The notes under the pieces were generated by a model. It was not told where the DNA came from, did no database searches, and saw only the letters and a program-made list of their open reading frames with translations. Position numbers and translations under genes: made by a program. Positions 1-64,000 of a DNA stretch of 64,000 nucleotides are shown here, in pieces. Location of the stretch: assembly GCA_034520945.1 (NCBI GenBank), contig JAXHNB010000010.1:64001-128000 (forward strand). Direction: 5' to 3'. Each line of letters opens with the position of its first letter. Positions within the stretch are counted from its first letter, which is position 1. Source of the DNA: Trueperaceae bacterium. GTDB taxonomy: Bacteria > Deinococcota > Deinococci > Deinococcales > Trueperaceae.

Positions 1-1
1 C

Positions 2-382
2 GGCGGGCTGGTCGTGGTGCACCCCGTGTGGTTCGACCAACCGCCGGCGATCCTGAAGGGCTGGATCGACCGGGTGGTGCGCCAGGAGACCGCGTTCCGG
101 CGCACGCCCGACGGCCGGGTCGAAGGGCTCCTCGGCGTGGGCCGGGCGCTGCTGATCCACACCGCCAACATGCGTCCCCGCGACGAGGCGTCCGACCCGC
201 TGGTGACGTTCTGGCGCACCGTGCTGGACCCGTGCGGCGTCACGGACGTGCGCCGCACGCTATTGGCGCCGGTCGTCACCAGCACGCACGAGCAGCGGGC
301 CGCCTGGCTGCGCGAGGTGGCGGAGCAGGTCGCGGCGGCGTTCCCGGCGGCCGATCCTGGCGCGGCGCCCCGGGAGGATTGA
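2..382 (+). CDS. NAD(P)H dehydrogenase (quinone), flavodoxin-2 fold; 5'-truncated by window edge
   Basis: HPVWFDQPPAILKGWIDRV matches the MdaB/KefF-type P-x-WW-x-x-x-P-x-x-LKGWIDRV motif. Confidence 0.8.
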   Translation, partial: GGLVVVHPVWFDQPPAILKGWIDRVVRQETAFRRTPDGRVEGLLGVGRALLIHTANMRPRDEASDPLVTFWRTVLDPCGVTDVRRTLLAPVVTSTHEQRAAWLREVAEQVAAAFPAADPGAAPRED

Positions 383-386
383 GGGG

Positions 387-1490
387 GTGGCCGACACGCA
401 TCCCCGCGGCGTCGCCGCGGCGCAGGAGGGCTCCTTGTCGCCGCGCCGGCGCCGGCACCTGCGGGCGTGGCTGTGGAGCGGCGCGGCGCTGACCTTCGTG
501 ACCCTCGTGGTGGGCGGTATCACGCGCCTGACGCAGTCCGGCCTGTCGATCGTCGATTGGGACCCGATCATGGGCGTCGTGCCGCCCCTGAACGAAGCGG
601 CGTGGCGCCAGGCGTTCGACCGCTACCGGGCGTTTCCGGAGTACCAGCAGCTGCGGACCGGCATGAGCCTGGCCGAGTTCAAGTTCATCTACTTCTGGGA
701 GTACCTGCACCGCCTGGTGGCGCGGTTGATCGGGGTGGTGTTCCTGCTTCCGTTCGCCTGGTTCTGGGCGCGTGGCTACCTGAACCGGCGCTGGCTGCGG
801 CGGGCGGGGCTCCTGTTCGCGCTCGGCGCGTTGCAGGGCGTCATGGGCTGGTTCATGGTGATGAGCGGCCTGGTCGACCGCCCCTCCGTCAGTCACTACC
901 GCCTGGCCGCCCACCTGGCGTTGGCGTTCGCCATCGTCGGTACCTGCCTGTGGTTCGCCGCCGACCTGTCGCCGCGCGCGGCGTCGCGGGCGCCGGCCCG
1001 GGCGCGTCCGCGCTACCTCCTGGCGGGGGTGTGGGCGTTGGGCGGCGTGCTGGCCGCCCAGGTGGTGTGGGGCGCCTTCACGGCGGGCCTGGACGCGGGG
1101 CACGTGTTCAACACCTTCCCGCGCATGGGCGGGCGGTGGCTCCCGCCCGGCCTGGACGCGCTGAGCCCGGTGGCGCGCAACCTGGTCGAGAACCCGGTGG
1201 CGGTGCAGTGGGTCCACCGCGTGCTGGCGACCGTCCTGCTGGTCGGCGCGGCCGCGCTGCAGGTGTACGCCTGGCGGGCGGGGGCCGACGCGAGGTCGCG
1301 ACGGTTCGCGGCGGGCATGGTCGCGCTGGTGCTGGCGCAGTACCTGCTCGGCGTCGCCACGCTGCTGCTGGTGGTGCCGGTGTCGCTGGCGGTGGCGCAC
1401 CAGGCCGCGGCGTTGGTGTTGTTCGGGACGTGGATTTCGTGGTTGCACCACCTCACGCGCGGCCCGGCGGCGCGGCCAGCGGCAACGTGA
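387..1490 (+). CDS. ctaA: Heme A synthase (COX15/CtaA type 2)
   Basis: GGITRLTQSGLSIVDW, EFKFIYFWEYLHRL, SHYRLAAHL, VQWVHR, AVAHQ motifs; multiple TM helices. Confidence 0.93.
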   Translation: MADTHPRGVAAAQEGSLSPRRRRHLRAWLWSGAALTFVTLVVGGITRLTQSGLSIVDWDPIMGVVPPLNEAAWRQAFDRYRAFPEYQQLRTGMSLAEFKFIYFWEYLHRLVARLIGVVFLLPFAWFWARGYLNRRWLRRAGLLFALGALQGVMGWFMVMSGLVDRPSVSHYRLAAHLALAFAIVGTCLWFAADLSPRAASRAPARARPRYLLAGVWALGGVLAAQVVWGAFTAGLDAGHVFNTFPRMGGRWLPPGLDALSPVARNLVENPVAVQWVHRVLATVLLVGAAALQVYAWRAGADARSRRFAAGMVALVLAQYLLGVATLLLVVPVSLAVAHQAAALVLFGTWISWLHHLTRGPAARPAAT

Positions 1491-2619
1491 ACCAGAAGGT
1501 CGACCCTTCGCCCGGCGTGCTGCGCACCCCCACCTCTCCGCCCTGACGCTGGGCGAGCTCCTTGACCAGCGTCAGCCCGATGCCGCTCCCTTCCCCGCCG
1601 TCGCGGGCGCGTGCCTTGTCGCCCCGGTAGAAGCGCGTGAACAGGTGCGGCAGGTCCTCGTCCGAGATTCCGGCGCCGCTGTCCTCCACCTCGAAGCGAA
1701 CGCTGCGCGCGTCCTCGCGGGTGGCGCGCAGCCTTACGCGTCCGCCGTGCGGCGTGTGCCGCAGCGCGTTGCTGGTGAGGTTGGCCAGCATCTGCCCCGT
1801 GCGTTCGGCGTCCGTCCACGCCACCAGCGGGCTCGGCGGCGCGTCCACGTCCAGGCGCACCCCCTTGCGTTCGAAGCGCGCCTGGAACGCCTCGCGCGCG
1901 TGCTCGAGCAGGTCGCCGGCCGCCACCGCGGCGGGCCGCAGCTCCAGTTGGCCGGTCTCGACGCGGGACAACACGCTGAGGTCGTCGACCAGCCTGCCCA
2001 GGCGGTCGACCTGCCGCCGGCAGGCGGCCAGCGTGGCTTCGTCGGCGGCGAACACCCCGTCCTCCAGGCCCTCCACGTACCCCTTCAGGTTGGACAGCGG
2101 CGTGCGGAACTCGTGCGCCACGTCGGCCAGCAGCGCGACGCGCTGCGCTTCGGTGGATTCCAGGGTGGCGGCCATTTTGTTGAACGCGCCCACCAGCTCG
2201 CCGATCTCGCCCGGCATGCCGGCGGTGAGGCGATCTTGGTAGGTGCCGCCGGCGATGCGGCGGCTGGCCCGCGTCATGGCGCGAAGGGGCGCCACGATCC
2301 GCCCGGTGACGAACAGGCCGACCAGCGCCGCCGCCACCACCGACCCGGCGGTGGCCCACGCCAGGGAGCTGGTCAGGGCGCGGCGGTAGGCGCCCTCGAG
2401 GTCCGACGCCATGCCTTCCGTCATCGGCCCGCCCTGCGGGCCGTGCATGCCACCCATCATGGCGCCCATGTGGCGCTCCAGGAAGAACGGGGCGAACGCC
2501 TCCCCCGCGACGAAGGCGGTGACCGCACCGACGGCGACCACCAGCAGGTAGGAGGGGAACAGGCGCCAGAACAGGCTGGGCGCCGGCGTGGGCGGCCCTT
2601 GGCGGGACGCGCCGTTCAT
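1453..2619 (-). CDS. Sensor histidine kinase (BaeS-like; HAMP-HisKA-HATPase)
   Basis: Two TM segments, ADVAHEFRTPL H-box, NLTSNALRH, DSGAGI and GSGIGL boxes; ATG at 2619 overlaps the regulator stop codon. Confidence 0.9.
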   Translation of the reverse strand: MNGASRQGPPTPAPSLFWRLFPSYLLVVAVGAVTAFVAGEAFAPFFLERHMGAMMGGMHGPQGGPMTEGMASDLEGAYRRALTSSLAWATAGSVVAAALVGLFVTGRIVAPLRAMTRASRRIAGGTYQDRLTAGMPGEIGELVGAFNKMAATLESTEAQRVALLADVAHEFRTPLSNLKGYVEGLEDGVFAADEATLAACRRQVDRLGRLVDDLSVLSRVETGQLELRPAAVAAGDLLEHAREAFQARFERKGVRLDVDAPPSPLVAWTDAERTGQMLANLTSNALRHTPHGGRVRLRATREDARSVRFEVEDSGAGISDEDLPHLFTRFYRGDKARARDGGEGSGIGLTLVKELAQRQGGEVGVRSTPGEGSTFWFTLPLAAPPGRA

Positions 2620-3305
2620 GAGGGTTCCTCCTCCAGCTTGTAGCCCACCCCGCGCACCGTGGCCAGCCGTCCGTCCGCACCCGCGGCTGCGAGTTTGTGT
2701 CTGAGGTTCGATACGTGCACGTCCACGACGCGGTCCACGCCCATGAAGTCCTCGCCCCACACCGCGTCCAGCAGTTCGGTTCGCGAGAACACGCGGCCCG
2801 GCGTGCGTGCCAGGACGTGCAGCAGGTCGAACTCCAGCGCCGTCAGCGCGACGGGGCGTCCCTGGACGCGCACGGTCCGGCGCGCGGGGTCGATGTGCAG
2901 GCCCGCGTGTTCGATCGTCTCCTGTGCGCCGCCTTCCGGCGGGGAGGTGCGGCGTAGGACCGCCTTGACCCGCGCGACCAACTCGCGGGGGCTGAACGGT
3001 TTGGCCACGTAATCGTCCGCGCCGAGCTCCAGGCCCAGCACGCGGTCGCTCTCCTCAATGCGGGCCGTGAGCATGATCACCGGTGTCGCGGCGTCGCGGC
3101 GAAGGCGCGCCAGGAACGACGGGCCGTCCAGGTGCGGCAGCATCCAGTCCAGCACGATCAACGCGGGGGTACGCTCCTGCGCGGCCCGCAGGCCGGCCAG
3201 CCCGTCGTGCGCCACCTCGACCGCGTACCCCTCGCGCTCCAGGTAGGCGCGCACCACGCTGGCGACGTCGGCGTCGTCCTCGACGACGAGGATCCTAGCG
3301 GCCAC
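2616..3305 (-). CDS. OmpR-family response regulator
   Basis: ILVVEDD, LDWMLP, GADDYVAKPFSPREL, winged-helix VDVHVSNLRHKL and TVRGVGY. Confidence 0.95.
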   Translation of the reverse strand: MAARILVVEDDADVASVVRAYLEREGYAVEVAHDGLAGLRAAQERTPALIVLDWMLPHLDGPSFLARLRRDAATPVIMLTARIEESDRVLGLELGADDYVAKPFSPRELVARVKAVLRRTSPPEGGAQETIEHAGLHIDPARRTVRVQGRPVALTALEFDLLHVLARTPGRVFSRTELLDAVWGEDFMGVDRVVDVHVSNLRHKLAAAGADGRLATVRGVGYKLEEEPS

Positions 3306-3323
3306 GTCGGCCGGCGCGGCGGG

Positions 3324-4649
3324 TCACGGCCGGTACAGGTCGGCCCGCGAGGGGGGCACCTCCACGCGGCCGCGGTCGTCGGGCTTGCCCAGCAGCGTCT
3401 GGTGGACGGACAGCCGTCCGCGCGCGAAATTGTGGGCGCTGCCGCTCATGAACAGGCGCCAGATGCGGGCGCGGTCCTCGCCGACGGTGGCGACCGCCTC
3501 ATCCCAGGACGCCTCCAGGTTGGCGACCCAATGCCGGAGGGTGGCGGCGTAGTGCTCGCGGAGGTCCTCGACGTCGCGCACTTCGAAGCCGACCGCTTCG
3601 GCGGCGCGGACCGTCTCGGTCAGGTTCAGGATCTCGCCGTCCGGGAACACGTAGCGGTCGATGAACGACGGTTGCTCCGGGTCGCGGCGGTCCTCGAAGG
3701 CGTTGGGGCCGCGGCTGATGGCGTGGTTCATCATCAGCCCGCCGGGCGCCAGTCGGTCCCAGGCGGCCTGGAAGTACTCCTGCATGCCCTCACGCCCGAC
3801 GTGCTCCGCCATGCCGATGCTGGCGACGCGGTCGAAGGTGCCCTCCACGTCGCGGTAGTCGCGAATCTCGACCGACGCGCGGTCCGCCACGCCGGCCTGG
3901 TTCAGGCGGCGCGTCCCCTCCTCCACCTGGCGTTCGGCCAGGGTGATGCCGGTGGCGCGGGACCCGTAGTGCTCGGCGGCGTACCCGACCAGGCTGCCCC
4001 AGCCGCAGCCGATGTCCAGCAGGTGATGCTCGGGGGTGAGGCGCAGCTTGCGGCACACCAGGTCCAGCTTGGCCTCCTGCGCTTCGTCGAGGGTTTCCTC
4101 GCCGGTGGGGAAGTAGCCGCAGGAGTACACCATGCGGCGGTCCAGCCACAAGCGGTAGAAGTCGACCGGCAGGTCGTAGTGGTGCCGGATGGCACTGGAG
4201 TCCCGGTTGCGGCTGTGCCGCTGGCCGCTCAGCGTGGCGGCGCCCTCGGGCGGGTGGCGCGACGCCTGGCGGCGCAACGCCACCACGTCGCCCATGGCGC
4301 GCAGGCGCTCCAGCATGCCCCCGCCGGCGGCGGCCTCCAGCAGCCCGCCCATCGCCTCGAACACGACCTCCAGGTCGCCCTCGACGTCGATCTCGCCGCG
4401 CACGAACGCTTCGCCCGCGGACAGGTCGACGGGCGGTTGGAGGGCCCGGCCCAGGGCGTACGGGTCGGACAGAACCAGCGTGGCCGGGGGTGCGCCCTCG
4501 GCGTCGCCGGAGGCGGGGAGGGTGCTGTCGTCCCACAGGCGCACCGCGAACGGTCTCGGTTCCGGCGCGATGTACGACAGCAGGCGCAGGGTGCGTTCCT
4601 TGGCTTCGGAAGCTTCGCGTGAGATGGTCATCGCCTTGCACCTCTCCAT
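3324..4649 (-). CDS. cfa: Cyclopropane-fatty-acyl-phospholipid synthase family methyltransferase
   Basis: AIRHHYDL, MVYSCGYF, LLDIGCGWG, SIGMAEHVG, FIDRYVFPDG, HYAATLRHW. Confidence 0.9.
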   Translation of the reverse strand: MERCKAMTISREASEAKERTLRLLSYIAPEPRPFAVRLWDDSTLPASGDAEGAPPATLVLSDPYALGRALQPPVDLSAGEAFVRGEIDVEGDLEVVFEAMGGLLEAAAGGGMLERLRAMGDVVALRRQASRHPPEGAATLSGQRHSRNRDSSAIRHHYDLPVDFYRLWLDRRMVYSCGYFPTGEETLDEAQEAKLDLVCRKLRLTPEHHLLDIGCGWGSLVGYAAEHYGSRATGITLAERQVEEGTRRLNQAGVADRASVEIRDYRDVEGTFDRVASIGMAEHVGREGMQEYFQAAWDRLAPGGLMMNHAISRGPNAFEDRRDPEQPSFIDRYVFPDGEILNLTETVRAAEAVGFEVRDVEDLREHYAATLRHWVANLEASWDEAVATVGEDRARIWRLFMSGSAHNFARGRLSVHQTLLGKPDDRGRVEVPPSRADLYRP

Positions 4650-4742
4650 ACTTCCGCCGACGCCACCCCTCGTGCGGCGGTTTTTGATCGTATGGGCATG
4701 TTAGCAACCTGCCTCCGATACGCGCGACGCCCCATGGACGAC

Positions 4743-5414
4743 CTATTCGTGCCGTGACCGCGCCGCACGCAACGCCGCGGCCGCGGCTTCGGCGTCCGCC
4801 GGGCGGTTCACGTTGCGGAGCGCGCCGGCCGGCAGCGCCGAGACCGCGACGGCGGTGACGCGCCCCTCGCGCATCGCCGCGTCCAGCCAGGGCTGGAGCG
4901 ACGTGCGCGTCGGCGTTTCGGGCGTCAGCATGCCGGCCAGCTCGGCGCCGAGTGACCCGTGGTACAGCGCCGCCAGGGGTTCCCAGCGTCCGTCCGCGTC
5001 GCGCGGCACCACCGCGAGCGTCCCGCGGCGGTGGCAGGCCGCCAGCCGGGGCCACCACGCGGGCGGCAGGAGCGGCAGGTCCACCGCCTGCACCGCCACC
5101 CAGTCCCGAGGGTGCCGCGCCAGCACCGTGGCCAACCCGCCCATGGGGCCGAGCCCGGGCCGGTCGTCAGGCAGGGCGGTCACGTGGGCCGGGAGCGACG
5201 GCGCGAGGGCGGCTGCACGCTCAGGGGCACCCAGCACCACGTACACCGTGTCGGCGTCCGCGTGCGAGGCGAGGGCCAGGTCGATCAAGCGCCGGCCCGC
5301 CAGGCGCGCCAGCGCCTTGTCGCGACCGAAGCGGCGGGAACGCCCGCCGGCCAGCACGGCGCCGCACCAGCCGCCCTGCGGTCCCGCTGGGCTCCCCTCC
5401 GGCGTGCGGGTCAT
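4743..5414 (-). CDS. mobA: Molybdenum cofactor guanylyltransferase
   Basis: VLAGGRSRRFGRDKA, GPMGG, AVDLP, EPLAALY, NVNRP; start chosen at ATG 5414. Confidence 0.88.
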   Translation of the reverse strand: MTRTPEGSPAGPQGGWCGAVLAGGRSRRFGRDKALARLAGRRLIDLALASHADADTVYVVLGAPERAAALAPSLPAHVTALPDDRPGLGPMGGLATVLARHPRDWVAVQAVDLPLLPPAWWPRLAACHRRGTLAVVPRDADGRWEPLAALYHGSLGAELAGMLTPETPTRTSLQPWLDAAMREGRVTAVAVSALPAGALRNVNRPADAEAAAAALRAARSRHE

Positions 5415-5515
5415 ATGCCAGTGTACGCCCCACGGGAACGGCCATAGCATGCCCTTGCCGATGGCGGGGCGGGGCGCGCCGTGCGCCTCGTGCCGGAACC
5501 TGGGGCGGGAGGTAG

Positions 5516-6805
5516 ATGATGCGTGTTTCGATGAAGCTCTTGTTGTTGTCCGTGTGGCTGGGGGTCGCGGCCGCGCCGGCGTGGGCGCAGGCACCGACCA
5601 TCACGGTCGCGGCCGAGCTCGGCGGCGTGTTCGACGCCCTGGCGGCGGCCTATCCCGGCGAAGCGCCGCAGCGCAGCGCGGGCGAAGCCGATCTGGTGCT
5701 CGCCCCGGGCCGAGCGTCCTGGGACGAGGTGCGCACCGTGGTGCCCGTACCGGACGTCACGCTGCGCGCTCGGACGGACGACGCGGAGGCGGCGGCGTTC
5801 CTGCGCTTCGCCCGGTCGCCGGACGCGCAGGCGGCGTTGATCGAGGGCGGCTTCCTGCCCGCCGAGGTCAGCGTGAGCGACCAGGCGGGCCGCACGGTGC
5901 GCGTGCCGCAACCGGTGCGGCGCATCGCCAGCCCCTACGGCCTGTCCACCTACCTGGTGTACGCGGTGGGGGCGGGCGACCGGCTGGTGACGGCGGGCTA
6001 CCTCGGCGCGCGGGACCCACAGGGGGCCGCGGCGATGGAGCGCATCGATCCCGACTTCCCCGAGGTGAGCGCCGCCGCGCCCGCCGACACCACCAACGTC
6101 GAGTTCCTGGCGACCCTGGCGCCCGACCTGGTGGCGTCCAGCGCCCGCGCCGAGTGGATCCCCTCCGCCCAGGCGCTCGGCATGCCCGTGCTGGCGTTCG
6201 ACGGCGAGTCGCCCGACGCGCTGGCCGACGCGATGCGGATGACCGGGCGCGCCTTGGGGCCCGACGCGGCCGCGCGGGCCGACGCCTGGGTCCGCTACTA
6301 CCGCGACGTCCTGGCGCGGGTCGCGCGGGCCACCGAGCAGGGGCGCGCCGCGCCGCGCGTGCTGTTCACCGGCACCGATCCCAGCCGCGTCGCCAGCGGG
6401 CAGATGTACCAGACCGACCTGATCCAGGCGGCGGGCGGCGTGTCGGTGACGGCCGGCCTGCGCGGGCATTGGGCCGAGGTGGGCCTCGAGCAGGTGCTGG
6501 CGTGGAACCCCGAGCTGATCCTGGTGCCCCCGTACGGAGGCGCGTCGGTGGCGGCCATCACGAACGACCCGTCGTGGCAGTTGCTTCCCGCCGTGCGCGA
6601 GGGGCGCGTGCTGCGCGTGCCCAAGTTGGTCGCGCCGTGGGACACCCCCGTGCCCGATTCGGTACTGGCGGTGGTGTGGTTGGCCGAGGTGCTGCACCCT
6701 GACGCGACGGACCTGTCGTGCGCCGAGGAGGCGAGGTTCTTCTACCGGCGGTTCTACGACTACGCGCTCACCTCGGACGAGGTCACGTCCCTTTGCCGGC
6801 GCTGA
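5516..6805 (+). CDS. ABC substrate-binding protein, class III (BtuF/FecB/MolA-like) with an extra N-terminal domain
   Basis: Signal peptide (APAWA-Q); DQAGRTVRVPQPVRRIAS, NVEFLATLAPDLV, EQVLAWNPELI, LPAVREGRV. Confidence 0.85.
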   Translation: MMRVSMKLLLLSVWLGVAAAPAWAQAPTITVAAELGGVFDALAAAYPGEAPQRSAGEADLVLAPGRASWDEVRTVVPVPDVTLRARTDDAEAAAFLRFARSPDAQAALIEGGFLPAEVSVSDQAGRTVRVPQPVRRIASPYGLSTYLVYAVGAGDRLVTAGYLGARDPQGAAAMERIDPDFPEVSAAAPADTTNVEFLATLAPDLVASSARAEWIPSAQALGMPVLAFDGESPDALADAMRMTGRALGPDAAARADAWVRYYRDVLARVARATEQGRAAPRVLFTGTDPSRVASGQMYQTDLIQAAGGVSVTAGLRGHWAEVGLEQVLAWNPELILVPPYGGASVAAITNDPSWQLLPAVREGRVLRVPKLVAPWDTPVPDSVLAVVWLAEVLHPDATDLSCAEEARFFYRRFYDYALTSDEVTSLCRR

Positions 6806-7878
6806 GCCAGACCGACGAGGCCGCGACGGTCGCACGTGCCCCGAGGGGATGGCGCCGCCTCCCCTCCCTCGAGGCCTGGAGGTGGGCGGGCACCGCGGCC
6901 GGCCTGGCGTCGCCGCTGCTGCTGGCGCTGATCGCGCTCAGCATGGGCCTGTACCAGGTGAGCCCGTGGGACGTGGCGCGCTCGTTGGCGTCGCTGCTTC
7001 ATCCGGAGGTGGCGGCGGACGTGCCCGAGATCGCCCGCCGCCTGGTGTTGGACGTGCGGCTGCCGCGGGTGCTGGCCGCGCTGCTGATCGGGGCGGGGCT
7101 GGCCGTCACCGGGGTGGTGTTCCAGGGGATCTTCACCAACCCGCTGGTCGACTCCAACCTGCTGGGGGTCACCTCCGGCGCGGGCTTCGGCGCCGCCCTG
7201 GTGCTGCTGCTCGGCGGGTCCGCCTGGGCGGTGCAGGCGTCGGCGTTCGCGTTCGGCCTGCTGGCCGTGTCGCTGGCGTTCCTGGGGTCGCGCCTGTACC
7301 GCAGCGCCCCCAAGATCGTGCTGACGCTGATGGGCATCCTGATCGGGTCGTTCTTCGCATCGCTCACCTCGCTGCTGAAGTACGTCGCCGACCCGTTGGA
7401 CGCGCTGCCCTCGATCACCTTCTGGTTGCTGGGGGGCCTGACGGGCGTGGGGTGGCGGCACGTGCCGCTCCTGGCGGCGCTGACCGCGGCGGGCGCGGTG
7501 TTGTTCCTGCTGGTTCGCTGGCGCCTCAACGTGCTGTCGCTGGGCGACGCCGAAGCCTCCGCGCTCGGCATGCGCCCGGAGCGCATGAAGCTGATCCTGA
7601 TCATCGCGGCCACCCTGGTCACCGCCATCGCCGTCTCCGTCGGCGGGGTGATCGGCTGGGTCGGCCTGGTCGTACCGCACGCGGCCCGCATCGTGGTGGG
7701 GCCCGATCACCGCCGCCTGGTGCCGATGTCCCTGGCATTGGGCGCGTCGTTCCTGCTGATCATCGACACCGTGTCGCGGGCCCTGCTGCCCTCGGAGGTG
7801 CCGCTGGGGGTGCTGACCGGCCTGATCGGCGTCCCGATCCTGGTGCTGCTGTTGCGTCGCACGCGGACGGGGTGGTGA
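6793..7878 (+). CDS. FecCD/BtuC-family ABC permease (start uncertain)
   Basis: VRLPRVLAA, FQGIFTNPLV, FWLLGGL, LSLGDAEASALG, GVIGWVGLVVPH. Confidence 0.9.
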   Translation: MPALSQTDEAATVARAPRGWRRLPSLEAWRWAGTAAGLASPLLLALIALSMGLYQVSPWDVARSLASLLHPEVAADVPEIARRLVLDVRLPRVLAALLIGAGLAVTGVVFQGIFTNPLVDSNLLGVTSGAGFGAALVLLLGGSAWAVQASAFAFGLLAVSLAFLGSRLYRSAPKIVLTLMGILIGSFFASLTSLLKYVADPLDALPSITFWLLGGLTGVGWRHVPLLAALTAAGAVLFLLVRWRLNVLSLGDAEASALGMRPERMKLILIIAATLVTAIAVSVGGVIGWVGLVVPHAARIVVGPDHRRLVPMSLALGASFLLIIDTVSRALLPSEVPLGVLTGLIGVPILVLLLRRTRTGW

Positions 7879-9254
7879 GCGTGGCCAGCCTGGTCGCCAC
7901 CGACGTGACCTTCGGCTACGACCCGGCCGTGCCGGTGGTGCACGACGTCTCGGTGCACGTCGGCCCCGGCGAGGTGCTGTTCCTGCTGGGGCACAACGGC
8001 AGCGGAAAAACCAGCCTGCTGTCCTGCTTGAACGGCGTCCAGCGGCCGACGCGAGGCCGCATCACGCTGGACGGCGTGGACGTGCAGGCGCTGGACGCCG
8101 CGCGGCGGGCACGCCGCATCGGCATGATCCCCCAGGTGCACGTGGCGACCTTCGCGTACAGCGTGCACGACGTGGTCCTCATGGGCCGGGCGCCGCACCT
8201 GTCCACGTTCGCGGGGCCCCGCGCGGAGGATCACGCCATCACCCGGCACGCCCTGGAACGCGTCGGCCTGGCGGACCTCGCGCAGCGGCCCTACACCGAG
8301 CTCAGCGGCGGCGAACGGCAACTGGTGATGGTCGCCCGCGGCCTGGCGCAGCAGTGCGACGTGCTGCTGATGGACGAGCCGGACGCGCATTTGGATCCGC
8401 GCAATCAGTACCGCGTGCTGGAGGTGGTCTCCGACCTGGCGCGCCAGCAGGGGCTTTCGTTCGTGGTGTCGTCGCACGCGCCGAATTCGGCGCTGATGTT
8501 CGCCGACCGCGTGGTGCTGTTGCGTCACGGCCGCGTGCTGGCGTCCGGCGGCGTGGAGGACACCCTCAGTGAGGACCGGTTGGCCCAGGCGTACGGCATG
8601 CCGACCGAGGTCGTCACCAAGGTCGTGAACGGGCGGCGGGTGCCGCGGGCCATCCTGCCGCGGCGTATCGACCGGGTGCCCGACGACTTGGAGGCCCTGG
8701 CGCTGACGCCGGCCGCGCTCGATCGACCCGGATCGGCGTTGGCGCGCCTGTTCGACGCGGCCCAGACGGAGCCGCAACGCCTGATCGTGACGGGGGCGCG
8801 TGGGGCCGGCAAGAGCCGCTGGTGCCAGGCGCTGGTGGCGCGCGTGCGGGCGCGGGGCGCCCGGGTGGCGGGGGTCTCCTCACCCGCCGTCCTGCGCGAG
8901 GGGCACAAGGTCGGCATCGACCTGGTCGACCTCGCGACCGACACCCGCCGGCGCCTGGCGGCGCTGCGGCGTGACGACGAGGGCGGCCAGACCACGGAGC
9001 GCTGGCGCTTCGACGACGCCGTGCTGGCGTGGGGCAACGAGGTGCTCCGGGCCGCCGCCGCGGCACGTCCGGACCTTCTGCTGGTGGACGAGCTCGGCCC
9101 GCTGGAGTTCCACCGTAGCGCCGGGCTGACCGCTGGCATCGACGCGGTCGACGGGGGCGCGGCCGGGGTTGCGTGCGTGGTGGTGCGCCCCTCGTTGCTA
9201 AAGGCGGCGACGGCGCGGTGGCCGGACGCTGTGATCGTCGACGTGGAGGATTGA
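7875..9254 (+). CDS. ABC ATPase (FepC-like) fused to a C-terminal second P-loop NTPase domain (NTPase_1/DUF2478-like)
   Basis: GHNGSGKT, LSGGERQ, LLMDEP; then GARGAGKS and LLLVDELGPLE; GTG start overlaps the permease stop. Confidence 0.85.
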   Translation: MSVASLVATDVTFGYDPAVPVVHDVSVHVGPGEVLFLLGHNGSGKTSLLSCLNGVQRPTRGRITLDGVDVQALDAARRARRIGMIPQVHVATFAYSVHDVVLMGRAPHLSTFAGPRAEDHAITRHALERVGLADLAQRPYTELSGGERQLVMVARGLAQQCDVLLMDEPDAHLDPRNQYRVLEVVSDLARQQGLSFVVSSHAPNSALMFADRVVLLRHGRVLASGGVEDTLSEDRLAQAYGMPTEVVTKVVNGRRVPRAILPRRIDRVPDDLEALALTPAALDRPGSALARLFDAAQTEPQRLIVTGARGAGKSRWCQALVARVRARGARVAGVSSPAVLREGHKVGIDLVDLATDTRRRLAALRRDDEGGQTTERWRFDDAVLAWGNEVLRAAAAARPDLLLVDELGPLEFHRSAGLTAGIDAVDGGAAGVACVVVRPSLLKAATARWPDAVIVDVED

Positions 9255-9351
9255 CCTCGGGCCCCGAAGGGCTCCGCCGACGGTGCACGTCACGAAAGCG
9301 GCACGGGCGACGCCGAAGGCGTGCCCGCGCCGAAGATCGCGGGGGGCGCGG

Positions 9352-10257
9352 CTAGATCAGGGGCTCGAACACCCCGGCCAGCAGCACCGCCGCCCGCAGG
9401 AAGAACACCCCCGCCAGCGCCGAGACCGCGGACAGCGCGAGGAGCGGCTTGTTCTTGCCGCGGACCAACGTGTACGCGCCGATCGCCAACGGGACCAGAA
9501 TGCCGATCACGACGATCCCGCCCCAGGTCATCAGGGCAAACTCGCCTGAGGTCATCGCCTGGGCGCCGAGGCGGGCGCCGGCGCTGCCGATCGAGAGGCC
9601 GATGTACAGGAAGGACAGGACGGCCAGCAGCTTGGCGGCGTCGAGCCCCATGCCCAGTCGGACCCCGAAGGCGGAGACCTGCTCGTCCACCCAGCCGAAG
9701 ACGTACATCAGCTCGAGCACGGCGATGGCGGCGATCGACCCGCTGATCACCCACAGTACCGGGATCAGCGCGCTGTTCCAGAGTGGCACGCCGGCGGCCT
9801 GGGTGATCAGGAAGCCGCTGTAGACGGTGACGGCCACGCCGAGTGCGGCGAATAGGCCCACGAAGACGTTGCTGTCATCCAGCGTTCGCGTCCAGCCCAG
9901 CCAACCGATGCGCTCGGAGAGGAACGACAGCTGGGCGACCACCAGGATCAGCGTCGCCAGCAGGTGCACCGACAGCAGCATGATGCCGATCAGCATCCAG
10001 GAGCTGACGTTGAAGTCGAAGTTCACGACCATCAGCCACAGCGTGCGCGGCAGGTTCCACCAGCGGCCCAGGTGGCTGACCACCAGGAGCAGACCGACGA
10101 CCAGCGATCCGAAGATCACCAGCGCCAACGGTCGGCGGCGTACGAAGTAGTAGGCGACCGATCCCATGCCGGCGATGCCGACGAACCACAGGAACCAGGC
10201 GATCGACCAGCCCCAGTGGGCGATGTCGACCTGCATGTGAAGCTCGGCCGGTGTCAT
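9352..10257 (-). CDS. psrC: NrfD/PsrC-type membrane anchor (quinol-oxidising subunit)
   Basis: WGWSIAWFLWFVGIAG, SHLGRWW, SSWM, VYSGFL...VPLWNS; about 8 TM helices; follows the Fe-S subunit. Confidence 0.85.
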   Translation of the reverse strand: MTPAELHMQVDIAHWGWSIAWFLWFVGIAGMGSVAYYFVRRRPLALVIFGSLVVGLLLVVSHLGRWWNLPRTLWLMVVNFDFNVSSWMLIGIMLLSVHLLATLILVVAQLSFLSERIGWLGWTRTLDDSNVFVGLFAALGVAVTVYSGFLITQAAGVPLWNSALIPVLWVISGSIAAIAVLELMYVFGWVDEQVSAFGVRLGMGLDAAKLLAVLSFLYIGLSIGSAGARLGAQAMTSGEFALMTWGGIVVIGILVPLAIGAYTLVRGKNKPLLALSAVSALAGVFFLRAAVLLAGVFEPLI

Positions 10258-10862
10258 CAGGATCCCTCCACCACGAAGTACTTGGGCTCGGTACCGGCGT
10301 CCTCGAGCAGGCGCCGGCTGCGCTTGGTCCTCAGCGTGATGCTGACGCTGCTGTCCGGGTCGTTCAGGTCGCCGAAGTCGCGGGCCATCGCCGGGCAGGC
10401 CTGCACGCAGGCGGGCGGAAGCCCGTTCGCGATCAGCTCCTGGCAGCCCTCGCCCATGCACTTCTCGGGCAGGTGCGTGTCGGGGTGGAACCAGCGCACG
10501 TTGTACGGGCAGCTGGTCACGCAGTAGCTGCAGCCGGCGCAGCGGGTCGGATCGAGTTGGACCAGGCCGTCATTGTCGTAATAGACGGCGCCGAACGGGC
10601 AGTTGGTCACGCACGGCGCGTTCTCGCAGTGCTGGCACTGCACCAGCAGCACCTCGGGGCGGCCCTGGGCTGTGACGCTGTCGATGCGGCGGATGTTGGA
10701 CGCGAGCGAGTTCCAGCCCTTCTCCTCGCGCGCCATCATGTCGGGGGCGTTGGTCGAGGTGCAGGCCATCACGCAGGCGCCGCAGGCGATGCACCTGCTG
10801 GCGTCCCATACGTGCGCGAGCCGGCGTTCGGGCGTTTCTCCTCGCTTCAGGCGGGTGCTCAT
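10257..10862 (-). CDS. psrB: 4x[4Fe-4S] electron-transfer subunit (PsrB/NrfC/DmsB family)
   Basis: CIACGACVMAC, CQHCENAPCVTNCP, CAGCSYCVTSCP, KCMGEGC...PACVQACP. Confidence 0.9.
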   Translation of the reverse strand: MSTRLKRGETPERRLAHVWDASRCIACGACVMACTSTNAPDMMAREEKGWNSLASNIRRIDSVTAQGRPEVLLVQCQHCENAPCVTNCPFGAVYYDNDGLVQLDPTRCAGCSYCVTSCPYNVRWFHPDTHLPEKCMGEGCQELIANGLPPACVQACPAMARDFGDLNDPDSSVSITLRTKRSRRLLEDAGTEPKYFVVEGS

Positions 10863-10880
10863 TTCAGGAATCCTCCTCGC

Positions 10881-13427
10881 TCACGCCCGGCGGATGCGCA
10901 CGGAGGCGTTGTTGGCGTTGGCGCCGGTGACCGGGTCGACCGTCGCCCTGGAGAACCAGTGCGGGTTGATGCCCTGGGCCCTTCGGGCGAAGCGTTCGTC
11001 CTCGGCGACGCCGCGGCCGCGGTGACCGCCGGAGTAGGAGTAGACGAACAGCGCGCCGGGGTGCACACGCGGCGTGACGTTGACGGTGGTGGTGGCCTTC
11101 CAACCGGTGTCGAGGCCCTCGATCTCGATCTCGTCGTCGCTGGCGAGGCCGAGCCGGGCGGCGTCGTCGGGGTGGATCCAGACGCGGTTGTCCAGCAGGT
11201 ACTGGGTCGGGAAGGCGAGGCTGGAGACGCCGGACGAACCGATCGGGCTCTTGCCGTTGACCAGGAAGAACTCGTCATCGCCGCGCGGCATGGTGTAGGC
11301 GGGCGGGTCGAAGTAGGTCGCGAAACCGCGCTCGCGGTAGCCGCGCAGCACCGGCCGGAACGCGTAGATCTCGAGCCGGCCGCTGGGCGAGGCGAAGGGA
11401 CGGTTGTACGGCGTGCCGCCGTAGCGCTGCTCCTGGAAGGTGACGAAGCCCTTCTCGCGGAGCTCGGCGAGCAGCTCGTCGGGATCGCGGTTCCAGTTCT
11501 CCGCCAGCTTCTCGATCTGGAGTTGCTCGACGTGGTGGAACCAGTCGCGCTTCCAGGTGTCCACATCGGCCATGCGCTCGTCGTGACCCATCATCGCGGC
11601 CTTCTGCGGGTAGGCGGCGCGCAGCATCTCCAGGGCGATCCAGGCGTCCGGGCGGACGTCGGCGCCCTCGGGCGGGTCGGTGACCTTCTGCTGCAGCGCC
11701 GCGGTCGCGGTCATGGTCCAGCCGACGCCCGTGAGGTGGTCGCGCTCCAGGAACATCTCGGCCGGCAGCACGTAGTCGGACCAGTCGTTCAGCTCCTGGT
11801 CGACGATATCGACATTGACGATCAGGTCCAGCTTCCCGAGCGCCTCCTCGATGCGGGCGACGTTGGGGTCGCGGTGGAAGATCGTCGCGCCGAACAGCAC
11901 CAGCGCCGACACCTTGTACGGGTCCTCGTCGAGCACGCCGCCGAGCACCGCGTCGAAGGTGGCGTTCGTCTCGGGGTAGACCGCCTTGTCGATGCGTGGG
12001 GCGTCGGACTTGAGCTCGAAGCTGTCGCCGGTGATCAGCGAGACCATGCCGCCGGAGTTGCCGATCACGCCGGGGACCTTGGAGCTGGGGCGGACGCACA
12101 TGCCGCCGAGGCGGTCGAGGTTTCCGAGCAGACCGTTGACGGTCATGAGCGCCATGATCACGTCGGTGTCGTTGCCGTTTCGCGTGTTGTACCAGGTGTC
12201 CTCGACGACGCCCTGCATGGTGTGCAGCTCGCGGGCGATCCGCGCGATCGTCGCGGCGGGGACGCCGGTGATCTCTGCGGCCCGCTCGGGCGCGTAGTCG
12301 TCCAGGTGCTCCAGCAGCAGGTTCCATGCCGTGGTGACGGTCGCCTCGCTCCCGTCGGCAAGCGTGAGCGTGCCGGCGTAGACCAGCTCGGGCTCGAGGT
12401 CCTCGTCCTGGTGGAAGGCGATCTGGCCGTCGGTGCCCATCAGCGCGAACAGGCCCTCGTCGCCGTCCTCCTGCAGGTCGGCCTGGGTGAGCGGCTGGCC
12501 GTCGTCCTTGATGAGGAGAGGAAGGTTGGTGTAGCGGGTGACGAAGTCCTCGTCGAAGCGTGCCTCGTCGATCAGCACGTGGGCGACGCCCAGCATGAAC
12601 GCCGCGTCGGTGCCGGGCGTGCACGACAGCCACTCGGCGTCGGCGTAGGCCACGTCGGGGTGGGCCGGGTTGAGGAAGACGACCTTGGCGCCGTGCTCGC
12701 GGGCCTTCGCCAGGCGGTGGACCGCGCCGATCGGGGCGTTGAGGCTGCGGCCCGGGAACACCACGTAACGCAGGTTGTCGTAGTCGGGGTCGATCACCGC
12801 GTGGTGGTCGAAGCCGCTGCCCATCATCCAGCGGCGGCCGACGACGCCGGCGGTGTTGCAGGTGCTGGCCTGCGTGATCATGTTGGGCGAGCCCAGGCCC
12901 CAGGCCAGCAGGCTGGCCTCGGTCTTGTAGTCGTGGGTGCTGACGACGACCGAGCGGGCGCCGTCGCGTTCGACGATCTCGCGGAGCTTCGCGCCGATCT
13001 CTTCGAAGGCCTGCTCCCAGGTGATCTCCTCATAGCGGCCCTCGCCGCGCTCGCCGACGCGCTTGCGGGGCTTGCGCAGCCGCAGCGGGCTGTTCCACGT
13101 GTAGGGCGCGGTGGCGCCGCGCCCGCACATGCCGCGTTGCGGGTGGTCGGGGTGTTGGTTGGGGAGGATCAGCATGGCATCCTCGCCCGGCGGCATCCCC
13201 TTCTTCACCAGTCCGGTCAGGCCGCAGCCGGCGCCGCACTGGTGGCAGATGGTGTGACGCACCAGGTAGCCGTTGCGTTCGAGCCCCTCGACATCGATGC
13301 CGTCGGGCCCGAAGAACGGCTGCGCGTCGACCCAGCCCTTCTGCGCCAGCAATGCGGCGGTGGCCACCGACGCCGAGCCGGCGAGGAACCGGCGGCGGCT
13401 GACGGGCCGTTCGTGGAAGCTTCGCAT
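10881..13427 (-). CDS. psrA: Mo/W-bisPGD oxidoreductase catalytic subunit, polysulfide/thiosulfate reductase (PsrA/PhsA-like), Tat-exported
   Basis: Tat motif SRRRFL; FS0 motif CHQCGAGC...GMCGRG; likely Cys metal ligand in QASTCNTAG; SDYVLPAEMFLER; C-terminal WIHPDDAARLGL; exact substrate inferred. Confidence 0.75.
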   Translation of the reverse strand: MRSFHERPVSRRRFLAGSASVATAALLAQKGWVDAQPFFGPDGIDVEGLERNGYLVRHTICHQCGAGCGLTGLVKKGMPPGEDAMLILPNQHPDHPQRGMCGRGATAPYTWNSPLRLRKPRKRVGERGEGRYEEITWEQAFEEIGAKLREIVERDGARSVVVSTHDYKTEASLLAWGLGSPNMITQASTCNTAGVVGRRWMMGSGFDHHAVIDPDYDNLRYVVFPGRSLNAPIGAVHRLAKAREHGAKVVFLNPAHPDVAYADAEWLSCTPGTDAAFMLGVAHVLIDEARFDEDFVTRYTNLPLLIKDDGQPLTQADLQEDGDEGLFALMGTDGQIAFHQDEDLEPELVYAGTLTLADGSEATVTTAWNLLLEHLDDYAPERAAEITGVPAATIARIARELHTMQGVVEDTWYNTRNGNDTDVIMALMTVNGLLGNLDRLGGMCVRPSSKVPGVIGNSGGMVSLITGDSFELKSDAPRIDKAVYPETNATFDAVLGGVLDEDPYKVSALVLFGATIFHRDPNVARIEEALGKLDLIVNVDIVDQELNDWSDYVLPAEMFLERDHLTGVGWTMTATAALQQKVTDPPEGADVRPDAWIALEMLRAAYPQKAAMMGHDERMADVDTWKRDWFHHVEQLQIEKLAENWNRDPDELLAELREKGFVTFQEQRYGGTPYNRPFASPSGRLEIYAFRPVLRGYRERGFATYFDPPAYTMPRGDDEFFLVNGKSPIGSSGVSSLAFPTQYLLDNRVWIHPDDAARLGLASDDEIEIEGLDTGWKATTTVNVTPRVHPGALFVYSYSGGHRGRGVAEDERFARRAQGINPHWFSRATVDPVTGANANNASVRIRRA

Positions 13428-13452
13428 CGACACCCAACCTCCCATCTCACGG

Positions 13453-13511
13453 TCGTGATTCATTTCACGATCTCGCCATTGACGCTAGGCTGTGTAGAGG
13501 TCTCCCGGCAA
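13453..13511 (-). promoter_or_regulatory. psr promoter (TTGCCG-N18-TAGCGT) with downstream palindromic operator TCGTGA-N6-TCACGA (Rex- or CRP/FNR-like)
   Basis: Palindrome at 13453-13470; -10 at 13482-13487 and -35 at 13506-13511 on the minus strand. Confidence 0.6.
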
Positions 13512-13651
13512 CGGAAGAATGTCCCCAGGCCGAGGCCAACGCTCCGCCGGCACGCGTGCCAGCGCTGAGGGCCGCTTTCGGTCGTCGAGATCGGGCAGGA
13601 TCACTGCAACGGGCACTGGGCCCACGGGCCTCGAAGCAGAAGGGAGCACGC

Positions 13652-14089
13652 ATGAAGCGAAACCTGATCGTCCTGCTCGTCCCCCTGTTGGTGACCGGCG
13701 CCGCAGGCCAGGTCGAGTCCACCGCCGCGTCGGAACGGATGGCCGAGGTCATCGAACGGGCCAGCCGGTCCGGCTGGTTGCAGCTTGGCGTCGAAGAAGC
13801 GGCCGCGTACATCATCCAAGTGGAGCCGTTCCTCCTGGATGTACGCACGGTCGACGAGTTCGACGACGGCTACATCGAGGGCGCCGTGAACGTGCCGGTC
13901 ACCGAACTGGACGCCAACCTGCATCGACTGCCCACCGACCTGGACACGCCGATCCTGGTGTACTGCGCGAAAGGCACGCGCAGCTTTTGGGCGCAGGCGT
14001 ACCTGACGGCCCTCGGCTACGACAACGTGCAGAACCTGCGGGAGGGGTTCCGCGCTTGGCGCGCGGCGGGTTTTCCGAGCGCACCCTGA
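13652..14089 (+). CDS. Secreted single-domain rhodanese (Sud-like sulfurtransferase)
   Basis: Signal peptide MKRNLIVLLVPLLVTGAAG; LLDVRT..EF..GYIEGAVNVP; active-site loop VYCAKGTRS; RBS AGGGAG. Confidence 0.85.
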   Translation: MKRNLIVLLVPLLVTGAAGQVESTAASERMAEVIERASRSGWLQLGVEEAAAYIIQVEPFLLDVRTVDEFDDGYIEGAVNVPVTELDANLHRLPTDLDTPILVYCAKGTRSFWAQAYLTALGYDNVQNLREGFRAWRAAGFPSAP

Positions 14090-14166
14090 CGGCGCCCTCC
14101 GAACCACATGATCGGGACCCCTTCCGCCTCGGACAGGGGCCCTCGATTCGCGCGGTCAGCGGGGGC

Positions 14167-15513
14167 TCAGTCGAAGCCCGGCACGGCCTGGGGCACTGCG
14201 ATGGGACGGCTGCACGCCGGCTCCTGCTCGAACAGGGCACGCTCGGCCTCCGGCAGGGTGGCGCGGGCCAGGTCGCGAATGCCGTTCACGCCGATGAAGA
14301 ACTCCCGCATCATCACCACCAGCAGGTAACGGCCGGTCTCGGTCAGTTCGAGCGCGTCGCCGTCGTCGCGTGCGAAGGCGCCGGCGGCCTTCAGGAAGGC
14401 GTACTCCAGCCACAACGCCCGTTCCACGGGCGCCCCATGGTCCCGGGCGAAGGCGCGCTTGTCCAACCGCAGGCCGAACAGGTCGATCATCATGCGGTAG
14501 CGGCGCCGGTCGCGGCGGCTCAGCGGCATGCGGGCGTCCACGCTGAGGCGGCCCTCCTCGATGGCCTCCTGGTAGCTGCGGAGCGAGAAGGTGTTGGCGT
14601 AGATCTCGCCGCCCAGGTAGCTGAACGAGCCGCTGCCCACCCCCACGTACTCCGCGTGATCCACGATGTACTCGTCGATCAAGGACGGGGCCTCGCTCGA
14701 GGAGGCCACGCGCGAGAAGGCCCAGGCCGAGGCGGGGGCGTAGCGTCCCGCCAGCGTCCGCGAGATCAGGCGGTACTGTCGCGCCTCGCGCCGGTCGTCC
14801 ACGCGGCCCAGGGCGCGCTCCAGCGGCCGCGCCACCGACGGGGACACCATCAACGGGTAGTAGGTGATCTGGTCCGGGTCGGCGTCGACCAGGAGTTCCA
14901 TGTCGCGCTGCAGGATCTCGTCCGTCAGCGAGGGCAGGTTGAAGATCATGTCGACGTTGAGGGTCGGCAAGCGCCCCCGCGCGGCGTCGAGGCCCGCCAG
15001 GATCTGCGCGGCCGAGCCGTACTTGTCGTGCCGCTTCATCTGCCGCAACAGGTCGTCGTTCAGGCTCTGCACGCCGACCGACAGGCGCTGCACGCGACCT
15101 TCCAGCGGCCCCAGCACCGCGTCGTTCAGGTGGTTCGGGTTCGTCTCCGTCGATACCTCGCCGACGTCGAACAGGTCACGGGCCAGATCGATGGTGGCGA
15201 CCAGCTCGCCCACGTCGACCGTGGGCGTGCCGCCGCCGATGTACATCGACGAGAAGCGGTACCCGCGGTCCGCCAGGATCCGCATTTCCTCCCGGAGCGA
15301 CCGGAAGTACCGGTGGGCGGCATCCTCGCGGTAGGGAAATCGATTGAACGAGCAATACGGGCACAACAACTCGCAGAACGGCACGTGCGCGTACAGCAGC
15401 AGCTCCGCGCCTTGCGCCGGTCGCGGCAGGGCGCCGGGGCGGTGCGGTTCCAGGGTGAGCTGCTGGGATCGCAAACCGCGGAGCTTGCGGGTGAGGAGCC
15501 ACCCCGCGATCAT
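14167..15513 (-). CDS. menK: HemN-like class C radical SAM enzyme, probable menaquinone methyltransferase MenK/MqnK
   Basis: LYAHVPFCELLCPYCSFNRF, GGGTPT, ETNPNHL, RLSVGVQS, QITYYPLM and GRYLLVVMMREFF, which I recognise as MenK-type rather than HemN/HemW; adjacent to psr. Confidence 0.72.
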   Translation of the reverse strand: MIAGWLLTRKLRGLRSQQLTLEPHRPGALPRPAQGAELLLYAHVPFCELLCPYCSFNRFPYREDAAHRYFRSLREEMRILADRGYRFSSMYIGGGTPTVDVGELVATIDLARDLFDVGEVSTETNPNHLNDAVLGPLEGRVQRLSVGVQSLNDDLLRQMKRHDKYGSAAQILAGLDAARGRLPTLNVDMIFNLPSLTDEILQRDMELLVDADPDQITYYPLMVSPSVARPLERALGRVDDRREARQYRLISRTLAGRYAPASAWAFSRVASSSEAPSLIDEYIVDHAEYVGVGSGSFSYLGGEIYANTFSLRSYQEAIEEGRLSVDARMPLSRRDRRRYRMMIDLFGLRLDKRAFARDHGAPVERALWLEYAFLKAAGAFARDDGDALELTETGRYLLVVMMREFFIGVNGIRDLARATLPEAERALFEQEPACSRPIAVPQAVPGFD

Positions 15514-15736
15514 CGGGGCCGACCATCAAGGCGGGCAGGACGGGGGCGATAAGAAAGCCGGGCGCTCATGTCGGTGATTCTCGTACGGGTGCCGCTGGCA
15601 TGCTAGGGCAGGATATCCCGGCCGGCGCGGCCGGCGGCGGATCGCACCGTCCCTTGACGGGTCGGTCTGCGATCGGCGTGAATGGTGCGTGGCGGCCCGC
15701 CGCCGAGGGGCCGCCTGCACGGGAGGAGTCCCAGCC

Positions 15737-16738
15737 ATGAAGGTCGCCGTGTTCAGCACCAAGACGTACGACCAGCGCCACCTGGCGCACGCCAACCAGC
15801 ACCACGGGCACGAGCTGACGTTCTTCGAGCCGCGCCTGCACCTCGATACCGCCGTGCTGGCCGCAGGATTTCCCGTGGTCTGCGCGTTCGTGAACGACCG
15901 GCTCGATGCCGAGGTATTGCAGCGCCTGGCGGAGGGGGGCACCAAACTGATCGCCCTGCGGTCGGCAGGGTTCAACCACGTCGACCTCCACGCGGCCGAA
16001 CGGCTCGGCATGACCATCGCCCGCGTGCCGGCCTACTCGCCGCACGCCGTGGCCGAGCATGCCTTGGCCCTCGTCCTGGCGCTGAACCGCAAGATCTACC
16101 GCGCCTACAACCGGGTGCGCGAAGGCAACTTCGCGTTGGAGGGGCTGATCGGCTTCGACATGCACGGCAAGACGGTCGGGGTGGTGGGGACCGGCAAGAT
16201 CGGCGCCACCTTCGCGCGCATCGTGCACGGGATGGGGTGCCAGGTGCTGGCGCTGGACCCGTACCCGAACCCGGACCTCGACGCCATCGCCGAGTACGTG
16301 TCGCAGGACGACCTCTTCGCCCGCGCGGACGTCGTGTCGCTGCATTGCCCCCTGACGCCCGAGACGCACCACCTGATCGACGCGGCCGCGATTCGGCAGA
16401 TGAAGAGGGGCGTGACGCTGATCAACACCAGCCGGGGCCAACTGGTGGACACGCGCGCGGTGATCGACGGCCTGAAGCGTGGACGCATCGGGCGGTTGGG
16501 GCTCGACGTGTACGAGGAAGAGGGCGACCTGTTCTTCGAGGACCTGTCCAACCAGGTGATCCGCGACGACGTGTTCTCGCGGTTGTTGACCTTTCCCAAC
16601 GTGCTGATCACCGGCCATCAGGGGTTCTTCACCGAGGAGGCGTTGCACGCCATCGCCGACACGACCCTGGCCAACGTGAGCGCCTTCGCGTCGGGCGAGG
16701 GCACGTTGTACCGCGTGGACGCCGAGAAGCGCGCGTAG
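15737..16738 (+). CDS. ldhA: D-lactate dehydrogenase (2-hydroxyacid dehydrogenase)
   Basis: [63 protein letters not shown]. Confidence 0.92.
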
Positions 16739-16742
16739 CGAC

Positions 16743-18284
16743 GTGCCGGCCTGGGTCGACGCCTCGTTGGCGGCATCGCCGATCGTCGTCATCCTGGTGG
16801 CGATGCTGGGACTGGGGTGGTCCGCGGCGCGGGCCGGCGCCGCCGGCCTGGCCGTCGCGCTGGCGGTGGCGTGGTGGGGGTTCGGCTACGGCACGCGCAC
16901 GCTGCCCGACCTCGGTCCCGTCATGGCGAGCGGCGGGGCGCTGCTCGAGGCAATGTTCATCGCCGCCACCATCTTGTGGATCATCTTTCCGGCGCTGTGC
17001 ATTCACGAACTCCAGTCCCGAACCGGCGCGCTGGAGGTGCTGCGGCGGGCGATGGGCCGCCTCTCGCCGGACCCGCGCATCGGGGCGCTGCTGGTGGCGT
17101 GGTTCTTCGTGCTGTTCGTGGAGGGGGCGGCGGGGTTCGGGACCTCCGTCGCGCTGGCCGCGCCGTTCCTGGTGGCGGCGGGCTTCGGCCGGGTCGAGGC
17201 GGTCACCATCGCGCTGGTCGGCCACGCCGTCGGCGTCTCGTTCGGCGCGGTCGGCACGCCCATCCTGCCCCAGATGGCGGTCACGCCGTTCACGGGGCGT
17301 GAACTGGCGTCCGCGACGGCGGCGTACCATGCGCTGGCCGGGTGGGTGATGCCGCTGCTGGCGATGCTGCTGGTGACGCGCGCGCTCCCCTCCGCTCGCG
17401 GCGGCCCGGCGATCTGGGGCTGGACGCTGCTGGCGGCGGCGGCGTTCCTGGTGCCGTTCTACGCGATCGCCCGCTTCGTGGGGCCCGAACTGCCGACCCT
17501 GGCGGGATCGCTGGTTGGCGGGGCGGTGTTCGTGGCCGCGTTGACGCTCGTGCGGCGGCTCAGGGGCACGCACGACGAGGAGGCGGCGGAAGCGCAGCCG
17601 TCCGGCGGGCTGCTGCGGGCCGGTGCGCCGTACCTGGCGCTCATCGGCCTGGTGTTGATCACCCGCTTGCTGCCCGGCGTCCGCGACGCACTGTCCGAGG
17701 CCACCGTCGCGTGGGGGCTGTCCGGGGTGTTCTCCGGCGCGTTCGCGCCGCTCTACCACCCCGGCACCATGCTGATGGCGGGCTTCCTGGCGGGGGCCGC
17801 GTTGCAACGCGCCGCCACGGGCGAGGTGACCGGCGCGGCCTGGCGTGCGCTCCGTCAGTTGGCGCCGGTGACGCTGGCGCTGGTCGCGATGTTGGCGATT
17901 TCGCGCGTGATGGTGTACGCGGGCATGATCGACGCGTTGGCCGTCGCCGCGGCCGCCGCGGCGGGTGGGGCGTGGCCGCTGTTCGCGCCGTTCGTGGGGG
18001 TGCTGGGCACGTTCGTGACGGGCTCCGCCACCGCGTCCAACATCCTGTTCACCGATTTTCAGTTCGCGACCGCCGAGCGCCTCGGCCGCCCGGCGCTGCC
18101 GCTGCTGGGGGCGCAGGGGTTCGGCGCCGCGGTCGGCAACATCGTGTGCCCGCACAACATCATCGCGGCGGGCGCGACGGTGAACCTGGCCGGGCGCGAG
18201 GGCGAGGTGTTGCGGCGCACCTTGCCGGTCGCGCTGCTCTACGCCGCGATGGGCGGGGTGCTGGCGTGGTGGGTGTTCGGGTGA
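16743..18284 (+). CDS. lctP: Lactate permease (LctP family)
   Basis: FVEGAAGFGT, VSFGAVGTP, GTFVTGSATASNILF, GNIVCPHNI. Confidence 0.88.
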   Translation: MPAWVDASLAASPIVVILVAMLGLGWSAARAGAAGLAVALAVAWWGFGYGTRTLPDLGPVMASGGALLEAMFIAATILWIIFPALCIHELQSRTGALEVLRRAMGRLSPDPRIGALLVAWFFVLFVEGAAGFGTSVALAAPFLVAAGFGRVEAVTIALVGHAVGVSFGAVGTPILPQMAVTPFTGRELASATAAYHALAGWVMPLLAMLLVTRALPSARGGPAIWGWTLLAAAAFLVPFYAIARFVGPELPTLAGSLVGGAVFVAALTLVRRLRGTHDEEAAEAQPSGGLLRAGAPYLALIGLVLITRLLPGVRDALSEATVAWGLSGVFSGAFAPLYHPGTMLMAGFLAGAALQRAATGEVTGAAWRALRQLAPVTLALVAMLAISRVMVYAGMIDALAVAAAAAAGGAWPLFAPFVGVLGTFVTGSATASNILFTDFQFATAERLGRPALPLLGAQGFGAAVGNIVCPHNIIAAGATVNLAGREGEVLRRTLPVALLYAAMGGVLAWWVFG

Positions 18285-18321
18285 GGGCGCGACGGGCGTT
18301 GCTCCCGGGTCCCTGAGGCGC

Positions 18322-19209
18322 TCATTCCGTGGTGGCGCCCCCAGCGATCGCGTCCCGCACGCGTTCGCCCGCGGCGGCCAGGCGCCTGCGCGCCTCGGCT
18401 GGCTCGACGTCCGCCAGCAGCGTCACGATGGCGTCCCGAATCCGCTGATCGCAAACGGCGAGGGCCGCCGCGGCCGCCTCGTCGTCCACGCCGGTCGCCT
18501 CGCGGACGATCGTCACGGCGCGGCGGCGCAGCTTGGCGTTGAGGGGACGCATGCCCACCATCAGGTTGCCGTACGCGCCGCCCAACCGCACCAGCACCGC
18601 GGTGGACAGCGCGTTCAACGCGGCCTTCTGGGCCGTGCCGGCCGCCATGCGGGTGCTGCCCGCCAGCACCTCCGGGCCGGAGTCCAGCAGCACGCCCACC
18701 TCGGCCTCGCGCAGCAAGGGCGCCCCCGGCGCGTTGGCCAGGCCGACGGTGAAGGCGCCCAGCTCACGTGCGCGGCGCATCGCGGCGCGGGTGTAGGGCG
18801 TCGCGCCGGACGCCGCCACGCCGATCAGCACGTCCGCCTCGCCCAGGCCCGCCTCGTCCACCTCGCCCCTGGCTGCATCCTCGTCGTCCTCGGCCCCCTC
18901 CATCGAGCGGCGGATGGCGGCGGCGCCACCGGCCAGGAGCACCACGGTCCGGTCGAACCCGAACGTCGGCGCCAGTTCGGCGGCGTCCAGCACCGCCAGG
19001 CGGCCGCTGGTGCCCGCGCCGGCGTAGCCGAGGCGGCCGCCGCGCGCCAGCCGCGGCTCGATGCCTTCGGCGGCGCGGGTCAGGTCGGGGAGGGCGCGGC
19101 GTACCGCGGCGACGCCGCCCTCGTGCCCGGCCACCAGGGCCTCCAGGCTGCGCGCCAGCGGCCAGGCGTCCAGCTCGGCGGTGTCGGGATGGCGGCGTTC
19201 CGTGCTCAT
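18322..19209 (-). CDS. murQ: N-acetylmuramic acid 6-phosphate etherase
   Basis: TERRHP, GAGTSGRLAVLDAAE, EGAED, AASGATPY, GPEVLAGSTRM-x-AGTAQK, NAKLRRRA. Confidence 0.9.
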   Translation of the reverse strand: MSTERRHPDTAELDAWPLARSLEALVAGHEGGVAAVRRALPDLTRAAEGIEPRLARGGRLGYAGAGTSGRLAVLDAAELAPTFGFDRTVVLLAGGAAAIRRSMEGAEDDEDAARGEVDEAGLGEADVLIGVAASGATPYTRAAMRRARELGAFTVGLANAPGAPLLREAEVGVLLDSGPEVLAGSTRMAAGTAQKAALNALSTAVLVRLGGAYGNLMVGMRPLNAKLRRRAVTIVREATGVDDEAAAAALAVCDQRIRDAIVTLLADVEPAEARRRLAAAGERVRDAIAGGATTE

Positions 19210-20000
19210 GATGGGGCCTCCGGAGGGGCCAGGTCCAGCGCCAGCCGGTAGCGGTCGCCGCGATACGCGCTGCGTACGAACTCGAACGCGTGCCCGGCTG
19301 CGTCGTAGGTGATCCGCTCCAGGGCCAGCACCGGGTCGGTGGGGCCCAAGGCCAGGCGGCCCTGTTCGGTGCGGGTCGGCAGGCGCGCCGACACCGACTG
19401 GCGGGCCCGGTGCGGCGCCAGGGCGAACTGCTCCCGAAGCGTGCGGTACAGGCTTTCGTTTCGGCGCAGCCGCGGGAGGGACAGGTCGGCGTAGGCGGGC
19501 GCCAGCGTGGCGGTCTGCAGCGCCAACGGTTCGCCGTCGGCGGTGCGCAGGCGCGTGACGGTCAGGACGTGTGCGCCCGAGGGGATGCCCAGGCGGGCCG
19601 CCGCCTCGGCGCTGGCGCGGGCACGGCGGGCGCGCAGCAGGGTGGTGCCGGGCGTGAAGCCGAGGGCGTGCGCCTCGTCGGTGAAGCCCAGCACGCGGTC
19701 GAAGGTCTGTTCGAGGGAGGGACGCCGGACGAAGGTGCCGCTGCCTTGGCGGCGTACGACCAGCCCGTCCTCGACGAGCAGCTCGACGGCCCGGCGTACC
19801 GTCATGCGCGACAGGCCCAGGGTCGTGGCGAGGGTCCGTTCGGGCGGAAGGGCGCGTCCTGCTTCCAACTCGCCGCGCCGGATGGCGTGCTGCATCCGTT
19901 CGTGCAGTTGCAGGTAGGCCGGCGTGGGGCGGGCCTTGTCGATGAGCCACGCCGCGCCGGTGTTCACGGCGTCGCCAGGGGCGCCCCCCGATTCGGTCAC
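19206..20000 (-). CDS. GntR/HutC-family regulator (NagR/DasR-like, UTRA domain)
   Basis: PAYLQL, LPPERTLA..LGLSRMTVRRA, RRQGSGTFV, SAYRGDRY. Confidence 0.9.
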   Translation of the reverse strand: MTESGGAPGDAVNTGAAWLIDKARPTPAYLQLHERMQHAIRRGELEAGRALPPERTLATTLGLSRMTVRRAVELLVEDGLVVRRQGSGTFVRRPSLEQTFDRVLGFTDEAHALGFTPGTTLLRARRARASAEAAARLGIPSGAHVLTVTRLRTADGEPLALQTATLAPAYADLSLPRLRRNESLYRTLREQFALAPHRARQSVSARLPTRTEQGRLALGPTDPVLALERITYDAAGHAFEFVRSAYRGDRYRLALDLAPPEAPS

Positions 20001-20830
20001 CGCACGCCCCGCAGCGTCGGATCGAACAGGTCGCGCAGGCCGTCGCCGAACAGGTTGAAACCCAGCGACGCCAACAGGATCGCGAGACCGGAAAAGATCG
20101 ACACCCACGGCGAGATCAGCATGTAGTTGCGGCTCTCCGACAGCATCAGGCCCAGCGAGGGGGCGGGCGGTTGTGTGCCCAGCCCCAGGAAGCTCAGCGA
20201 GGCTTCGACCAGGATGGCGGTGGACAGCGACAGCGTGGTCTGGACCATGATGGGGGCCGCGATGTTGGGCGCCACGTGGCGGAAGATGATGCGGAGGCTC
20301 GAGGCGCCCAGGCCGCGGGCGGCGGCCACGTAGTCCCAGGCGAGGACGGACAGGGCGGGCCCGCGGGCCAGGCGCGCGAAGATCGGCGTGTACACGGTCC
20401 CGATCGCCAGGGCGGTGTTGCCGGGGCTGGGACCCAGGACGGCCAGGATGGCGATCGCCAGCAGGATGATCGGGAACGCCAGCAGCACGTCCATCGTTCG
20501 CATCAGGATCCGGTCGACCCAGCCTCGGTAGAAGGCGGCCAGCAGGCCGATGGTGCCGCCCAGAAGGGTCGCCATGGCGACCGCGCCGAAGGCGACGCCG
20601 ATGCTGGCGCGGTAGCCGAACAGGACGCGGCTGAACACGTCGCGACCGAAGTTGTCGGTGCCTAGCAGGTGCGCCAAGCTGGGTCCCTGGAAGCGGTCGA
20701 CGACGATCTGCTGATGCGGGCCGTGCGTGGCCAGCAGTGGGGCCAGCGCCGCGGCGCTCAACACCAGCACCGACAGCACGAAGCCGATGAACCCGACGCG
20801 GTTGCGGTAGAGCCGGCGCAGGAAGGTCAC
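19997..20830 (-). CDS. Peptide ABC permease (DppC/OppC)
   Basis: HLLGTDNFGRDVFSR, EAA-like YVAAARGLGAS, EASLSFLGLG. Confidence 0.92.
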   Translation of the reverse strand: MTFLRRLYRNRVGFIGFVLSVLVLSAAALAPLLATHGPHQQIVVDRFQGPSLAHLLGTDNFGRDVFSRVLFGYRASIGVAFGAVAMATLLGGTIGLLAAFYRGWVDRILMRTMDVLLAFPIILLAIAILAVLGPSPGNTALAIGTVYTPIFARLARGPALSVLAWDYVAAARGLGASSLRIIFRHVAPNIAAPIMVQTTLSLSTAILVEASLSFLGLGTQPPAPSLGLMLSESRNYMLISPWVSIFSGLAILLASLGFNLFGDGLRDLFDPTLRGVR

Positions 20831-20858
20831 GATCGATGCCCGTTCGTGGCTGCGCGTG

Positions 20859-21809
<951 letters not shown>

Positions 21810-21888
21810 GGATGTCGGGCCGAGGGGCGCCGAAGGCGGGCCGGGAGATGGGGCGCCCGGCCCGCCCGCGCGTGGGGCGTCGCAGGGC

Positions 21889-23394
21889 TCAGTTCAGGGT
21901 CGTCTCGCGCAGGTAGCGGAGGCCGCGGGTGGGGAGCTGCTGGAACCCTTCGACGTTCTCGCGAACGCCGGTGAACAGGGTTCCATAGGCGATGTGCGCG
22001 ATGGGGCCCTGGCAGGCGAGCTCGCGCTGCAGCTCGGCGTACACCTCGTAGCGGGCGTCCTCGCCGACGGTGGTGCGGCCCTCCTCCAGCAGCGCGTCCA
22101 CTCCTTGGTTCTGGTAATTGAACACGTTGGTGGCGCCGTCGCTGTGGAAGGTGCGGTACAGGTAGCCGTCGGGGTCGACGTTGCCGCCGTTCAGGCTCAC
22201 GAAGGCGTCGAAGTCGCTGTTCTGCCAGTCCTGCACGAAGGTGCCGAACTCGGCGACGTTGACGTCGACGTCCAGCCCCGCGGCCTCGAACTGCGCCTGC
22301 AGCACCTGGGCGGCGTCGCTGACGACCTGGATGGTGCCGAAGGTGAGGATCTCGAACGAGGCGCCGTCCTCGTACCCCGCCTCGGCCAGCAGGTCTTGGG
22401 CGCGCGCGGCGGCGTCCTCACCGCTCGCGTAGCACTGGAACTCGTCGGTCGGCAGGGCCCAGTTGGCCAGGCCGGGGCTGAGGGGGCCGCCCGGTTCGGC
22501 CTCGCCGAAGTAGACGGCTTCGACGATCTCGTCCCGGTCGATGATCAGGTTGATCGCCTGGCGCACGCGCGGGTCGTCGAACGGCGCCCGGTCGACGTTC
22601 ATGCCGAGCAGGGTGTACGCCAGGTCCTGGATGCCCAACAGCTCCACACCGGACGCGCCCTGCAGCGTCTGTGCGGAGGTGGGATCGACGTCCGGGAGCA
22701 GGTGGTAGTCACCCGTCCTGAGGCCGGCGGCGCGGGTGGACGGCTCGGGCACCACGTTGTAGCGCAGGGCCGCCAAGCGGGGCTGTCCGGCGCGGTAGTA
22801 GTCGGGGTTGGCGACCAGCCGGACGGAGGTGTCCGGCACGATCTCGTCCAGCATGAACGGACCCGTCCCGACCGCGACCTGCTGCAGGCCGTCGTTCTCC
22901 TCGACGACCTCGCGCGGGACGACGCTGAGGTTCGCCAGGTTGGCGAGGAACGGCGCGAACGGCTCACTCAGCGTGAAGCGCACCTCGTGCTCGCCCGTCG
23001 CTACCGCGTCCTCGACCTGACTGAAGCGGCTGGCCTGCGGGGAGCCGGTCTCCTCCGCCATGATGCGTTCAAAGGAGTACACCACGTCGTCGGCGGTCAT
23101 GGCGCGCCCGTTGTGGAAGGTCACATCATTGCGCAGCTGCACGTCGTAGACGCGGCCGCCCTCGGACACCTCCCAGGAGGTCGCCAGGGCGGGCTCGATC
23201 GCCAGGTCGGCGTCGACCTCGACCAGGCCGTCGTAGATCTGGCCGATCACCGCGAAGCTGGAGAACGCCGTGACCACGTGCGGGTCCAGCCCGACGGGGG
23301 CCTGGTCGACGGCCAGCTCCAAGGTGCCCTCCTGCGCGAAGGCGGCGGCGCACGCCAGTAGAGCCGTGAGCAACGATGTCTTGAGGGTGTTCAT
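21889..23394 (-). CDS. Peptide ABC substrate-binding protein (family 5)
   Basis: Signal peptide (AFA-Q); IYDGLV, PALATSW, FHNGRAMTADDVVYS, VGTGPF, PFDDPRVRQAI; RBS AGGAGGA. Confidence 0.92.
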   Translation of the reverse strand: MNTLKTSLLTALLACAAAFAQEGTLELAVDQAPVGLDPHVVTAFSSFAVIGQIYDGLVEVDADLAIEPALATSWEVSEGGRVYDVQLRNDVTFHNGRAMTADDVVYSFERIMAEETGSPQASRFSQVEDAVATGEHEVRFTLSEPFAPFLANLANLSVVPREVVEENDGLQQVAVGTGPFMLDEIVPDTSVRLVANPDYYRAGQPRLAALRYNVVPEPSTRAAGLRTGDYHLLPDVDPTSAQTLQGASGVELLGIQDLAYTLLGMNVDRAPFDDPRVRQAINLIIDRDEIVEAVYFGEAEPGGPLSPGLANWALPTDEFQCYASGEDAAARAQDLLAEAGYEDGASFEILTFGTIQVVSDAAQVLQAQFEAAGLDVDVNVAEFGTFVQDWQNSDFDAFVSLNGGNVDPDGYLYRTFHSDGATNVFNYQNQGVDALLEEGRTTVGEDARYEVYAELQRELACQGPIAHIAYGTLFTGVRENVEGFQQLPTRGLRYLRETTLN

Positions 23395-23470
23395 CTGGGT
23401 CCTCCTCCTGGGGCGGGCGGACGCGACCGGCGGGGGCCGGGCGTCCTCCCTTGCGAAGCGGATGCGACTG

Positions 23471-23554
23471 CGAACGTACCAATCATAGACCAGCGGCGGC
23501 AAGGCGAGGCGTGCCGGCGCCGTTGACGCAACTGGTCTAGTAGAGGTACGTTCG
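23471..23554. promoter_or_regulatory. Back-to-back divergent promoters, each TTG(A/C)CG-N18-TACGTT with CTGGTCTA (dre/NagR-like half-site) in the spacer
   Basis: Plus: TTGACG 23523-28, TACGTT 23547-52. Minus: TTGCCG 23497-502, TACGTT 23473-78. Confidence 0.7.
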
Positions 23555-23654
23555 CCTCGGTCATACAGCCCGACCCGCTTCGCCGTGCCACGGCGCTCGC
23601 GTCCAGATCGCGAGGCGGGCCCACCACCGCCGACACGCCCCAGGAGGTCCCCGC

Positions 23655-24890
23655 ATGCCCCGATCCCTTCGCACGCTCGCCCTCACCCTCGCCGTGCTCA
23701 TGTTCGGCGCCGCGCTCGCCCAGGTGGAGCTCGACTTCTGGAGTTGGCGTACCGAGGACGTCGACGCCTACGAGACGTTCATCGAGGCGTTCCGGACCGA
23801 CAACCCCGACATCGACGTGTCCTTCACGCCGTACCGGAACACGGAGTACAACACCATCCTCTCCACCGCCATGCAGGGCGGCGGCGGCCCCGACATCGCG
23901 CACCTGCGCGCCTACGGCGGCCTGGAGTCGCTGGCCGAGGCCGGTCACTTGGTGCGCTTGGACGGCGAGATCGAGGCGCTCGACGACTTCGATCCGGGGA
24001 TCCTCCTGGGCGCCACCAACCGTGACGACGGCGGCGTCTACGGCGTGCCGTTCGCACTGCAGACCGTGCAGGTGCTCTACAACGAGGCCATGTTCGAGGA
24101 GCTGGGGCTCGAGGAGCCGCAGACCTGGGACGAGCTCATCGCCGTCTCCGAGGCGCTCCAGGAGTCCGGCGTGAACGCCTTCGCCAACGGCACCAGCGAC
24201 CCCTGGACGGTCGAGACCCTCTTCGGCGGCGTGGCGCCCACCTTCTACGGCTGCAGCGCCTTCTTCGACGAGATCACCGCTGGCGAGACCGACTTCACCG
24301 ACCCGCGCTTCGCGGCGGGCATCGAGCGCATGGTCGAACTCGTGCCCTACCTCGCCGAGAACCACACCGGCATCGGCTACACCGACATGCAGACGCTGTT
24401 CGCCTTCGAGCAGGCCGGCATGCTGGTCGGCGGCTCCTACGAGCTGGGCGTGATGGCGGACATGAACCCGGACCTCGAGATCGGCTCCTTCGCGGTGCCC
24501 GGCGACGCCGCCGACGACGAGAAGTGCATCTCCTTCTACGTGGACGGCTCGTACGGCGTGAACAGCGCCAGCGAGCACCAGGAGGAGGCGCTCGCCTTCG
24601 TGGAGTGGCAGGCCAGCCAGGAGTTCGGTCAGATGTTCACCGACGAGCTGCAGCAGATCTCGGCCGTCCCCGGCGTGGAACCGACCAGCGAGGAGCTGGC
24701 CAAGATGGCGAGCATGATGAACGAGATCGGCACGCCCTACCTGATGCTGACCTCCTTCCGCTTCGGCCAGCCGAGCGGCAGCACGCTGCTCCAGAACGAG
24801 GTTCAGGCCGTCATGGCGGGCGACCAGAGCATCGACGAGGCGGTGACCGACATCCAGCGCGGCGTCGCCGAGTGGTTCGACTTCCAGTAG
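23655..24890 (+). CDS. Sugar ABC substrate-binding protein (CUT1)
   Basis: Signal peptide (ALA-Q); GGGPDI, VYGVPF...VLYNEAMFEELGLEEPQTWDEL; RBS AGGAGG. Confidence 0.9.
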   Translation: MPRSLRTLALTLAVLMFGAALAQVELDFWSWRTEDVDAYETFIEAFRTDNPDIDVSFTPYRNTEYNTILSTAMQGGGGPDIAHLRAYGGLESLAEAGHLVRLDGEIEALDDFDPGILLGATNRDDGGVYGVPFALQTVQVLYNEAMFEELGLEEPQTWDELIAVSEALQESGVNAFANGTSDPWTVETLFGGVAPTFYGCSAFFDEITAGETDFTDPRFAAGIERMVELVPYLAENHTGIGYTDMQTLFAFEQAGMLVGGSYELGVMADMNPDLEIGSFAVPGDAADDEKCISFYVDGSYGVNSASEHQEEALAFVEWQASQEFGQMFTDELQQISAVPGVEPTSEELAKMASMMNEIGTPYLMLTSFRFGQPSGSTLLQNEVQAVMAGDQSIDEAVTDIQRGVAEWFDFQ

Positions 24891-24974
24891 GCCCTACCCC
24901 TCGCCTCGTGGTCGCGAGCCCAGCGCCCGCGCCACGAGGCGCACGTTTGCCGTGCTCCCCGCATCGTTCCTGAC

Positions 24975-25904
24975 GTGACGTCTCTGCGCCGCTGGTTCTC
25001 CCGGCACGGGCACCTCGTGGTGTTCCTGCTGCCCGGCCTGCTGCTCTACGGCCTGTTCATGGCCTACCCCCTGGCCTCGTCGTTGACCTACAGCCTCTAC
25101 TCCTGGGACGGCTTCCTGCGGGAGGGGTTCGTCGGCCTGGACAACTTCCGGACCGTGCTGTCGCGTTGGCCCTACAACGAGCGCTTCTGGTCGGCCCTCT
25201 GGCACAACGGCCTGTTCTTCCTGCTCACCTTCGCCATCCAGACCACCCTGGGGCTGTTCGTGGCCGTCCTGCTCAACCGCAAGTGGCGCGGCTTCGCCGT
25301 CTTCCAGGCGGCCTACTTCCTCCCCCATACGCTCTCGCTGGTGGTGGTGGGCTTTCTGTGGCTGCTGCTTCTCAACCCCACCTGGGGTCCCGTCGCGCAG
25401 GGCCTGCGTGCGCTGAACCTCGAGGCGTGGGTGCACCCCTGGCTGGGCGACCGCTCCACGGCGCTGGTGACGATCATCCTCGTCAACGCCTGGGCATGGC
25501 TGGGGTTCCCCATCCTGGTCTACCTGGCCGGCTTGCAGGGCATTCCCCGCGAGTACCACGAGGCTGCGCTCATCGACGGCGCCAACCCCTGGCAGGACTT
25601 CCGCTTCGTCACGCTGCCGATGCTCATGCCGACGATCGCGATGGTCACCATCCTGACCTTCATCTGGGACTTCAACGCCTTCGAGCTGGTGTTCGTGATG
25701 CAGGGGCCCTCCGGCAGCCCCAACTACGCCACCGACCTGTTGGCGACGTATTTCTACCGCACCGCCTTCGGCGATCCCACCACGGGCGGCGAGGCCGGTC
25801 AGATCGGGATTGCTGCCGCCATCGGCGTCCTCATGCTGATCATCATCGGCGTGACCTCGTTTTTCGGGGTTCGCTTCAGCCGGCGCAGCCAGGTCGAGGG
25901 ATGA
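24975..25904 (+). CDS. Sugar ABC permease
   Basis: FVGLDNF, YLAGLQGIPREYHEAALIDGA. Confidence 0.92.
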   Translation: MTSLRRWFSRHGHLVVFLLPGLLLYGLFMAYPLASSLTYSLYSWDGFLREGFVGLDNFRTVLSRWPYNERFWSALWHNGLFFLLTFAIQTTLGLFVAVLLNRKWRGFAVFQAAYFLPHTLSLVVVGFLWLLLLNPTWGPVAQGLRALNLEAWVHPWLGDRSTALVTIILVNAWAWLGFPILVYLAGLQGIPREYHEAALIDGANPWQDFRFVTLPMLMPTIAMVTILTFIWDFNAFELVFVMQGPSGSPNYATDLLATYFYRTAFGDPTTGGEAGQIGIAAAIGVLMLIIIGVTSFFGVRFSRRSQVEG

Positions 25905-26737
25905 CGGTGCGCACCTCCCGGCTTGCCACGCGCCTGGCCATCTACGCCTTCCTCGCGACGCTGGCGGGCCTGTTCCTGTATCCGGTCGTGCTGATGGTGT
26001 TTTCGTCCTTCAAGAGCACGCCGGAGATGTTCCAGAACCCGTTCGGCCTGCCCGAGTCCTGGGGTCTGGGCACCTACGCCGAGGTGTGGGACCGGGCCAA
26101 CTTCGGTACCTACCTGCGCAACAGCCTGATGGTGACGGCCACCTCCGCGGTCCTCCTGCTGGCCTGTGCCGCGCCCGCCGCCTACGCGCTGGCGCGCTAC
26201 ACCTTCCGGCTACAGACGTTCCTGTTCCTGTTCTTCCTGGCGGGCATCATGGTGCCGATTCGCCTAGGCATTCTGCCGCTCTACATCCTCATGCGCGACC
26301 TGAACCTGCTGGACACGCCGTTCTCGCTCATCTTCACCTACGCGGCGTCGGGCATGCCGATGGCCGTCTTCCTCCTGTCGATCTTCTTTCGCAACCTGCC
26401 GCGCGACCTCGAGGACGCGGGCCGCATCGACGGGGCGGGTGAGACCCAGATCTTCTGGCGCATCATGCTGCCGTTGGTGCGACCGGGCCTGGCGACGGTG
26501 GTGATCGTGAACATCGTGCCGTGGTGGAACGACTTCTTCTTCCCGTTGTTGTTCATCCAGAGCGACACCTGGAAGACCATCCCCCTCGGTATGCAGATCT
26601 TCTTCGGGCAGCACATGACGAACTGGAGCCTGGTGTTCTCCGGCATGGTGCTGGCCAGCCTCCCCCTGCTGATCATCTACCTGATCATGTCCCGGCAGTT
26701 CATCGAGGGGCTCACGGCGGGCGCCGTCAAGGGATGA
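25901..26737 (+). CDS. Sugar ABC permease
   Basis: SSFKS, YLRNS, LPRDLEDAGRIDGA, WNDFFFPL, FIEGLTAGAVKG; ATGA overlap. Confidence 0.92.
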   Translation: MTVRTSRLATRLAIYAFLATLAGLFLYPVVLMVFSSFKSTPEMFQNPFGLPESWGLGTYAEVWDRANFGTYLRNSLMVTATSAVLLLACAAPAAYALARYTFRLQTFLFLFFLAGIMVPIRLGILPLYILMRDLNLLDTPFSLIFTYAASGMPMAVFLLSIFFRNLPRDLEDAGRIDGAGETQIFWRIMLPLVRPGLATVVIVNIVPWWNDFFFPLLFIQSDTWKTIPLGMQIFFGQHMTNWSLVFSGMVLASLPLLIIYLIMSRQFIEGLTAGAVKG

Positions 26738-27963
26738 CGCGGCCGGCGTTCCGCCTCGGCATCGACGTGCTGCTGTCCGACCCCCTGCGCTGGCTGCCGG
26801 GCCCGCGCGTGGGCCTGCTGGCGAACCAGGCGTCGCTGACCGGCGACGGGCGCCCCACCCTGGACGCGCTGCACGCGGCAAAGGGCGTCGACCTCCGGGC
26901 ACTCCTGGTCTTCGAGCACGGCTGGAGCGGCGTCGAGACCGACGCCACGCCCGTCCCGGACCGCGTCGACGCAAGGACGGGCCTTCCCGTGCACAGCCTG
27001 TACGGGCCGCGTCGCACACCCGATCCCGGCATGCTGGCGACCTTGGACGCGGTGGTGGTGGACGTGCAGGAGGTCGGGGTGCGCTGTTACACCTACGCCG
27101 CCACGGTGGCCCTGCTTCTCGAGGCGGCCGCCGAGGCCGGCACGACCGTGGTGATCTGTGACCGTCCCAACGTGCTCGGCGCCTACGTGGCCGGTCCCCC
27201 CTTGGACCCCACCCTGCGGTCGTTCCTGTCGTACCTGCCCACGCCCTTCCAGCACGCCCTCACGTTGGGAGAGCTCGCTGCATGGTTCGCCGCCACCCAG
27301 GGGCCTGCGCACGCCGTGCCGGTGGTGGTGCCCATGACCGGTTGGCGGCGCGGCGACCCCCCGCGGGAGCCGTGGATTCCGCCCTCTCCCGGACTGCCGA
27401 CCCTGGAGGCGGCGCTGTTGTACCCGGGACTGGTGCTTCTGGAAGGCACCAACCTCTCCGAAGGGCGCGGCACCGCGCTTCCGTTTCAACTCCTCGGTGC
27501 GCCGTGGTTGGACGCCTACCCCTTAGCGGAGGCCGTGAATGCGATGGCCTTGCCGGGCCTGCTGGCGCGCCCGCTCGACTTCGTGCCCGACGCGGGTCCC
27601 TTCGCCGGACGCGTGCTGGGCGGCGTCCATCTCCACGTCCTGGACCGCCGCGCCGTACGTGCCTTCGAGGCCGTGACCGCCGTCCTTGGTCACCTTCGCG
27701 ACACCCATGCGGCGTTCGCGTGGGTCGACGCGGGTGACATGCCCTGGCGTCACGACCCGGAGGCGGGCAACCCACGGCACGAACCCACCCAGGGACCGCT
27801 GGTCGATGGGTTGACCGGAAGCGACGCGTGGCGGCGCACGGTCGTCGAGGACGCAGGCGCCGACCGCGACACGGCCCCCTACGCCTGGAGCGACGCCGCG
27901 CACGCCTTCTTGCACGAGGTGGGGCCGCATCTCCTGTACGCGCCCGAGCCGCGCGCCGCATGA
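26734..27963 (+). CDS. namZ: Exo-beta-N-acetylmuramidase NamZ family (DUF1343)
   Basis: LGIDVL, VGLLANQAS, FEHG, HSLYG, DVQEVGVRCYTY, DRPN, WIPPSP, EGTNLSEGRGT. Confidence 0.85.
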   Translation: MTRPAFRLGIDVLLSDPLRWLPGPRVGLLANQASLTGDGRPTLDALHAAKGVDLRALLVFEHGWSGVETDATPVPDRVDARTGLPVHSLYGPRRTPDPGMLATLDAVVVDVQEVGVRCYTYAATVALLLEAAAEAGTTVVICDRPNVLGAYVAGPPLDPTLRSFLSYLPTPFQHALTLGELAAWFAATQGPAHAVPVVVPMTGWRRGDPPREPWIPPSPGLPTLEAALLYPGLVLLEGTNLSEGRGTALPFQLLGAPWLDAYPLAEAVNAMALPGLLARPLDFVPDAGPFAGRVLGGVHLHVLDRRAVRAFEAVTAVLGHLRDTHAAFAWVDAGDMPWRHDPEAGNPRHEPTQGPLVDGLTGSDAWRRTVVEDAGADRDTAPYAWSDAAHAFLHEVGPHLLYAPEPRAA

Positions 27964-28961
27964 CGCCGCCAGCGCGTTCGCCACGAACGAGGCGAGGGGC
28001 CGCCGCGCCGGTGCTCGGCATCGACGCGGGCGGTTCCAGCACGCGCTGGATCCTGCACGGCGACACCGGCCCTTGGGGCCACGGCGCACTGGGGCCGATG
28101 TCGGGACTTGCGTTCATGGCGTCCCCCGGCGCGACACCGGACGGGGTGCGGGCGCTCGTGCACGACCTGTCGCGCGCCGTGAACGACGTGCTGGCGGTAC
28201 GGGCGGGAACGGGCCGGCCGGAACGCGTCGCGCTTGGCGCCGTCGTCGCGGGCGTGACCGGCCTGACACGCGACGATGCCTCCGCCGCGGCGGTGCGGGA
28301 CCTGCTGGCCGAGGGGTTGGGCGTGGATCCGACCCGCGTGTACGTCATGGACGATGTGATCCTGGCCTACCACAGCGCCTTCGCCCCGGGCGAGGGGATC
28401 GTGGTGTACGCCGGAACCGGCTCCGTCGCCGCGCACGTCGATGCGAAGGGCACCATGGTGCGAGTCGGCGGGCACGGCTACCTGATCGACGACGCCGGCG
28501 GTGGGTACTGGATCGGGCGGCACGCCCTCCGGGCCGTCCTACGCCAGGCCGATCGCCTCGGCGAGCCCGCGGTCGGCATGCTCGCCGAGTCCATCTACCA
28601 GGCCCTGGGGAGCCGCGACTGGCCCGACATCCGTCAGCGTATCTACGGCGGAGGGCGTCGCGAGCTCGCGCAATTGGTACCGGTCGTGCGGCACGCCGCG
28701 ACGCACGGCGACCGTGAGGCCTTGGGAATCGTCGAAGAGGCAGGACGGGAACTGGCGCGCCTGGCAGCCACGCTGATGGAGCGCTTGGGACGTGGCCCGC
28801 TGCCCGTGGCCCTCACCGGTGGGGCGGCGGCCGGGTTGGGGCAGCATCTCCGGCGCGCCATGGCGCGCCATCTCGCGGACGACACCGAACTCCGCGCCGC
28901 CGAACGAACGCCCGTGGAAGCGGCCGTCCACCTGGCGGAGGAACGACGATGGAGACACTGA
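27960..28961 (+). CDS. BadF/BcrA-type N-acetylglucosamine/MurNAc kinase
   Basis: LGIDAGGSSTR, YAGTGS, RVGGHGYLIDDAGGGYWIG. Confidence 0.85.
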   Translation: MTPPARSPRTRRGAAAPVLGIDAGGSSTRWILHGDTGPWGHGALGPMSGLAFMASPGATPDGVRALVHDLSRAVNDVLAVRAGTGRPERVALGAVVAGVTGLTRDDASAAAVRDLLAEGLGVDPTRVYVMDDVILAYHSAFAPGEGIVVYAGTGSVAAHVDAKGTMVRVGGHGYLIDDAGGGYWIGRHALRAVLRQADRLGEPAVGMLAESIYQALGSRDWPDIRQRIYGGGRRELAQLVPVVRHAATHGDREALGIVEEAGRELARLAATLMERLGRGPLPVALTGGAAAGLGQHLRRAMARHLADDTELRAAERTPVEAAVHLAEERRWRH

Positions 28962-29056
28962 AGCCCGTGGCCGAGCGCTGGCAGCCGCGGCGCCGGCACC
29001 GCCACCCTGCCGGCGCGCGGGCGGCATAGCCGCGGCGCCGTGCTACCTTCGCCGCC

Positions 29057-30126
29057 ATGAACGCCTACGCGTCGGCCCTCGAACGGGTCCTCCGTCCCGC
29101 CGTCGAGGCCGGCGAGATCCCCGGCGCCACCGCGGTGGCCGGCACCGCGAGCGATCGCTGCCCGCCGGTCGCGCTGGGCGTGCGGCGCAGCGGCGGCGCG
29201 GCGGTCACATTCGACACGCGCTACGACCTGGCCTCCCTCACCAAGGTGGTCGGCACCCTCCCCTCGGTGCTGCGCCTGGCCGGGGAGGGCGAGGTCGGCC
29301 TGGACGACCGTCTGGGCCGGTACTTCTCGAACGCCGGGTGGTTCCAGTCGCCGTCGCTGGCCGACGTGACGCCGCGCGCGTTGCTGACGCACACCGCGGG
29401 CCTGCCGTCGTGGGCGCCGCTGTTCGCGCGGGCGCCTTCGCGCCTGACCGCGCGGGCGGCGGTGTTGCAGAGCGAGGTGCCCCACCCGCAGGGACGCGTG
29501 CGGTACAGCGATTTGGGGTTCATGCTGGCGGGGATGCTGGTGGAGCGCGTCAGCGGGCTGCGCCTGGACGCGTTCGTGCACGCCCACCTGGCCGCGCCGC
29601 TGGGGTTGGACGGCTTGGCGTACGGCCCGCTACGGGGCGCGCCCGTCGCGGCGACGGAGGACTGCGGCTGGCGCATGCGCCTTCTGGAGGGCGAGGTGCA
29701 CGACGAGAACGCCTGGGTCATGGACGGCGTGGCGGGGCACGCCGGCCTGTTCGGGACTGCCGATGACCTGGCCGGGTACGCGCAGGCCTGGCTGCGGCGC
29801 GACGCGCGGTTGGCGCCGCCCGAGCTGTTGGACCAGGCGACCACGCGGCACACGCCCGAGGACGCGCCGGCGCGCGGCCTGGGGTGGGTGCTGAGCGGCC
29901 CAGGCGGCGCGCGCCTGTCGCACGACGACCGTGAGCCATCCGTGGATTGGCGCGGGCCCCACGGCTTCGGCCACACCGGGTTCACCGGCACCAGCCTGTG
30001 GATCGACCCGGCGGCGGGCACCTTCGCGGTCCTGCTCACCAACCGGGTCCACCCGCACCGCGCAGGGGGCCAGGCGATCGGACGCATCCGGCGCGACCTG
30101 CACCGCGCGGTCGCGGAGGTGGCGGC

Positions 30127-30130
<4 letters not shown>
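29057..30130 (+). CDS. Beta-lactamase-family serine hydrolase, cytoplasmic (AmiE-like amidase candidate)
   Basis: DLASLTK (SxxK), LLTHTAG, YSD, GEVHDENA, GHAGLF, GHTGFTG. Confidence 0.88.
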
Positions 30131-31350
<1,220 letters not shown>

Positions 31351-31515
31351 GCCACCTCGGTGCGGCGCCACGGCCGCGCATCCCCAACCGGAAGCGAACC
31401 ACGCGTGATACGGTTCGCGATGCTACGAACCGAGCGACGCTCGGCCCGAGGCCGAACGGCGTCGCCACGTCGCTCGGTGCCAATTGAACCTCGCACTCCG
31501 AAGGGAGTACGCTTC

Positions 31516-33867
31516 ATGAACCATGTTCGACGCTCGGTTGGTTCTTTGCTCGCGCTGGTGCTCGTGACGCTGCTCGGCGGCGGCCACGCCCAAGGCGACG
31601 TGGCCGGCACCTGGCAGGGACGCATCGAGCTCCCCGGTTCGCCCCTGGAGGTCGAGGTCACCCTCCAGATGCAGGACGGCGCTTGGGGCGGCTCGATCGA
31701 CATCCCGGCGCAAGGCGCGCGTGATCTACCGCTTGCCGAGGTGCGCGTGGACGGGCCCGAGGTGCACTTCGGCATCGAGGGCGTGCAGGGCGATCCGACC
31801 TTCGACGGTACCCACACCGAAGGGCGCATCGAGGGAACCTTCGTGCAGGGTGGCCAGGAGGCCCCGTTCACGCTTTCGCGCGCCGAAGGTGAAGGCGAAG
31901 GCGAAGAAGGCGATCGCGACGACGCACAGGCAGGCAGTGGCGCGCAGCCGCCCGGGCCCAGCGGCCAAGACGCGGGCGACGCGGAGCGCGTGGAGGATCC
32001 GGACGGCCGGTTCAGCGTGCCGGTGCCCACCAACTGGGAGGCCCGGACGGAGGACGGCCGCGTGGTGCTGAGCGATCCTGAGGGGACCCTTCGCGTCGAC
32101 ACCCTCGCGATCGAGGGCGCCACGGTCGAGGAGGCGATCGCGGAGGCGTGGACGCGCGTCGACCCTGCGTTCGACCGTGAGCCCGTGCGGACGGACGAGC
32201 CGCCCGCCCGTGGCGGCTACGAGCGGATCGTGCAGCACACCTACAGCGAACCCGGCGACGAACGGTCGGCGCTGGCGGTGGGACGCCTGCACCAGGACAC
32301 GGTGTACGTGCAACTGGTCGAGGGGCCGACGGCCGCGATGCAGCGCCGCTCGTCGCAGGTGAACATCGCCGTGAGCGGCCTCGAGGTGCACGCCATTCAA
32401 GAGGAGACGCTGTCGCCGGATCAGGTTCGCGCGTTGGACGAGGAACGCTTGCAGCAGCTGGAGGCGTACGTCGAGGAGGTCAGGGAGCGCTTCGACGTGC
32501 CGGGTGCCACGGTGTCGGTGGTGCAGGACGGGCGGACCGTGTACGCCCGCGGCTTCGGCACCACCGGACCTGAGGGGCGCGAGGTGCGCGCCTCGACGCG
32601 GATGATGATCGGGTCGACCACCAAGACGCTGACGACCATGATGATGGGCGTGCTCGTCGATCGCGGCGAGCTGTCTTGGGACACGCCGGTCGTGGACGTC
32701 CTGCCGAACTTCGCCGTGGCCGACCCGGAGATCACCCGCAGCCTCACGGTGGAGAACCTGGTGTGCGCCTGCACCGGCGTGCCCCGCCGCGACTACGAGT
32801 TGTTCTTCCAGGGCGAGGGGCTGGACGCCGAGGGCGTGATCGCGTCGTTGGCCGACTTCGAGTTCTTCACCGAGGTCGGCGAGGCGTTCCAGTACAGCAA
32901 CCAGATGGTCGCGGTCGGTGGGTACGCGGCCGCGGCCGCCGCCGCCGGCGCCGCGCAGGGGGATCTCTACGGCGGCTACGTCCGCGCAATGCGGCGTCAC
33001 GTGCTGGAACCGATGGGACTGGCCGCGTCGACGTTCTCGTTCGATCGGGTGCGGGACGAGCAGCAGCACGCCATGCCACACGCCCTCGACGCGTCGATGG
33101 TGTACCGGCCGATCCCGCTCGAGGACGAGGCGTTCGTCACGCCGGTCGCGCCGGCCGGCGCGCTGTGGTCCAACGCCGTCGACATGGGCCGCTACCTGAT
33201 CACGTTGCTGAACCGCGGCGTCGCGCCCGACGGCCGGCGCGTCGTGTCGGAGGAGGCGCTGGACAGGTTGTGGACGCCGCAGGTGTCGATCTCGTCCGAC
33301 ACCAGCTACGGCCTCGGCTGGATCATCGGCGAGTACGACGGACTCCGCCTGGCGACGCATGGCGGCAACACGCTCGGCTTCACCTCGGATCTGGCGCTGT
33401 TGCCGGGCGCCGGGCTCGGCGTCAGCGTCCTCGCCAACGCGGGCAACGCCAACGCCTTCACGCAGGCGGTGCGCACGCGCGTGTTCGAGCTGGCGTTCGA
33501 CCAGGCGCAGGACTTCGATCAGGAAGCGACCTTCATGCGGGACTCGTTGCGCCGCAGCTTCGAGGACATCTTCGGCGATCTGGAGGAACGCGTCGAGGCC
33601 GCGACGGTCGCGGACTTCACCGGCCGGTACCGCGAGCCGTCGCTCGGCGAGATCGAGCTTCGCCACGAGGAGGGGCGCCTGATCCTGGACGCCGGCGAGT
33701 TCCGCACGCGGTTGTTGCACGATCCCGAGGAGGAGGTGCCCACCTTCATGACCGGCGATACCCCGCTGCTGGGCGTGCAGGTCCAACTCCGCGAAGGTGA
33801 GGAAGGCACGCCGCGCGTGGTGCTGGGTCAGGGGGCGACCACCTACGGCTTCGAGCCCGTTCCCTGA
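31516..33867 (+). CDS. Secreted multidomain serine hydrolase (beta-lactamase/PBP-like)
   Basis: Signal peptide; N-terminal beta domains; GSTTK, YSN, APAG, HGG motifs. Confidence 0.85.
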   Translation: MNHVRRSVGSLLALVLVTLLGGGHAQGDVAGTWQGRIELPGSPLEVEVTLQMQDGAWGGSIDIPAQGARDLPLAEVRVDGPEVHFGIEGVQGDPTFDGTHTEGRIEGTFVQGGQEAPFTLSRAEGEGEGEEGDRDDAQAGSGAQPPGPSGQDAGDAERVEDPDGRFSVPVPTNWEARTEDGRVVLSDPEGTLRVDTLAIEGATVEEAIAEAWTRVDPAFDREPVRTDEPPARGGYERIVQHTYSEPGDERSALAVGRLHQDTVYVQLVEGPTAAMQRRSSQVNIAVSGLEVHAIQEETLSPDQVRALDEERLQQLEAYVEEVRERFDVPGATVSVVQDGRTVYARGFGTTGPEGREVRASTRMMIGSTTKTLTTMMMGVLVDRGELSWDTPVVDVLPNFAVADPEITRSLTVENLVCACTGVPRRDYELFFQGEGLDAEGVIASLADFEFFTEVGEAFQYSNQMVAVGGYAAAAAAAGAAQGDLYGGYVRAMRRHVLEPMGLAASTFSFDRVRDEQQHAMPHALDASMVYRPIPLEDEAFVTPVAPAGALWSNAVDMGRYLITLLNRGVAPDGRRVVSEEALDRLWTPQVSISSDTSYGLGWIIGEYDGLRLATHGGNTLGFTSDLALLPGAGLGVSVLANAGNANAFTQAVRTRVFELAFDQAQDFDQEATFMRDSLRRSFEDIFGDLEERVEAATVADFTGRYREPSLGEIELRHEEGRLILDAGEFRTRLLHDPEEEVPTFMTGDTPLLGVQVQLREGEEGTPRVVLGQGATTYGFEPVP

Positions 33868-33885
33868 GGCGGGCGCGCGGAACAC

Positions 33886-33985
33886 GAAAATAACCCCCCT
33901 GGGTTGACGGTGGCCTAGGCGGTCACGCGCTCCGGGGGGTTTGTATCAGGAGGTGGAGCGAGCCTGCGGTGCTCCCTCCTGAACC
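33886..33985 (-). ncRNA. Candidate small structured RNA, copy 1 (family unknown)
   Basis: Hairpin TCAGGAG...CTCCTGA, linker TACAA, hairpin CCCCCC...GGGGGG followed by TTATTTT; upstream TAAGCT; paralogous to 34092-34181. Confidence 0.5.
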
Positions 33986-34091
33986 ACCCGTAGCTTAGCG
34001 AGTCCGCTCGGCAGGCTGCAGGGACGAACGTCCCCGCGGGTCGAACCTCGCGCGTGCGCGCCCACGGGCGCAATGCGAGACCGCAGCACAT

Positions 34092-34181
34092 GAATCACCC
34101 CCTGGCGCGTCGCGGCCTCTCGGCCACCCCGCCAGGGGGTTGCATCAGGTGGACGCGGGCGCTGCCCGCGTCCCCTGAGTG
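34092..34181 (-). ncRNA. Candidate small structured RNA, copy 2 (family unknown)
   Basis: Hairpin TCAGG-GGACGCGGGC/GCCCGCGTCC-A-CCTGA, linker TGCAA, 11-bp stem ACCCCCTGGCG/CGCCAGGGGGT enclosing GGCC-GAGA-GGCC (GNRA loop on the minus strand). Confidence 0.5.
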
Positions 34182-34261
34182 CGGCGATTGATAGCGGCTA
34201 CCCGGGCCGGGCGACAGGGGCGAATGTCCCGGTTCGTCGGCCTGGGTGGCAGGTGTACGGT

Positions 34262-35755
34262 TCAGTCCGCTGGTGCCGCCTCCGTGCTGGCCGTACCGGC
34301 GGCGGCCAGCGCCCGCTCGACGCGGCGGCCGTAGTCCTCGTCCGCGCGGTAGAGGTGCGCGACCCACCGTTCTTGGACCTCGGTGCGGGCCTGTGACAGA
34401 CCTTCGGCGGTGCGGGCGGCGACGCGGTCGCGGTGGGCGTCGTCGAACATGCGGTACAGGTCGCCGGCCTGCGTGTAGTCGTCCTGGTCCTGGTAGGCGT
34501 CCCAGCGGTCCACCACCACCTGGCCCAGGTCCCAGGCGGGGTCGCGCTCGTCGGGCGCGTCCTTCGGTGCGCCGGACACGCTGTTGGGGTGGTAGTTGGG
34601 GTGCGCGTGCGGGTTGGGCTGCGCCATCAAGCCGTCGCGGGTGTAGGTGTTCACCTCGGTGCGGGGGCGGTTCACGTCCAGCTTGTCGTGGTTCACGCCC
34701 AAGCGGTAGGCCTGCGTGTCGGCGTAGCTCATCAGGCGTGCCTGCAGCATCTTGTCGGGGCTGGCCCCGATGCCGGGCACCAGCGCGCTGGGCTTGAAGG
34801 CGGCCTGCTCGACCTCGGCGAAGTAGTCGACCGGGTTGCGGTTCAGGGTCAGGCGCCCTACCTCGATCAGCGGGAACTCGGCGTGCGGCCACACCTTGGT
34901 GAGATCGAACGGGTTCCAGCGGAAGGCGTCGGCCTGCTCCTGGGTCATGACCTGGATCTTGAGCGTCCAGGAGGGATGATCGCCGCGTTCGATCGCGCCG
35001 TACAGGTCGCGTTGGTGCGACTCGCGGTCGCCGCCTACGATGGTGGCGGCCTCGTCGTCCATCAGGTTGCGGACGCCCTGGTCGGTCTTCCAGTGGAACT
35101 TGACCCAGATGCGCTCACCGGCGTCGTTGATCAGCGAGTAGGTGTGGCTGCCGTAGCCGTTCTGGTGCCGGTAGCTGGCCGGCAGGCCGCGGTCGCTCAT
35201 CAGGATGGTGACCTGGTGCAGCGACTCGGGCGACATCGACCAGAAGTCCCACTGCATGTCCATGTCCCGCACGTGCGTGCGGGGGTGGCGCTTCTGCGAG
35301 TGGATGAACGACGCGAACTTGAGGGGGTCGCGCGCGAAGAACACCGGCGTGTTGTTGCCGACCAGGTCCCAGTTTCCCTCTTCGGTGTAGAGCCGTACGC
35401 TGAAGCCGCGCACGTCCCGCTCGGCGTCGGCCGCGCCGCGCTCGCCGGCCACGGTGGAGAAGCGCACGAAGGCGTCGGTGGTCTTCCCCACCTCGCGCAG
35501 GCAGGCCGCCTTGGTGTAGCGACTGACGTCGTTCGTCACCGTGAACGTGCCGTAGGCGCCGGAGCCCTTGGCGTGGACGACGCGTTCTGGGATGCGTTCG
35601 CGGTTGAAGTGCTGCATCTGCTCGAGCAGTTGGACGTCCTGCATCAGCAGTGGGCCGCGTGGGCCGGCGGTCTGGCTGTTCTTCTGGTCGGCGATGGGGG
35701 CGCCGGTCTTGGTGGTGAGGGTGGGGCGATCGTCGCGGGCGTCGTCGTTGGACAT
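34262..35755 (-). CDS. katA: Monofunctional heme catalase (small subunit)
   Basis: FNRERIPERVVHAKG, VGNNTPVFF, DKMLQARLMSYADTQ. Confidence 0.96.
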   Translation of the reverse strand: MSNDDARDDRPTLTTKTGAPIADQKNSQTAGPRGPLLMQDVQLLEQMQHFNRERIPERVVHAKGSGAYGTFTVTNDVSRYTKAACLREVGKTTDAFVRFSTVAGERGAADAERDVRGFSVRLYTEEGNWDLVGNNTPVFFARDPLKFASFIHSQKRHPRTHVRDMDMQWDFWSMSPESLHQVTILMSDRGLPASYRHQNGYGSHTYSLINDAGERIWVKFHWKTDQGVRNLMDDEAATIVGGDRESHQRDLYGAIERGDHPSWTLKIQVMTQEQADAFRWNPFDLTKVWPHAEFPLIEVGRLTLNRNPVDYFAEVEQAAFKPSALVPGIGASPDKMLQARLMSYADTQAYRLGVNHDKLDVNRPRTEVNTYTRDGLMAQPNPHAHPNYHPNSVSGAPKDAPDERDPAWDLGQVVVDRWDAYQDQDDYTQAGDLYRMFDDAHRDRVAARTAEGLSQARTEVQERWVAHLYRADEDYGRRVERALAAAGTASTEAAPAD

Positions 35756-35857
35756 GGATCCTCCGGGGTGTCGGGATCGGCGTGGGTTCCGGGCATCGGG
35801 GCCGCACGGGCCGGTCCGGCCGTGGGCGTACGTGCCTAGCCTACCGACTCGCGCGCC

Positions 35858-35902
35858 ATTGGTCCAATCGAACGTGCGCAGTATACGATAGTATGCATCT
35901 AT
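35858..35902. promoter_or_regulatory. OxyR/LysR binding site between katA and oxyR
   Basis: Perfect ATAG-N7-CTAT at 35888-35902 overlapping the oxyR start; ATTGGTCCAAT palindrome at 35858-68. Confidence 0.7.
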
Positions 35903-36830
35903 GGGCCGACCCGCCGGCGAGGTGACCTTTCAGCAACTCCGCTACCTGGTGGCGCTGGTGGACCACGGCCACTTCGGGCGCGCCGCCGCATCGTGCCGCG
36001 TCAGCCAACCCACGCTCAGCACCCAGCTCCGACGCTTGGAGGAACGTCTGGGGGCGTCCTTGGTGGACCGTGCCGCGTCGCCCCCCTCGGCCACGCCGTT
36101 GGGTGCGCGGGTCGCCGCCCTAGCGCGCGGGTTGCTGCTGGGACGCGAAGAGTTGATCGGTACCGCGCGCCAGGAGGCGGAGGCGCTGCGCGGCCCGATC
36201 CGCTTGGGGGTCATTCCCACCCTGGCGCCCTACCTTCTGCCGGCCCTGGCGCCGCAGGTGCGTCAACGCTGGCCGGAGGTGACGATGGAGGTGGTCGAGC
36301 GGCCCACGCACGATCTGACCGAGCTCCTCCGGCAGGGCGCGCTGGACGTGGCGCTGGTGGCCACCCGTGAGCACGACCCGTCGTGGAGCGGACGCGTGCT
36401 CGGGTACGAGCCGTTCGTGTGTTACCTCGCGCCGGCGCATCCCCTGCTTCGCTTCGACACGGTGGACGCGGCCGCGTTGCCGCACGACGAACTCTGGCTC
36501 CTCAGGGACGGGCACTGCTTCCGCGATCAGGTGCTGGCAGCGTGCGGCGCCGACGGGGCCGGGATGGTGGGCGGCGTCCGCATCGAGAGCGGCGCGCTCG
36601 GCACCTTGGGGCGCATGGTCGACACGGCGGGCGGTCTGACGCTGTTGCCGCGCATGGCGGTGGCCGCCATGGGACCGGACGAACGGGCGCGCGTCCGGCC
36701 GTTCGCGCCGCCGCGGCCCGGTCGCACGCTCCGGGCGCTGGTCCGGCGGGCGTACGCCAAGCGCGCCGTCGTGGAGGCCTTCATCGGGGCGGCGGCCGAG
36801 ACGATCGCGCGTTACGAAAAAGCGGACTGA
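35901..36830 (+). CDS. oxyR: H2O2-sensing LysR regulator
   Basis: QLRYLVAL..HGHFGRAA..C.VSQPTLS, LGVIPTLAPYLLP, two-Cys motif GHCFRDQVLAAC; divergent from katA. Confidence 0.92.
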   Translation: MGRPAGEVTFQQLRYLVALVDHGHFGRAAASCRVSQPTLSTQLRRLEERLGASLVDRAASPPSATPLGARVAALARGLLLGREELIGTARQEAEALRGPIRLGVIPTLAPYLLPALAPQVRQRWPEVTMEVVERPTHDLTELLRQGALDVALVATREHDPSWSGRVLGYEPFVCYLAPAHPLLRFDTVDAAALPHDELWLLRDGHCFRDQVLAACGADGAGMVGGVRIESGALGTLGRMVDTAGGLTLLPRMAVAAMGPDERARVRPFAPPRPGRTLRALVRRAYAKRAVVEAFIGAAAETIARYEKAD

Positions 36831-36861
36831 GAACCGATCCCGCCCGCTGCGACGTGCCTGT

Positions 36862-37395
36862 TCAGCAGCAGTTCTGGGCGGCGACGGCCGCGTCCTGTTC
36901 GGGGTCCCGTCCTTCGGGCGCAGCCGGCCCGCAACACCCGCCGGCGCTGGCCGGCTGTGCCACGGGGAGGTCGCCGACCGATCGGTCGATCGCCTTGCAG
37001 GCCACGCCCGGGGCCTCGAGGCGAACGCGCAATCCCCCCGCGGCGTCGCGCGTCACGCCTTGGACCAGGTAGGAGATCGCGGCATTCCCGGGCCTGCCCG
37101 TCTCGACCCGGACGGGGGCGTCCGGTTCGAGCGGGACGGCGCCCGCGACCTGGCGGTAGATCCCCATGAACTTCTCCGCCGTCATCGCGTGCGCTTCGGG
37201 CTCGGCCGGGGGCACGACCTGCAGCACGGTCTCGTTCCACGCGTTGGTGCGGCCGCCGCAGTCGACCGAGTGCACGCGGACCGACTTGAACTCGGTGACG
37301 TGGTAGCCGGGCGGGACGGTCCAGTCGTCGGTGACGAAGTGCAGGGAGGCGTCGGGCTGGTTGCGAAGCGCGGACAGAAAGTCTTGGGTGGTCAT
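36862..37395 (-). CDS. DUF6428-like protein (often ars-operon associated) with Cys pairs
   Basis: YHVTEFK, DCGG...WNETVLQ, ACKA, GGCCGP, terminal CC. Confidence 0.7.
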   Translation of the reverse strand: MTTQDFLSALRNQPDASLHFVTDDWTVPPGYHVTEFKSVRVHSVDCGGRTNAWNETVLQVVPPAEPEAHAMTAEKFMGIYRQVAGAVPLEPDAPVRVETGRPGNAAISYLVQGVTRDAAGGLRVRLEAPGVACKAIDRSVGDLPVAQPASAGGCCGPAAPEGRDPEQDAAVAAQNCC

Positions 37396-37438
37396 GACGC
37401 GTTCCTTCCAGGTCGTGGGCGTGATGGCATTGTCCTTG

Positions 37439-37470
37439 ATCGTACGTGACGCATCGACGGACGTCAATGC
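37439..37470 (-). promoter_or_regulatory. Promoter TTGACG-N17-TACGAT overlapped by an ArsR/SmtB-like inverted repeat
   Basis: GCATCGACG-GA-CGTCAATGC at 37451-37470 (1 mismatch); -35 at 37462-67, -10 at 37439-44. Confidence 0.65.
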
Positions 37471-37545
37471 ACTGAACGTCATGGCCAATCGCGCCGCGCC
37501 CCGCCCTGACGGTGCGCAGCGCGCCGCACGCGGCGCGCCCGGCCG

Positions 37546-38517
37546 TCAGAGCGCCTCTTCGCGCCGATCGTGGGCCGGGGGGACCTCGGGCGTGAGGGCG
37601 GAGATCTCGTCGCGCATCCGCTCGGTCATCTCGAACTCGGCCGCCGCCAGGGCCGGCGCCAGCTGCTCCGTGTCACGCGCGCCCAGGATGGGGGCCGTCA
37701 CGGCCGGGTGCGATCCCACCCACGCCACGGCCAGGGTGACGGGATGCACGCCCTGCTCCTGGGCGTAGGCCGTGAACCGTTCGGCCACCTGGTAGTCGGT
37801 GTCGCGGCCGTAGCGACGCGCGTACTGGTCGCTCTCCACCAGCCGCCCTCGGTCCGGCCGGGTGTCGGGCCCGTACTTGCCGCTCAGCAATCCTCCGCCG
37901 ACGGGGCTGTAAGGAAACACCGCCAGCCCCTCCGACGCCGCCAGGGGAAGGATCTCGACCTCCGCCTGGCGCTTGACCAGGTTGTACATCGGTTGGACCG
38001 CCTCGAATCGCGCCAGGCCCTCCGCCGCGGAGGCGCCCAGCGCCTTGGCGATCTGCCAGGCCGCCCAGTTGCTGACGGCGGGGTACAGGATCAGGCCGTC
38101 ACGCACCAGGTCGTCCAGCGCGCGCAGGGTTTCCTCGATCGGCACGTCCGGGTCGAACTGGTGCAGGTAGTACAGGTCCAGCCGGTCGGTGCCGAGGCGC
38201 CGCAGCGACTGCTCGACCGCGCGGGTGACGTGCCGGCGGGACAGCCCCTGGTCGTTCGGGCCCTCCCCCATGCGGCCGAACACCTTGCTGGCGATCACCA
38301 GGTCGTCGCGCATCTCTTTGATCAGGCCGCCCAGGATCCGTTCCGAGCGGCCCTGGCCGTAGACGTTGGCGGTGTCGAACATGTCGATGCCCGCGTCCAG
38401 GCAGGCATGGAACATCGCGGCGGAGGCGTCCTCGTCGGCCGTGGTGCCGAACGACATGGTGCCGAAGCAGAGCGAGGAGACGCGAACGCCGGTGCGGCCC
38501 AACAGTCGGTGGTCCAT
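37546..38517 (-). CDS. Aldo/keto reductase
   Basis: LGRTGVRVSSLCFGTM, FDTANVY, IASK, SLRRLGTDRLDLYYLH, QPMYNL. Confidence 0.93.
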   Translation of the reverse strand: MDHRLLGRTGVRVSSLCFGTMSFGTTADEDASAAMFHACLDAGIDMFDTANVYGQGRSERILGGLIKEMRDDLVIASKVFGRMGEGPNDQGLSRRHVTRAVEQSLRRLGTDRLDLYYLHQFDPDVPIEETLRALDDLVRDGLILYPAVSNWAAWQIAKALGASAAEGLARFEAVQPMYNLVKRQAEVEILPLAASEGLAVFPYSPVGGGLLSGKYGPDTRPDRGRLVESDQYARRYGRDTDYQVAERFTAYAQEQGVHPVTLAVAWVGSHPAVTAPILGARDTEQLAPALAAAEFEMTERMRDEISALTPEVPPAHDRREEAL

Positions 38518-38639
38518 GCCCGAGTGTACCGGGGCGGGCGGCACGCCGGAGGCGTCCGCTCAGGGACGCCGTACGGCCCTGAGCCGCGCTGTCGTCCACG
38601 CGGGGTTCACGCACCGAGGATCGTGGTACGAAGCCACGC

Positions 38640-39290
38640 ATGAGCTGCGGTCGCTGCTACGGCCAGGACGCCATGTTCGATGCGCGCGTGGCGCGCGCCG
38701 ACCTGCGCCGCTTTCGCCGCCGTGGCCCCTCCCGTGCCACGAGGCGGCTGGTGGACGCCCTCCGCGCCGAGGGCGTCGAGAACGTGCAGCTGTTGGACGT
38801 CGGTGGCGGGGTCGGGGCCGTCGCGTTTTTGTTATTGGCCGCAGGTGCGCGGGCCGTCACCGCGGTGGACGCCTCCCGTGCCTACCTGCAGGTGGCCGAA
38901 GAGGAGGCCGTCCGACGCAATGTGCACGAGCGAATCTCGTTCCATCACGGCGACCTCGTCGCCCTGGCGCCGGACCTGGGGGACGCGGACGTGACCACGC
39001 TGGACCGCGTGCTGTGCTGCGACCCGGACATGGCCGGGCTGATTCAGGCGTCGACCGGCCGCACCCGCGATTTGTACGGCGTCGTGTACCCGCGCCAGGC
39101 CTTCTGGACCCGCTGGGGCGTCGCCGCGATCAACCTGGCGTTGCGGCTGCGGGGCTCGGCCATGCGCGTGTTCGTGCACGACCCCGGCGCCATCCGGCGT
39201 CACATCGAGGCGGCGGGGTTCCGGCGCCGCTTCGCCCAGCCGGGCGCGTTGTGGCGCGTGGAGGTGTACCAGCGGGTCTCGCCTGCTTGA
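38640..39290 (+). CDS. Class I SAM-dependent methyltransferase (BchM-like fold)
   Basis: LLDVGGGVG, AVDAS, GDLV, LDRVLCC. Confidence 0.8.
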   Translation: MSCGRCYGQDAMFDARVARADLRRFRRRGPSRATRRLVDALRAEGVENVQLLDVGGGVGAVAFLLLAAGARAVTAVDASRAYLQVAEEEAVRRNVHERISFHHGDLVALAPDLGDADVTTLDRVLCCDPDMAGLIQASTGRTRDLYGVVYPRQAFWTRWGVAAINLALRLRGSAMRVFVHDPGAIRRHIEAAGFRRRFAQPGALWRVEVYQRVSPA

Positions 39291-39305
39291 GGCGCACGGC
39301 GGTCG

Positions 39306-39914
39306 TCACGACAGCCACTGCAAGGCAGGCTCGGCCAGGAACGCCAGTGCGATGTTGAACACCAGGTTGCCGAACGCGAGCGGCACCATCACCCGCACGA
39401 ACGGGTAGCGCGCCACGCCCATCGTCACCCCCACCAGGTCGTTCGAGAACGGCGCCACGGCGCCGTACACGAAGAAGAACGCGGGAACCAGGCGCGGAAA
39501 GCGACGCAGGAAGTGGTACAGACGTTGCGCCGCTGAGCGCATCCGCGGCGGCACGACCGCCTGCCCCTGATAGCCCAGCGCGTACGACACCGAATCGCCC
39601 GCCATCACGGCCGACGCCGCGGTCAGGCCCAGCAGCCACGGGTTCATGCCGCCCAGCGCCAGGGTCACCACCACCAAATGGTAGGGGGTGGCGCCGAACA
39701 GGCTGAGGCCGCTCACGAAGGCGAGTCCGAACAGGAGCAGGTACGCGTTCTCTGGCCCGACCCGCGCCACCAGCGCCTCCGGGGAGATGTTGAGGAGCAG
39801 TACCGTTCCCCCGGCCACGAAGGCCACGAGCAGCACCAGCGGCAAATACCGCGCCACGCGCTGCCACCTCGTGGCTCGCGTATGGGGCTCGTCGGGGGCG
39901 TTCCTCTCCAACAT
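39306..39914 (-). CDS. VTT/DedA-like membrane protein
   Basis: Hydrophobic; GDSVSYALG and APFSNDLV. Confidence 0.7.
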   Translation of the reverse strand: MLERNAPDEPHTRATRWQRVARYLPLVLLVAFVAGGTVLLLNISPEALVARVGPENAYLLLFGLAFVSGLSLFGATPYHLVVVTLALGGMNPWLLGLTAASAVMAGDSVSYALGYQGQAVVPPRMRSAAQRLYHFLRRFPRLVPAFFFVYGAVAPFSNDLVGVTMGVARYPFVRVMVPLAFGNLVFNIALAFLAEPALQWLS

Positions 39915-40020
39915 CCGGGTCAGTATCGCACCTGCACGGGCTCCGGGCGGAACGACGCTCGTCGCTGGCCACGTCCGTGCGTTTCGGGCCGGCGCTACCG
40001 CCCGCGCCGCCTGCCGGCGA

Positions 40021-40206
40021 TCAACGCCTGGCCAGTCCGATCAGGACCAGCGCGCCCACGACCATGCATATCCCCCCGGCCCACGTCCAGAACTGCGTTC
40101 CCGTCATGGGACTGCCGCCCAACACGCCGACGCCCTGCAACGTCCACACGGCCCCGATCAGAAGCAAGACGATCCCGAGGATGGCGCGGACTGCCGGTCG
40201 GTTCAT
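40021..40206 (-). CDS. Small two-TM membrane protein
   Basis: RBS GGAGGA; GAVWTLQGVGVLGGSPMTG between two hydrophobic helices. Confidence 0.65.
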   Translation of the reverse strand: MNRPAVRAILGIVLLLIGAVWTLQGVGVLGGSPMTGTQFWTWAGGICMVVGALVLIGLARR

Positions 40207-40427
40207 ATCCATTCCTCCCGTCCCCATCGTGGGACGCCTCGAGGGTAGCGCACGAGGGGCGACCGAGCTGCTGGGATGCGCCGCAGCGCCGCCGGCCTAT
40301 GCGCCTTCATTGCCTCCGTCTTCATCGCGGACCTGCTCCGATGTGTGAACACGCCCTATGCCAAGGGTTCGGGCACCGAGATGGATGTCCCTACCCGCCG
40401 CCGGGCGCCAAGCCTGACAATCGGACT

Positions 40428-40766
40428 ATGGAATGGGCCCGCACGTGCGTTGGTACCCGTAGAGAGGTAGAGGGCCGCGGCGAGACGTGCCACGACGCCG
40501 GCGTTTGCCCCCTGAGCGCGCTGGCGTGCGGCGCCGGGGGCACGGTCGTGCAGCTACCCGAGAACCCGCGCGTCGCCCGCCGCCTGTCGGCGCTGGGCAT
40601 TCGACCCAGCATCGCGTGTCACGTGCTGGGGCGTACGCCCCTCGGGGGGCCGATCCACCTTCGGGCCGGCTCCGTCCACCTCATGCTCCGTACCTGCGAA
40701 GCGGCCGGCGTGCTGGTCGTGCCGGACGGGACGCCCGACCCAGACGATGTCCTGCCCGCGCTGTAG
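40428..40766 (+). CDS. feoA: Ferrous iron transport protein A (start uncertain)
   Basis: RRLSALGIRP, RTPLGGPI, LMLR..EA; directly upstream of feoB. Confidence 0.8.
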   Translation: MEWARTCVGTRREVEGRGETCHDAGVCPLSALACGAGGTVVQLPENPRVARRLSALGIRPSIACHVLGRTPLGGPIHLRAGSVHLMLRTCEAAGVLVVPDGTPDPDDVLPAL

Positions 40767-42900
40767 CCTCAAGGGCACCTGCCCCAGCAGCTGCCTCCCC
40801 CAACCGGCAGAGGGCGCATGTCCGCCCCGCTGGTACATGGTCGGAACCCCGAACGTGGGCAAGACGAGCCTCGTCAACGCCCTGGCCGGGAGTCGCTTGG
40901 ACATCGGCAACTGGCCCGGCACCACGGTCGAGGTCGCGTCCGCGGTGGCCCAGCTTCCCTGTGGTCGGGTCACCATGATCGATCTTCCTGGCGCCTACAC
41001 GCTGGCGGGGACCGCGCCGGACGAGGAGGTGCTCCTCCCCGCCCTGAACGCCGACCCCGAGGCGTTCATCGTGAACGTCGTCGACGCCACCAACCTCGCT
41101 CGGGACCTGACGTTGACGCTGGAGTTGGCCGAACTCGGTCGTCCCATGGTCGTGGCGCTCAACCTGGCCGACCGAGCCGCCGCGCGCGGCACGCGGGTGG
41201 ATGCGGCCACCCTGCAACGCCGCTTGGGCGTCCCCGTCGTGGCCGTCCGGGCGCACCTCGGGACGGGCGCGTCCGACATCGTGGCGGCCGTGCGGCGCGC
41301 CTCCGCGTCGCCCTTCCGCGTGCGCTACCCCGCCGCGCTGGACGCGGCGGCCGAACGGCTGTCCACACGCGCGCCGAGCCGCTGGCACGCGGTGGCGGCC
41401 CTCGCGGACGAACTTCCCGTGGCCCCGACGGCCGCCCCCGGCAGGCACGGCGGGCACGCGTCCATCCGCCTTCGGGGCCATGATCGCGACACCTGGACGG
41501 CGGCCGCACAGCGCGAGCGGGACGCGCTCCAGGAGGCCGGCATCGACGCCTTCCTGAGCGTCGTGGAGGCGCGCCACCAGGCGGCGCACGCGTTGGCGAC
41601 GCAGGCCACGAGCGGGGCGAACCTGGGCCGAGACCCGAGCGACCGCATCGACCGCGTGCTGTTGCATCCCGTGGTCGGGCCACTGGCGCTGGTGGCGGGC
41701 CTCGGCGTCGTGTTCCACGCCACCTTCGCGTTGTCGGACCCGTGGGTGGCGTTCCTCGGGACCGTGCAGGCGGTGCTGGCGGGCTGGATCGTCGCGCTGC
41801 CGCTGCCCCCGTTGCTGGGGAGTTTCCTGGCCGGCGCGCTGGTCGAGGGCGTCGGCACGGTGGTGGCGTTCGTGCCGGTCCTGTTCACGCTGTACGCCAT
41901 CCTCGGGTTCCTCGAGAATGCGGGGGTGCTGGCGCGCGTGGCGTACCTGGCCGACGGGCTGATGCGCGCCATCGGCCTGCCGGGGCGTGCGGTGCTGCCG
42001 ATGGTGCTGTCCTTGGGGTGCACCGTGCCGGCGGTGCAGTCCACGCGCATGCTGGAGCGTCGCAGCGACCGGCTGCGGGTGGCCTTGGCCATCCCCTCGA
42101 TTCCCTGCGGGGCGCGGTTGCCGGTGTTCGTACTGCTGGCGGCCGCGTTCGTGCCCGCCTACGCGGGCATGGTCGTCACGGGCCTGTACCTGCTCGGCTT
42201 CGCGATCGCGGTGGCGTCGGCGTTCGCGTTTCGGCGCTTGCTGCCCGGCGACGCCGGCAGCACCGCGATGGAGCTGCCGGCCTACCGCCTGCCGCCCGCC
42301 AGCCTGGTGCTGCGCCTGGCGTGGGTTCGGACGCGCGCCTTCCTGGCCGGCGCGGGCGGCCCGATCCTGGTGGCCGTCGTGATCGTGTGGGCGCTGCTGA
42401 CGCTGAACCTGCCGAACGGCACCAGCGTGTTCGAGGCCGTGGCGCGAACCCTCGCGCCGGCCTTCGCGCCGCTGGGGCTGAACGACTGGCGCGTGGTGGG
42501 GGCGCTGATCCCCGGCGCCGTGGCGAAGGAGGTGGTGATCGGCAGCCTGGCGCTGACGTTCACGGGCGCAGGGGGCACCGAAGCGATGGGGCTCGGATCG
42601 GGGCTGGCCACGATCGGCACGGGCCTTCTGGCCGCCGTGCGGGACACGCTCACGGCGCTGTGGGGCTCGGCACTCGCGACCGAGGCGCCGGACGGCGCCC
42701 TGGGGGCGCGGCTGTCGGCGGCCGTATCCACCGCCGGGGCGCTGGCGTTGATGACGTTCACGCTGCTGTACGTGCCCTGCGTCGCGACCCTCGCCGCCAT
42801 CCGCAAGACGTTCGGTACGCGCTGGGCCCTGTTGTCCGCCGCGCACCAACTGACGGTCGCCTACCTGGCCGCCTGGTTGGTGTTCGTGCTGGCCTCCTGA
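40747..42900 (+). CDS. feoB: Ferrous iron transporter B
   Basis: GTPNVGKTS, GNWPGTTVE, DLPGAY, VVDATNLAR, NLAD; gate motifs GCTVPA, PCGARLPV, MELPAY, AKEVV, LYVPCVA. Confidence 0.93.
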   Translation: MSCPRCSLKGTCPSSCLPQPAEGACPPRWYMVGTPNVGKTSLVNALAGSRLDIGNWPGTTVEVASAVAQLPCGRVTMIDLPGAYTLAGTAPDEEVLLPALNADPEAFIVNVVDATNLARDLTLTLELAELGRPMVVALNLADRAAARGTRVDAATLQRRLGVPVVAVRAHLGTGASDIVAAVRRASASPFRVRYPAALDAAAERLSTRAPSRWHAVAALADELPVAPTAAPGRHGGHASIRLRGHDRDTWTAAAQRERDALQEAGIDAFLSVVEARHQAAHALATQATSGANLGRDPSDRIDRVLLHPVVGPLALVAGLGVVFHATFALSDPWVAFLGTVQAVLAGWIVALPLPPLLGSFLAGALVEGVGTVVAFVPVLFTLYAILGFLENAGVLARVAYLADGLMRAIGLPGRAVLPMVLSLGCTVPAVQSTRMLERRSDRLRVALAIPSIPCGARLPVFVLLAAAFVPAYAGMVVTGLYLLGFAIAVASAFAFRRLLPGDAGSTAMELPAYRLPPASLVLRLAWVRTRAFLAGAGGPILVAVVIVWALLTLNLPNGTSVFEAVARTLAPAFAPLGLNDWRVVGALIPGAVAKEVVIGSLALTFTGAGGTEAMGLGSGLATIGTGLLAAVRDTLTALWGSALATEAPDGALGARLSAAVSTAGALALMTFTLLYVPCVATLAAIRKTFGTRWALLSAAHQLTVAYLAAWLVFVLAS

Positions 42901-43009
42901 AGCCGCCTTCGGCCCAGGCCCACCCACCTGGGGTGAGGGGCGCCAGCCAACGCCGCCCCTGCGGGACCGCGCCGTCGTCGCATGCGAGCGAGCGGGTAGG
43001 ATCCGGCCC

Positions 43010-43927
43010 GTGTCCCTGGTCGCCAGCGCCCTCGTCCCCCTCACCGTGCTGATCGTTCTGGGCATCGCGCTGAAGCGGAGCCGGTTCCTGCCCGACACGT
43101 TCTGGCCGGGCCTGGACCGGTTGAACTACTGGGTGTTCTTCCCCTCGCTGATCTTCGTGAGCCTGGCCACGACCGAAGGCGGACTGGCGGGCAGCGGGCC
43201 GGTCGCGCTTTCCGTGTGGGGCGGCCTGGGCCTGGTCGCGATCGCGGCGCTGGCGCTGCGCACGCGGCTCGCGGCGGACGGACCGGCGTTCACCTCGGTG
43301 TTCCAGGGGTCGATCCGCTTCAACAGCTACGTCGCCTTCATCGTGCTACCGGTCCTCTACCCGGGGAGCGAGGGGCTGACCGCCCTGCTGGTGGCGCTGA
43401 CGGTGCCGGTCGTGAACGTGCTGTGCGTGAGCGTGCTGGCGCGGCACGGCGCGGGGGCGGCGCTGCGCTGGCGGACGCTGCTGGGCTCCATCGTCACCAA
43501 CCCGCTGATCGTGGCGTCCGTGCTGGGCGTGATCATGGGCCGGTTGGACGTGCCGCTGGGGCCGCTGGCGTCGTCGCTGCAGATGCTGGGCCAGGCCGCG
43601 CTGGCGGCGGGGCTGTTGTCGGTCGGGGCGACGCTGCGGTTCCGGAACGTGCGCAGCGGTTGGCGCCAGGTGCTGGCGTCGATGGCGCTGAAGTTCGCGG
43701 GGCTGCCGCTGGCGACCTGGGCGGTGGCGTCGCTTCTGGGCGTTCGCCCGGAGCTGCTCGGGCCGCTGCTGCTGTTCCAGGCCATGCCGACCGCATCCGC
43801 GTCGTACGTCCTGGCGCGCGCCATGCGCGGCGACGAACGACTGATGGCGGCGATCCTGGCGGTCCACACCCTCGCGGCGCTGGCGTGGTTGCCGGTGGTG
43901 GCTTGGTGGGCCCGCATCGTGGCATGA
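43010..43927 (+). CDS. AEC (auxin efflux carrier) family transporter
   Basis: YWVFFPSLIF, FQGSIRFN, NPLI, MPTASASYVLA. Confidence 0.88.
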   Translation: MSLVASALVPLTVLIVLGIALKRSRFLPDTFWPGLDRLNYWVFFPSLIFVSLATTEGGLAGSGPVALSVWGGLGLVAIAALALRTRLAADGPAFTSVFQGSIRFNSYVAFIVLPVLYPGSEGLTALLVALTVPVVNVLCVSVLARHGAGAALRWRTLLGSIVTNPLIVASVLGVIMGRLDVPLGPLASSLQMLGQAALAAGLLSVGATLRFRNVRSGWRQVLASMALKFAGLPLATWAVASLLGVRPELLGPLLLFQAMPTASASYVLARAMRGDERLMAAILAVHTLAALAWLPVVAWWARIVA

Positions 43928-44013
43928 GCGCCGGTCGGCGCCCCTGCCTCCGTGGACCGGCGCCGATCGAGGCGCCGGAGGGGCATCGTACGCCCCTCCG
44001 ACGTGCGGGCGGT

Positions 44014-44325
44014 TCAGTCGTCGTCCGTGACGTCTCCGATCCACGTCAGGGCCCGCATCATGACCGGGAACCCCATGGTGCTGGCGGTCAGGAAGGCGAC
44101 GTGGCGCAACGCATCCTCGCTGATGCCGTCGTCCAGCGCCTGGCGGGCATGGCTGTGCGTCGCGCCCTCGGACCCGGACGCGATCGCGATGGCCAGCTTG
44201 ACCAACCGCCGCTCCCGGTCGTTCAGCGGCCCGGCTTCATGCGCTACCGACGCGAAACGTTCGTAGGCTTCGATCAGTTCCGGGTGGTCGCGTTGTAGGG
44301 CGAGGTACGGCTCGGGCTTGCTCAT
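44014..44325 (-). CDS. Carboxymuconolactone decarboxylase family protein
   Basis: GPLNDRERRLVKLAIAI, HSHARQAL, GFP; RBS AGGAGG. Confidence 0.85.
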   Translation of the reverse strand: MSKPEPYLALQRDHPELIEAYERFASVAHEAGPLNDRERRLVKLAIAIASGSEGATHSHARQALDDGISEDALRHVAFLTASTMGFPVMMRALTWIGDVTDDD

Positions 44326-44631
44326 GATGCCTCCTTCTGGTTCTGGCGCGGGGCCGCGTCGCAGGTGGGCGCCGGCGCGCGAGGCCTGGCTGCGCTTGCA
44401 GCGTCGGCCTGAGGTTCACGGTCCGCCGCCGGGACCGGCACGGCGAGCATACGCCCCAGGCAACGCCGAACGAAACGGGACGCACGTCCACGGGGCGGGC
44501 TCCCCGATGCCACGGCCCGTCCGGCCAGCATGACCGCCCGAGTGTAGGGTGCGTGAAGGCCCGTCGACGACCCTGGGCCGGGATGGGGAGAACGCGGTGA
44601 TCACGCCTTGCACGCGTGGCGATCCGCCGGC

Positions 44632-45570
44632 ATGACGAGTCCTGAAGGCACCGCGTGTGCCGGCGGGGCTCGCCGCGCGCTGGCCATCGTCAACCCCGCG
44701 ACGGGCCGAAGGAAGGTCGAGCGCGTTGAGGCCGAGATCGTACAGGCGGCGCTCGGCCACGGACTCGACGTCGAGGTGCGCCGAACGCAACGGCTCGGCG
44801 ACGCGGAGCGGTGGGCGGCCGCAGCGCGGGGCGAGGGGTTCGATCTGCTCATCGTGGCGGGTGGCGACGGCACCGTAGCCGCCGCGCTGGGAGGTTCGGT
44901 CCAGGTCGACGATCCGCTGGCGATCGCCATCGTGCCCCTCGGTACGGGCAACGGACTCGCCCGGGCCCTCCGGATCCCGTTCCGTCCGGGGCCGGCCCTC
45001 CACGCCACGCTGGACGGCCGGGTGGTGGCGCACGACGTCGCGTCGATCGAGCCGTTCGGACACCGCTTCGTCATGTTCTTCGGCGCCGGCTACGACGCGG
45101 ACGTGAACGCCGACGCCAACCGTCACGACAAGCGGAGGTTCGGCTTCATCGCCTACGTGCGGGCGGGGTTGGTGCGCTTGACCGACCGGCGACATCACCG
45201 CGTCACCCTGACGTTGGACGGCCGCACCGTCCGCACCCGCGCGCACACGATCAGCGTGTTCAACGCCGGATCGTTCGCCTTCGGCGACGTGGTCCTGGGC
45301 CCACGTGTGCGGCCCGACGACGGACTTCTCGACGTCACGGTCCTGCGTGAGCCGGGCGCGTGGGGGACCCTGCGGGACGTGACGCGCTTGATCCTCGGGC
45401 GAAGCCGCGATGGCACCTCCTGGCAGGCGCGCAGCATACGCGTGGCGGCGGAACCGCCCTTGCCCGTGCACGCCGACGGCGAGGTGCTGGGCCGAACGCC
45501 GGTCGCCATCACGGTGCTGCCCGTCCGGGCGCGCTTGCTGGCGCCCGTCTCGGGCCGCGCGTCCTCGTGA
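44632..45570 (+). CDS. Diacylglycerol/lipid kinase family protein
   Basis: IVNPATG, AGGDGT, PLGTGN, DDGLLDV, HADGE. Confidence 0.9.
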   Translation: MTSPEGTACAGGARRALAIVNPATGRRKVERVEAEIVQAALGHGLDVEVRRTQRLGDAERWAAAARGEGFDLLIVAGGDGTVAAALGGSVQVDDPLAIAIVPLGTGNGLARALRIPFRPGPALHATLDGRVVAHDVASIEPFGHRFVMFFGAGYDADVNADANRHDKRRFGFIAYVRAGLVRLTDRRHHRVTLTLDGRTVRTRAHTISVFNAGSFAFGDVVLGPRVRPDDGLLDVTVLREPGAWGTLRDVTRLILGRSRDGTSWQARSIRVAAEPPLPVHADGEVLGRTPVAITVLPVRARLLAPVSGRASS

Positions 45571-45634
45571 GCATGGCGGCCCGCGCCTGGTTGCGCGCTG
45601 GCAGCGGACCCGGGCGACTCTACGGGCGTGGTCC

Positions 45635-46765
45635 CTACGGGCGCGGCACCAACCGCCACACTGAGCCTCGATAGTCGGCGATCAGCAGCTCGCCGTTCGG
45701 CTCCCGTCCGAAGCTGGAGATCGGGAACCCGGCGTCCAGCAGAACCTCCGCCTCCCACCGTTGCGTGTCGACGCTCGACAAAAGGCCCTGGGGACGCGCC
45801 ACCAGGACCTTGCCACCCACGAAGTCGCCGAACAGGTACGACCCCACCAGCTCGGGGATCCGATCGCCAGCGTAGACGTAGCCACCGGTGACGGCGCGGC
45901 CCCAACCGCGTTCGCGGTCGTACGCGATCACGGGGAGGACGGTGCCCTCGGGCGAGCACCCGGGCCACCCGAAACAGGTATCGCCCTCCCACACGTTCCA
46001 GCCGTAGTTGCGTCCACCTCTGCTGCCGGGGGGCTCGCGGTTCACCTCCTCGACCGAGGCTTGTCCGACGTCGGCGATCCACAATGCGCCCTCGGGCCCG
46101 AACGAGAAGCGCCACGGGTTGCGCAGCCCGTACGCCCAGATTTCGTCGCGCGCATTGGCGTGGCCCACGAAGGGGTTGTCGGGCGGGACGCCGTAGGGTA
46201 CCTCGCGCACGTCCAAACGCAGGATGGATCCGTGCAACGTGGCCGGATTCTGCCCGTTTCCGTCGGGGTCGCCCCCGGCTCCCCCGTCGCCGAGCGCCAT
46301 GTACAGGTACCCATCCGGCCCGAACGCCAGCTGCCCGCCGTTGTGGATGGCGCTCGGTTGCGACAGTTGCAGCATGGGGGTCGCCTTTGCGAGCTGGGCG
46401 CGACCGTCGGCCACCGGCATGCGTTGCAGCATGGTGTCCCCGTTCACGTCGGTGTAGTGCACGAACACCTCGGGGGTGTCCGGGGAGTCCGGGTGGAACG
46501 CCAGGCCCAGCAACCCTCGTTCCGTGCTGACGGAGACGTGGTCGCGGAGGTCGAGGAACGGCTCGGGCGCGACCGTGCCGTTCTCGATCACGCGTACCGC
46601 GCCGGTCTGCTCGAGCACGTAGGTGCGGTCGACATCGCTTCCATCGGTGACGATGCCCACCGGACGTTCGAATCCGGTCGCGACGCGTTGGAGGCCGACC
46701 TGCTGCGCTCCCGCGCTGGCGCCGAACGGCCAAGCGCACAAAAGGAGAAGCGGGATCGTGCGCAC
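45635..46765 (-). CDS. PQQ-dependent sugar dehydrogenase (GSDH family), secreted
   Basis: ERGLLGLAFHP, HNGGQLAFGPDGYLY..LGDGG, YGLRNPWRFSF; GTG start before a signal peptide is inferred. Confidence 0.88.
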   Translation of the reverse strand: MRTIPLLLLCAWPFGASAGAQQVGLQRVATGFERPVGIVTDGSDVDRTYVLEQTGAVRVIENGTVAPEPFLDLRDHVSVSTERGLLGLAFHPDSPDTPEVFVHYTDVNGDTMLQRMPVADGRAQLAKATPMLQLSQPSAIHNGGQLAFGPDGYLYMALGDGGAGGDPDGNGQNPATLHGSILRLDVREVPYGVPPDNPFVGHANARDEIWAYGLRNPWRFSFGPEGALWIADVGQASVEEVNREPPGSRGGRNYGWNVWEGDTCFGWPGCSPEGTVLPVIAYDRERGWGRAVTGGYVYAGDRIPELVGSYLFGDFVGGKVLVARPQGLLSSVDTQRWEAEVLLDAGFPISSFGREPNGELLIADYRGSVWRLVPRP

Positions 46766-46964
46766 CCACCGACGAGCGTGACGGGGCCAGCGCGCGCGCC
46801 GCACCGGCGGCGCTGCGGCGAGAACCGACGAGGCGAAACGCGTGCTCCATGCATGGCTCGGCGTTGGTGTCACCGTGGACCTCCAGGTTGGGGTTCGTCG
46901 CGCGGCCGGAGGCGGAACGCGGCTTCGGCTGCTGTCGCGACATGCGCGACGATGACACGTACGT

Positions 46965-49900
46965 TCAGTCGGCCGTGCTGGGCTGCTCGTCCAGGAGCTC
47001 GAGGAAGGCCGCGACGATCCGTGGATCGAAGTGTGCGCCTGCTTCGCGCTCGATGTGCTCGTACGCCTGTGCGCGACTCCACGCGGCACGGTACGGCCGG
47101 TCGCTGGTCAGGGCGTCGTACACGTCCGCCACGGCGAAGATGCGTGCGGGCAGCGGGATGTCCTCGCCGAGGAGCCCGCGCGGGTAGCCGCTGCCGTCCC
47201 ACCTCTCGTGGTGGGCGTAGGGAATGTCGAGGGCACGCTCGAGGAACGGGACGCCGGCCAGGAAATCGCGGGCGTGGACCGGATGGCGCTTGATGATCTC
47301 CCACTCTTCGGCGTCCAGTTTGCCGGGTTTCAGGAGGATCGCGTCGGGAATCCCCATTTTTCCGATGTCGTGCAGCAGCGCGCCGCGGCGGACGTCGGCC
47401 AGGGCCTCGCCGCTGAAGCCGAGCTTCCAAGCGAGATCCACGGTGAGTTTGGTGACGCGCTGCGAGTGGCCCGCGGTTTCCTCGTCCTTGAGGTCCAACG
47501 CCCGGGCCCACCCTTCGATGGTTCGGTCGTAGCTCAGTTGAAGCTCGTCCCTGGAGCGCTGCAGGTCGGCGAACAGCTGGGCGTGGTCGATCGCGATGGC
47601 CGCCTGGCGCCCGAGGTCGGCCGCCATGTCGCACCAGGCCTCCTCCATCGCGAGCGGGGAGCGGTGATGCGCCCCGAGAACGCCCTGCAGCTCCCCCTTC
47701 GAGATGAGCGGCACGGCGTAGTACGACACGAACCCTTCCTGTTCGACCAGCTCCTTCGGCACGTCCGGCAGGGCGCTCGTGGACAGGTCGGGCACGCCGA
47801 GCGGTTCGGAATGCAACGCGGCCTGGCCGGCCAGGCCGCTGCCGAGAGCCAAGGGCGTGCCGCGGGGGAGGTGCGTGCGGAAGCCGGCGCCGGCTCCGTA
47901 CCGCAGGTTCGAGGTGACGGGGTCGTACAGGAACACGTCCGCGGCGTCGACCTCGAGCACGCGTTGCGCCTGGGCCACGATCACGTCGAGCGTGGGCTCC
48001 AGGTCCGCGGCCTTGAGGATCGCCTCGTCGATCTTGCTGAAGCGCGCCGATCCGGGAGACCTGCGCGGAGAGATCCCGCGTCAGCGCCTCGTTGCGCCGC
48101 TTCGCCTCGCGCCGTTCGAGGTAGGTGCGCAGCATCTCCGCCAAGGAATCCAAAAGCGCTTGCTCTTCAGAAAGGAACGGGCCGTTCTCGTCTTCGGACG
48201 GCGGAGGCTCTCGCAGGTACGCGACGCGAAGCCGGCCACGCCCTCCAATGTGGGTGACGCAGTCGCTCTCCTGCATCCAGGGGGTTTCGCGGAAGGAAGG
48301 CGTTGCCGCCTCGAAAGCACTGCCGTCCACCTCGTGAAACTCGAAGTGGGCGGCGGTGTGGCGCGGAAAACGCAAGGCCTGCGGCAGGTCGCGGATCAGC
48401 TCGTCGAGTATGGCCTGGAGCGGGGCCTCCTCGTCGCGCAGCAGGACCGACGCTCGGTGCAGCATGCGGAGCTCCTTGACCCGTTCGCCCAGTTCGACCA
48501 GGAGAGCCTTGCGTTCCTCTTCGGCCCGCTTGGGCTCGGTGATGTCGGTGGACGCGCCGAGAAAGACCATGGAGCCGTCGTCGCGGATGGCCCGCGTGAT
48601 GGCTGGTCCAGGTCGGAATGGTGGCACTATCCTTGGTGATCGCCTCGAGTTCGCCGGCCCAGCTGCCCGTTGTCACGACCGTTTCCAAGGCGCGCCGGGT
48701 CTCGGTCGAGGCGTGGGGTGGCACCGTCAGGTCCACCATGCTCTTCCCGAACGCTTCTTGGCGGGTGTAGCCGTACAGGCGTTCGGCGTGCTCGTTCCAG
48801 TAGATGACGCGTTCATCCTGATCTGCGGCGATGACGGCGGTCTCGACCTGCGCCAACAACGAGGCCTGGAACGCCACCTGACGCAGCGCGTCGTGGCGCT
48901 CGGTCATGTCGAGGCCCATCCCGACCACGAACGCGGCGTCGTCCAGCTCGAACCGCCGCGCCGTCACGTAGTACGGGATCGCCGTGCCATCGGCGGCCCG
49001 ATAGTGCGCCTCGACTTCCGCCGCGCCGTCGCGGAACACCCGCTGAATCGCGTCCGCGACCGCGACGCGCTCCTGCAGGAGGTGGCCGGGATCGGTGTCG
49101 GTCAGCTGCGTGGCGGTGCGTCCTGATACGGCCTCAAGCGTTGCGGTTCCACATGACCAGCCGCGCATCTTCGTTCAACAGGATGAACACGCCCGGGAAG
49201 CTGTCGATGGCGGCCTCCAGGATGCGCTTGTGCCACTGACTCTCGGCCTCGGCGCGCTTACGCTCGTCGATGTCGCGCGTGTTCACCACGATGGCGCCTA
49301 CGGCAGGATCGTCCAGCAGGTTGGTGGCGACGGCCTCGCGCCACGCCCATGCGCCGGACGCCTGCAGGAAGCGGTAGGTGAGCGTTCGGGCTGTGCTGCT
49401 GCCGCGGGGCATGGCGTCCAAGGCCTCCCGCACGGCGTCCCGATCGCCTGGATGGATGTACGCGAGCAGGTCCTCCCCTTCCAAGACGTCCGGGGAGAAG
49501 CTCGTGTGCCGCCGGGTCGCATCCCCAAGGTGGATCGTGATCATGCGATAGGCGTGGTCCATGAGCACGATCACGTCGGAACTGTGCTCGATCATGGCGC
49601 GGAACTTGCGTTCGCGGGCCGCGATCGCCTGGTCCTTGCGGCTGCGCTCCAGCGCGTACCCGATCACGCGTGTCAGCACCAGGGCGGTCAACTCACCCTT
49701 GGGCAGGTAGTCCTGCGCGCCCTTGCGGACGGCCTCCAAGGCGACACGGTGGTCGTCCAGGCCGGTCAGGATCACGATCGGCAGGTCCGGCGCCCAACCC
49801 TGTGCGGTGGTGAAGGTCTCCAGCCCTTGGCTGTCGGGGAGCGACAAATCCACCAGAACGATGTCCGGTGGGTCCGATGCCAGTGATCGTTGGGCTGCGG

Positions 49901-50072
49901 CCAGCGTCTCGACGTGGTCCAGCGCGTACGCCGGCTCGCGTTGGTCGCCCAGGAACTCCCGGACCAGGTAGGCGTCGGCGGGGTTGTCCTCGACGAGGAG
50001 GACCCGGATCACGTCAGGCGCGCCACGGTCCGACCCCGCGGCGCCCTGGTGGTCCGAGTGCGGCGGTCGCAC
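46965..50072 (-). pseudogene. REC-PAS(x3)-GAF-HD-GYP c-di-GMP phosphodiesterase interrupted by three +1 frameshifts (probably sequencing errors)
   Basis: LLVEDNPADA/DLSLPDS REC; PAS repeats; LLHDIGK and HHERWDGSGYP; frame changes near 49145, 48601 and 48040. Confidence 0.75.
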
Positions 50073-50166
50073 GGCTATCGGACCAGCCCCCGGCGTGGCG
50101 CGCGCACTGCGCGCCTCCTTGCACGTGCCGGCCCGGTGCTCGAGGGGCGGCGGGGGGAACGGAGCG

Positions 50167-50622
50167 TCATGGCGGCCCGTCCCGTGAGGGAAGCCGGACG
50201 GTGCTGAACCAGAAGTCCTCGAGCGTATGCACGACCTGCATGAACTGTTCGTACCCGATGGGCTTGATGATGTAGCTGTTCGCGTGCTGATCGTAGCTTC
50301 GCAGGACGTCCGCTTCTTGGTCGGAGGTGGTGAGCACGACCACGGGAATGCGGCGCAACTCGGGATCGTTCTTGATCTCGACCAGCACCTCGGCGCCGCC
50401 CATCTTCGGCAGGTTCAGGTCGAGGAGCACCAGGTCCGGTTGGACGGCATTCTCGTACCCGGGCGCCCGTCGAAGGTGATCCATGGCGGCCTGGCCGTCC
50501 TGAACGACATGCAGGGTGCAGGGGATCCGGCTCTCTTCGAAGATCTCCTCCACCAGCGTGATGTCGGCCGGGCTGTCCTCCACCAGCAGAATCTCGGCGG
50601 GTCGTGACGCGGTCGAACTCAT
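50167..50622 (-). CDS. Single-domain response regulator (Rcp1-like)
   Basis: ILLVEDSPAD, PDLVLLDLNLP, IPVVVLTTS, ANSYIIKP, FWFSTV. Confidence 0.92.
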   Translation of the reverse strand: MSSTASRPAEILLVEDSPADITLVEEIFEESRIPCTLHVVQDGQAAMDHLRRAPGYENAVQPDLVLLDLNLPKMGGAEVLVEIKNDPELRRIPVVVLTTSDQEADVLRSYDQHANSYIIKPIGYEQFMQVVHTLEDFWFSTVRLPSRDGPP

Positions 50623-51713
50623 ACGGCCTCTCCCCCCAGGGTGAAGGCGAAGGTGGCGCCTTCGCCGGGTGCCGAACGCACCCAGATCGTCCCGCCGTGG
50701 TGCTCAGCGATGCGGCGGCACAGGGAAAGTCCGATGCCGCTGCCCTCCGAATGCGTGCCCGGATGCAGTCGTTGGAAGATCGCGAAGATGCGCTCATGGT
50801 AGCGCGGATCGATCCCCGGCCCGTTGTCGCGTACCTCGATCTGCCAGACGTCGCGGGTGCGTTCGGCCGTGACGTGAATTTCGGGCACGGCGTCGCCTCG
50901 GTACTTGATGGCGTTGGCGATCAGGTTCTGGAACAGGAGCGCGATCAGCCGCGGGTGCATGCGTAGCGTGGGCAGCGGGTCGTGCGTCACGCGGGTGCCC
51001 GTCTCTTCGATCAGGTCGGACAGGGGCGTCAGCGCCTCCGCCAACGCGGCCTCCAGCGGCGCCACCTCGGCCGGCTCGTCGCTGCGCGTAACCCGGGAGA
51101 ACGCCAGCAGGTCCTTGATGAGGTGCTGCATCCGGTGGGCCGCCTCGGTCATGAAGCGGATGTAGGTCTGCGCCTTGTCGTCCAACTGCCCTTCGTACCG
51201 TCGGGCGAGGAGTTCTGCGAAGCTGCTGACGGTTCGAAGCGGTTCTTGCAGGTCGTGCGACGCGACGTACGCGAACTGCTCGAGGTCGCGGTTGGAGCGT
51301 TCGAGGTCCCGCGCGTGGGCCTCCAACGCCTTGCGCACTTCACGTTCGCGGGTGATGTCCTCGATCGCGACCAGGATGCGGGCCGGACCCCGTTCCGTGA
51401 GCCGGAGCCGCCGCGCGTTCACGATCATGACCTTGGGCCCGATGCCGGGAAAGTCGTGGCTGACCTCATAATCCTCGACGGTGTCTCCAGCCGAGAGCAC
51501 GTCGTGGTCCAACATCCGCCTCAGGCTGGGGATGTCCCATTGGCCGTTGCCGAGGTCGAACACGAAGCACCCGAGCACGTCGGCCTCTTGCACGGCGAAG
51601 GTCCTGTAGAACGCCCGATTGGCCGTGTCGACGCGGAGATCCTCGTCGAGAAGAAGGATCGGTTGTCGGATCGTCTGTACGATCGCTTCAGCGTACTTCG
51701 GCATGCGCTTCAT
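50619..51713 (-). CDS. Cytoplasmic PAS sensor histidine kinase
   Basis: PAS (ANRAFY, LGNGQWDIP); FAYVASHDLQEPLR; NLIANAIKY; DNGPGI; GSGIGL. Confidence 0.9.
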   Translation of the reverse strand: MKRMPKYAEAIVQTIRQPILLLDEDLRVDTANRAFYRTFAVQEADVLGCFVFDLGNGQWDIPSLRRMLDHDVLSAGDTVEDYEVSHDFPGIGPKVMIVNARRLRLTERGPARILVAIEDITREREVRKALEAHARDLERSNRDLEQFAYVASHDLQEPLRTVSSFAELLARRYEGQLDDKAQTYIRFMTEAAHRMQHLIKDLLAFSRVTRSDEPAEVAPLEAALAEALTPLSDLIEETGTRVTHDPLPTLRMHPRLIALLFQNLIANAIKYRGDAVPEIHVTAERTRDVWQIEVRDNGPGIDPRYHERIFAIFQRLHPGTHSEGSGIGLSLCRRIAEHHGGTIWVRSAPGEGATFAFTLGGEAV

Positions 51714-51859
51714 CTCGTCCACTCCGCCCCAGTACGCATGGCGCTCCCGACCCGAAAAGCATTCGAATCCGTTTAACTGATTGTAGCATGCACGAACCGC
51801 ATAGTCCGTGACCGGGCCAAGGTACGAATCCGCCGTGCCATGCTGTGTCCTTTGCCCGC

Positions 51860-52048
51860 TCAGGCCAGCGGAATGACCATCCCGCTCAGCGTCACGTCGC
51901 CGCCCCCGAACAGGCTCATCGCCAGCCATACGATCAGCCCGATCGCCAGCAAGCCCAGCAGGCCCTTCATCAAGAAGGCCCCGACGCGGAACGCCACGTA
52001 GATCACCACGATCAGAACGACCACACCGACGATGTTCGAAGCTTCCAT
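51860..52048 (-). CDS. Small membrane protein
   Basis: RBS GAGGAGG; 62 aa, strongly hydrophobic. Confidence 0.6.
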   Translation of the reverse strand: MEASNIVGVVVLIVVIYVAFRVGAFLMKGLLGLLAIGLIVWLAMSLFGGGDVTLSGMVIPLA

Positions 52049-52192
52049 GTTGCCTCCTCTGCCCCACCGTACGGCAGACGAGGGGGTGACCGTCGCAGGC
52101 CGGGGGACGGGAGGGCGCCTCCGGACGACGGCGGGTTCGGTGCGCCGAGTATCATCACGACCGAGCGAGATCGTTCGCGGCGAGGAGGAGGC

Positions 52193-53074
52193 ATGCATTC
52201 GATCGACGTCCGCATCGCGCACGCCTTCATGGACGGGGAGGACGGCGGCAACCCTGCCGGCATCGTGCTGGACGCAGATGGATTGTCCGAAGCCGCCATG
52301 CAGGCCGTCGCGACCCGCGTGGGCCTGTCCGAAACCGCGTTCGTGTCGCGTTCCCGCATCGCGACGCGGAGGCTGTCGTTCTTCACGCCCACCCGCCGCA
52401 TCGCGCACTGCGGGCATGCGACGGTCGCGTCGTTCGCGCTGTTGGCCGAGCGTCGCGAGCTGGGCGACGGCGAAGTGAGCCACGAAACCGTCGACGGCGT
52501 GCGCCGCATCGTGCTGGATGGCGGTTCGACGTTTCTGGAGCAAGCGGCGCCCTCGTACCGGCCTACGCCCGTGAGCCCGGCGCGCATCATGGGCGCCCTC
52601 GGGGTGCACGCGGACGCGCTGGCGGACGACGCGGACCCGATGGTGGTCAGCACGGGCCTGCCTTTCCTCCTCGTACCCATGCGGGACGTCGCGACGCTGG
52701 CCGCGGTGCGCCCAGACGCCAGTGCCCTGGAGGTCCTGAGCGAGGACCTCGACCTCGTCGGCGTGTACGCCTTCACCGATACGTCGACGACCGTGGGCCG
52801 ACACGCGACCGCGCGCATGTTCGCGCCCCGTTACGGCATCGCCGAAGAGGCCGCCACCGGCATGGCCGCAGGCCCCTTGGCGGCCTACCTTCATGACGTG
52901 GCGGGCGTGCAGGACGCGCGCCTGTGGATCGAGCAGGGCGCGCTGATGCCGGCGCCCTCGCCCAGCCTGCTGGAGGTGCGTCTGGACGTGCGGGACGGCC
53001 GTGTGGCGGGGCTCATGGTTGGGGGTCGGGCCCGGCAGACCGGTCGCGTCCGGGTGACGCTCGACGCGGCCTGA
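52193..53074 (+). CDS. PhzF family isomerase
   Basis: AF...GGNPAG, GLSETAF, FFTP...CGHAT, EEAATG, IEQG. Confidence 0.9.
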   Translation: MHSIDVRIAHAFMDGEDGGNPAGIVLDADGLSEAAMQAVATRVGLSETAFVSRSRIATRRLSFFTPTRRIAHCGHATVASFALLAERRELGDGEVSHETVDGVRRIVLDGGSTFLEQAAPSYRPTPVSPARIMGALGVHADALADDADPMVVSTGLPFLLVPMRDVATLAAVRPDASALEVLSEDLDLVGVYAFTDTSTTVGRHATARMFAPRYGIAEEAATGMAAGPLAAYLHDVAGVQDARLWIEQGALMPAPSPSLLEVRLDVRDGRVAGLMVGGRARQTGRVRVTLDAA

Positions 53075-53144
53075 GGCGCGTTGCGCGGGCCGCGGTATCC
53101 TGCCCGGCCAGCTGACGCGTCTAGCCTTGCCAGGAGCCATCCCC

Positions 53145-55104
53145 ATGCACCCATCGCCCCGCCCCCCGCGCGAAGCCCCGTACGGACACTGGTCCTCGCC
53201 CCTGGACGCGGCCCGCGTGGCCGCCGCCGCGCCCGCCTTCGGCGACGCTGCCTTCGACGGCGACGCCGTGCTGTGGAGCCAATCGAGGCCCGAAGAGCGC
53301 GGCCGCACCACCCTGTACCGGCGCGAAGCGAACGGCGAGGTGCACGAGGTGACGCCCGCGCCGTTCGACGTGCGCACCTCCGTGCACGAGTACGGCGGGG
53401 GCGCCTGGGCCGTCCGGGACGGCGCGATCGTGTTCGCGCACCACGCCGATCAGCGCCTGTACGTCGCCGAGCCGGACCGAGAACCGCGCCCGTTGACGCC
53501 TGAGAGCGACCGCCTGCTCCGCTACGCCGACCTGGCGTGGACGCCGGATGGGACCGCCGTGCTGGCGGTGCGCGAGGACCACCGCGCCCACGACCGCGAG
53601 CCCGTGAACACGCTGGTGTCGGTGCCCCTGTCGGGAGGGCCCGAGGAGGGCGCCGTCCTGGCCGAGGGGTGCGACTTCTACGCCAGCCCCACGCCGTCGC
53701 CGGACGGCCGACGGCTGGCCTGGACCGAGTGGGACCACCCGAACATGCCCTGGGACGGCACCCGCCTGCGGATGGCCGCCCTGAACGGCGCCGGCCGGCC
53801 GGGCCCGGCGGAGCGCGTGGCCGGCGGTCCCGACGAAGCCGTGCAGCAGCCGCGGTTTCTGCCTGACGGGGCGCTGGCGTTCGTGTCCGACCGCTCGGGC
53901 TGGTGGAACCTCTACCTGCACCAGGGGGACGAGGTGCGGGCCTTGTGGCCGTGCGAGCAGGAGTTCGGGCAGCCGGCGTTCGCGTTGGGTCTCGCCACGA
54001 TGGACGCCGCGGGCAATGATCACGTGGTCGCCGCCTTCGGGCGCGGACGCCCCTCGCGCCTGGCCGTCGTGCCCGCGTCGCGGCGGCGAGGGGCGTGAGC
54101 TGGACCTTCCCTACCGCACGCTGAGCAGCGTGCGCGCCGCACCGGACGGGCGCACGGCCCTGATGGTCGCCGGCGCCCCCACGCGGCCGGACGCGCTGCT
54201 GCGGGTCGACCTGCACACCGGCGCACACCAGGAGCTCGCCACCGCCGGGCCCCTGCCCGTAGATGCGGCCTACCTGAGCGAACCGGAGACGCTGACGTTT
54301 CCGAGTACCGAGGGGCGGACCGTCCACGCCCACCTGTACCGGCCCGCCAACCCCGACCACGCCGCCCCCGAGGGCACGCGACCGCCGCTGTTGGTGAATG
54401 CGCACGGCGGGCCCACCAGCAGCGCCCGGTTGGGCCTGGACTTGAAGATCCACTACTGGACCAGCCGCGGCTTCGCCTACCTCGACGTCGATTACGGCGG
54501 CAGCGGCGGGTACGGCCGCGCGTACCGGCAGGCCCTGGAGGGCCGGTGGGGCGAGGTGGACGTCGACGACTGCGGCGCGGCGGCCCGCGCGCTGGTGGCG
54601 CGCGGCGAGGTGGATCCGGACCGGTTGGCCATTCGCGGCGGCAGCGCCGGTGGGTACACCACCCTGGCGGCGCTGGCGTTCCGGGACGTGTTCCACGCCG
54701 GCGTCAGCTACTACGGCGTCAGCGACCTGGAGATGCTGGCGCAGGAGACCCACAAGTTCGAGAGCCGCTACTTCGAGGGGCTCGTCGGGCCCTACCCCGA
54801 GGCGCAACCGATCTACCGCGCGCGGTCGCCGTTGCATCACGTGTCCGGCATCACGCGGCCGGTCCTGTTCCTGCAAGGCGAGGACGACGCGGTCGTGCCT
54901 CCGAACCAGGCCGAGATGATGGTGGACGCCCTCCGGGCCGCCGGCGTGCCGGTCGCCTACCTGTCGTTCGAGGGCGAGGCGCACGGGTTTCGGCGCGCCG
55001 ACACGATCCGGGCGGCGCTGGAAGCGGAGGCGTCGTTCTACGCGCAGGTGTTCGGCCTCGAACCGGCCGATGCCGTCGCACCGCTCCGGGTGGACGGCCT
55101 GTAG
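53145..55104 (+). CDS. S9 prolyl oligopeptidase/acylaminoacyl peptidase; +1 frameshift near 54081
   Basis: APYGHWSSP, VHEYGGGA; HGGPTS, GGSAGG, QGEDDAVVPP, GEAHGF; two overlapping ORFs. Confidence 0.85.
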
Positions 55105-55180
55105 CGCCCTCCGCCCTGCACCTGCGCCGCGTGCGTGCGGCGCACGTCGCCCGGCGGGCGTTCTCGGTATCGTCGAAGGC

Positions 55181-56650
55181 GTGAGCAGGCACGAAGGCTC
55201 CACCACGGCGCGACCCTCCGTCACGATCATTGGTGCCGGACCGAACGGCTTGGCCGCGGCCGCCCTGTTGGCGCGCGAGGGGGCCCGCCCGCGCCTGTTC
55301 GAGGCGCACGACACCATCGGCGGCGGCCTACGTTCCGCCGAGGTGACGCGGCCCGGCTTCGTGCACGACCTGTGCGCCTCGGTGCTGCCGCTCGCCGTCG
55401 GCTCGCCGTTCCTGAGCGGGCTGCCGCTGGCGGACCACGGCCTGGCGTGGGTGCACCCAGGCGCGCCGTTGGCGCACCCCCTGGATGGCGGCAGTGCGGT
55501 GATGCTGGAGCGCGACCTCGACGCCACCGCCGCGGGCTTGGGCCCGGACGGGCCCGCCTACCGGGCCCTGGTGGAACCGCTGGCCGAAGCGTGGCCGGCG
55601 TTGGCCGAGGAGGTGTTGGGACCGGTGGCGCACCTGCCGCGTCACCCCTGGGCGTTGGCCCGCTTCGGCATGCGGGCGCCGTGGCCGGCGCGGTTCCTGG
55701 CCGAGCGGGCGTTCACGGGGCCCCGCGCCCGCGCCCTGTTCGCTGGCCTGGCGGCGCACGGCATGATTCCGCTCGGCGCGCCCGCCAGCAGCGCCATCGG
55801 GCTGGTGCTGGCCGCCACGGGGCACGCCGTCGGCTGGCCGTTCGTGCGCGGGGGCGCGCAGAAGCTGGCGGACGCGCTGGCCGCGGAGGTGCGGGCGCAC
55901 GGCGGCGAGATCGTGACGGGCCACCGCGTCGACGACGTGGACGCGGTGGCGGAGGGTTCGGTGGTGTTGTTCGACCTCACCCCGCGCGAATTGCTGCGCG
56001 TGGCGGGGCCCCGCTTCTCGGGCGGCTACCGCCGCGCGCTGGAGCGCTACCGCTACGGCCCCGGCACCTTCAAGATCGACTACGCCCTGAGCGGGCCGAT
56101 CCCCTGGGCGGCGGACGCCTGCCGGCGCGCCGGCACCGTCCACCTGGGCGGCACCCTGGAGGAGATCGCCGCCGCCGAAGCGGCCGTCGCGCGGGGGGAG
56201 ATGCCGGAGCGGCCGTTCGTGCTGCTGGCGCAACCGACGCTGTTCGACCCCACGCGCGCGCCGGAGGGCCGCCACGTGGCGTGGGCGTACGCGCACGTGC
56301 CGGCCGGTTCGGACGTGGACGCGAGCGACCGCATCGAGGCGCAGATCGAACGGTTCGCGCCCGGGTTCCGTGAGCGCGTGCTGGCGCGACACACCCGCAA
56401 CGCCGTCGAGACCGAAGCGTACGACCCGAACTTCGTGGGCGGAGACGTGAACGGGGGCCTGCTCAGCCTGCGGCAGATCGTGGCGCGGCCCGCCTGGCGC
56501 GCCGACCCCTACGGCACCTCGGACCCCGACCTGTTCGTCGGTTCGGCGGCGACCCCGCCGGGCGGCGGGGTGCACGGCATGGCCGGCTATCACGCCGCCC
56601 GGTCGGTGCTGCGGCGCCTCCGCGCTCAGGGGGCCTTCCCGGGGGCGTAG
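55181..56650 (+). CDS. Phytoene dehydrogenase-like FAD oxidoreductase
   Basis: IIGAGPNGLAAA, PGFVHDLC, TPPGGGVHGMAG. Confidence 0.88.
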   Translation: MSRHEGSTTARPSVTIIGAGPNGLAAAALLAREGARPRLFEAHDTIGGGLRSAEVTRPGFVHDLCASVLPLAVGSPFLSGLPLADHGLAWVHPGAPLAHPLDGGSAVMLERDLDATAAGLGPDGPAYRALVEPLAEAWPALAEEVLGPVAHLPRHPWALARFGMRAPWPARFLAERAFTGPRARALFAGLAAHGMIPLGAPASSAIGLVLAATGHAVGWPFVRGGAQKLADALAAEVRAHGGEIVTGHRVDDVDAVAEGSVVLFDLTPRELLRVAGPRFSGGYRRALERYRYGPGTFKIDYALSGPIPWAADACRRAGTVHLGGTLEEIAAAEAAVARGEMPERPFVLLAQPTLFDPTRAPEGRHVAWAYAHVPAGSDVDASDRIEAQIERFAPGFRERVLARHTRNAVETEAYDPNFVGGDVNGGLLSLRQIVARPAWRADPYGTSDPDLFVGSAATPPGGGVHGMAGYHAARSVLRRLRAQGAFPGA

Positions 56651-56655
56651 GCGTC

Positions 56656-58095
56656 ATGCCGGAGTTGTTCGACGCCACCACGGCCTGGTACGCCCGCTTC
56701 GCGGTCCAGCGGCTGTTGGGCCTGACCTACCTGATCGCGTTCCTGTCGGCGGCGCACCAGTTCGTGCCGCTGCTGGGCGAACGGGGACTCGAGCCGATCG
56801 GACGCCGCGTCGACCGGCGCCTGATGCGCGCGCGGCCCAGTCTGTTCCACCTGCACTACTCGGACCGGTTCTTCCAGGGGGTGGCGTGGTTCGGCGTCGC
56901 GCTGGCGGCCGCCGCCACCCTCGGCGTGATCGACGCCGGGCCGGCGTGGGCGTCGATGCTGGGGTGGTTCCTGCTGTGGGCGGCGTACCAGTCGATCGTG
57001 AACGTCGGCGGCACCTTCTACGGCTTCGGGTGGGAGACGCTGCTGCTGGAGGTGGGGTTCCTCGCCATCTTCCTCGGTCCCAGCGGGGTGCAGGTGCCGC
57101 TCACCATGATGCTGCTGTTGCGCTGGGTGCTGTTCCGGGTCGAGTTCGGCGCTGGCCTGATCAAGATCCGCGGCGACCCGTGCTGGCGCGACCTCACCTG
57201 CCTGGCGTACCACCACGAGACGCAACCGCTGCCCAACCCGTTCAGCTGGTTCGCGCACCACCTGCCGCGCGGGTTCCACCGGCTCGAGACGGGCGCCAAC
57301 CACCTGGTGCAGTTGGGGGTGCCGTTCGCGCTGTTCCTGCCGCAACCGTGGGCGTCGGCGGCGGGCCTGGCGATCGTGGCGACCCAGGGGTGGCTGATGT
57401 TCAGCGGCAACTTCGCCTGGTTGAACTTCCTGACGATGACGTTGGCGTTCTCCGCCTTCGGGGACGGCGCGGTGCAGGCGGTCTTGGGCCTGCCGGACCC
57501 GTCCCTGGCGGCGCGGCCGCTGTACCTGGACGTCGCCGTGGTGGCGGTGACCGCGCTGGTGTTGGCGTTGAGCATCCGCCCGGTGCGGAACCTGCTGTCG
57601 CGCCGGCAGTTGATGAACGCCAGCTTCGACCCGCTGCACCTGGTGAACACCTACGGCGCGTTCGGCTCCGTCACACGCGAGCGGGACGAGATCGAACTGG
57701 AGGGCATGGACGACAGCGGCACCTGGCGTCCGTACGCCTTCAAGGCCAAGCCGGGCGACCCGGCGCGCCGCCCGCCGCAGGTCGCGCCCTACCACCTGCG
57801 GTTGGACTGGCTGATGTGGTTCGCGGCGCTGTCCAGCCCGGCGCACCACCCGTGGTTCCTGACCCTGGTGGTGCGGCTCCTGGAGGGCGACCACGGCATC
57901 CGGCGGCTGATGGGCCGCGACCCGTTCGAGGGCCGGCCTCCCGCGCGCATGCGGGCGCGCTTCTACCGCTACCGCTTCACCACGCCGGAGGAGCGTCGCC
58001 GCACGGGTCACTGGTGGTCCCGCACCCTGCGCGGCGAGATCCTCCCACCGGTGCGGCTGGGTCCAGACGGGCGCTTGATTCAAGACGCGCCATGA
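56656..58095 (+). CDS. Lipase maturation factor family membrane protein
   Basis: FYGFGWETLLLEVGFL, AGLIK, HHETQPLPNP, NTYGAFG, PYHLRLDWLMWFAA. Confidence 0.9.
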   Translation: MPELFDATTAWYARFAVQRLLGLTYLIAFLSAAHQFVPLLGERGLEPIGRRVDRRLMRARPSLFHLHYSDRFFQGVAWFGVALAAAATLGVIDAGPAWASMLGWFLLWAAYQSIVNVGGTFYGFGWETLLLEVGFLAIFLGPSGVQVPLTMMLLLRWVLFRVEFGAGLIKIRGDPCWRDLTCLAYHHETQPLPNPFSWFAHHLPRGFHRLETGANHLVQLGVPFALFLPQPWASAAGLAIVATQGWLMFSGNFAWLNFLTMTLAFSAFGDGAVQAVLGLPDPSLAARPLYLDVAVVAVTALVLALSIRPVRNLLSRRQLMNASFDPLHLVNTYGAFGSVTRERDEIELEGMDDSGTWRPYAFKAKPGDPARRPPQVAPYHLRLDWLMWFAALSSPAHHPWFLTLVVRLLEGDHGIRRLMGRDPFEGRPPARMRARFYRYRFTTPEERRRTGHWWSRTLRGEILPPVRLGPDGRLIQDAP

Positions 58096-58153
58096 GTCGG
58101 CGCTATCGGGCCCAGGGCCGGGGCCGCGCGCCGCTTGGGAAGGAACGCCCGCC

Positions 58154-59414
58154 CTACCCGAACAAGCGCACGCCGTCCAGGTAGGCGTCGGCGATGAGCG
58201 CCGCCGCCGCGCTCCAGCCCATGGGATGCGTGCCCTCCGGCTCGAAGGTGCGGCCGTGCAGGTACTCCGAGAACGACCACGGCCGGCCGTCCCGCGGCCG
58301 CCGGTTGGCGGCGTGGATGGCGTCCCGGTAGCGTCGCGCCGCCTGGTGGCGTCCCCGGCGCGCCAGCGGCGGCCGCGTGGAACGCGGTCACCAGCGGCCA
58401 CAACCCGCCGTTGTGGTACGCGTACGGTTGGTTCTTGAAGGTGTGCGAGAACGACATCTGCAGGTCGTCCCAGTACTCGTCGCGGGGGGTGATGACCGGA
58501 TCGAAGGCGGGCACCAGCATGACGTCCTCGTGCACCAGCTCCTCGGCGATGTAGGCGTCGACCGCGTCGTCCCGCGACGCGTCGGCCACGCCGAACAGGG
58601 ACGCCAGCCCGTTGGCCATGCCGTCGAAGCGGGTGCCGTACCCCAACGGCGAGAAGAACGGCATCCAGTACCGGCCCCGGCAGTGCCCCGCCGCCTCGCG
58701 CCCCTTGCGGTACAGCACCGGGTGGTAGGCGTCGTTGGGGATCTCGTCCCCCTCGTCCGGGTCGAACCAGTAGTTCGCTTCGATCAGGTGGCACAGCCGC
58801 GCGATGCGCTCGCCGAGCGCGTGGTCGACCCCGCCGTGCAGGGCTTCGTGCAGGTGGGCGATGCCGCGTTGCGCCTGCAGGTACAGCAGCTGGTCGTACA
58901 GCACGTACCCGCTCTGAACGTACTCGTCCGCCCAGTCGCCGGTCGGCGGGACGTACAGCAACCCCCGCGCGTTGAACTCCCACGCGCCCAGGATCCACCG
59001 CAGGCGCTCCAACGGTTCCAGCATCTCGTGCAGGAAGGTCTCGTTCTGCGTGTACCGCCAGTACTCGGCGCAGGCGACCGCGAACCACAGGCCGGCGTCG
59101 ACCCGCCCGGCCGTGCCGCCGTACGACACGCGGCCGGTGGCGGGATCGACGTTGCTGGGGATCTCGCCGCGCGGACCCTGGTGCTCCGCCAGGGTGACCA
59201 GGGTTCGGCGCGCCGCGTCGATCAGCTCCTCGTCGCCGCTGGCCAGCGCCGCCAGCCCCATGATCGACCCGTCCCGTCCCCACACCCGGCGGTAGTTGGC
59301 ATGCGTCGCCGGCGAGGCCAGGAAGCCGGCCTCGGTGGCGCACGACCGCAGGACGTTCAGCGCCTCCGCGTGGCCCTCGTCCGCGATGTCGCTTCGTGTC
59401 TGGTGCGTCGTCAT
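58154..59414 (-). CDS. (alpha/alpha)6 glycoside hydrolase (GH100/amylo-1,6-glucosidase-like); +1 frameshift near 58367
   Basis: NYRRVWGRDG, GEIPSNV, DWADEY, YHNGGLWP; the other frame continues FSEYLHGRT...MGWSAA to TAG at 58154. Confidence 0.75.
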
Positions 59415-59604
59415 GGTTGCCTCGTCTTCCGCTCCGGACCGTGCGACGTGACCGCCGCCGGCCCCCTGCACGCGCATGCGTCACCGGCGGCGCCCGCCGT
59501 CGTCACCATAGAACCGTCCGTTTCGTACGCGTGTCACCGGGTGCTACGCGCGCCCCGCGGGCACGACGACGCGGACGGGCCCGCGCCGCCGGTATCGTTC
59601 GCGC

Positions 59605-60786
59605 ATGGTCGCTCCTCGTCGCACCGGTTGGCTCGCCGCGGTCCACCCGGCCGCCACCACGCTCAGCCCGACGCGGGACACGGTGGTGGCGTTCGACCTG
59701 GAGGGACGACCGAGCAGCTGGCTGACGGGCGGCGATACCTTCAAGCGCTCGCTGGCATCGGACGTGTACGGCCGCCGCACCGTGCACGGCACGCGGCGGC
59801 GGTGGCGGGTGGCGCCCGACCGCGCACACGCGCTGTTCGAGCGGGCGTTGGAGGTCGCGACCGAGGCCCGTCGCGCGCTGGCGGGGGGCGAGCGCCTGAC
59901 CGACCCGGCGCACGAAGCCGAGCTGACCTCCAGGCTGGAGCGGATCGCCGCCTGGACGCCCGGCGTCCTCCAGGACGAACGGCACCGCTTCGCGCGGGCG
60001 TACGCGCCGCTCAGCATCCTGCCGCCGGACCAGTACGGCGCGGTGGTGCTGCAGGCCACCTTCGGGTGCAGTTGGAACCGTTGCACCTACTGCACCTTCT
60101 ACCAGGGGCGCCCGTTCCAGGTGAGGCCGCTGGACGCGTTCGACGCGCACGTCGCCGAGGTGCGCGCGCTGCTGGGCCGCGCCGCCGCGGGGCGCGCCGG
60201 CGTGTTCCTCGCCGACGGCAACGCGTTGGTGCTCAGCAACGACCGGCTTCGGCCGTTGTTCGAGGCCGCGACGGCGACGTTTCCGGACCGGCCGGTCGCG
60301 GGGTTCGTCGACGTGTTCAGCGGCGAACGCAAGCCGCGCGAGGCGTGGCGTGAGCTGCGCGAGCTGGGGTTACGCCGCGTCGCGATCGGCGTGGAGACGG
60401 GACACGATCCGCTGCTGGCGTACGTGAACAAGCCCGGCAGCGCCGCCGATGCGGCGGACTTCGTGCACCTGCTGAAGGAGGCCGGCCTGGAGGTGGCCGT
60501 CATTCTCATGGTCGGCGTCGGCGGACGACGCTACGCCGAGGGGCACGCGCGCGACAGCGCCCGCCTGTTGGCACGCCTGCCGCTCGGCACGGGGGACATC
60601 GTGTACCTCTCCCCCTTCGTCCGGCACGAGGACGCCCCCTACGCTCAGCGGGCCGAGGCCGACGGGCTGGAAGACCTGAGCGACGCCGAGCGCCAGGCGC
60701 AGGAGCACACCCTGCGGCAGGCGGCCCGCGAGGCCGTGCCGGCCGCACGCGTGGCGCGCTACCACATCGACGAGTTCGTGTACTGA
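59605..60786 (+). CDS. Radical SAM protein with an extra N-terminal domain, function unknown
   Basis: QATFGCSWNRCTYCTFY (CxxxCxxC), FLADGNAL, GVETG. Confidence 0.85.
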   Translation: MVAPRRTGWLAAVHPAATTLSPTRDTVVAFDLEGRPSSWLTGGDTFKRSLASDVYGRRTVHGTRRRWRVAPDRAHALFERALEVATEARRALAGGERLTDPAHEAELTSRLERIAAWTPGVLQDERHRFARAYAPLSILPPDQYGAVVLQATFGCSWNRCTYCTFYQGRPFQVRPLDAFDAHVAEVRALLGRAAAGRAGVFLADGNALVLSNDRLRPLFEAATATFPDRPVAGFVDVFSGERKPREAWRELRELGLRRVAIGVETGHDPLLAYVNKPGSAADAADFVHLLKEAGLEVAVILMVGVGGRRYAEGHARDSARLLARLPLGTGDIVYLSPFVRHEDAPYAQRAEADGLEDLSDAERQAQEHTLRQAAREAVPAARVARYHIDEFVY

Positions 60787-60883
60787 CGCGCGCGCCGGCC
60801 GTGTCCCGTGCGGCCACGCCTGACGAAGCACGCGGGCGTCGCGACCGACCCTGGCCCGCAGGCCGACGCCGTACCCTGGGCCC

Positions 60884-62090
60884 ATGATGTCCGATGTTGC
60901 GACCGACGCCCGCCCGTTCGACCTGATCGTATGGGGCGCGACCGGCTACACCGGCCGGCTGGTCGCCCGATCCGTCACCGACCGTCAACCCGCTGGCTTC
61001 CGGTGGGCGCTTGGGCGGCCGCGACCGGGAACGGCTCGAGGCCGTGCGGCGCGACCTGGGGGCGCCTGCCGAGATCGTCGTGGCGGACGCCCTGGACGGG
61101 GACGCCATGGCCGCCATGGCACGTCGCACGCACGCGGTCGTGTCCACGGTGGGACCGTACGCCCGCTACGGCACGCCGCTGGTCGCCGCGTGCGCTGACG
61201 CCGGCACCGACTACGCCGACCTGACCGCCGAAGCGCTGTGGATGCGCAGCACCGTCGACGCGTTCCACGACCGCGCCGTCCAGAGCGGCGCGCGGATCGT
61301 GCACGCCTGCGGCTTCGACAGCCTCCCCTCCGACCTGGGGACGTGGCGGCTGCACACCGAAGCGCTGCAGCGCTACGGTCGCCCCTGCCGGCAGGTGGTG
61401 CACGCCTTCGGACCGATGGCGGGGGGACTCAGCGGTGGAACGGTCGCCTCGGCGTTCGACCTGATCGCCCAGGCGGCGCGCGACCCGGAGACGCGACGCG
61501 CGCTCATGGATCCCGACCTGTTGGCGCCCGGCGCCCCTGCTTCGCCCGACCCGCTCGGGCCGTGGTGGCCGCAGCGACATGCCGGCTTGGACGGCTGGAC
61601 CACGCCCTTCGTGATGGCGGCCAGCAACGCCAAGGTGGTGCGGCGCACGCGGGCGCTGCTGGGCGAGCCGTGGGGGGACGACGTCCGGTACCTCGAGCGG
61701 CTTCGCGTGCCGACCTGGGCGCGGGCCGCCACGGTCGGCCTAATGAGTGTCGCCGCCCCCGTGCTGCTGGCCCCTGCGTTCGTGCGACGCCTTGCTGCCG
61801 GCGTCCTCCCCGAGCCTGGCCAGGGCCCGAGCGAGGCCGTGCGCAAGCGCGGGTACTTCCGGTCCACGCTCGTCGGCCACGTCGATGGCGTGCGCGAGCC
61901 CGTGGTCGGGCATACCCGCGCCGACCTCGACCCAGGCTACGGCGCGACCGCACGCATGTTGGCGGAGGTCGGCCTCGGACTGGCCCAGCGCGAGTTCGAC
62001 GTAGGCGGCGGCGTGCTCACCCCGGCCGTGGTCGGCGGGCAGCGCCTGGTCGATCGTCTCGGCGAAGTCGGCATTCGGATCGGTACGTAG
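60884..62090 (+). CDS. Saccharopine dehydrogenase-like oxidoreductase; +1 frameshift near 61014
   Basis: FDLIVWGATGYTG; then GRDRERL, TVGPYARYG, CGFDSLPSDLG, DPGYGATARM. Confidence 0.82.
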
Positions 62091-62307
62091 GGCCTCCTCT
62101 CCAGTCGAGGCAGGAGAAGCTCTGCCGCTTCTGCACGCCGGAGCTCCGAAACCTCGCCTCGACGCATGCGGCCGCGGCGCGGCGGGCGGCCGGCCCTGCG
62201 GCGCGCGCCTCGGTCTCGATGCTCAGCATGTCGACGTGGCACCCTATGCGCGCCGGCCAGGGGTCTTGGTCGGTCATGGGAACGGTGGCTCGGCGCTGGC
62301 CGTGACG

Positions 62308-63084
62308 TCAGACGTCCACGCCTCCGTGCGCCCGCACCTCCACCCCCGCCCCTTCGAGCGCCTCGCGCACCGCCGCTGCGATGTCGGGCGCGCGGGGGCC
62401 GTCCCCGTGAATGCACAACGTCTCGGCCTCGACCCGCGTGGAGCCGCCGTCGACGGCCGGCACCTCGCCCCGGGTCACCATCGCCACGGCCCGCGCCGCC
62501 ACCTCGTCGGGGTCGTGCACCAGCGCGCCGGGCATGGTCCTCGGTGCCAGGGTGCCGCTTGCTAAGTAGGCGCGGTCGGGGAAGGCCTCGCGGATGGTTC
62601 GCAATCCATGAGCCTGCGCTGCCTGCTGCATGACCGTTCCACCGGGGCCGCCCAGCACCACGAACGGCACGTCCGCGCTTACGTCCCGGATCGCCCGCGC
62701 GACGGCGTCGGCGGCGGCCTCGTCCTGGGTGACGCGGTGGTGCAGGGCGCCGTGCGGTTTGACGTGGTGCAGCGCGAGGCCCTCCGCGCGTAGGATGCCG
62801 CTCAGGGCGCCGAGCTGGTACAGCACGTCGGCATGGACCTGCTCGGGGTCGACGGCCATGTCGCGCCGACCGAAGCCGACCAGGTCCGGGTAGCCCGGGT
62901 GCGCTCCGATCGCGACGCCGTGCTCGCGTGCCAGCCGCACGGTGCGAAGCATGGTCGCCGGGTCGCCGGCGTGGAAGCCGCAGGCGACGTTGACGCTGCT
63001 GAGTGCAGGAAACAACCGCGTGTCGGCGCCCATCGGCCACGCGCCGAACGACTCGCCGGCGTCGGCATTCAGGTCCACGCGCAC
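62308..63084 (-). CDS. pxpA: 5-oxoprolinase subunit A (LamB/YcsF)
   Basis: DLNADAGESFG, NVACGFHAGDP, GAHPGYPD..GFGRR, HVKPHGAL, DRAY, TLCIHGD. Confidence 0.92.
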   Translation of the reverse strand: MRVDLNADAGESFGAWPMGADTRLFPALSSVNVACGFHAGDPATMLRTVRLAREHGVAIGAHPGYPDLVGFGRRDMAVDPEQVHADVLYQLGALSGILRAEGLALHHVKPHGALHHRVTQDEAAADAVARAIRDVSADVPFVVLGGPGGTVMQQAAQAHGLRTIREAFPDRAYLASGTLAPRTMPGALVHDPDEVAARAVAMVTRGEVPAVDGGSTRVEAETLCIHGDGPRAPDIAAAVREALEGAGVEVRAHGGVDV

Positions 63085-63149
63085 CCCCTCGTCCACGTCG
63101 TCCTCCCCTCCGTTCGCGTCGGGCACGGCGTCCACCCCTGGCGCCCGCC

Positions 63150-64000
63150 TCAGCCCCACTCGAAGCCGGTGGCCAGGCGTACGCCCTCCCCCACCAGCGC
63201 GTGCTGGGCGGTTTGGTACGTCATGCGGGTCAGGTTCCGGGCGAGGCTCAGACCGGCCGCGTTCAGTGCGTCCGTCGTCGGCTCACGGCGCGGCGCGTCC
63301 ATGAACACCGGCGCGCCGTCCAAGGCGGTGGCGGCGGCGCGGAGCAGCGCCGCGAACGCCGCGTCGCTCGAGGCCACCGCCGGGCCGAGGTGCCAGTGCG
63401 TCCGGCCGGGCCGCAGCCAGGCGTGCCCCGTAGGGCCGTCATCGTCGCGGGTCACCCAGGCGCGCACGTCCGGCTCGTCCGCCAGGTGCTGCAACAAGGC
63501 GCTGCGGTCCACCTCCAGTACGCGGCGGTCCAGCGCGGAGACGGCGGCAAGGTCCGAAGCGCGAAGCGCGTCGGCCTGCAGCGCGCCCCGTGCCGCGTGC
63601 GCATCCATCCGCTGGGCCGCGTCCGAACCCTGCAGGTGGCCCGACCAGCGGTCGATGGGTCCGACGGGCACGAAGCCGTTCCGGCGGTACAACCCCGCCC
63701 CGTACTCCGTCGCGTCCAGCCCCACGCACGCAGGTTGGGCGGCCAGGGAGGCCTCCATCAGGCGCCCGAAGATGGCGCCGCCCACGCCACGCCCGCGGTA
63801 GGCCGGGTCGACCAGCACCATGCCGATCCAGTGCACGGCGCGCCCGAAGGCGACGTAGGTGGCGCTGGCGATCAAGCGCCCCTCGTGCCAAGCGCCCAGC
63901 GCCCCTTCGGGCTGCAGGTCCAGCAATCGGCGCCAGTCGCCTTCGGTCTGGTTCCAGCCCGCCTGATCGGAGAGGTGCAGCGCGTCCGGCACGTCTTGGG
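63150..64000 (-). CDS. GNAT acetyltransferase (YitH-like); start possibly beyond window edge
   Basis: GWNQTEGDW, WIGMVLVDPAYRGRGVG, LDAT..GAGLY...GF. Confidence 0.85.
   Translation of the reverse strand, partial: QDVPDALHLSDQAGWNQTEGDWRRLLDLQPEGALGAWHEGRLIASATYVAFGRAVHWIGMVLVDPAYRGRGVGGAIFGRLMEASLAAQPACVGLDATEYGAGLYRRNGFVPVGPIDRWSGHLQGSDAAQRMDAHAARGALQADALRASDLAAVSALDRRVLEVDRSALLQHLADEPDVRAWVTRDDDGPTGHAWLRPGRTHWHLGPAVASSDAAFAALLRAAATALDGAPVFMDAPRREPTTDALNAAGLSLARNLTRMTYQTAQHALVGEGVRLATGFEWG

Follow-up and report, generated by a model that had tools for sequence, protein, structure and literature searches.

The combination of Psr, a rhodanese and methylmenaquinone is a textbook idea, and the Trueperaceae are known as aerobic heterotrophs. 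AAL64489.1 (Q8ZUB8) of Pyrobaculum aerophilum, which we take to be PAE2859, probably the thiosulfate reductase Tsr of that archaeon, is said to have been found by Haja et al. in 2020 to reduce thiosulfate and not polysulfide. PMC9431562 cites a thiosulfate reductase from P. aerophilum that is bound to the membrane, and PAE2859-2861 form a molybdopterin operon that is partly up-regulated on Fe(III) and linked to Fe(III) growth (PMC8105010). Our literature search with the accession and locus tag of AAL64489.1 led to PMC8105010 alone, and nothing was found in the supplements of PMC7331816, PMC8105010 and PMC10100899 (the first and last being short text files). PsrA, PhsA and SrrA are inseparable on trees according to PMC12949373, and the gene order A-B-C has been described for their lineage (PMC2500031). 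In the Deinococcota, the PsrABC of Thermus is in the PDB, phsA/psrA have been reported in Trueperaceae MAGs (PMC6704655), and Oceanithermus desulfurans is a sulfur reducer (PMC3111992), which leaves unsupported the novelty in this lineage that the initial annotation had suggested for the locus described here. We read this locus, at about an even chance, as an anaerobic respiration locus on the Trueperaceae psr scaffold with a divergent Pyrobaculum-type Psr/Phs enzyme, most likely reducing thiosulfate; the respiration is probably fuelled by hydrogen.

The host, described as a salt-pan bacterium, is a member of the Trueperaceae by the labels of its relatives, which bears out the proposed assignment to the Deinococcota. 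The window (the whole 64,000-nucleotide stretch analysed) contains the following features:

4743..5414, minus strand: mobA, Moco guanylyltransferase (PF12804, E 4e-32; MobA models below cut-off)
5516..6805, plus strand: substrate-binding protein (SBP), class III, MolA/BtuF-fold (PF01497 and a weak PF13531)
~6802..7878, plus strand: type II ABC permease, MolB-like (FecCD, E 3e-82); start uncertain, with an open frame running from 6718
7875..9254, plus strand: ABC ATPase fused to a C-terminal second P-loop domain (ABC_tran and NTPase_1; two Walker A motifs)
9352..10257, minus strand: psrC, NrfD-type quinol-oxidising membrane anchor (301 aa; PF03916, E 2e-23)
10257..10862, minus strand: psrB, four-[4Fe-4S] subunit (Fer4_11; 16 Cys in four groups; without Tat signal)
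10881..13427, minus strand: psrA, catalytic subunit, Mo/W-bisPGD (848 aa; twin-arginine motif, N-terminal Fe-S motif)
13453..13470, no strand: palindrome TCGTGA-N6-TCACGA just upstream of psrA, candidate operator
13510..13526, minus strand: second conserved leader element, starting GGGAC, seen by eye in aligned psrA leaders
13652..14089, plus strand: single-domain rhodanese (PF00581, E 8e-19; 145 aa; one Cys, C105)
14167..15513, minus strand: MqnK/MenK-type class C radical SAM gene (NF006385, 484 bits, cut-off 355)

All nine genes of the cluster (4743..15513) are present with open frames in an ORF and domain check, which confirms the gene list first drawn up (mobA, importer, psrCBA, rhodanese and MenK-like gene, all frames intact); start codons were refined for psrA (13427, RBS), the rhodanese (13652) and mobA (5414). 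Read contigs bridge the psrA-rhodanese-mqnK and mobA-SBP junctions in runs X1, X2 and X3, and the stretch from the ATPase to the psrC end in X1 and X3; X1 and X2 represent one sample, possibly the source, and X3 another study. No contig among the pieces listed covers the entire stretch. The GC3 of the genes (0.86-0.97) matches that of the flanks (0.94-0.96), and a search for boundary repeats around the cluster found none. The cluster had been labelled an island, and a mobile island was rejected on the lack of boundary repeats; the cluster is chromosomal, consists of four transcription units, and is without any sign of recent island acquisition. No sigma-70 consensus promoter was found, terminator-like sites numbered only two, at chance level, and the window has no Rfam matches. 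The ctaA and catalase genes were both located in the window, as annotated. The idea of a self-contained package is not supported, since the genome carries moeA/moaB, the hydrogenase and the futalosine genes outside the cluster, which also lacks a TorD chaperone.

The best PDB match of PsrA is Thermus thermophilus PsrABC (2VPW/X/Y/Z; E 4.5e-66), and its identity is 31.5% to Thermus-type PsrA (measured against a near-identical Thermus orthologue) and 32.3% to PhsA. With AAL64489.1 the identity is 43%, which would be insufficient to fix the substrate, and the two proteins fall in one clade (SH-aLRT 100; quick tree of 56 rows). This clade is nested with Thermus PsrA and PhsA in a 36-row group (SH-aLRT 98; FastTree 85) in trees built without Wolinella PsrA, SrrA and SreA, and the host genes follow the order A-B-C expected of the PsrA/PhsA/SrrA lineage. 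AU tests rejected the union of PsrA with Thermus-type PsrA (p 8.6e-6) and with Arr (p 6.1e-6); ArrA/ArxA, TtrA and DmsA identities are ruled out by trees and topology tests. The expected placement of the catalytic subunit thus holds for the broad Psr/Phs lineage, away from Arr/Ttr/Dms, and fails for a Thermus-type polysulfide reductase. On the PhsA model NF012032, PsrA scores 279 bits against a cut-off of 694, the Thermus orthologue also falling below it (504 bits); when the phylum was scanned with the PhsA model, two candidates were scored per genome and the host's own psrA was missed, and our family counts come from another search.

Cys202 of PsrA aligns to the Thermus Mo ligand Cys173 and is Cys in 68/68 clade rows, and the equivalents of Arg81 and His145 are kept in 66/68 and 64/68 rows, respectively. 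The column of Thermus Arg332, presumably the conserved substrate-loop residue, holds Trp in 67/68 clade members versus Arg in 14/14 Thermus-type rows, and the clade has an invariant Asn and an insertion of 65-68 residues absent from Thermus-type PsrA and PhsA. The clade, which includes Sutterella and Elioraea alongside P. aerophilum, comprises 70 clusters at 90% identity and about five full-length representatives at 50%; its Sutterella wadsworthensis member is a 1008-member cluster. Judging from these alignments, PsrA is a member of a small clade with its own predicted active-site loop, an archaeal-type variant. The retained Cys ligand and Arg81 and His145 equivalents would also suit a genuine polysulfide reductase, installed in place of the Thermus-type enzyme and working with a rhodanese shuttle and methylmenaquinone in a Wolinella-like manner, as the initial annotation proposed, a reading that we consider unlikely in view of the position of PsrA outside the Thermus-type group and its different substrate loop. 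Moreover, a Thermus-type PsrA is also encoded by 11 of the 12 relatives with divergent PsrA (in G058 as a contig-end fragment), and because the two coexist, the divergent enzyme would appear to do a different job.

The membrane anchor favours polysulfide. PsrC has 7 hydropathy peaks, as does Thermus-type PsrC (PhsC has 5), and is of the NrfD type, which in Psr is cofactor-free with about 8 helices, not the b-heme five-helix anchor of PhsC type; its sequence search of the PDB gave no match. According to PMC12949373, an NrfD anchor indicates Psr and not Phs, which counts against the thiosulfate reading that we prefer. The rhodanese has a signal-peptide-like N-terminus (judged by eye and hydropathy) and, by its predicted features, is an exported single-domain rhodanese with a catalytic Cys, as Sud is defined; Sud is absent among its 23 PDB matches (E<=0.001), which is indicative that the protein called Sud-like is an analogue at most. 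It follows Thermus-type psr in 25 of 30 relative genomes, normally as the operon's last gene. Its position directly upstream of divergent-type psrA in G057, G059 and G066 would speak for a polysulfide shuttle; in G057 and G066, however, it is the tail of an upstream Thermus-type operon. Co-transcription of psr and rhodanese in sulfur-respiring haloarchaea (PMC5437934) and the intact rhodanese and mqnK of a host genome from which the Thermus-type psr triad is absent add to the case for polysulfide, against which neither rhodanese nor mqnK was found near the triad in 8 distant loci (several of them short).

MqnK carries 5 of the 6 published MKMT motifs exactly (Table 2 of PMC10320005, after Wilkens 2021), the sixth having L for F as in 21/22 orthologue loci, and we counted it as a member on the six-motif definition; a HemN/HemW identity was rejected on profile scores and motifs. 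Against the thiosulfate reading count a C. jejuni protein that has all six motifs and has been described as a heme chaperone (PMC10320005), and O. profundus, with no growth on sulfur or thiosulfate and MK-8/MK-9 alone as recorded quinones. Genomic detection of menaquinone methyltransferases has been called unreliable (bioRxiv 10.1101/2025.09.17.676790). MKMT-type genes were found in 22/127 Trueperaceae relatives, from which methylmenaquinone would be expected in a class whose recorded quinones have mostly eight-unit chains, and no mqnK-like gene was found among 68 genomes of Thermus's family. MenB gave no match over the cut-off in the host genome, which encodes futalosine genes, two heme-copper oxidases and a group 1 uptake hydrogenase operon (G000:C9:54298-58115, G000 being the host genome); the hydrogenase adjoins mobA in relatives G058 and G064.

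Another acceptor (selenite, tetrathionate, arsenate or Fe(III)), with sulfur-type neighbours inherited from a lost operon, seems improbable. SrrA belongs to the same lineage and its operon has rhodanese-domain genes (PMC12481199), a Shewanella Psr homologue is involved in tetrathionate respiration according to PMC12949373, and the partial response of PAE2859-2861 to Fe(III) would fit as well. Nevertheless, the additional srrD, srrE and srrF genes that mark Srr are missing from the host cluster, ArrA-like and Ttr-like enzymes are already present in the host genome, and the grouping with Arr was rejected as above.

In the AF2 model of the SBP (built with an alignment; pLDDT 94.6), residues 117-425 match MolA 3PSH (Z 30) and residues 24-114, an N-terminal ModA-like single lobe, match ModA 7T4Z (Z 11.0, 91 residues). 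Two uncharacterised SBPs rank above MolA, to which the protein aligns poorly across the MolA N-terminal binding region, presumably the metal-binding site. The permease finds its best PDB match in HI1471 (E 2e-66; next match 1.6e-48), which is molB (PMC4031551), and the fused ABC ATPase-NTPase_1 protein has full-length matches in relatives. A type II permease with a class III SBP related to HI1471/HI1472 is what defines MolABC, and the importer resembles MolABC with an extra predicted ModA-like lobe. ModA itself had no match over the cut-off in the host genome, which, together with the mobA that adjoins the importer in 7/11 relatives, would suit molybdate or tungstate as the substrate.

The single tblastn hit of mobA, the sole match in a host genome with several Mo enzymes, would agree with a historical mosaic without functional unit, with mobA and the importer working for every Mo enzyme of the host, MqnK for its entire quinone pool, and the rhodanese left as an orphan. 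The four transcription units with alternating orientations, the separation of mqnK from psr genes in 6/14 relatives and the absence of the importer from congeners (0/10) point the same way. We regard such a mosaic as very unlikely, as linkage is repeated across several genera: mobA adjoins the importer in 7/11 relatives, the importer lies upstream of the psr operon in 6 genomes, and mqnK is <=12 kb from the rhodanese in 8/14. Chance co-location was likewise rejected on this recurrence, and the relatives, as had been proposed, also keep the rhodanese, mqnK, mobA and importer genes close to psr genes. The cluster mobA-ABC-torD-psrABC-rhodanese-(mqnK) recurs across the Trueperaceae (a related-locus search among genome contigs gave two loci only); the support genes are common in the family, and what sets the host locus apart is its reductase.

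The palindrome is exact in the psrA leaders of 8/10 relatives, has one mismatch in 1/10 and wider spacing in 1/10, and the host genome holds 2 exact sites versus 0.32 expected; among the loci searched for it, none had the motif ahead of the hydrogenase or a Thermus-type psr operon, which counts against the thiosulfate reading. We take the palindrome for a candidate operator of the Rex or CRP/FNR family, and a rex gene is present in the host genome. In the thiosulfate reading, the palindrome would release or activate transcription under anoxia, the importer and MobA would supply Mo/W-bisPGD, and MqnK would methylate futalosine-derived menaquinone to a lower-potential quinone, which the group 1 uptake hydrogenase would reduce. 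PsrC would then oxidise the quinol and pass electrons through PsrB to the Mo centre of PsrA, where thiosulfate would be split at its S-S bond on the periplasmic side. Presumably, a Thermus-type torD-psrABC triad was lost and the accessory triad now lies inverted in its place; the rhodanese, coming from that former operon, may be a sulfane-sulfur shuttle or a left-over. More tentatively, there may be an unnamed small subfamily of thiosulfate-type reductases in hyperthermophilic archaea, saline Trueperaceae and gut Sutterella, with several Trueperaceae genera being hydrogen-fuelled, methylmenaquinone-making sulfur respirers that have two reductases of split specificity, a ModA-lobe Mo/W importer and a conserved operator. 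Psr, Phs and Srr are inseparable by sequence today, and genomes with both reductases (Thermus-type Psr and the second clade) offer a natural pair for finding specificity residues, since the substrate loop is conserved within each type but differs between them. The presence of the clade in Sutterella wadsworthensis could represent an unrecognised gut route to sulfide.

Among described systems, Wolinella succinogenes has its parts matched in the host genome (reductase, exported rhodanese, MKMT-type gene, futalosine genes and uptake hydrogenase), whereas the host has two heme-copper oxidases and a rhodanese without PDB match to Sud. The srrABCDEF operon of Bacillus selenitireducens likewise combines a Psr-lineage ABC triad with rhodanese-domain neighbours, but the host cluster has one 145-aa rhodanese and lacks a chaperone gene and 38/45 kDa SrrE/SrrF-type proteins. 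The importer shares with MolBC-A of Haemophilus influenzae its type II architecture, a permease matching MolB best and an SBP of MolA fold, and differs in the extra SBP lobe, the extra ATPase NTPase domain and an SBP only 22% identical. Thermus thermophilus PsrABC, from the same phylum, also has a Tat-exported Cys-ligand A, a four-cluster B and an NrfD C, whereas the host enzyme falls in a separate clade, has the Arg332 loop replaced and comes without torD. In the archaeal locus L163 of the clade, the genes also run A-B-C, and the identity to the host proteins is 55% for B and 41% for C; the host locus is bacterial, and has rhodanese, mqnK, mobA and importer nearby, none of which was seen around L163. 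A further close counterpart of the host PsrA is P. aerophilum AAL64489.1, with which it shares the clade, the 43% identity, the insertion and the substrate loop.

The window holds all nine cluster genes as initially annotated, each with an open frame, in four units: mobA (-); substrate-binding protein (SBP), permease and ATPase (+); psrA-psrB-psrC (-); and a rhodanese (+) convergent with a radical SAM gene (-). The window corresponds to contig C10, 64001-128000, of the source genome G000 (3.47 Mb, completeness 97%, contamination 5%), and near homologues of its proteins carry the label Trueperaceae. Contigs of sequencing run X3, a sediment metagenome from a different study than the best-matching runs, join mobA to SBP, ATPase to psrC, and psrA through the rhodanese to mqnK. 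With three junctions bridged in this way, an assembly artefact is improbable. The claimed co-location of mobA, ABC importer, psr triad, rhodanese and MenK-like gene stands, with every gene intact. Neither GC3 nor repeats gave a sign of recent transfer when cluster and flanks were compared. The cluster's neighbours occupy 3324-4649 and 15737-18284: a cyclopropane fatty acid synthase gene lies to the left, and a D-lactate dehydrogenase-like gene and a lactate permease lie to the right (15737-18284); where loci of relatives were examined, these flanking genes were not linked to it. Elsewhere, the window carries catalase (34262-35755) and feoB (40747-42900).

The divergent triad, i.e., psrABC of the window's type, was found in 12/127 Trueperaceae relatives and 1/236 other Deinococcota genomes searched, counts which, like those below, come from kin rather than independent lineages and mostly from fragmented MAGs. 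Thermus-type psrA occurs in 30/127 relatives and was not found in G000. In 24 of these 30 genomes a rhodanese orthologue lies at most ∼2 kb 3' of it, with a contig-end fragment in G033; of the rest, three have rhodanese and psrA split between contigs and two have no rhodanese match. The menaquinone methyltransferase (MKMT)-type gene, searched for across the phylum, is present in 22/127 relatives (family f1) and 12/23 genomes of family f4, was not found in families f2, f3, f5 and f6, and lies within 12 kb of the rhodanese in 8/14 neighbourhoods fetched; four congeners share the window's convergent pair. The importer occurs in 15/127 relatives (0/10 congeners), and mobA adjoins it divergently in 7/11 loci. 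The order mobA / importer-torD-psrABC (Thermus type)-rhodanese is found in G019, G033, G039 and G063, tandem divergent and Thermus-type triads in G057 and G066, and hydrogenase, mobA, importer, moaB, divergent triad, torD and Thermus-type psrA in G058. From these tandem or linked triads and the genome counts it follows that the Thermus type coexists with the divergent enzyme in 11/12 relatives, the exception (G062) being 77% complete. The synteny search proposed in the initial annotation places rhodanese, MKMT-type gene, mobA and importer beside psr genes in relatives. No rhodanese, mqnK or mobA was found near the triad in eight metagenome loci of the divergent clade, several of them short. 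The simplest history would be that G000 lost its Thermus-type triad while the accessory triad stayed, inverted, in the scaffold. In L118 (G064) and L122 (G063), arsenic-resistance-like genes (Acr3-like and ArsR-like by eye) sit between rhodanese and mqnK.

The initial annotation knew of no description of the arrangement in the lineage. The package is a family-level trait of Trueperaceae assembled from known parts, and phsA in Trueperaceae MAGs is already published (PMC6704655); PMC3111992 concerns Oceanithermus. Literature searches, which covered non-subscription journals and most hits at the level of listings, gave no account of the gene cluster or the bacterial reductase clade, and PMC11883979 held nothing relevant to the cluster.

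The psrA leader contains a candidate operator:
13453-13470, palindrome.
Of ten psrA leaders from relatives, eight have it exactly and two in altered form, and G000 has two exact sites against 0.32 expected. It differs at 3/14 positions from the Rex operator. A rex gene is present in G000, and Rex or, equally possibly, a CRP/FNR-family factor may bind the palindrome. Scans of loci with Thermus-type psr operons and with the hydrogenase did not find it 5' of either.

Among solved structures, MolB is nearest to the permease. In the predicted SBP model (pLDDT 94.6), the body is of MolA type (Z 30) and the N-terminal lobe superposes on ModA (Z 11.0, 91 residues); PF13531 matches weakly in 17/86 SBP homologues. 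No ModA scored above cut-off in G000, and Mo/W import is the likely predicted role. MolBC-A is treated in PMC4031551. The SBP family in which one ModA-like lobe (5516-5860; P0406-P0524) is fused to the MolA-type body is found in Trueperaceae and Chloroflexota. The ATPase (7875-9254) has a second P-loop, an NTPase_1 domain, kept in relatives.

The radical SAM protein (14167-15513) scores above the NF006385 cut-off, with five of six MKMT motifs exact. Since G000 has two futalosine-pathway matches and no MenB above cut-off, the protein is aptly named MqnK. The potentials of thiosulfate and polysulfide are low, so a methylated quinone would help. MenK/MqnK is covered in PMC10114718, PMC10320005 and bioRxiv 10.1101/2025.09.17.676790. 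A second mqnK copy (G000:C6:459040-459852) lacks the N-terminal 170 residues and adjoins a short transposase-like stretch and an apparent tRNA gene; in G113, too, there is another copy, which is split. The rhodanese, annotated as secreted and Sud-like, does have a signal-like N-terminus and a single Cys, but a PDB search gave no match to Sud. Haloarchaeal psr with rhodanese is described in PMC5437934.

The genome had been called aerobic-looking. It has two heme-copper oxidases and the following enzymes:
G000:C9:54298-64000, group 1-type uptake [NiFe] hydrogenase operon (small, large, cytochrome b, protease and hyp genes).
G000:C9:158797-163894, ArrA-like respiratory arsenate reductase cluster (B, TorD-like, NrfD, A).
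G000:C10:228122-233225, Ttr-like Mo enzyme, Fe-S/membrane subunit and TorD-like chaperone, on the window's own contig.
The ArrA-like enzyme groups with ArrA and scores 1112 bits against NF041714, below cut-off. G000 looks facultative, not strictly aerobic. A second NiFe-family match lies at C2:127319-128455.

The top PDB match of the window PsrA is Thermus PsrA, but it is just 31.5% identical to a near-identical Thermus orthologue of that protein, and 32.3% identical to PhsA. Homologue scores split sharply, 70/120 proteins among the matches listed reaching at least 569 bits and the next 205. Named clade members come from Trueperaceae, Wenzhouxiangella, Rubrimonas, Elioraea, Sutterella, Thermoproteus, Nitrososphaeria and Pyrobaculum aerophilum, whose AAL64489.1 is 43% identical to the window PsrA. 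Two trees were built, a FastTree of 166 rows and an IQ-TREE quick tree of 56 (LG+G4; hand-picked from the 166 plus four Ttr-like rows); in them the divergent clade has support 100 and a long stem. In this DMSO-reductase-family comparison, suggested initially and made without Wolinella PsrA, SrrA and SreA, it joins Thermus-type PsrA and PhsA (support 98), separate from Arr and Ttr. Union of the divergent clade with Arr was rejected by the AU test (p 6.1e-6). Sutterella wadsworthensis proteins P0062/P0121 and P0069/P0135 belong to the clade, and in gut-type loci (L162-L167, L182) its ABC triad stands alone. On E. coli plasmid NZ_CP020060.1 (L091:1676-7269) two IS26 copies flank phsABC, and phsA is the top match in 31/40 plasmid rows among the matches listed.

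AAL64489.1 is, judging from accession order, presumably PAE2859. PAE2859-2861 is reportedly the P. aerophilum thiosulfate reductase of Haja 2020 and is said not to reduce polysulfide; Wilkens 2021 and Jormakka 2008 are further background papers. The enzyme was initially named a polysulfide reductase, a label that is less likely for it than thiosulfate; the AU test rejects grouping with Thermus-type PsrA (p 8.6e-6). Published work treats Pyrobaculum enzymes and genes (PMC8105010, PMC9431562), bears on telling PsrA, PhsA and SrrA apart (PMC12949373), defines Psr/Phs lineages (PMC10100899, PMC7331816, PMC2500031) and describes the srr operon (PMC12481199). Compared with Thermus PsrA, the divergent clade retains the Cys ligand and the Arg81 and His145 equivalents, whereas the Arg332 loop of the Thermus type is replaced (Trp in 67/68) and an extra insertion of 65-68 residues is the divergent clade's own.
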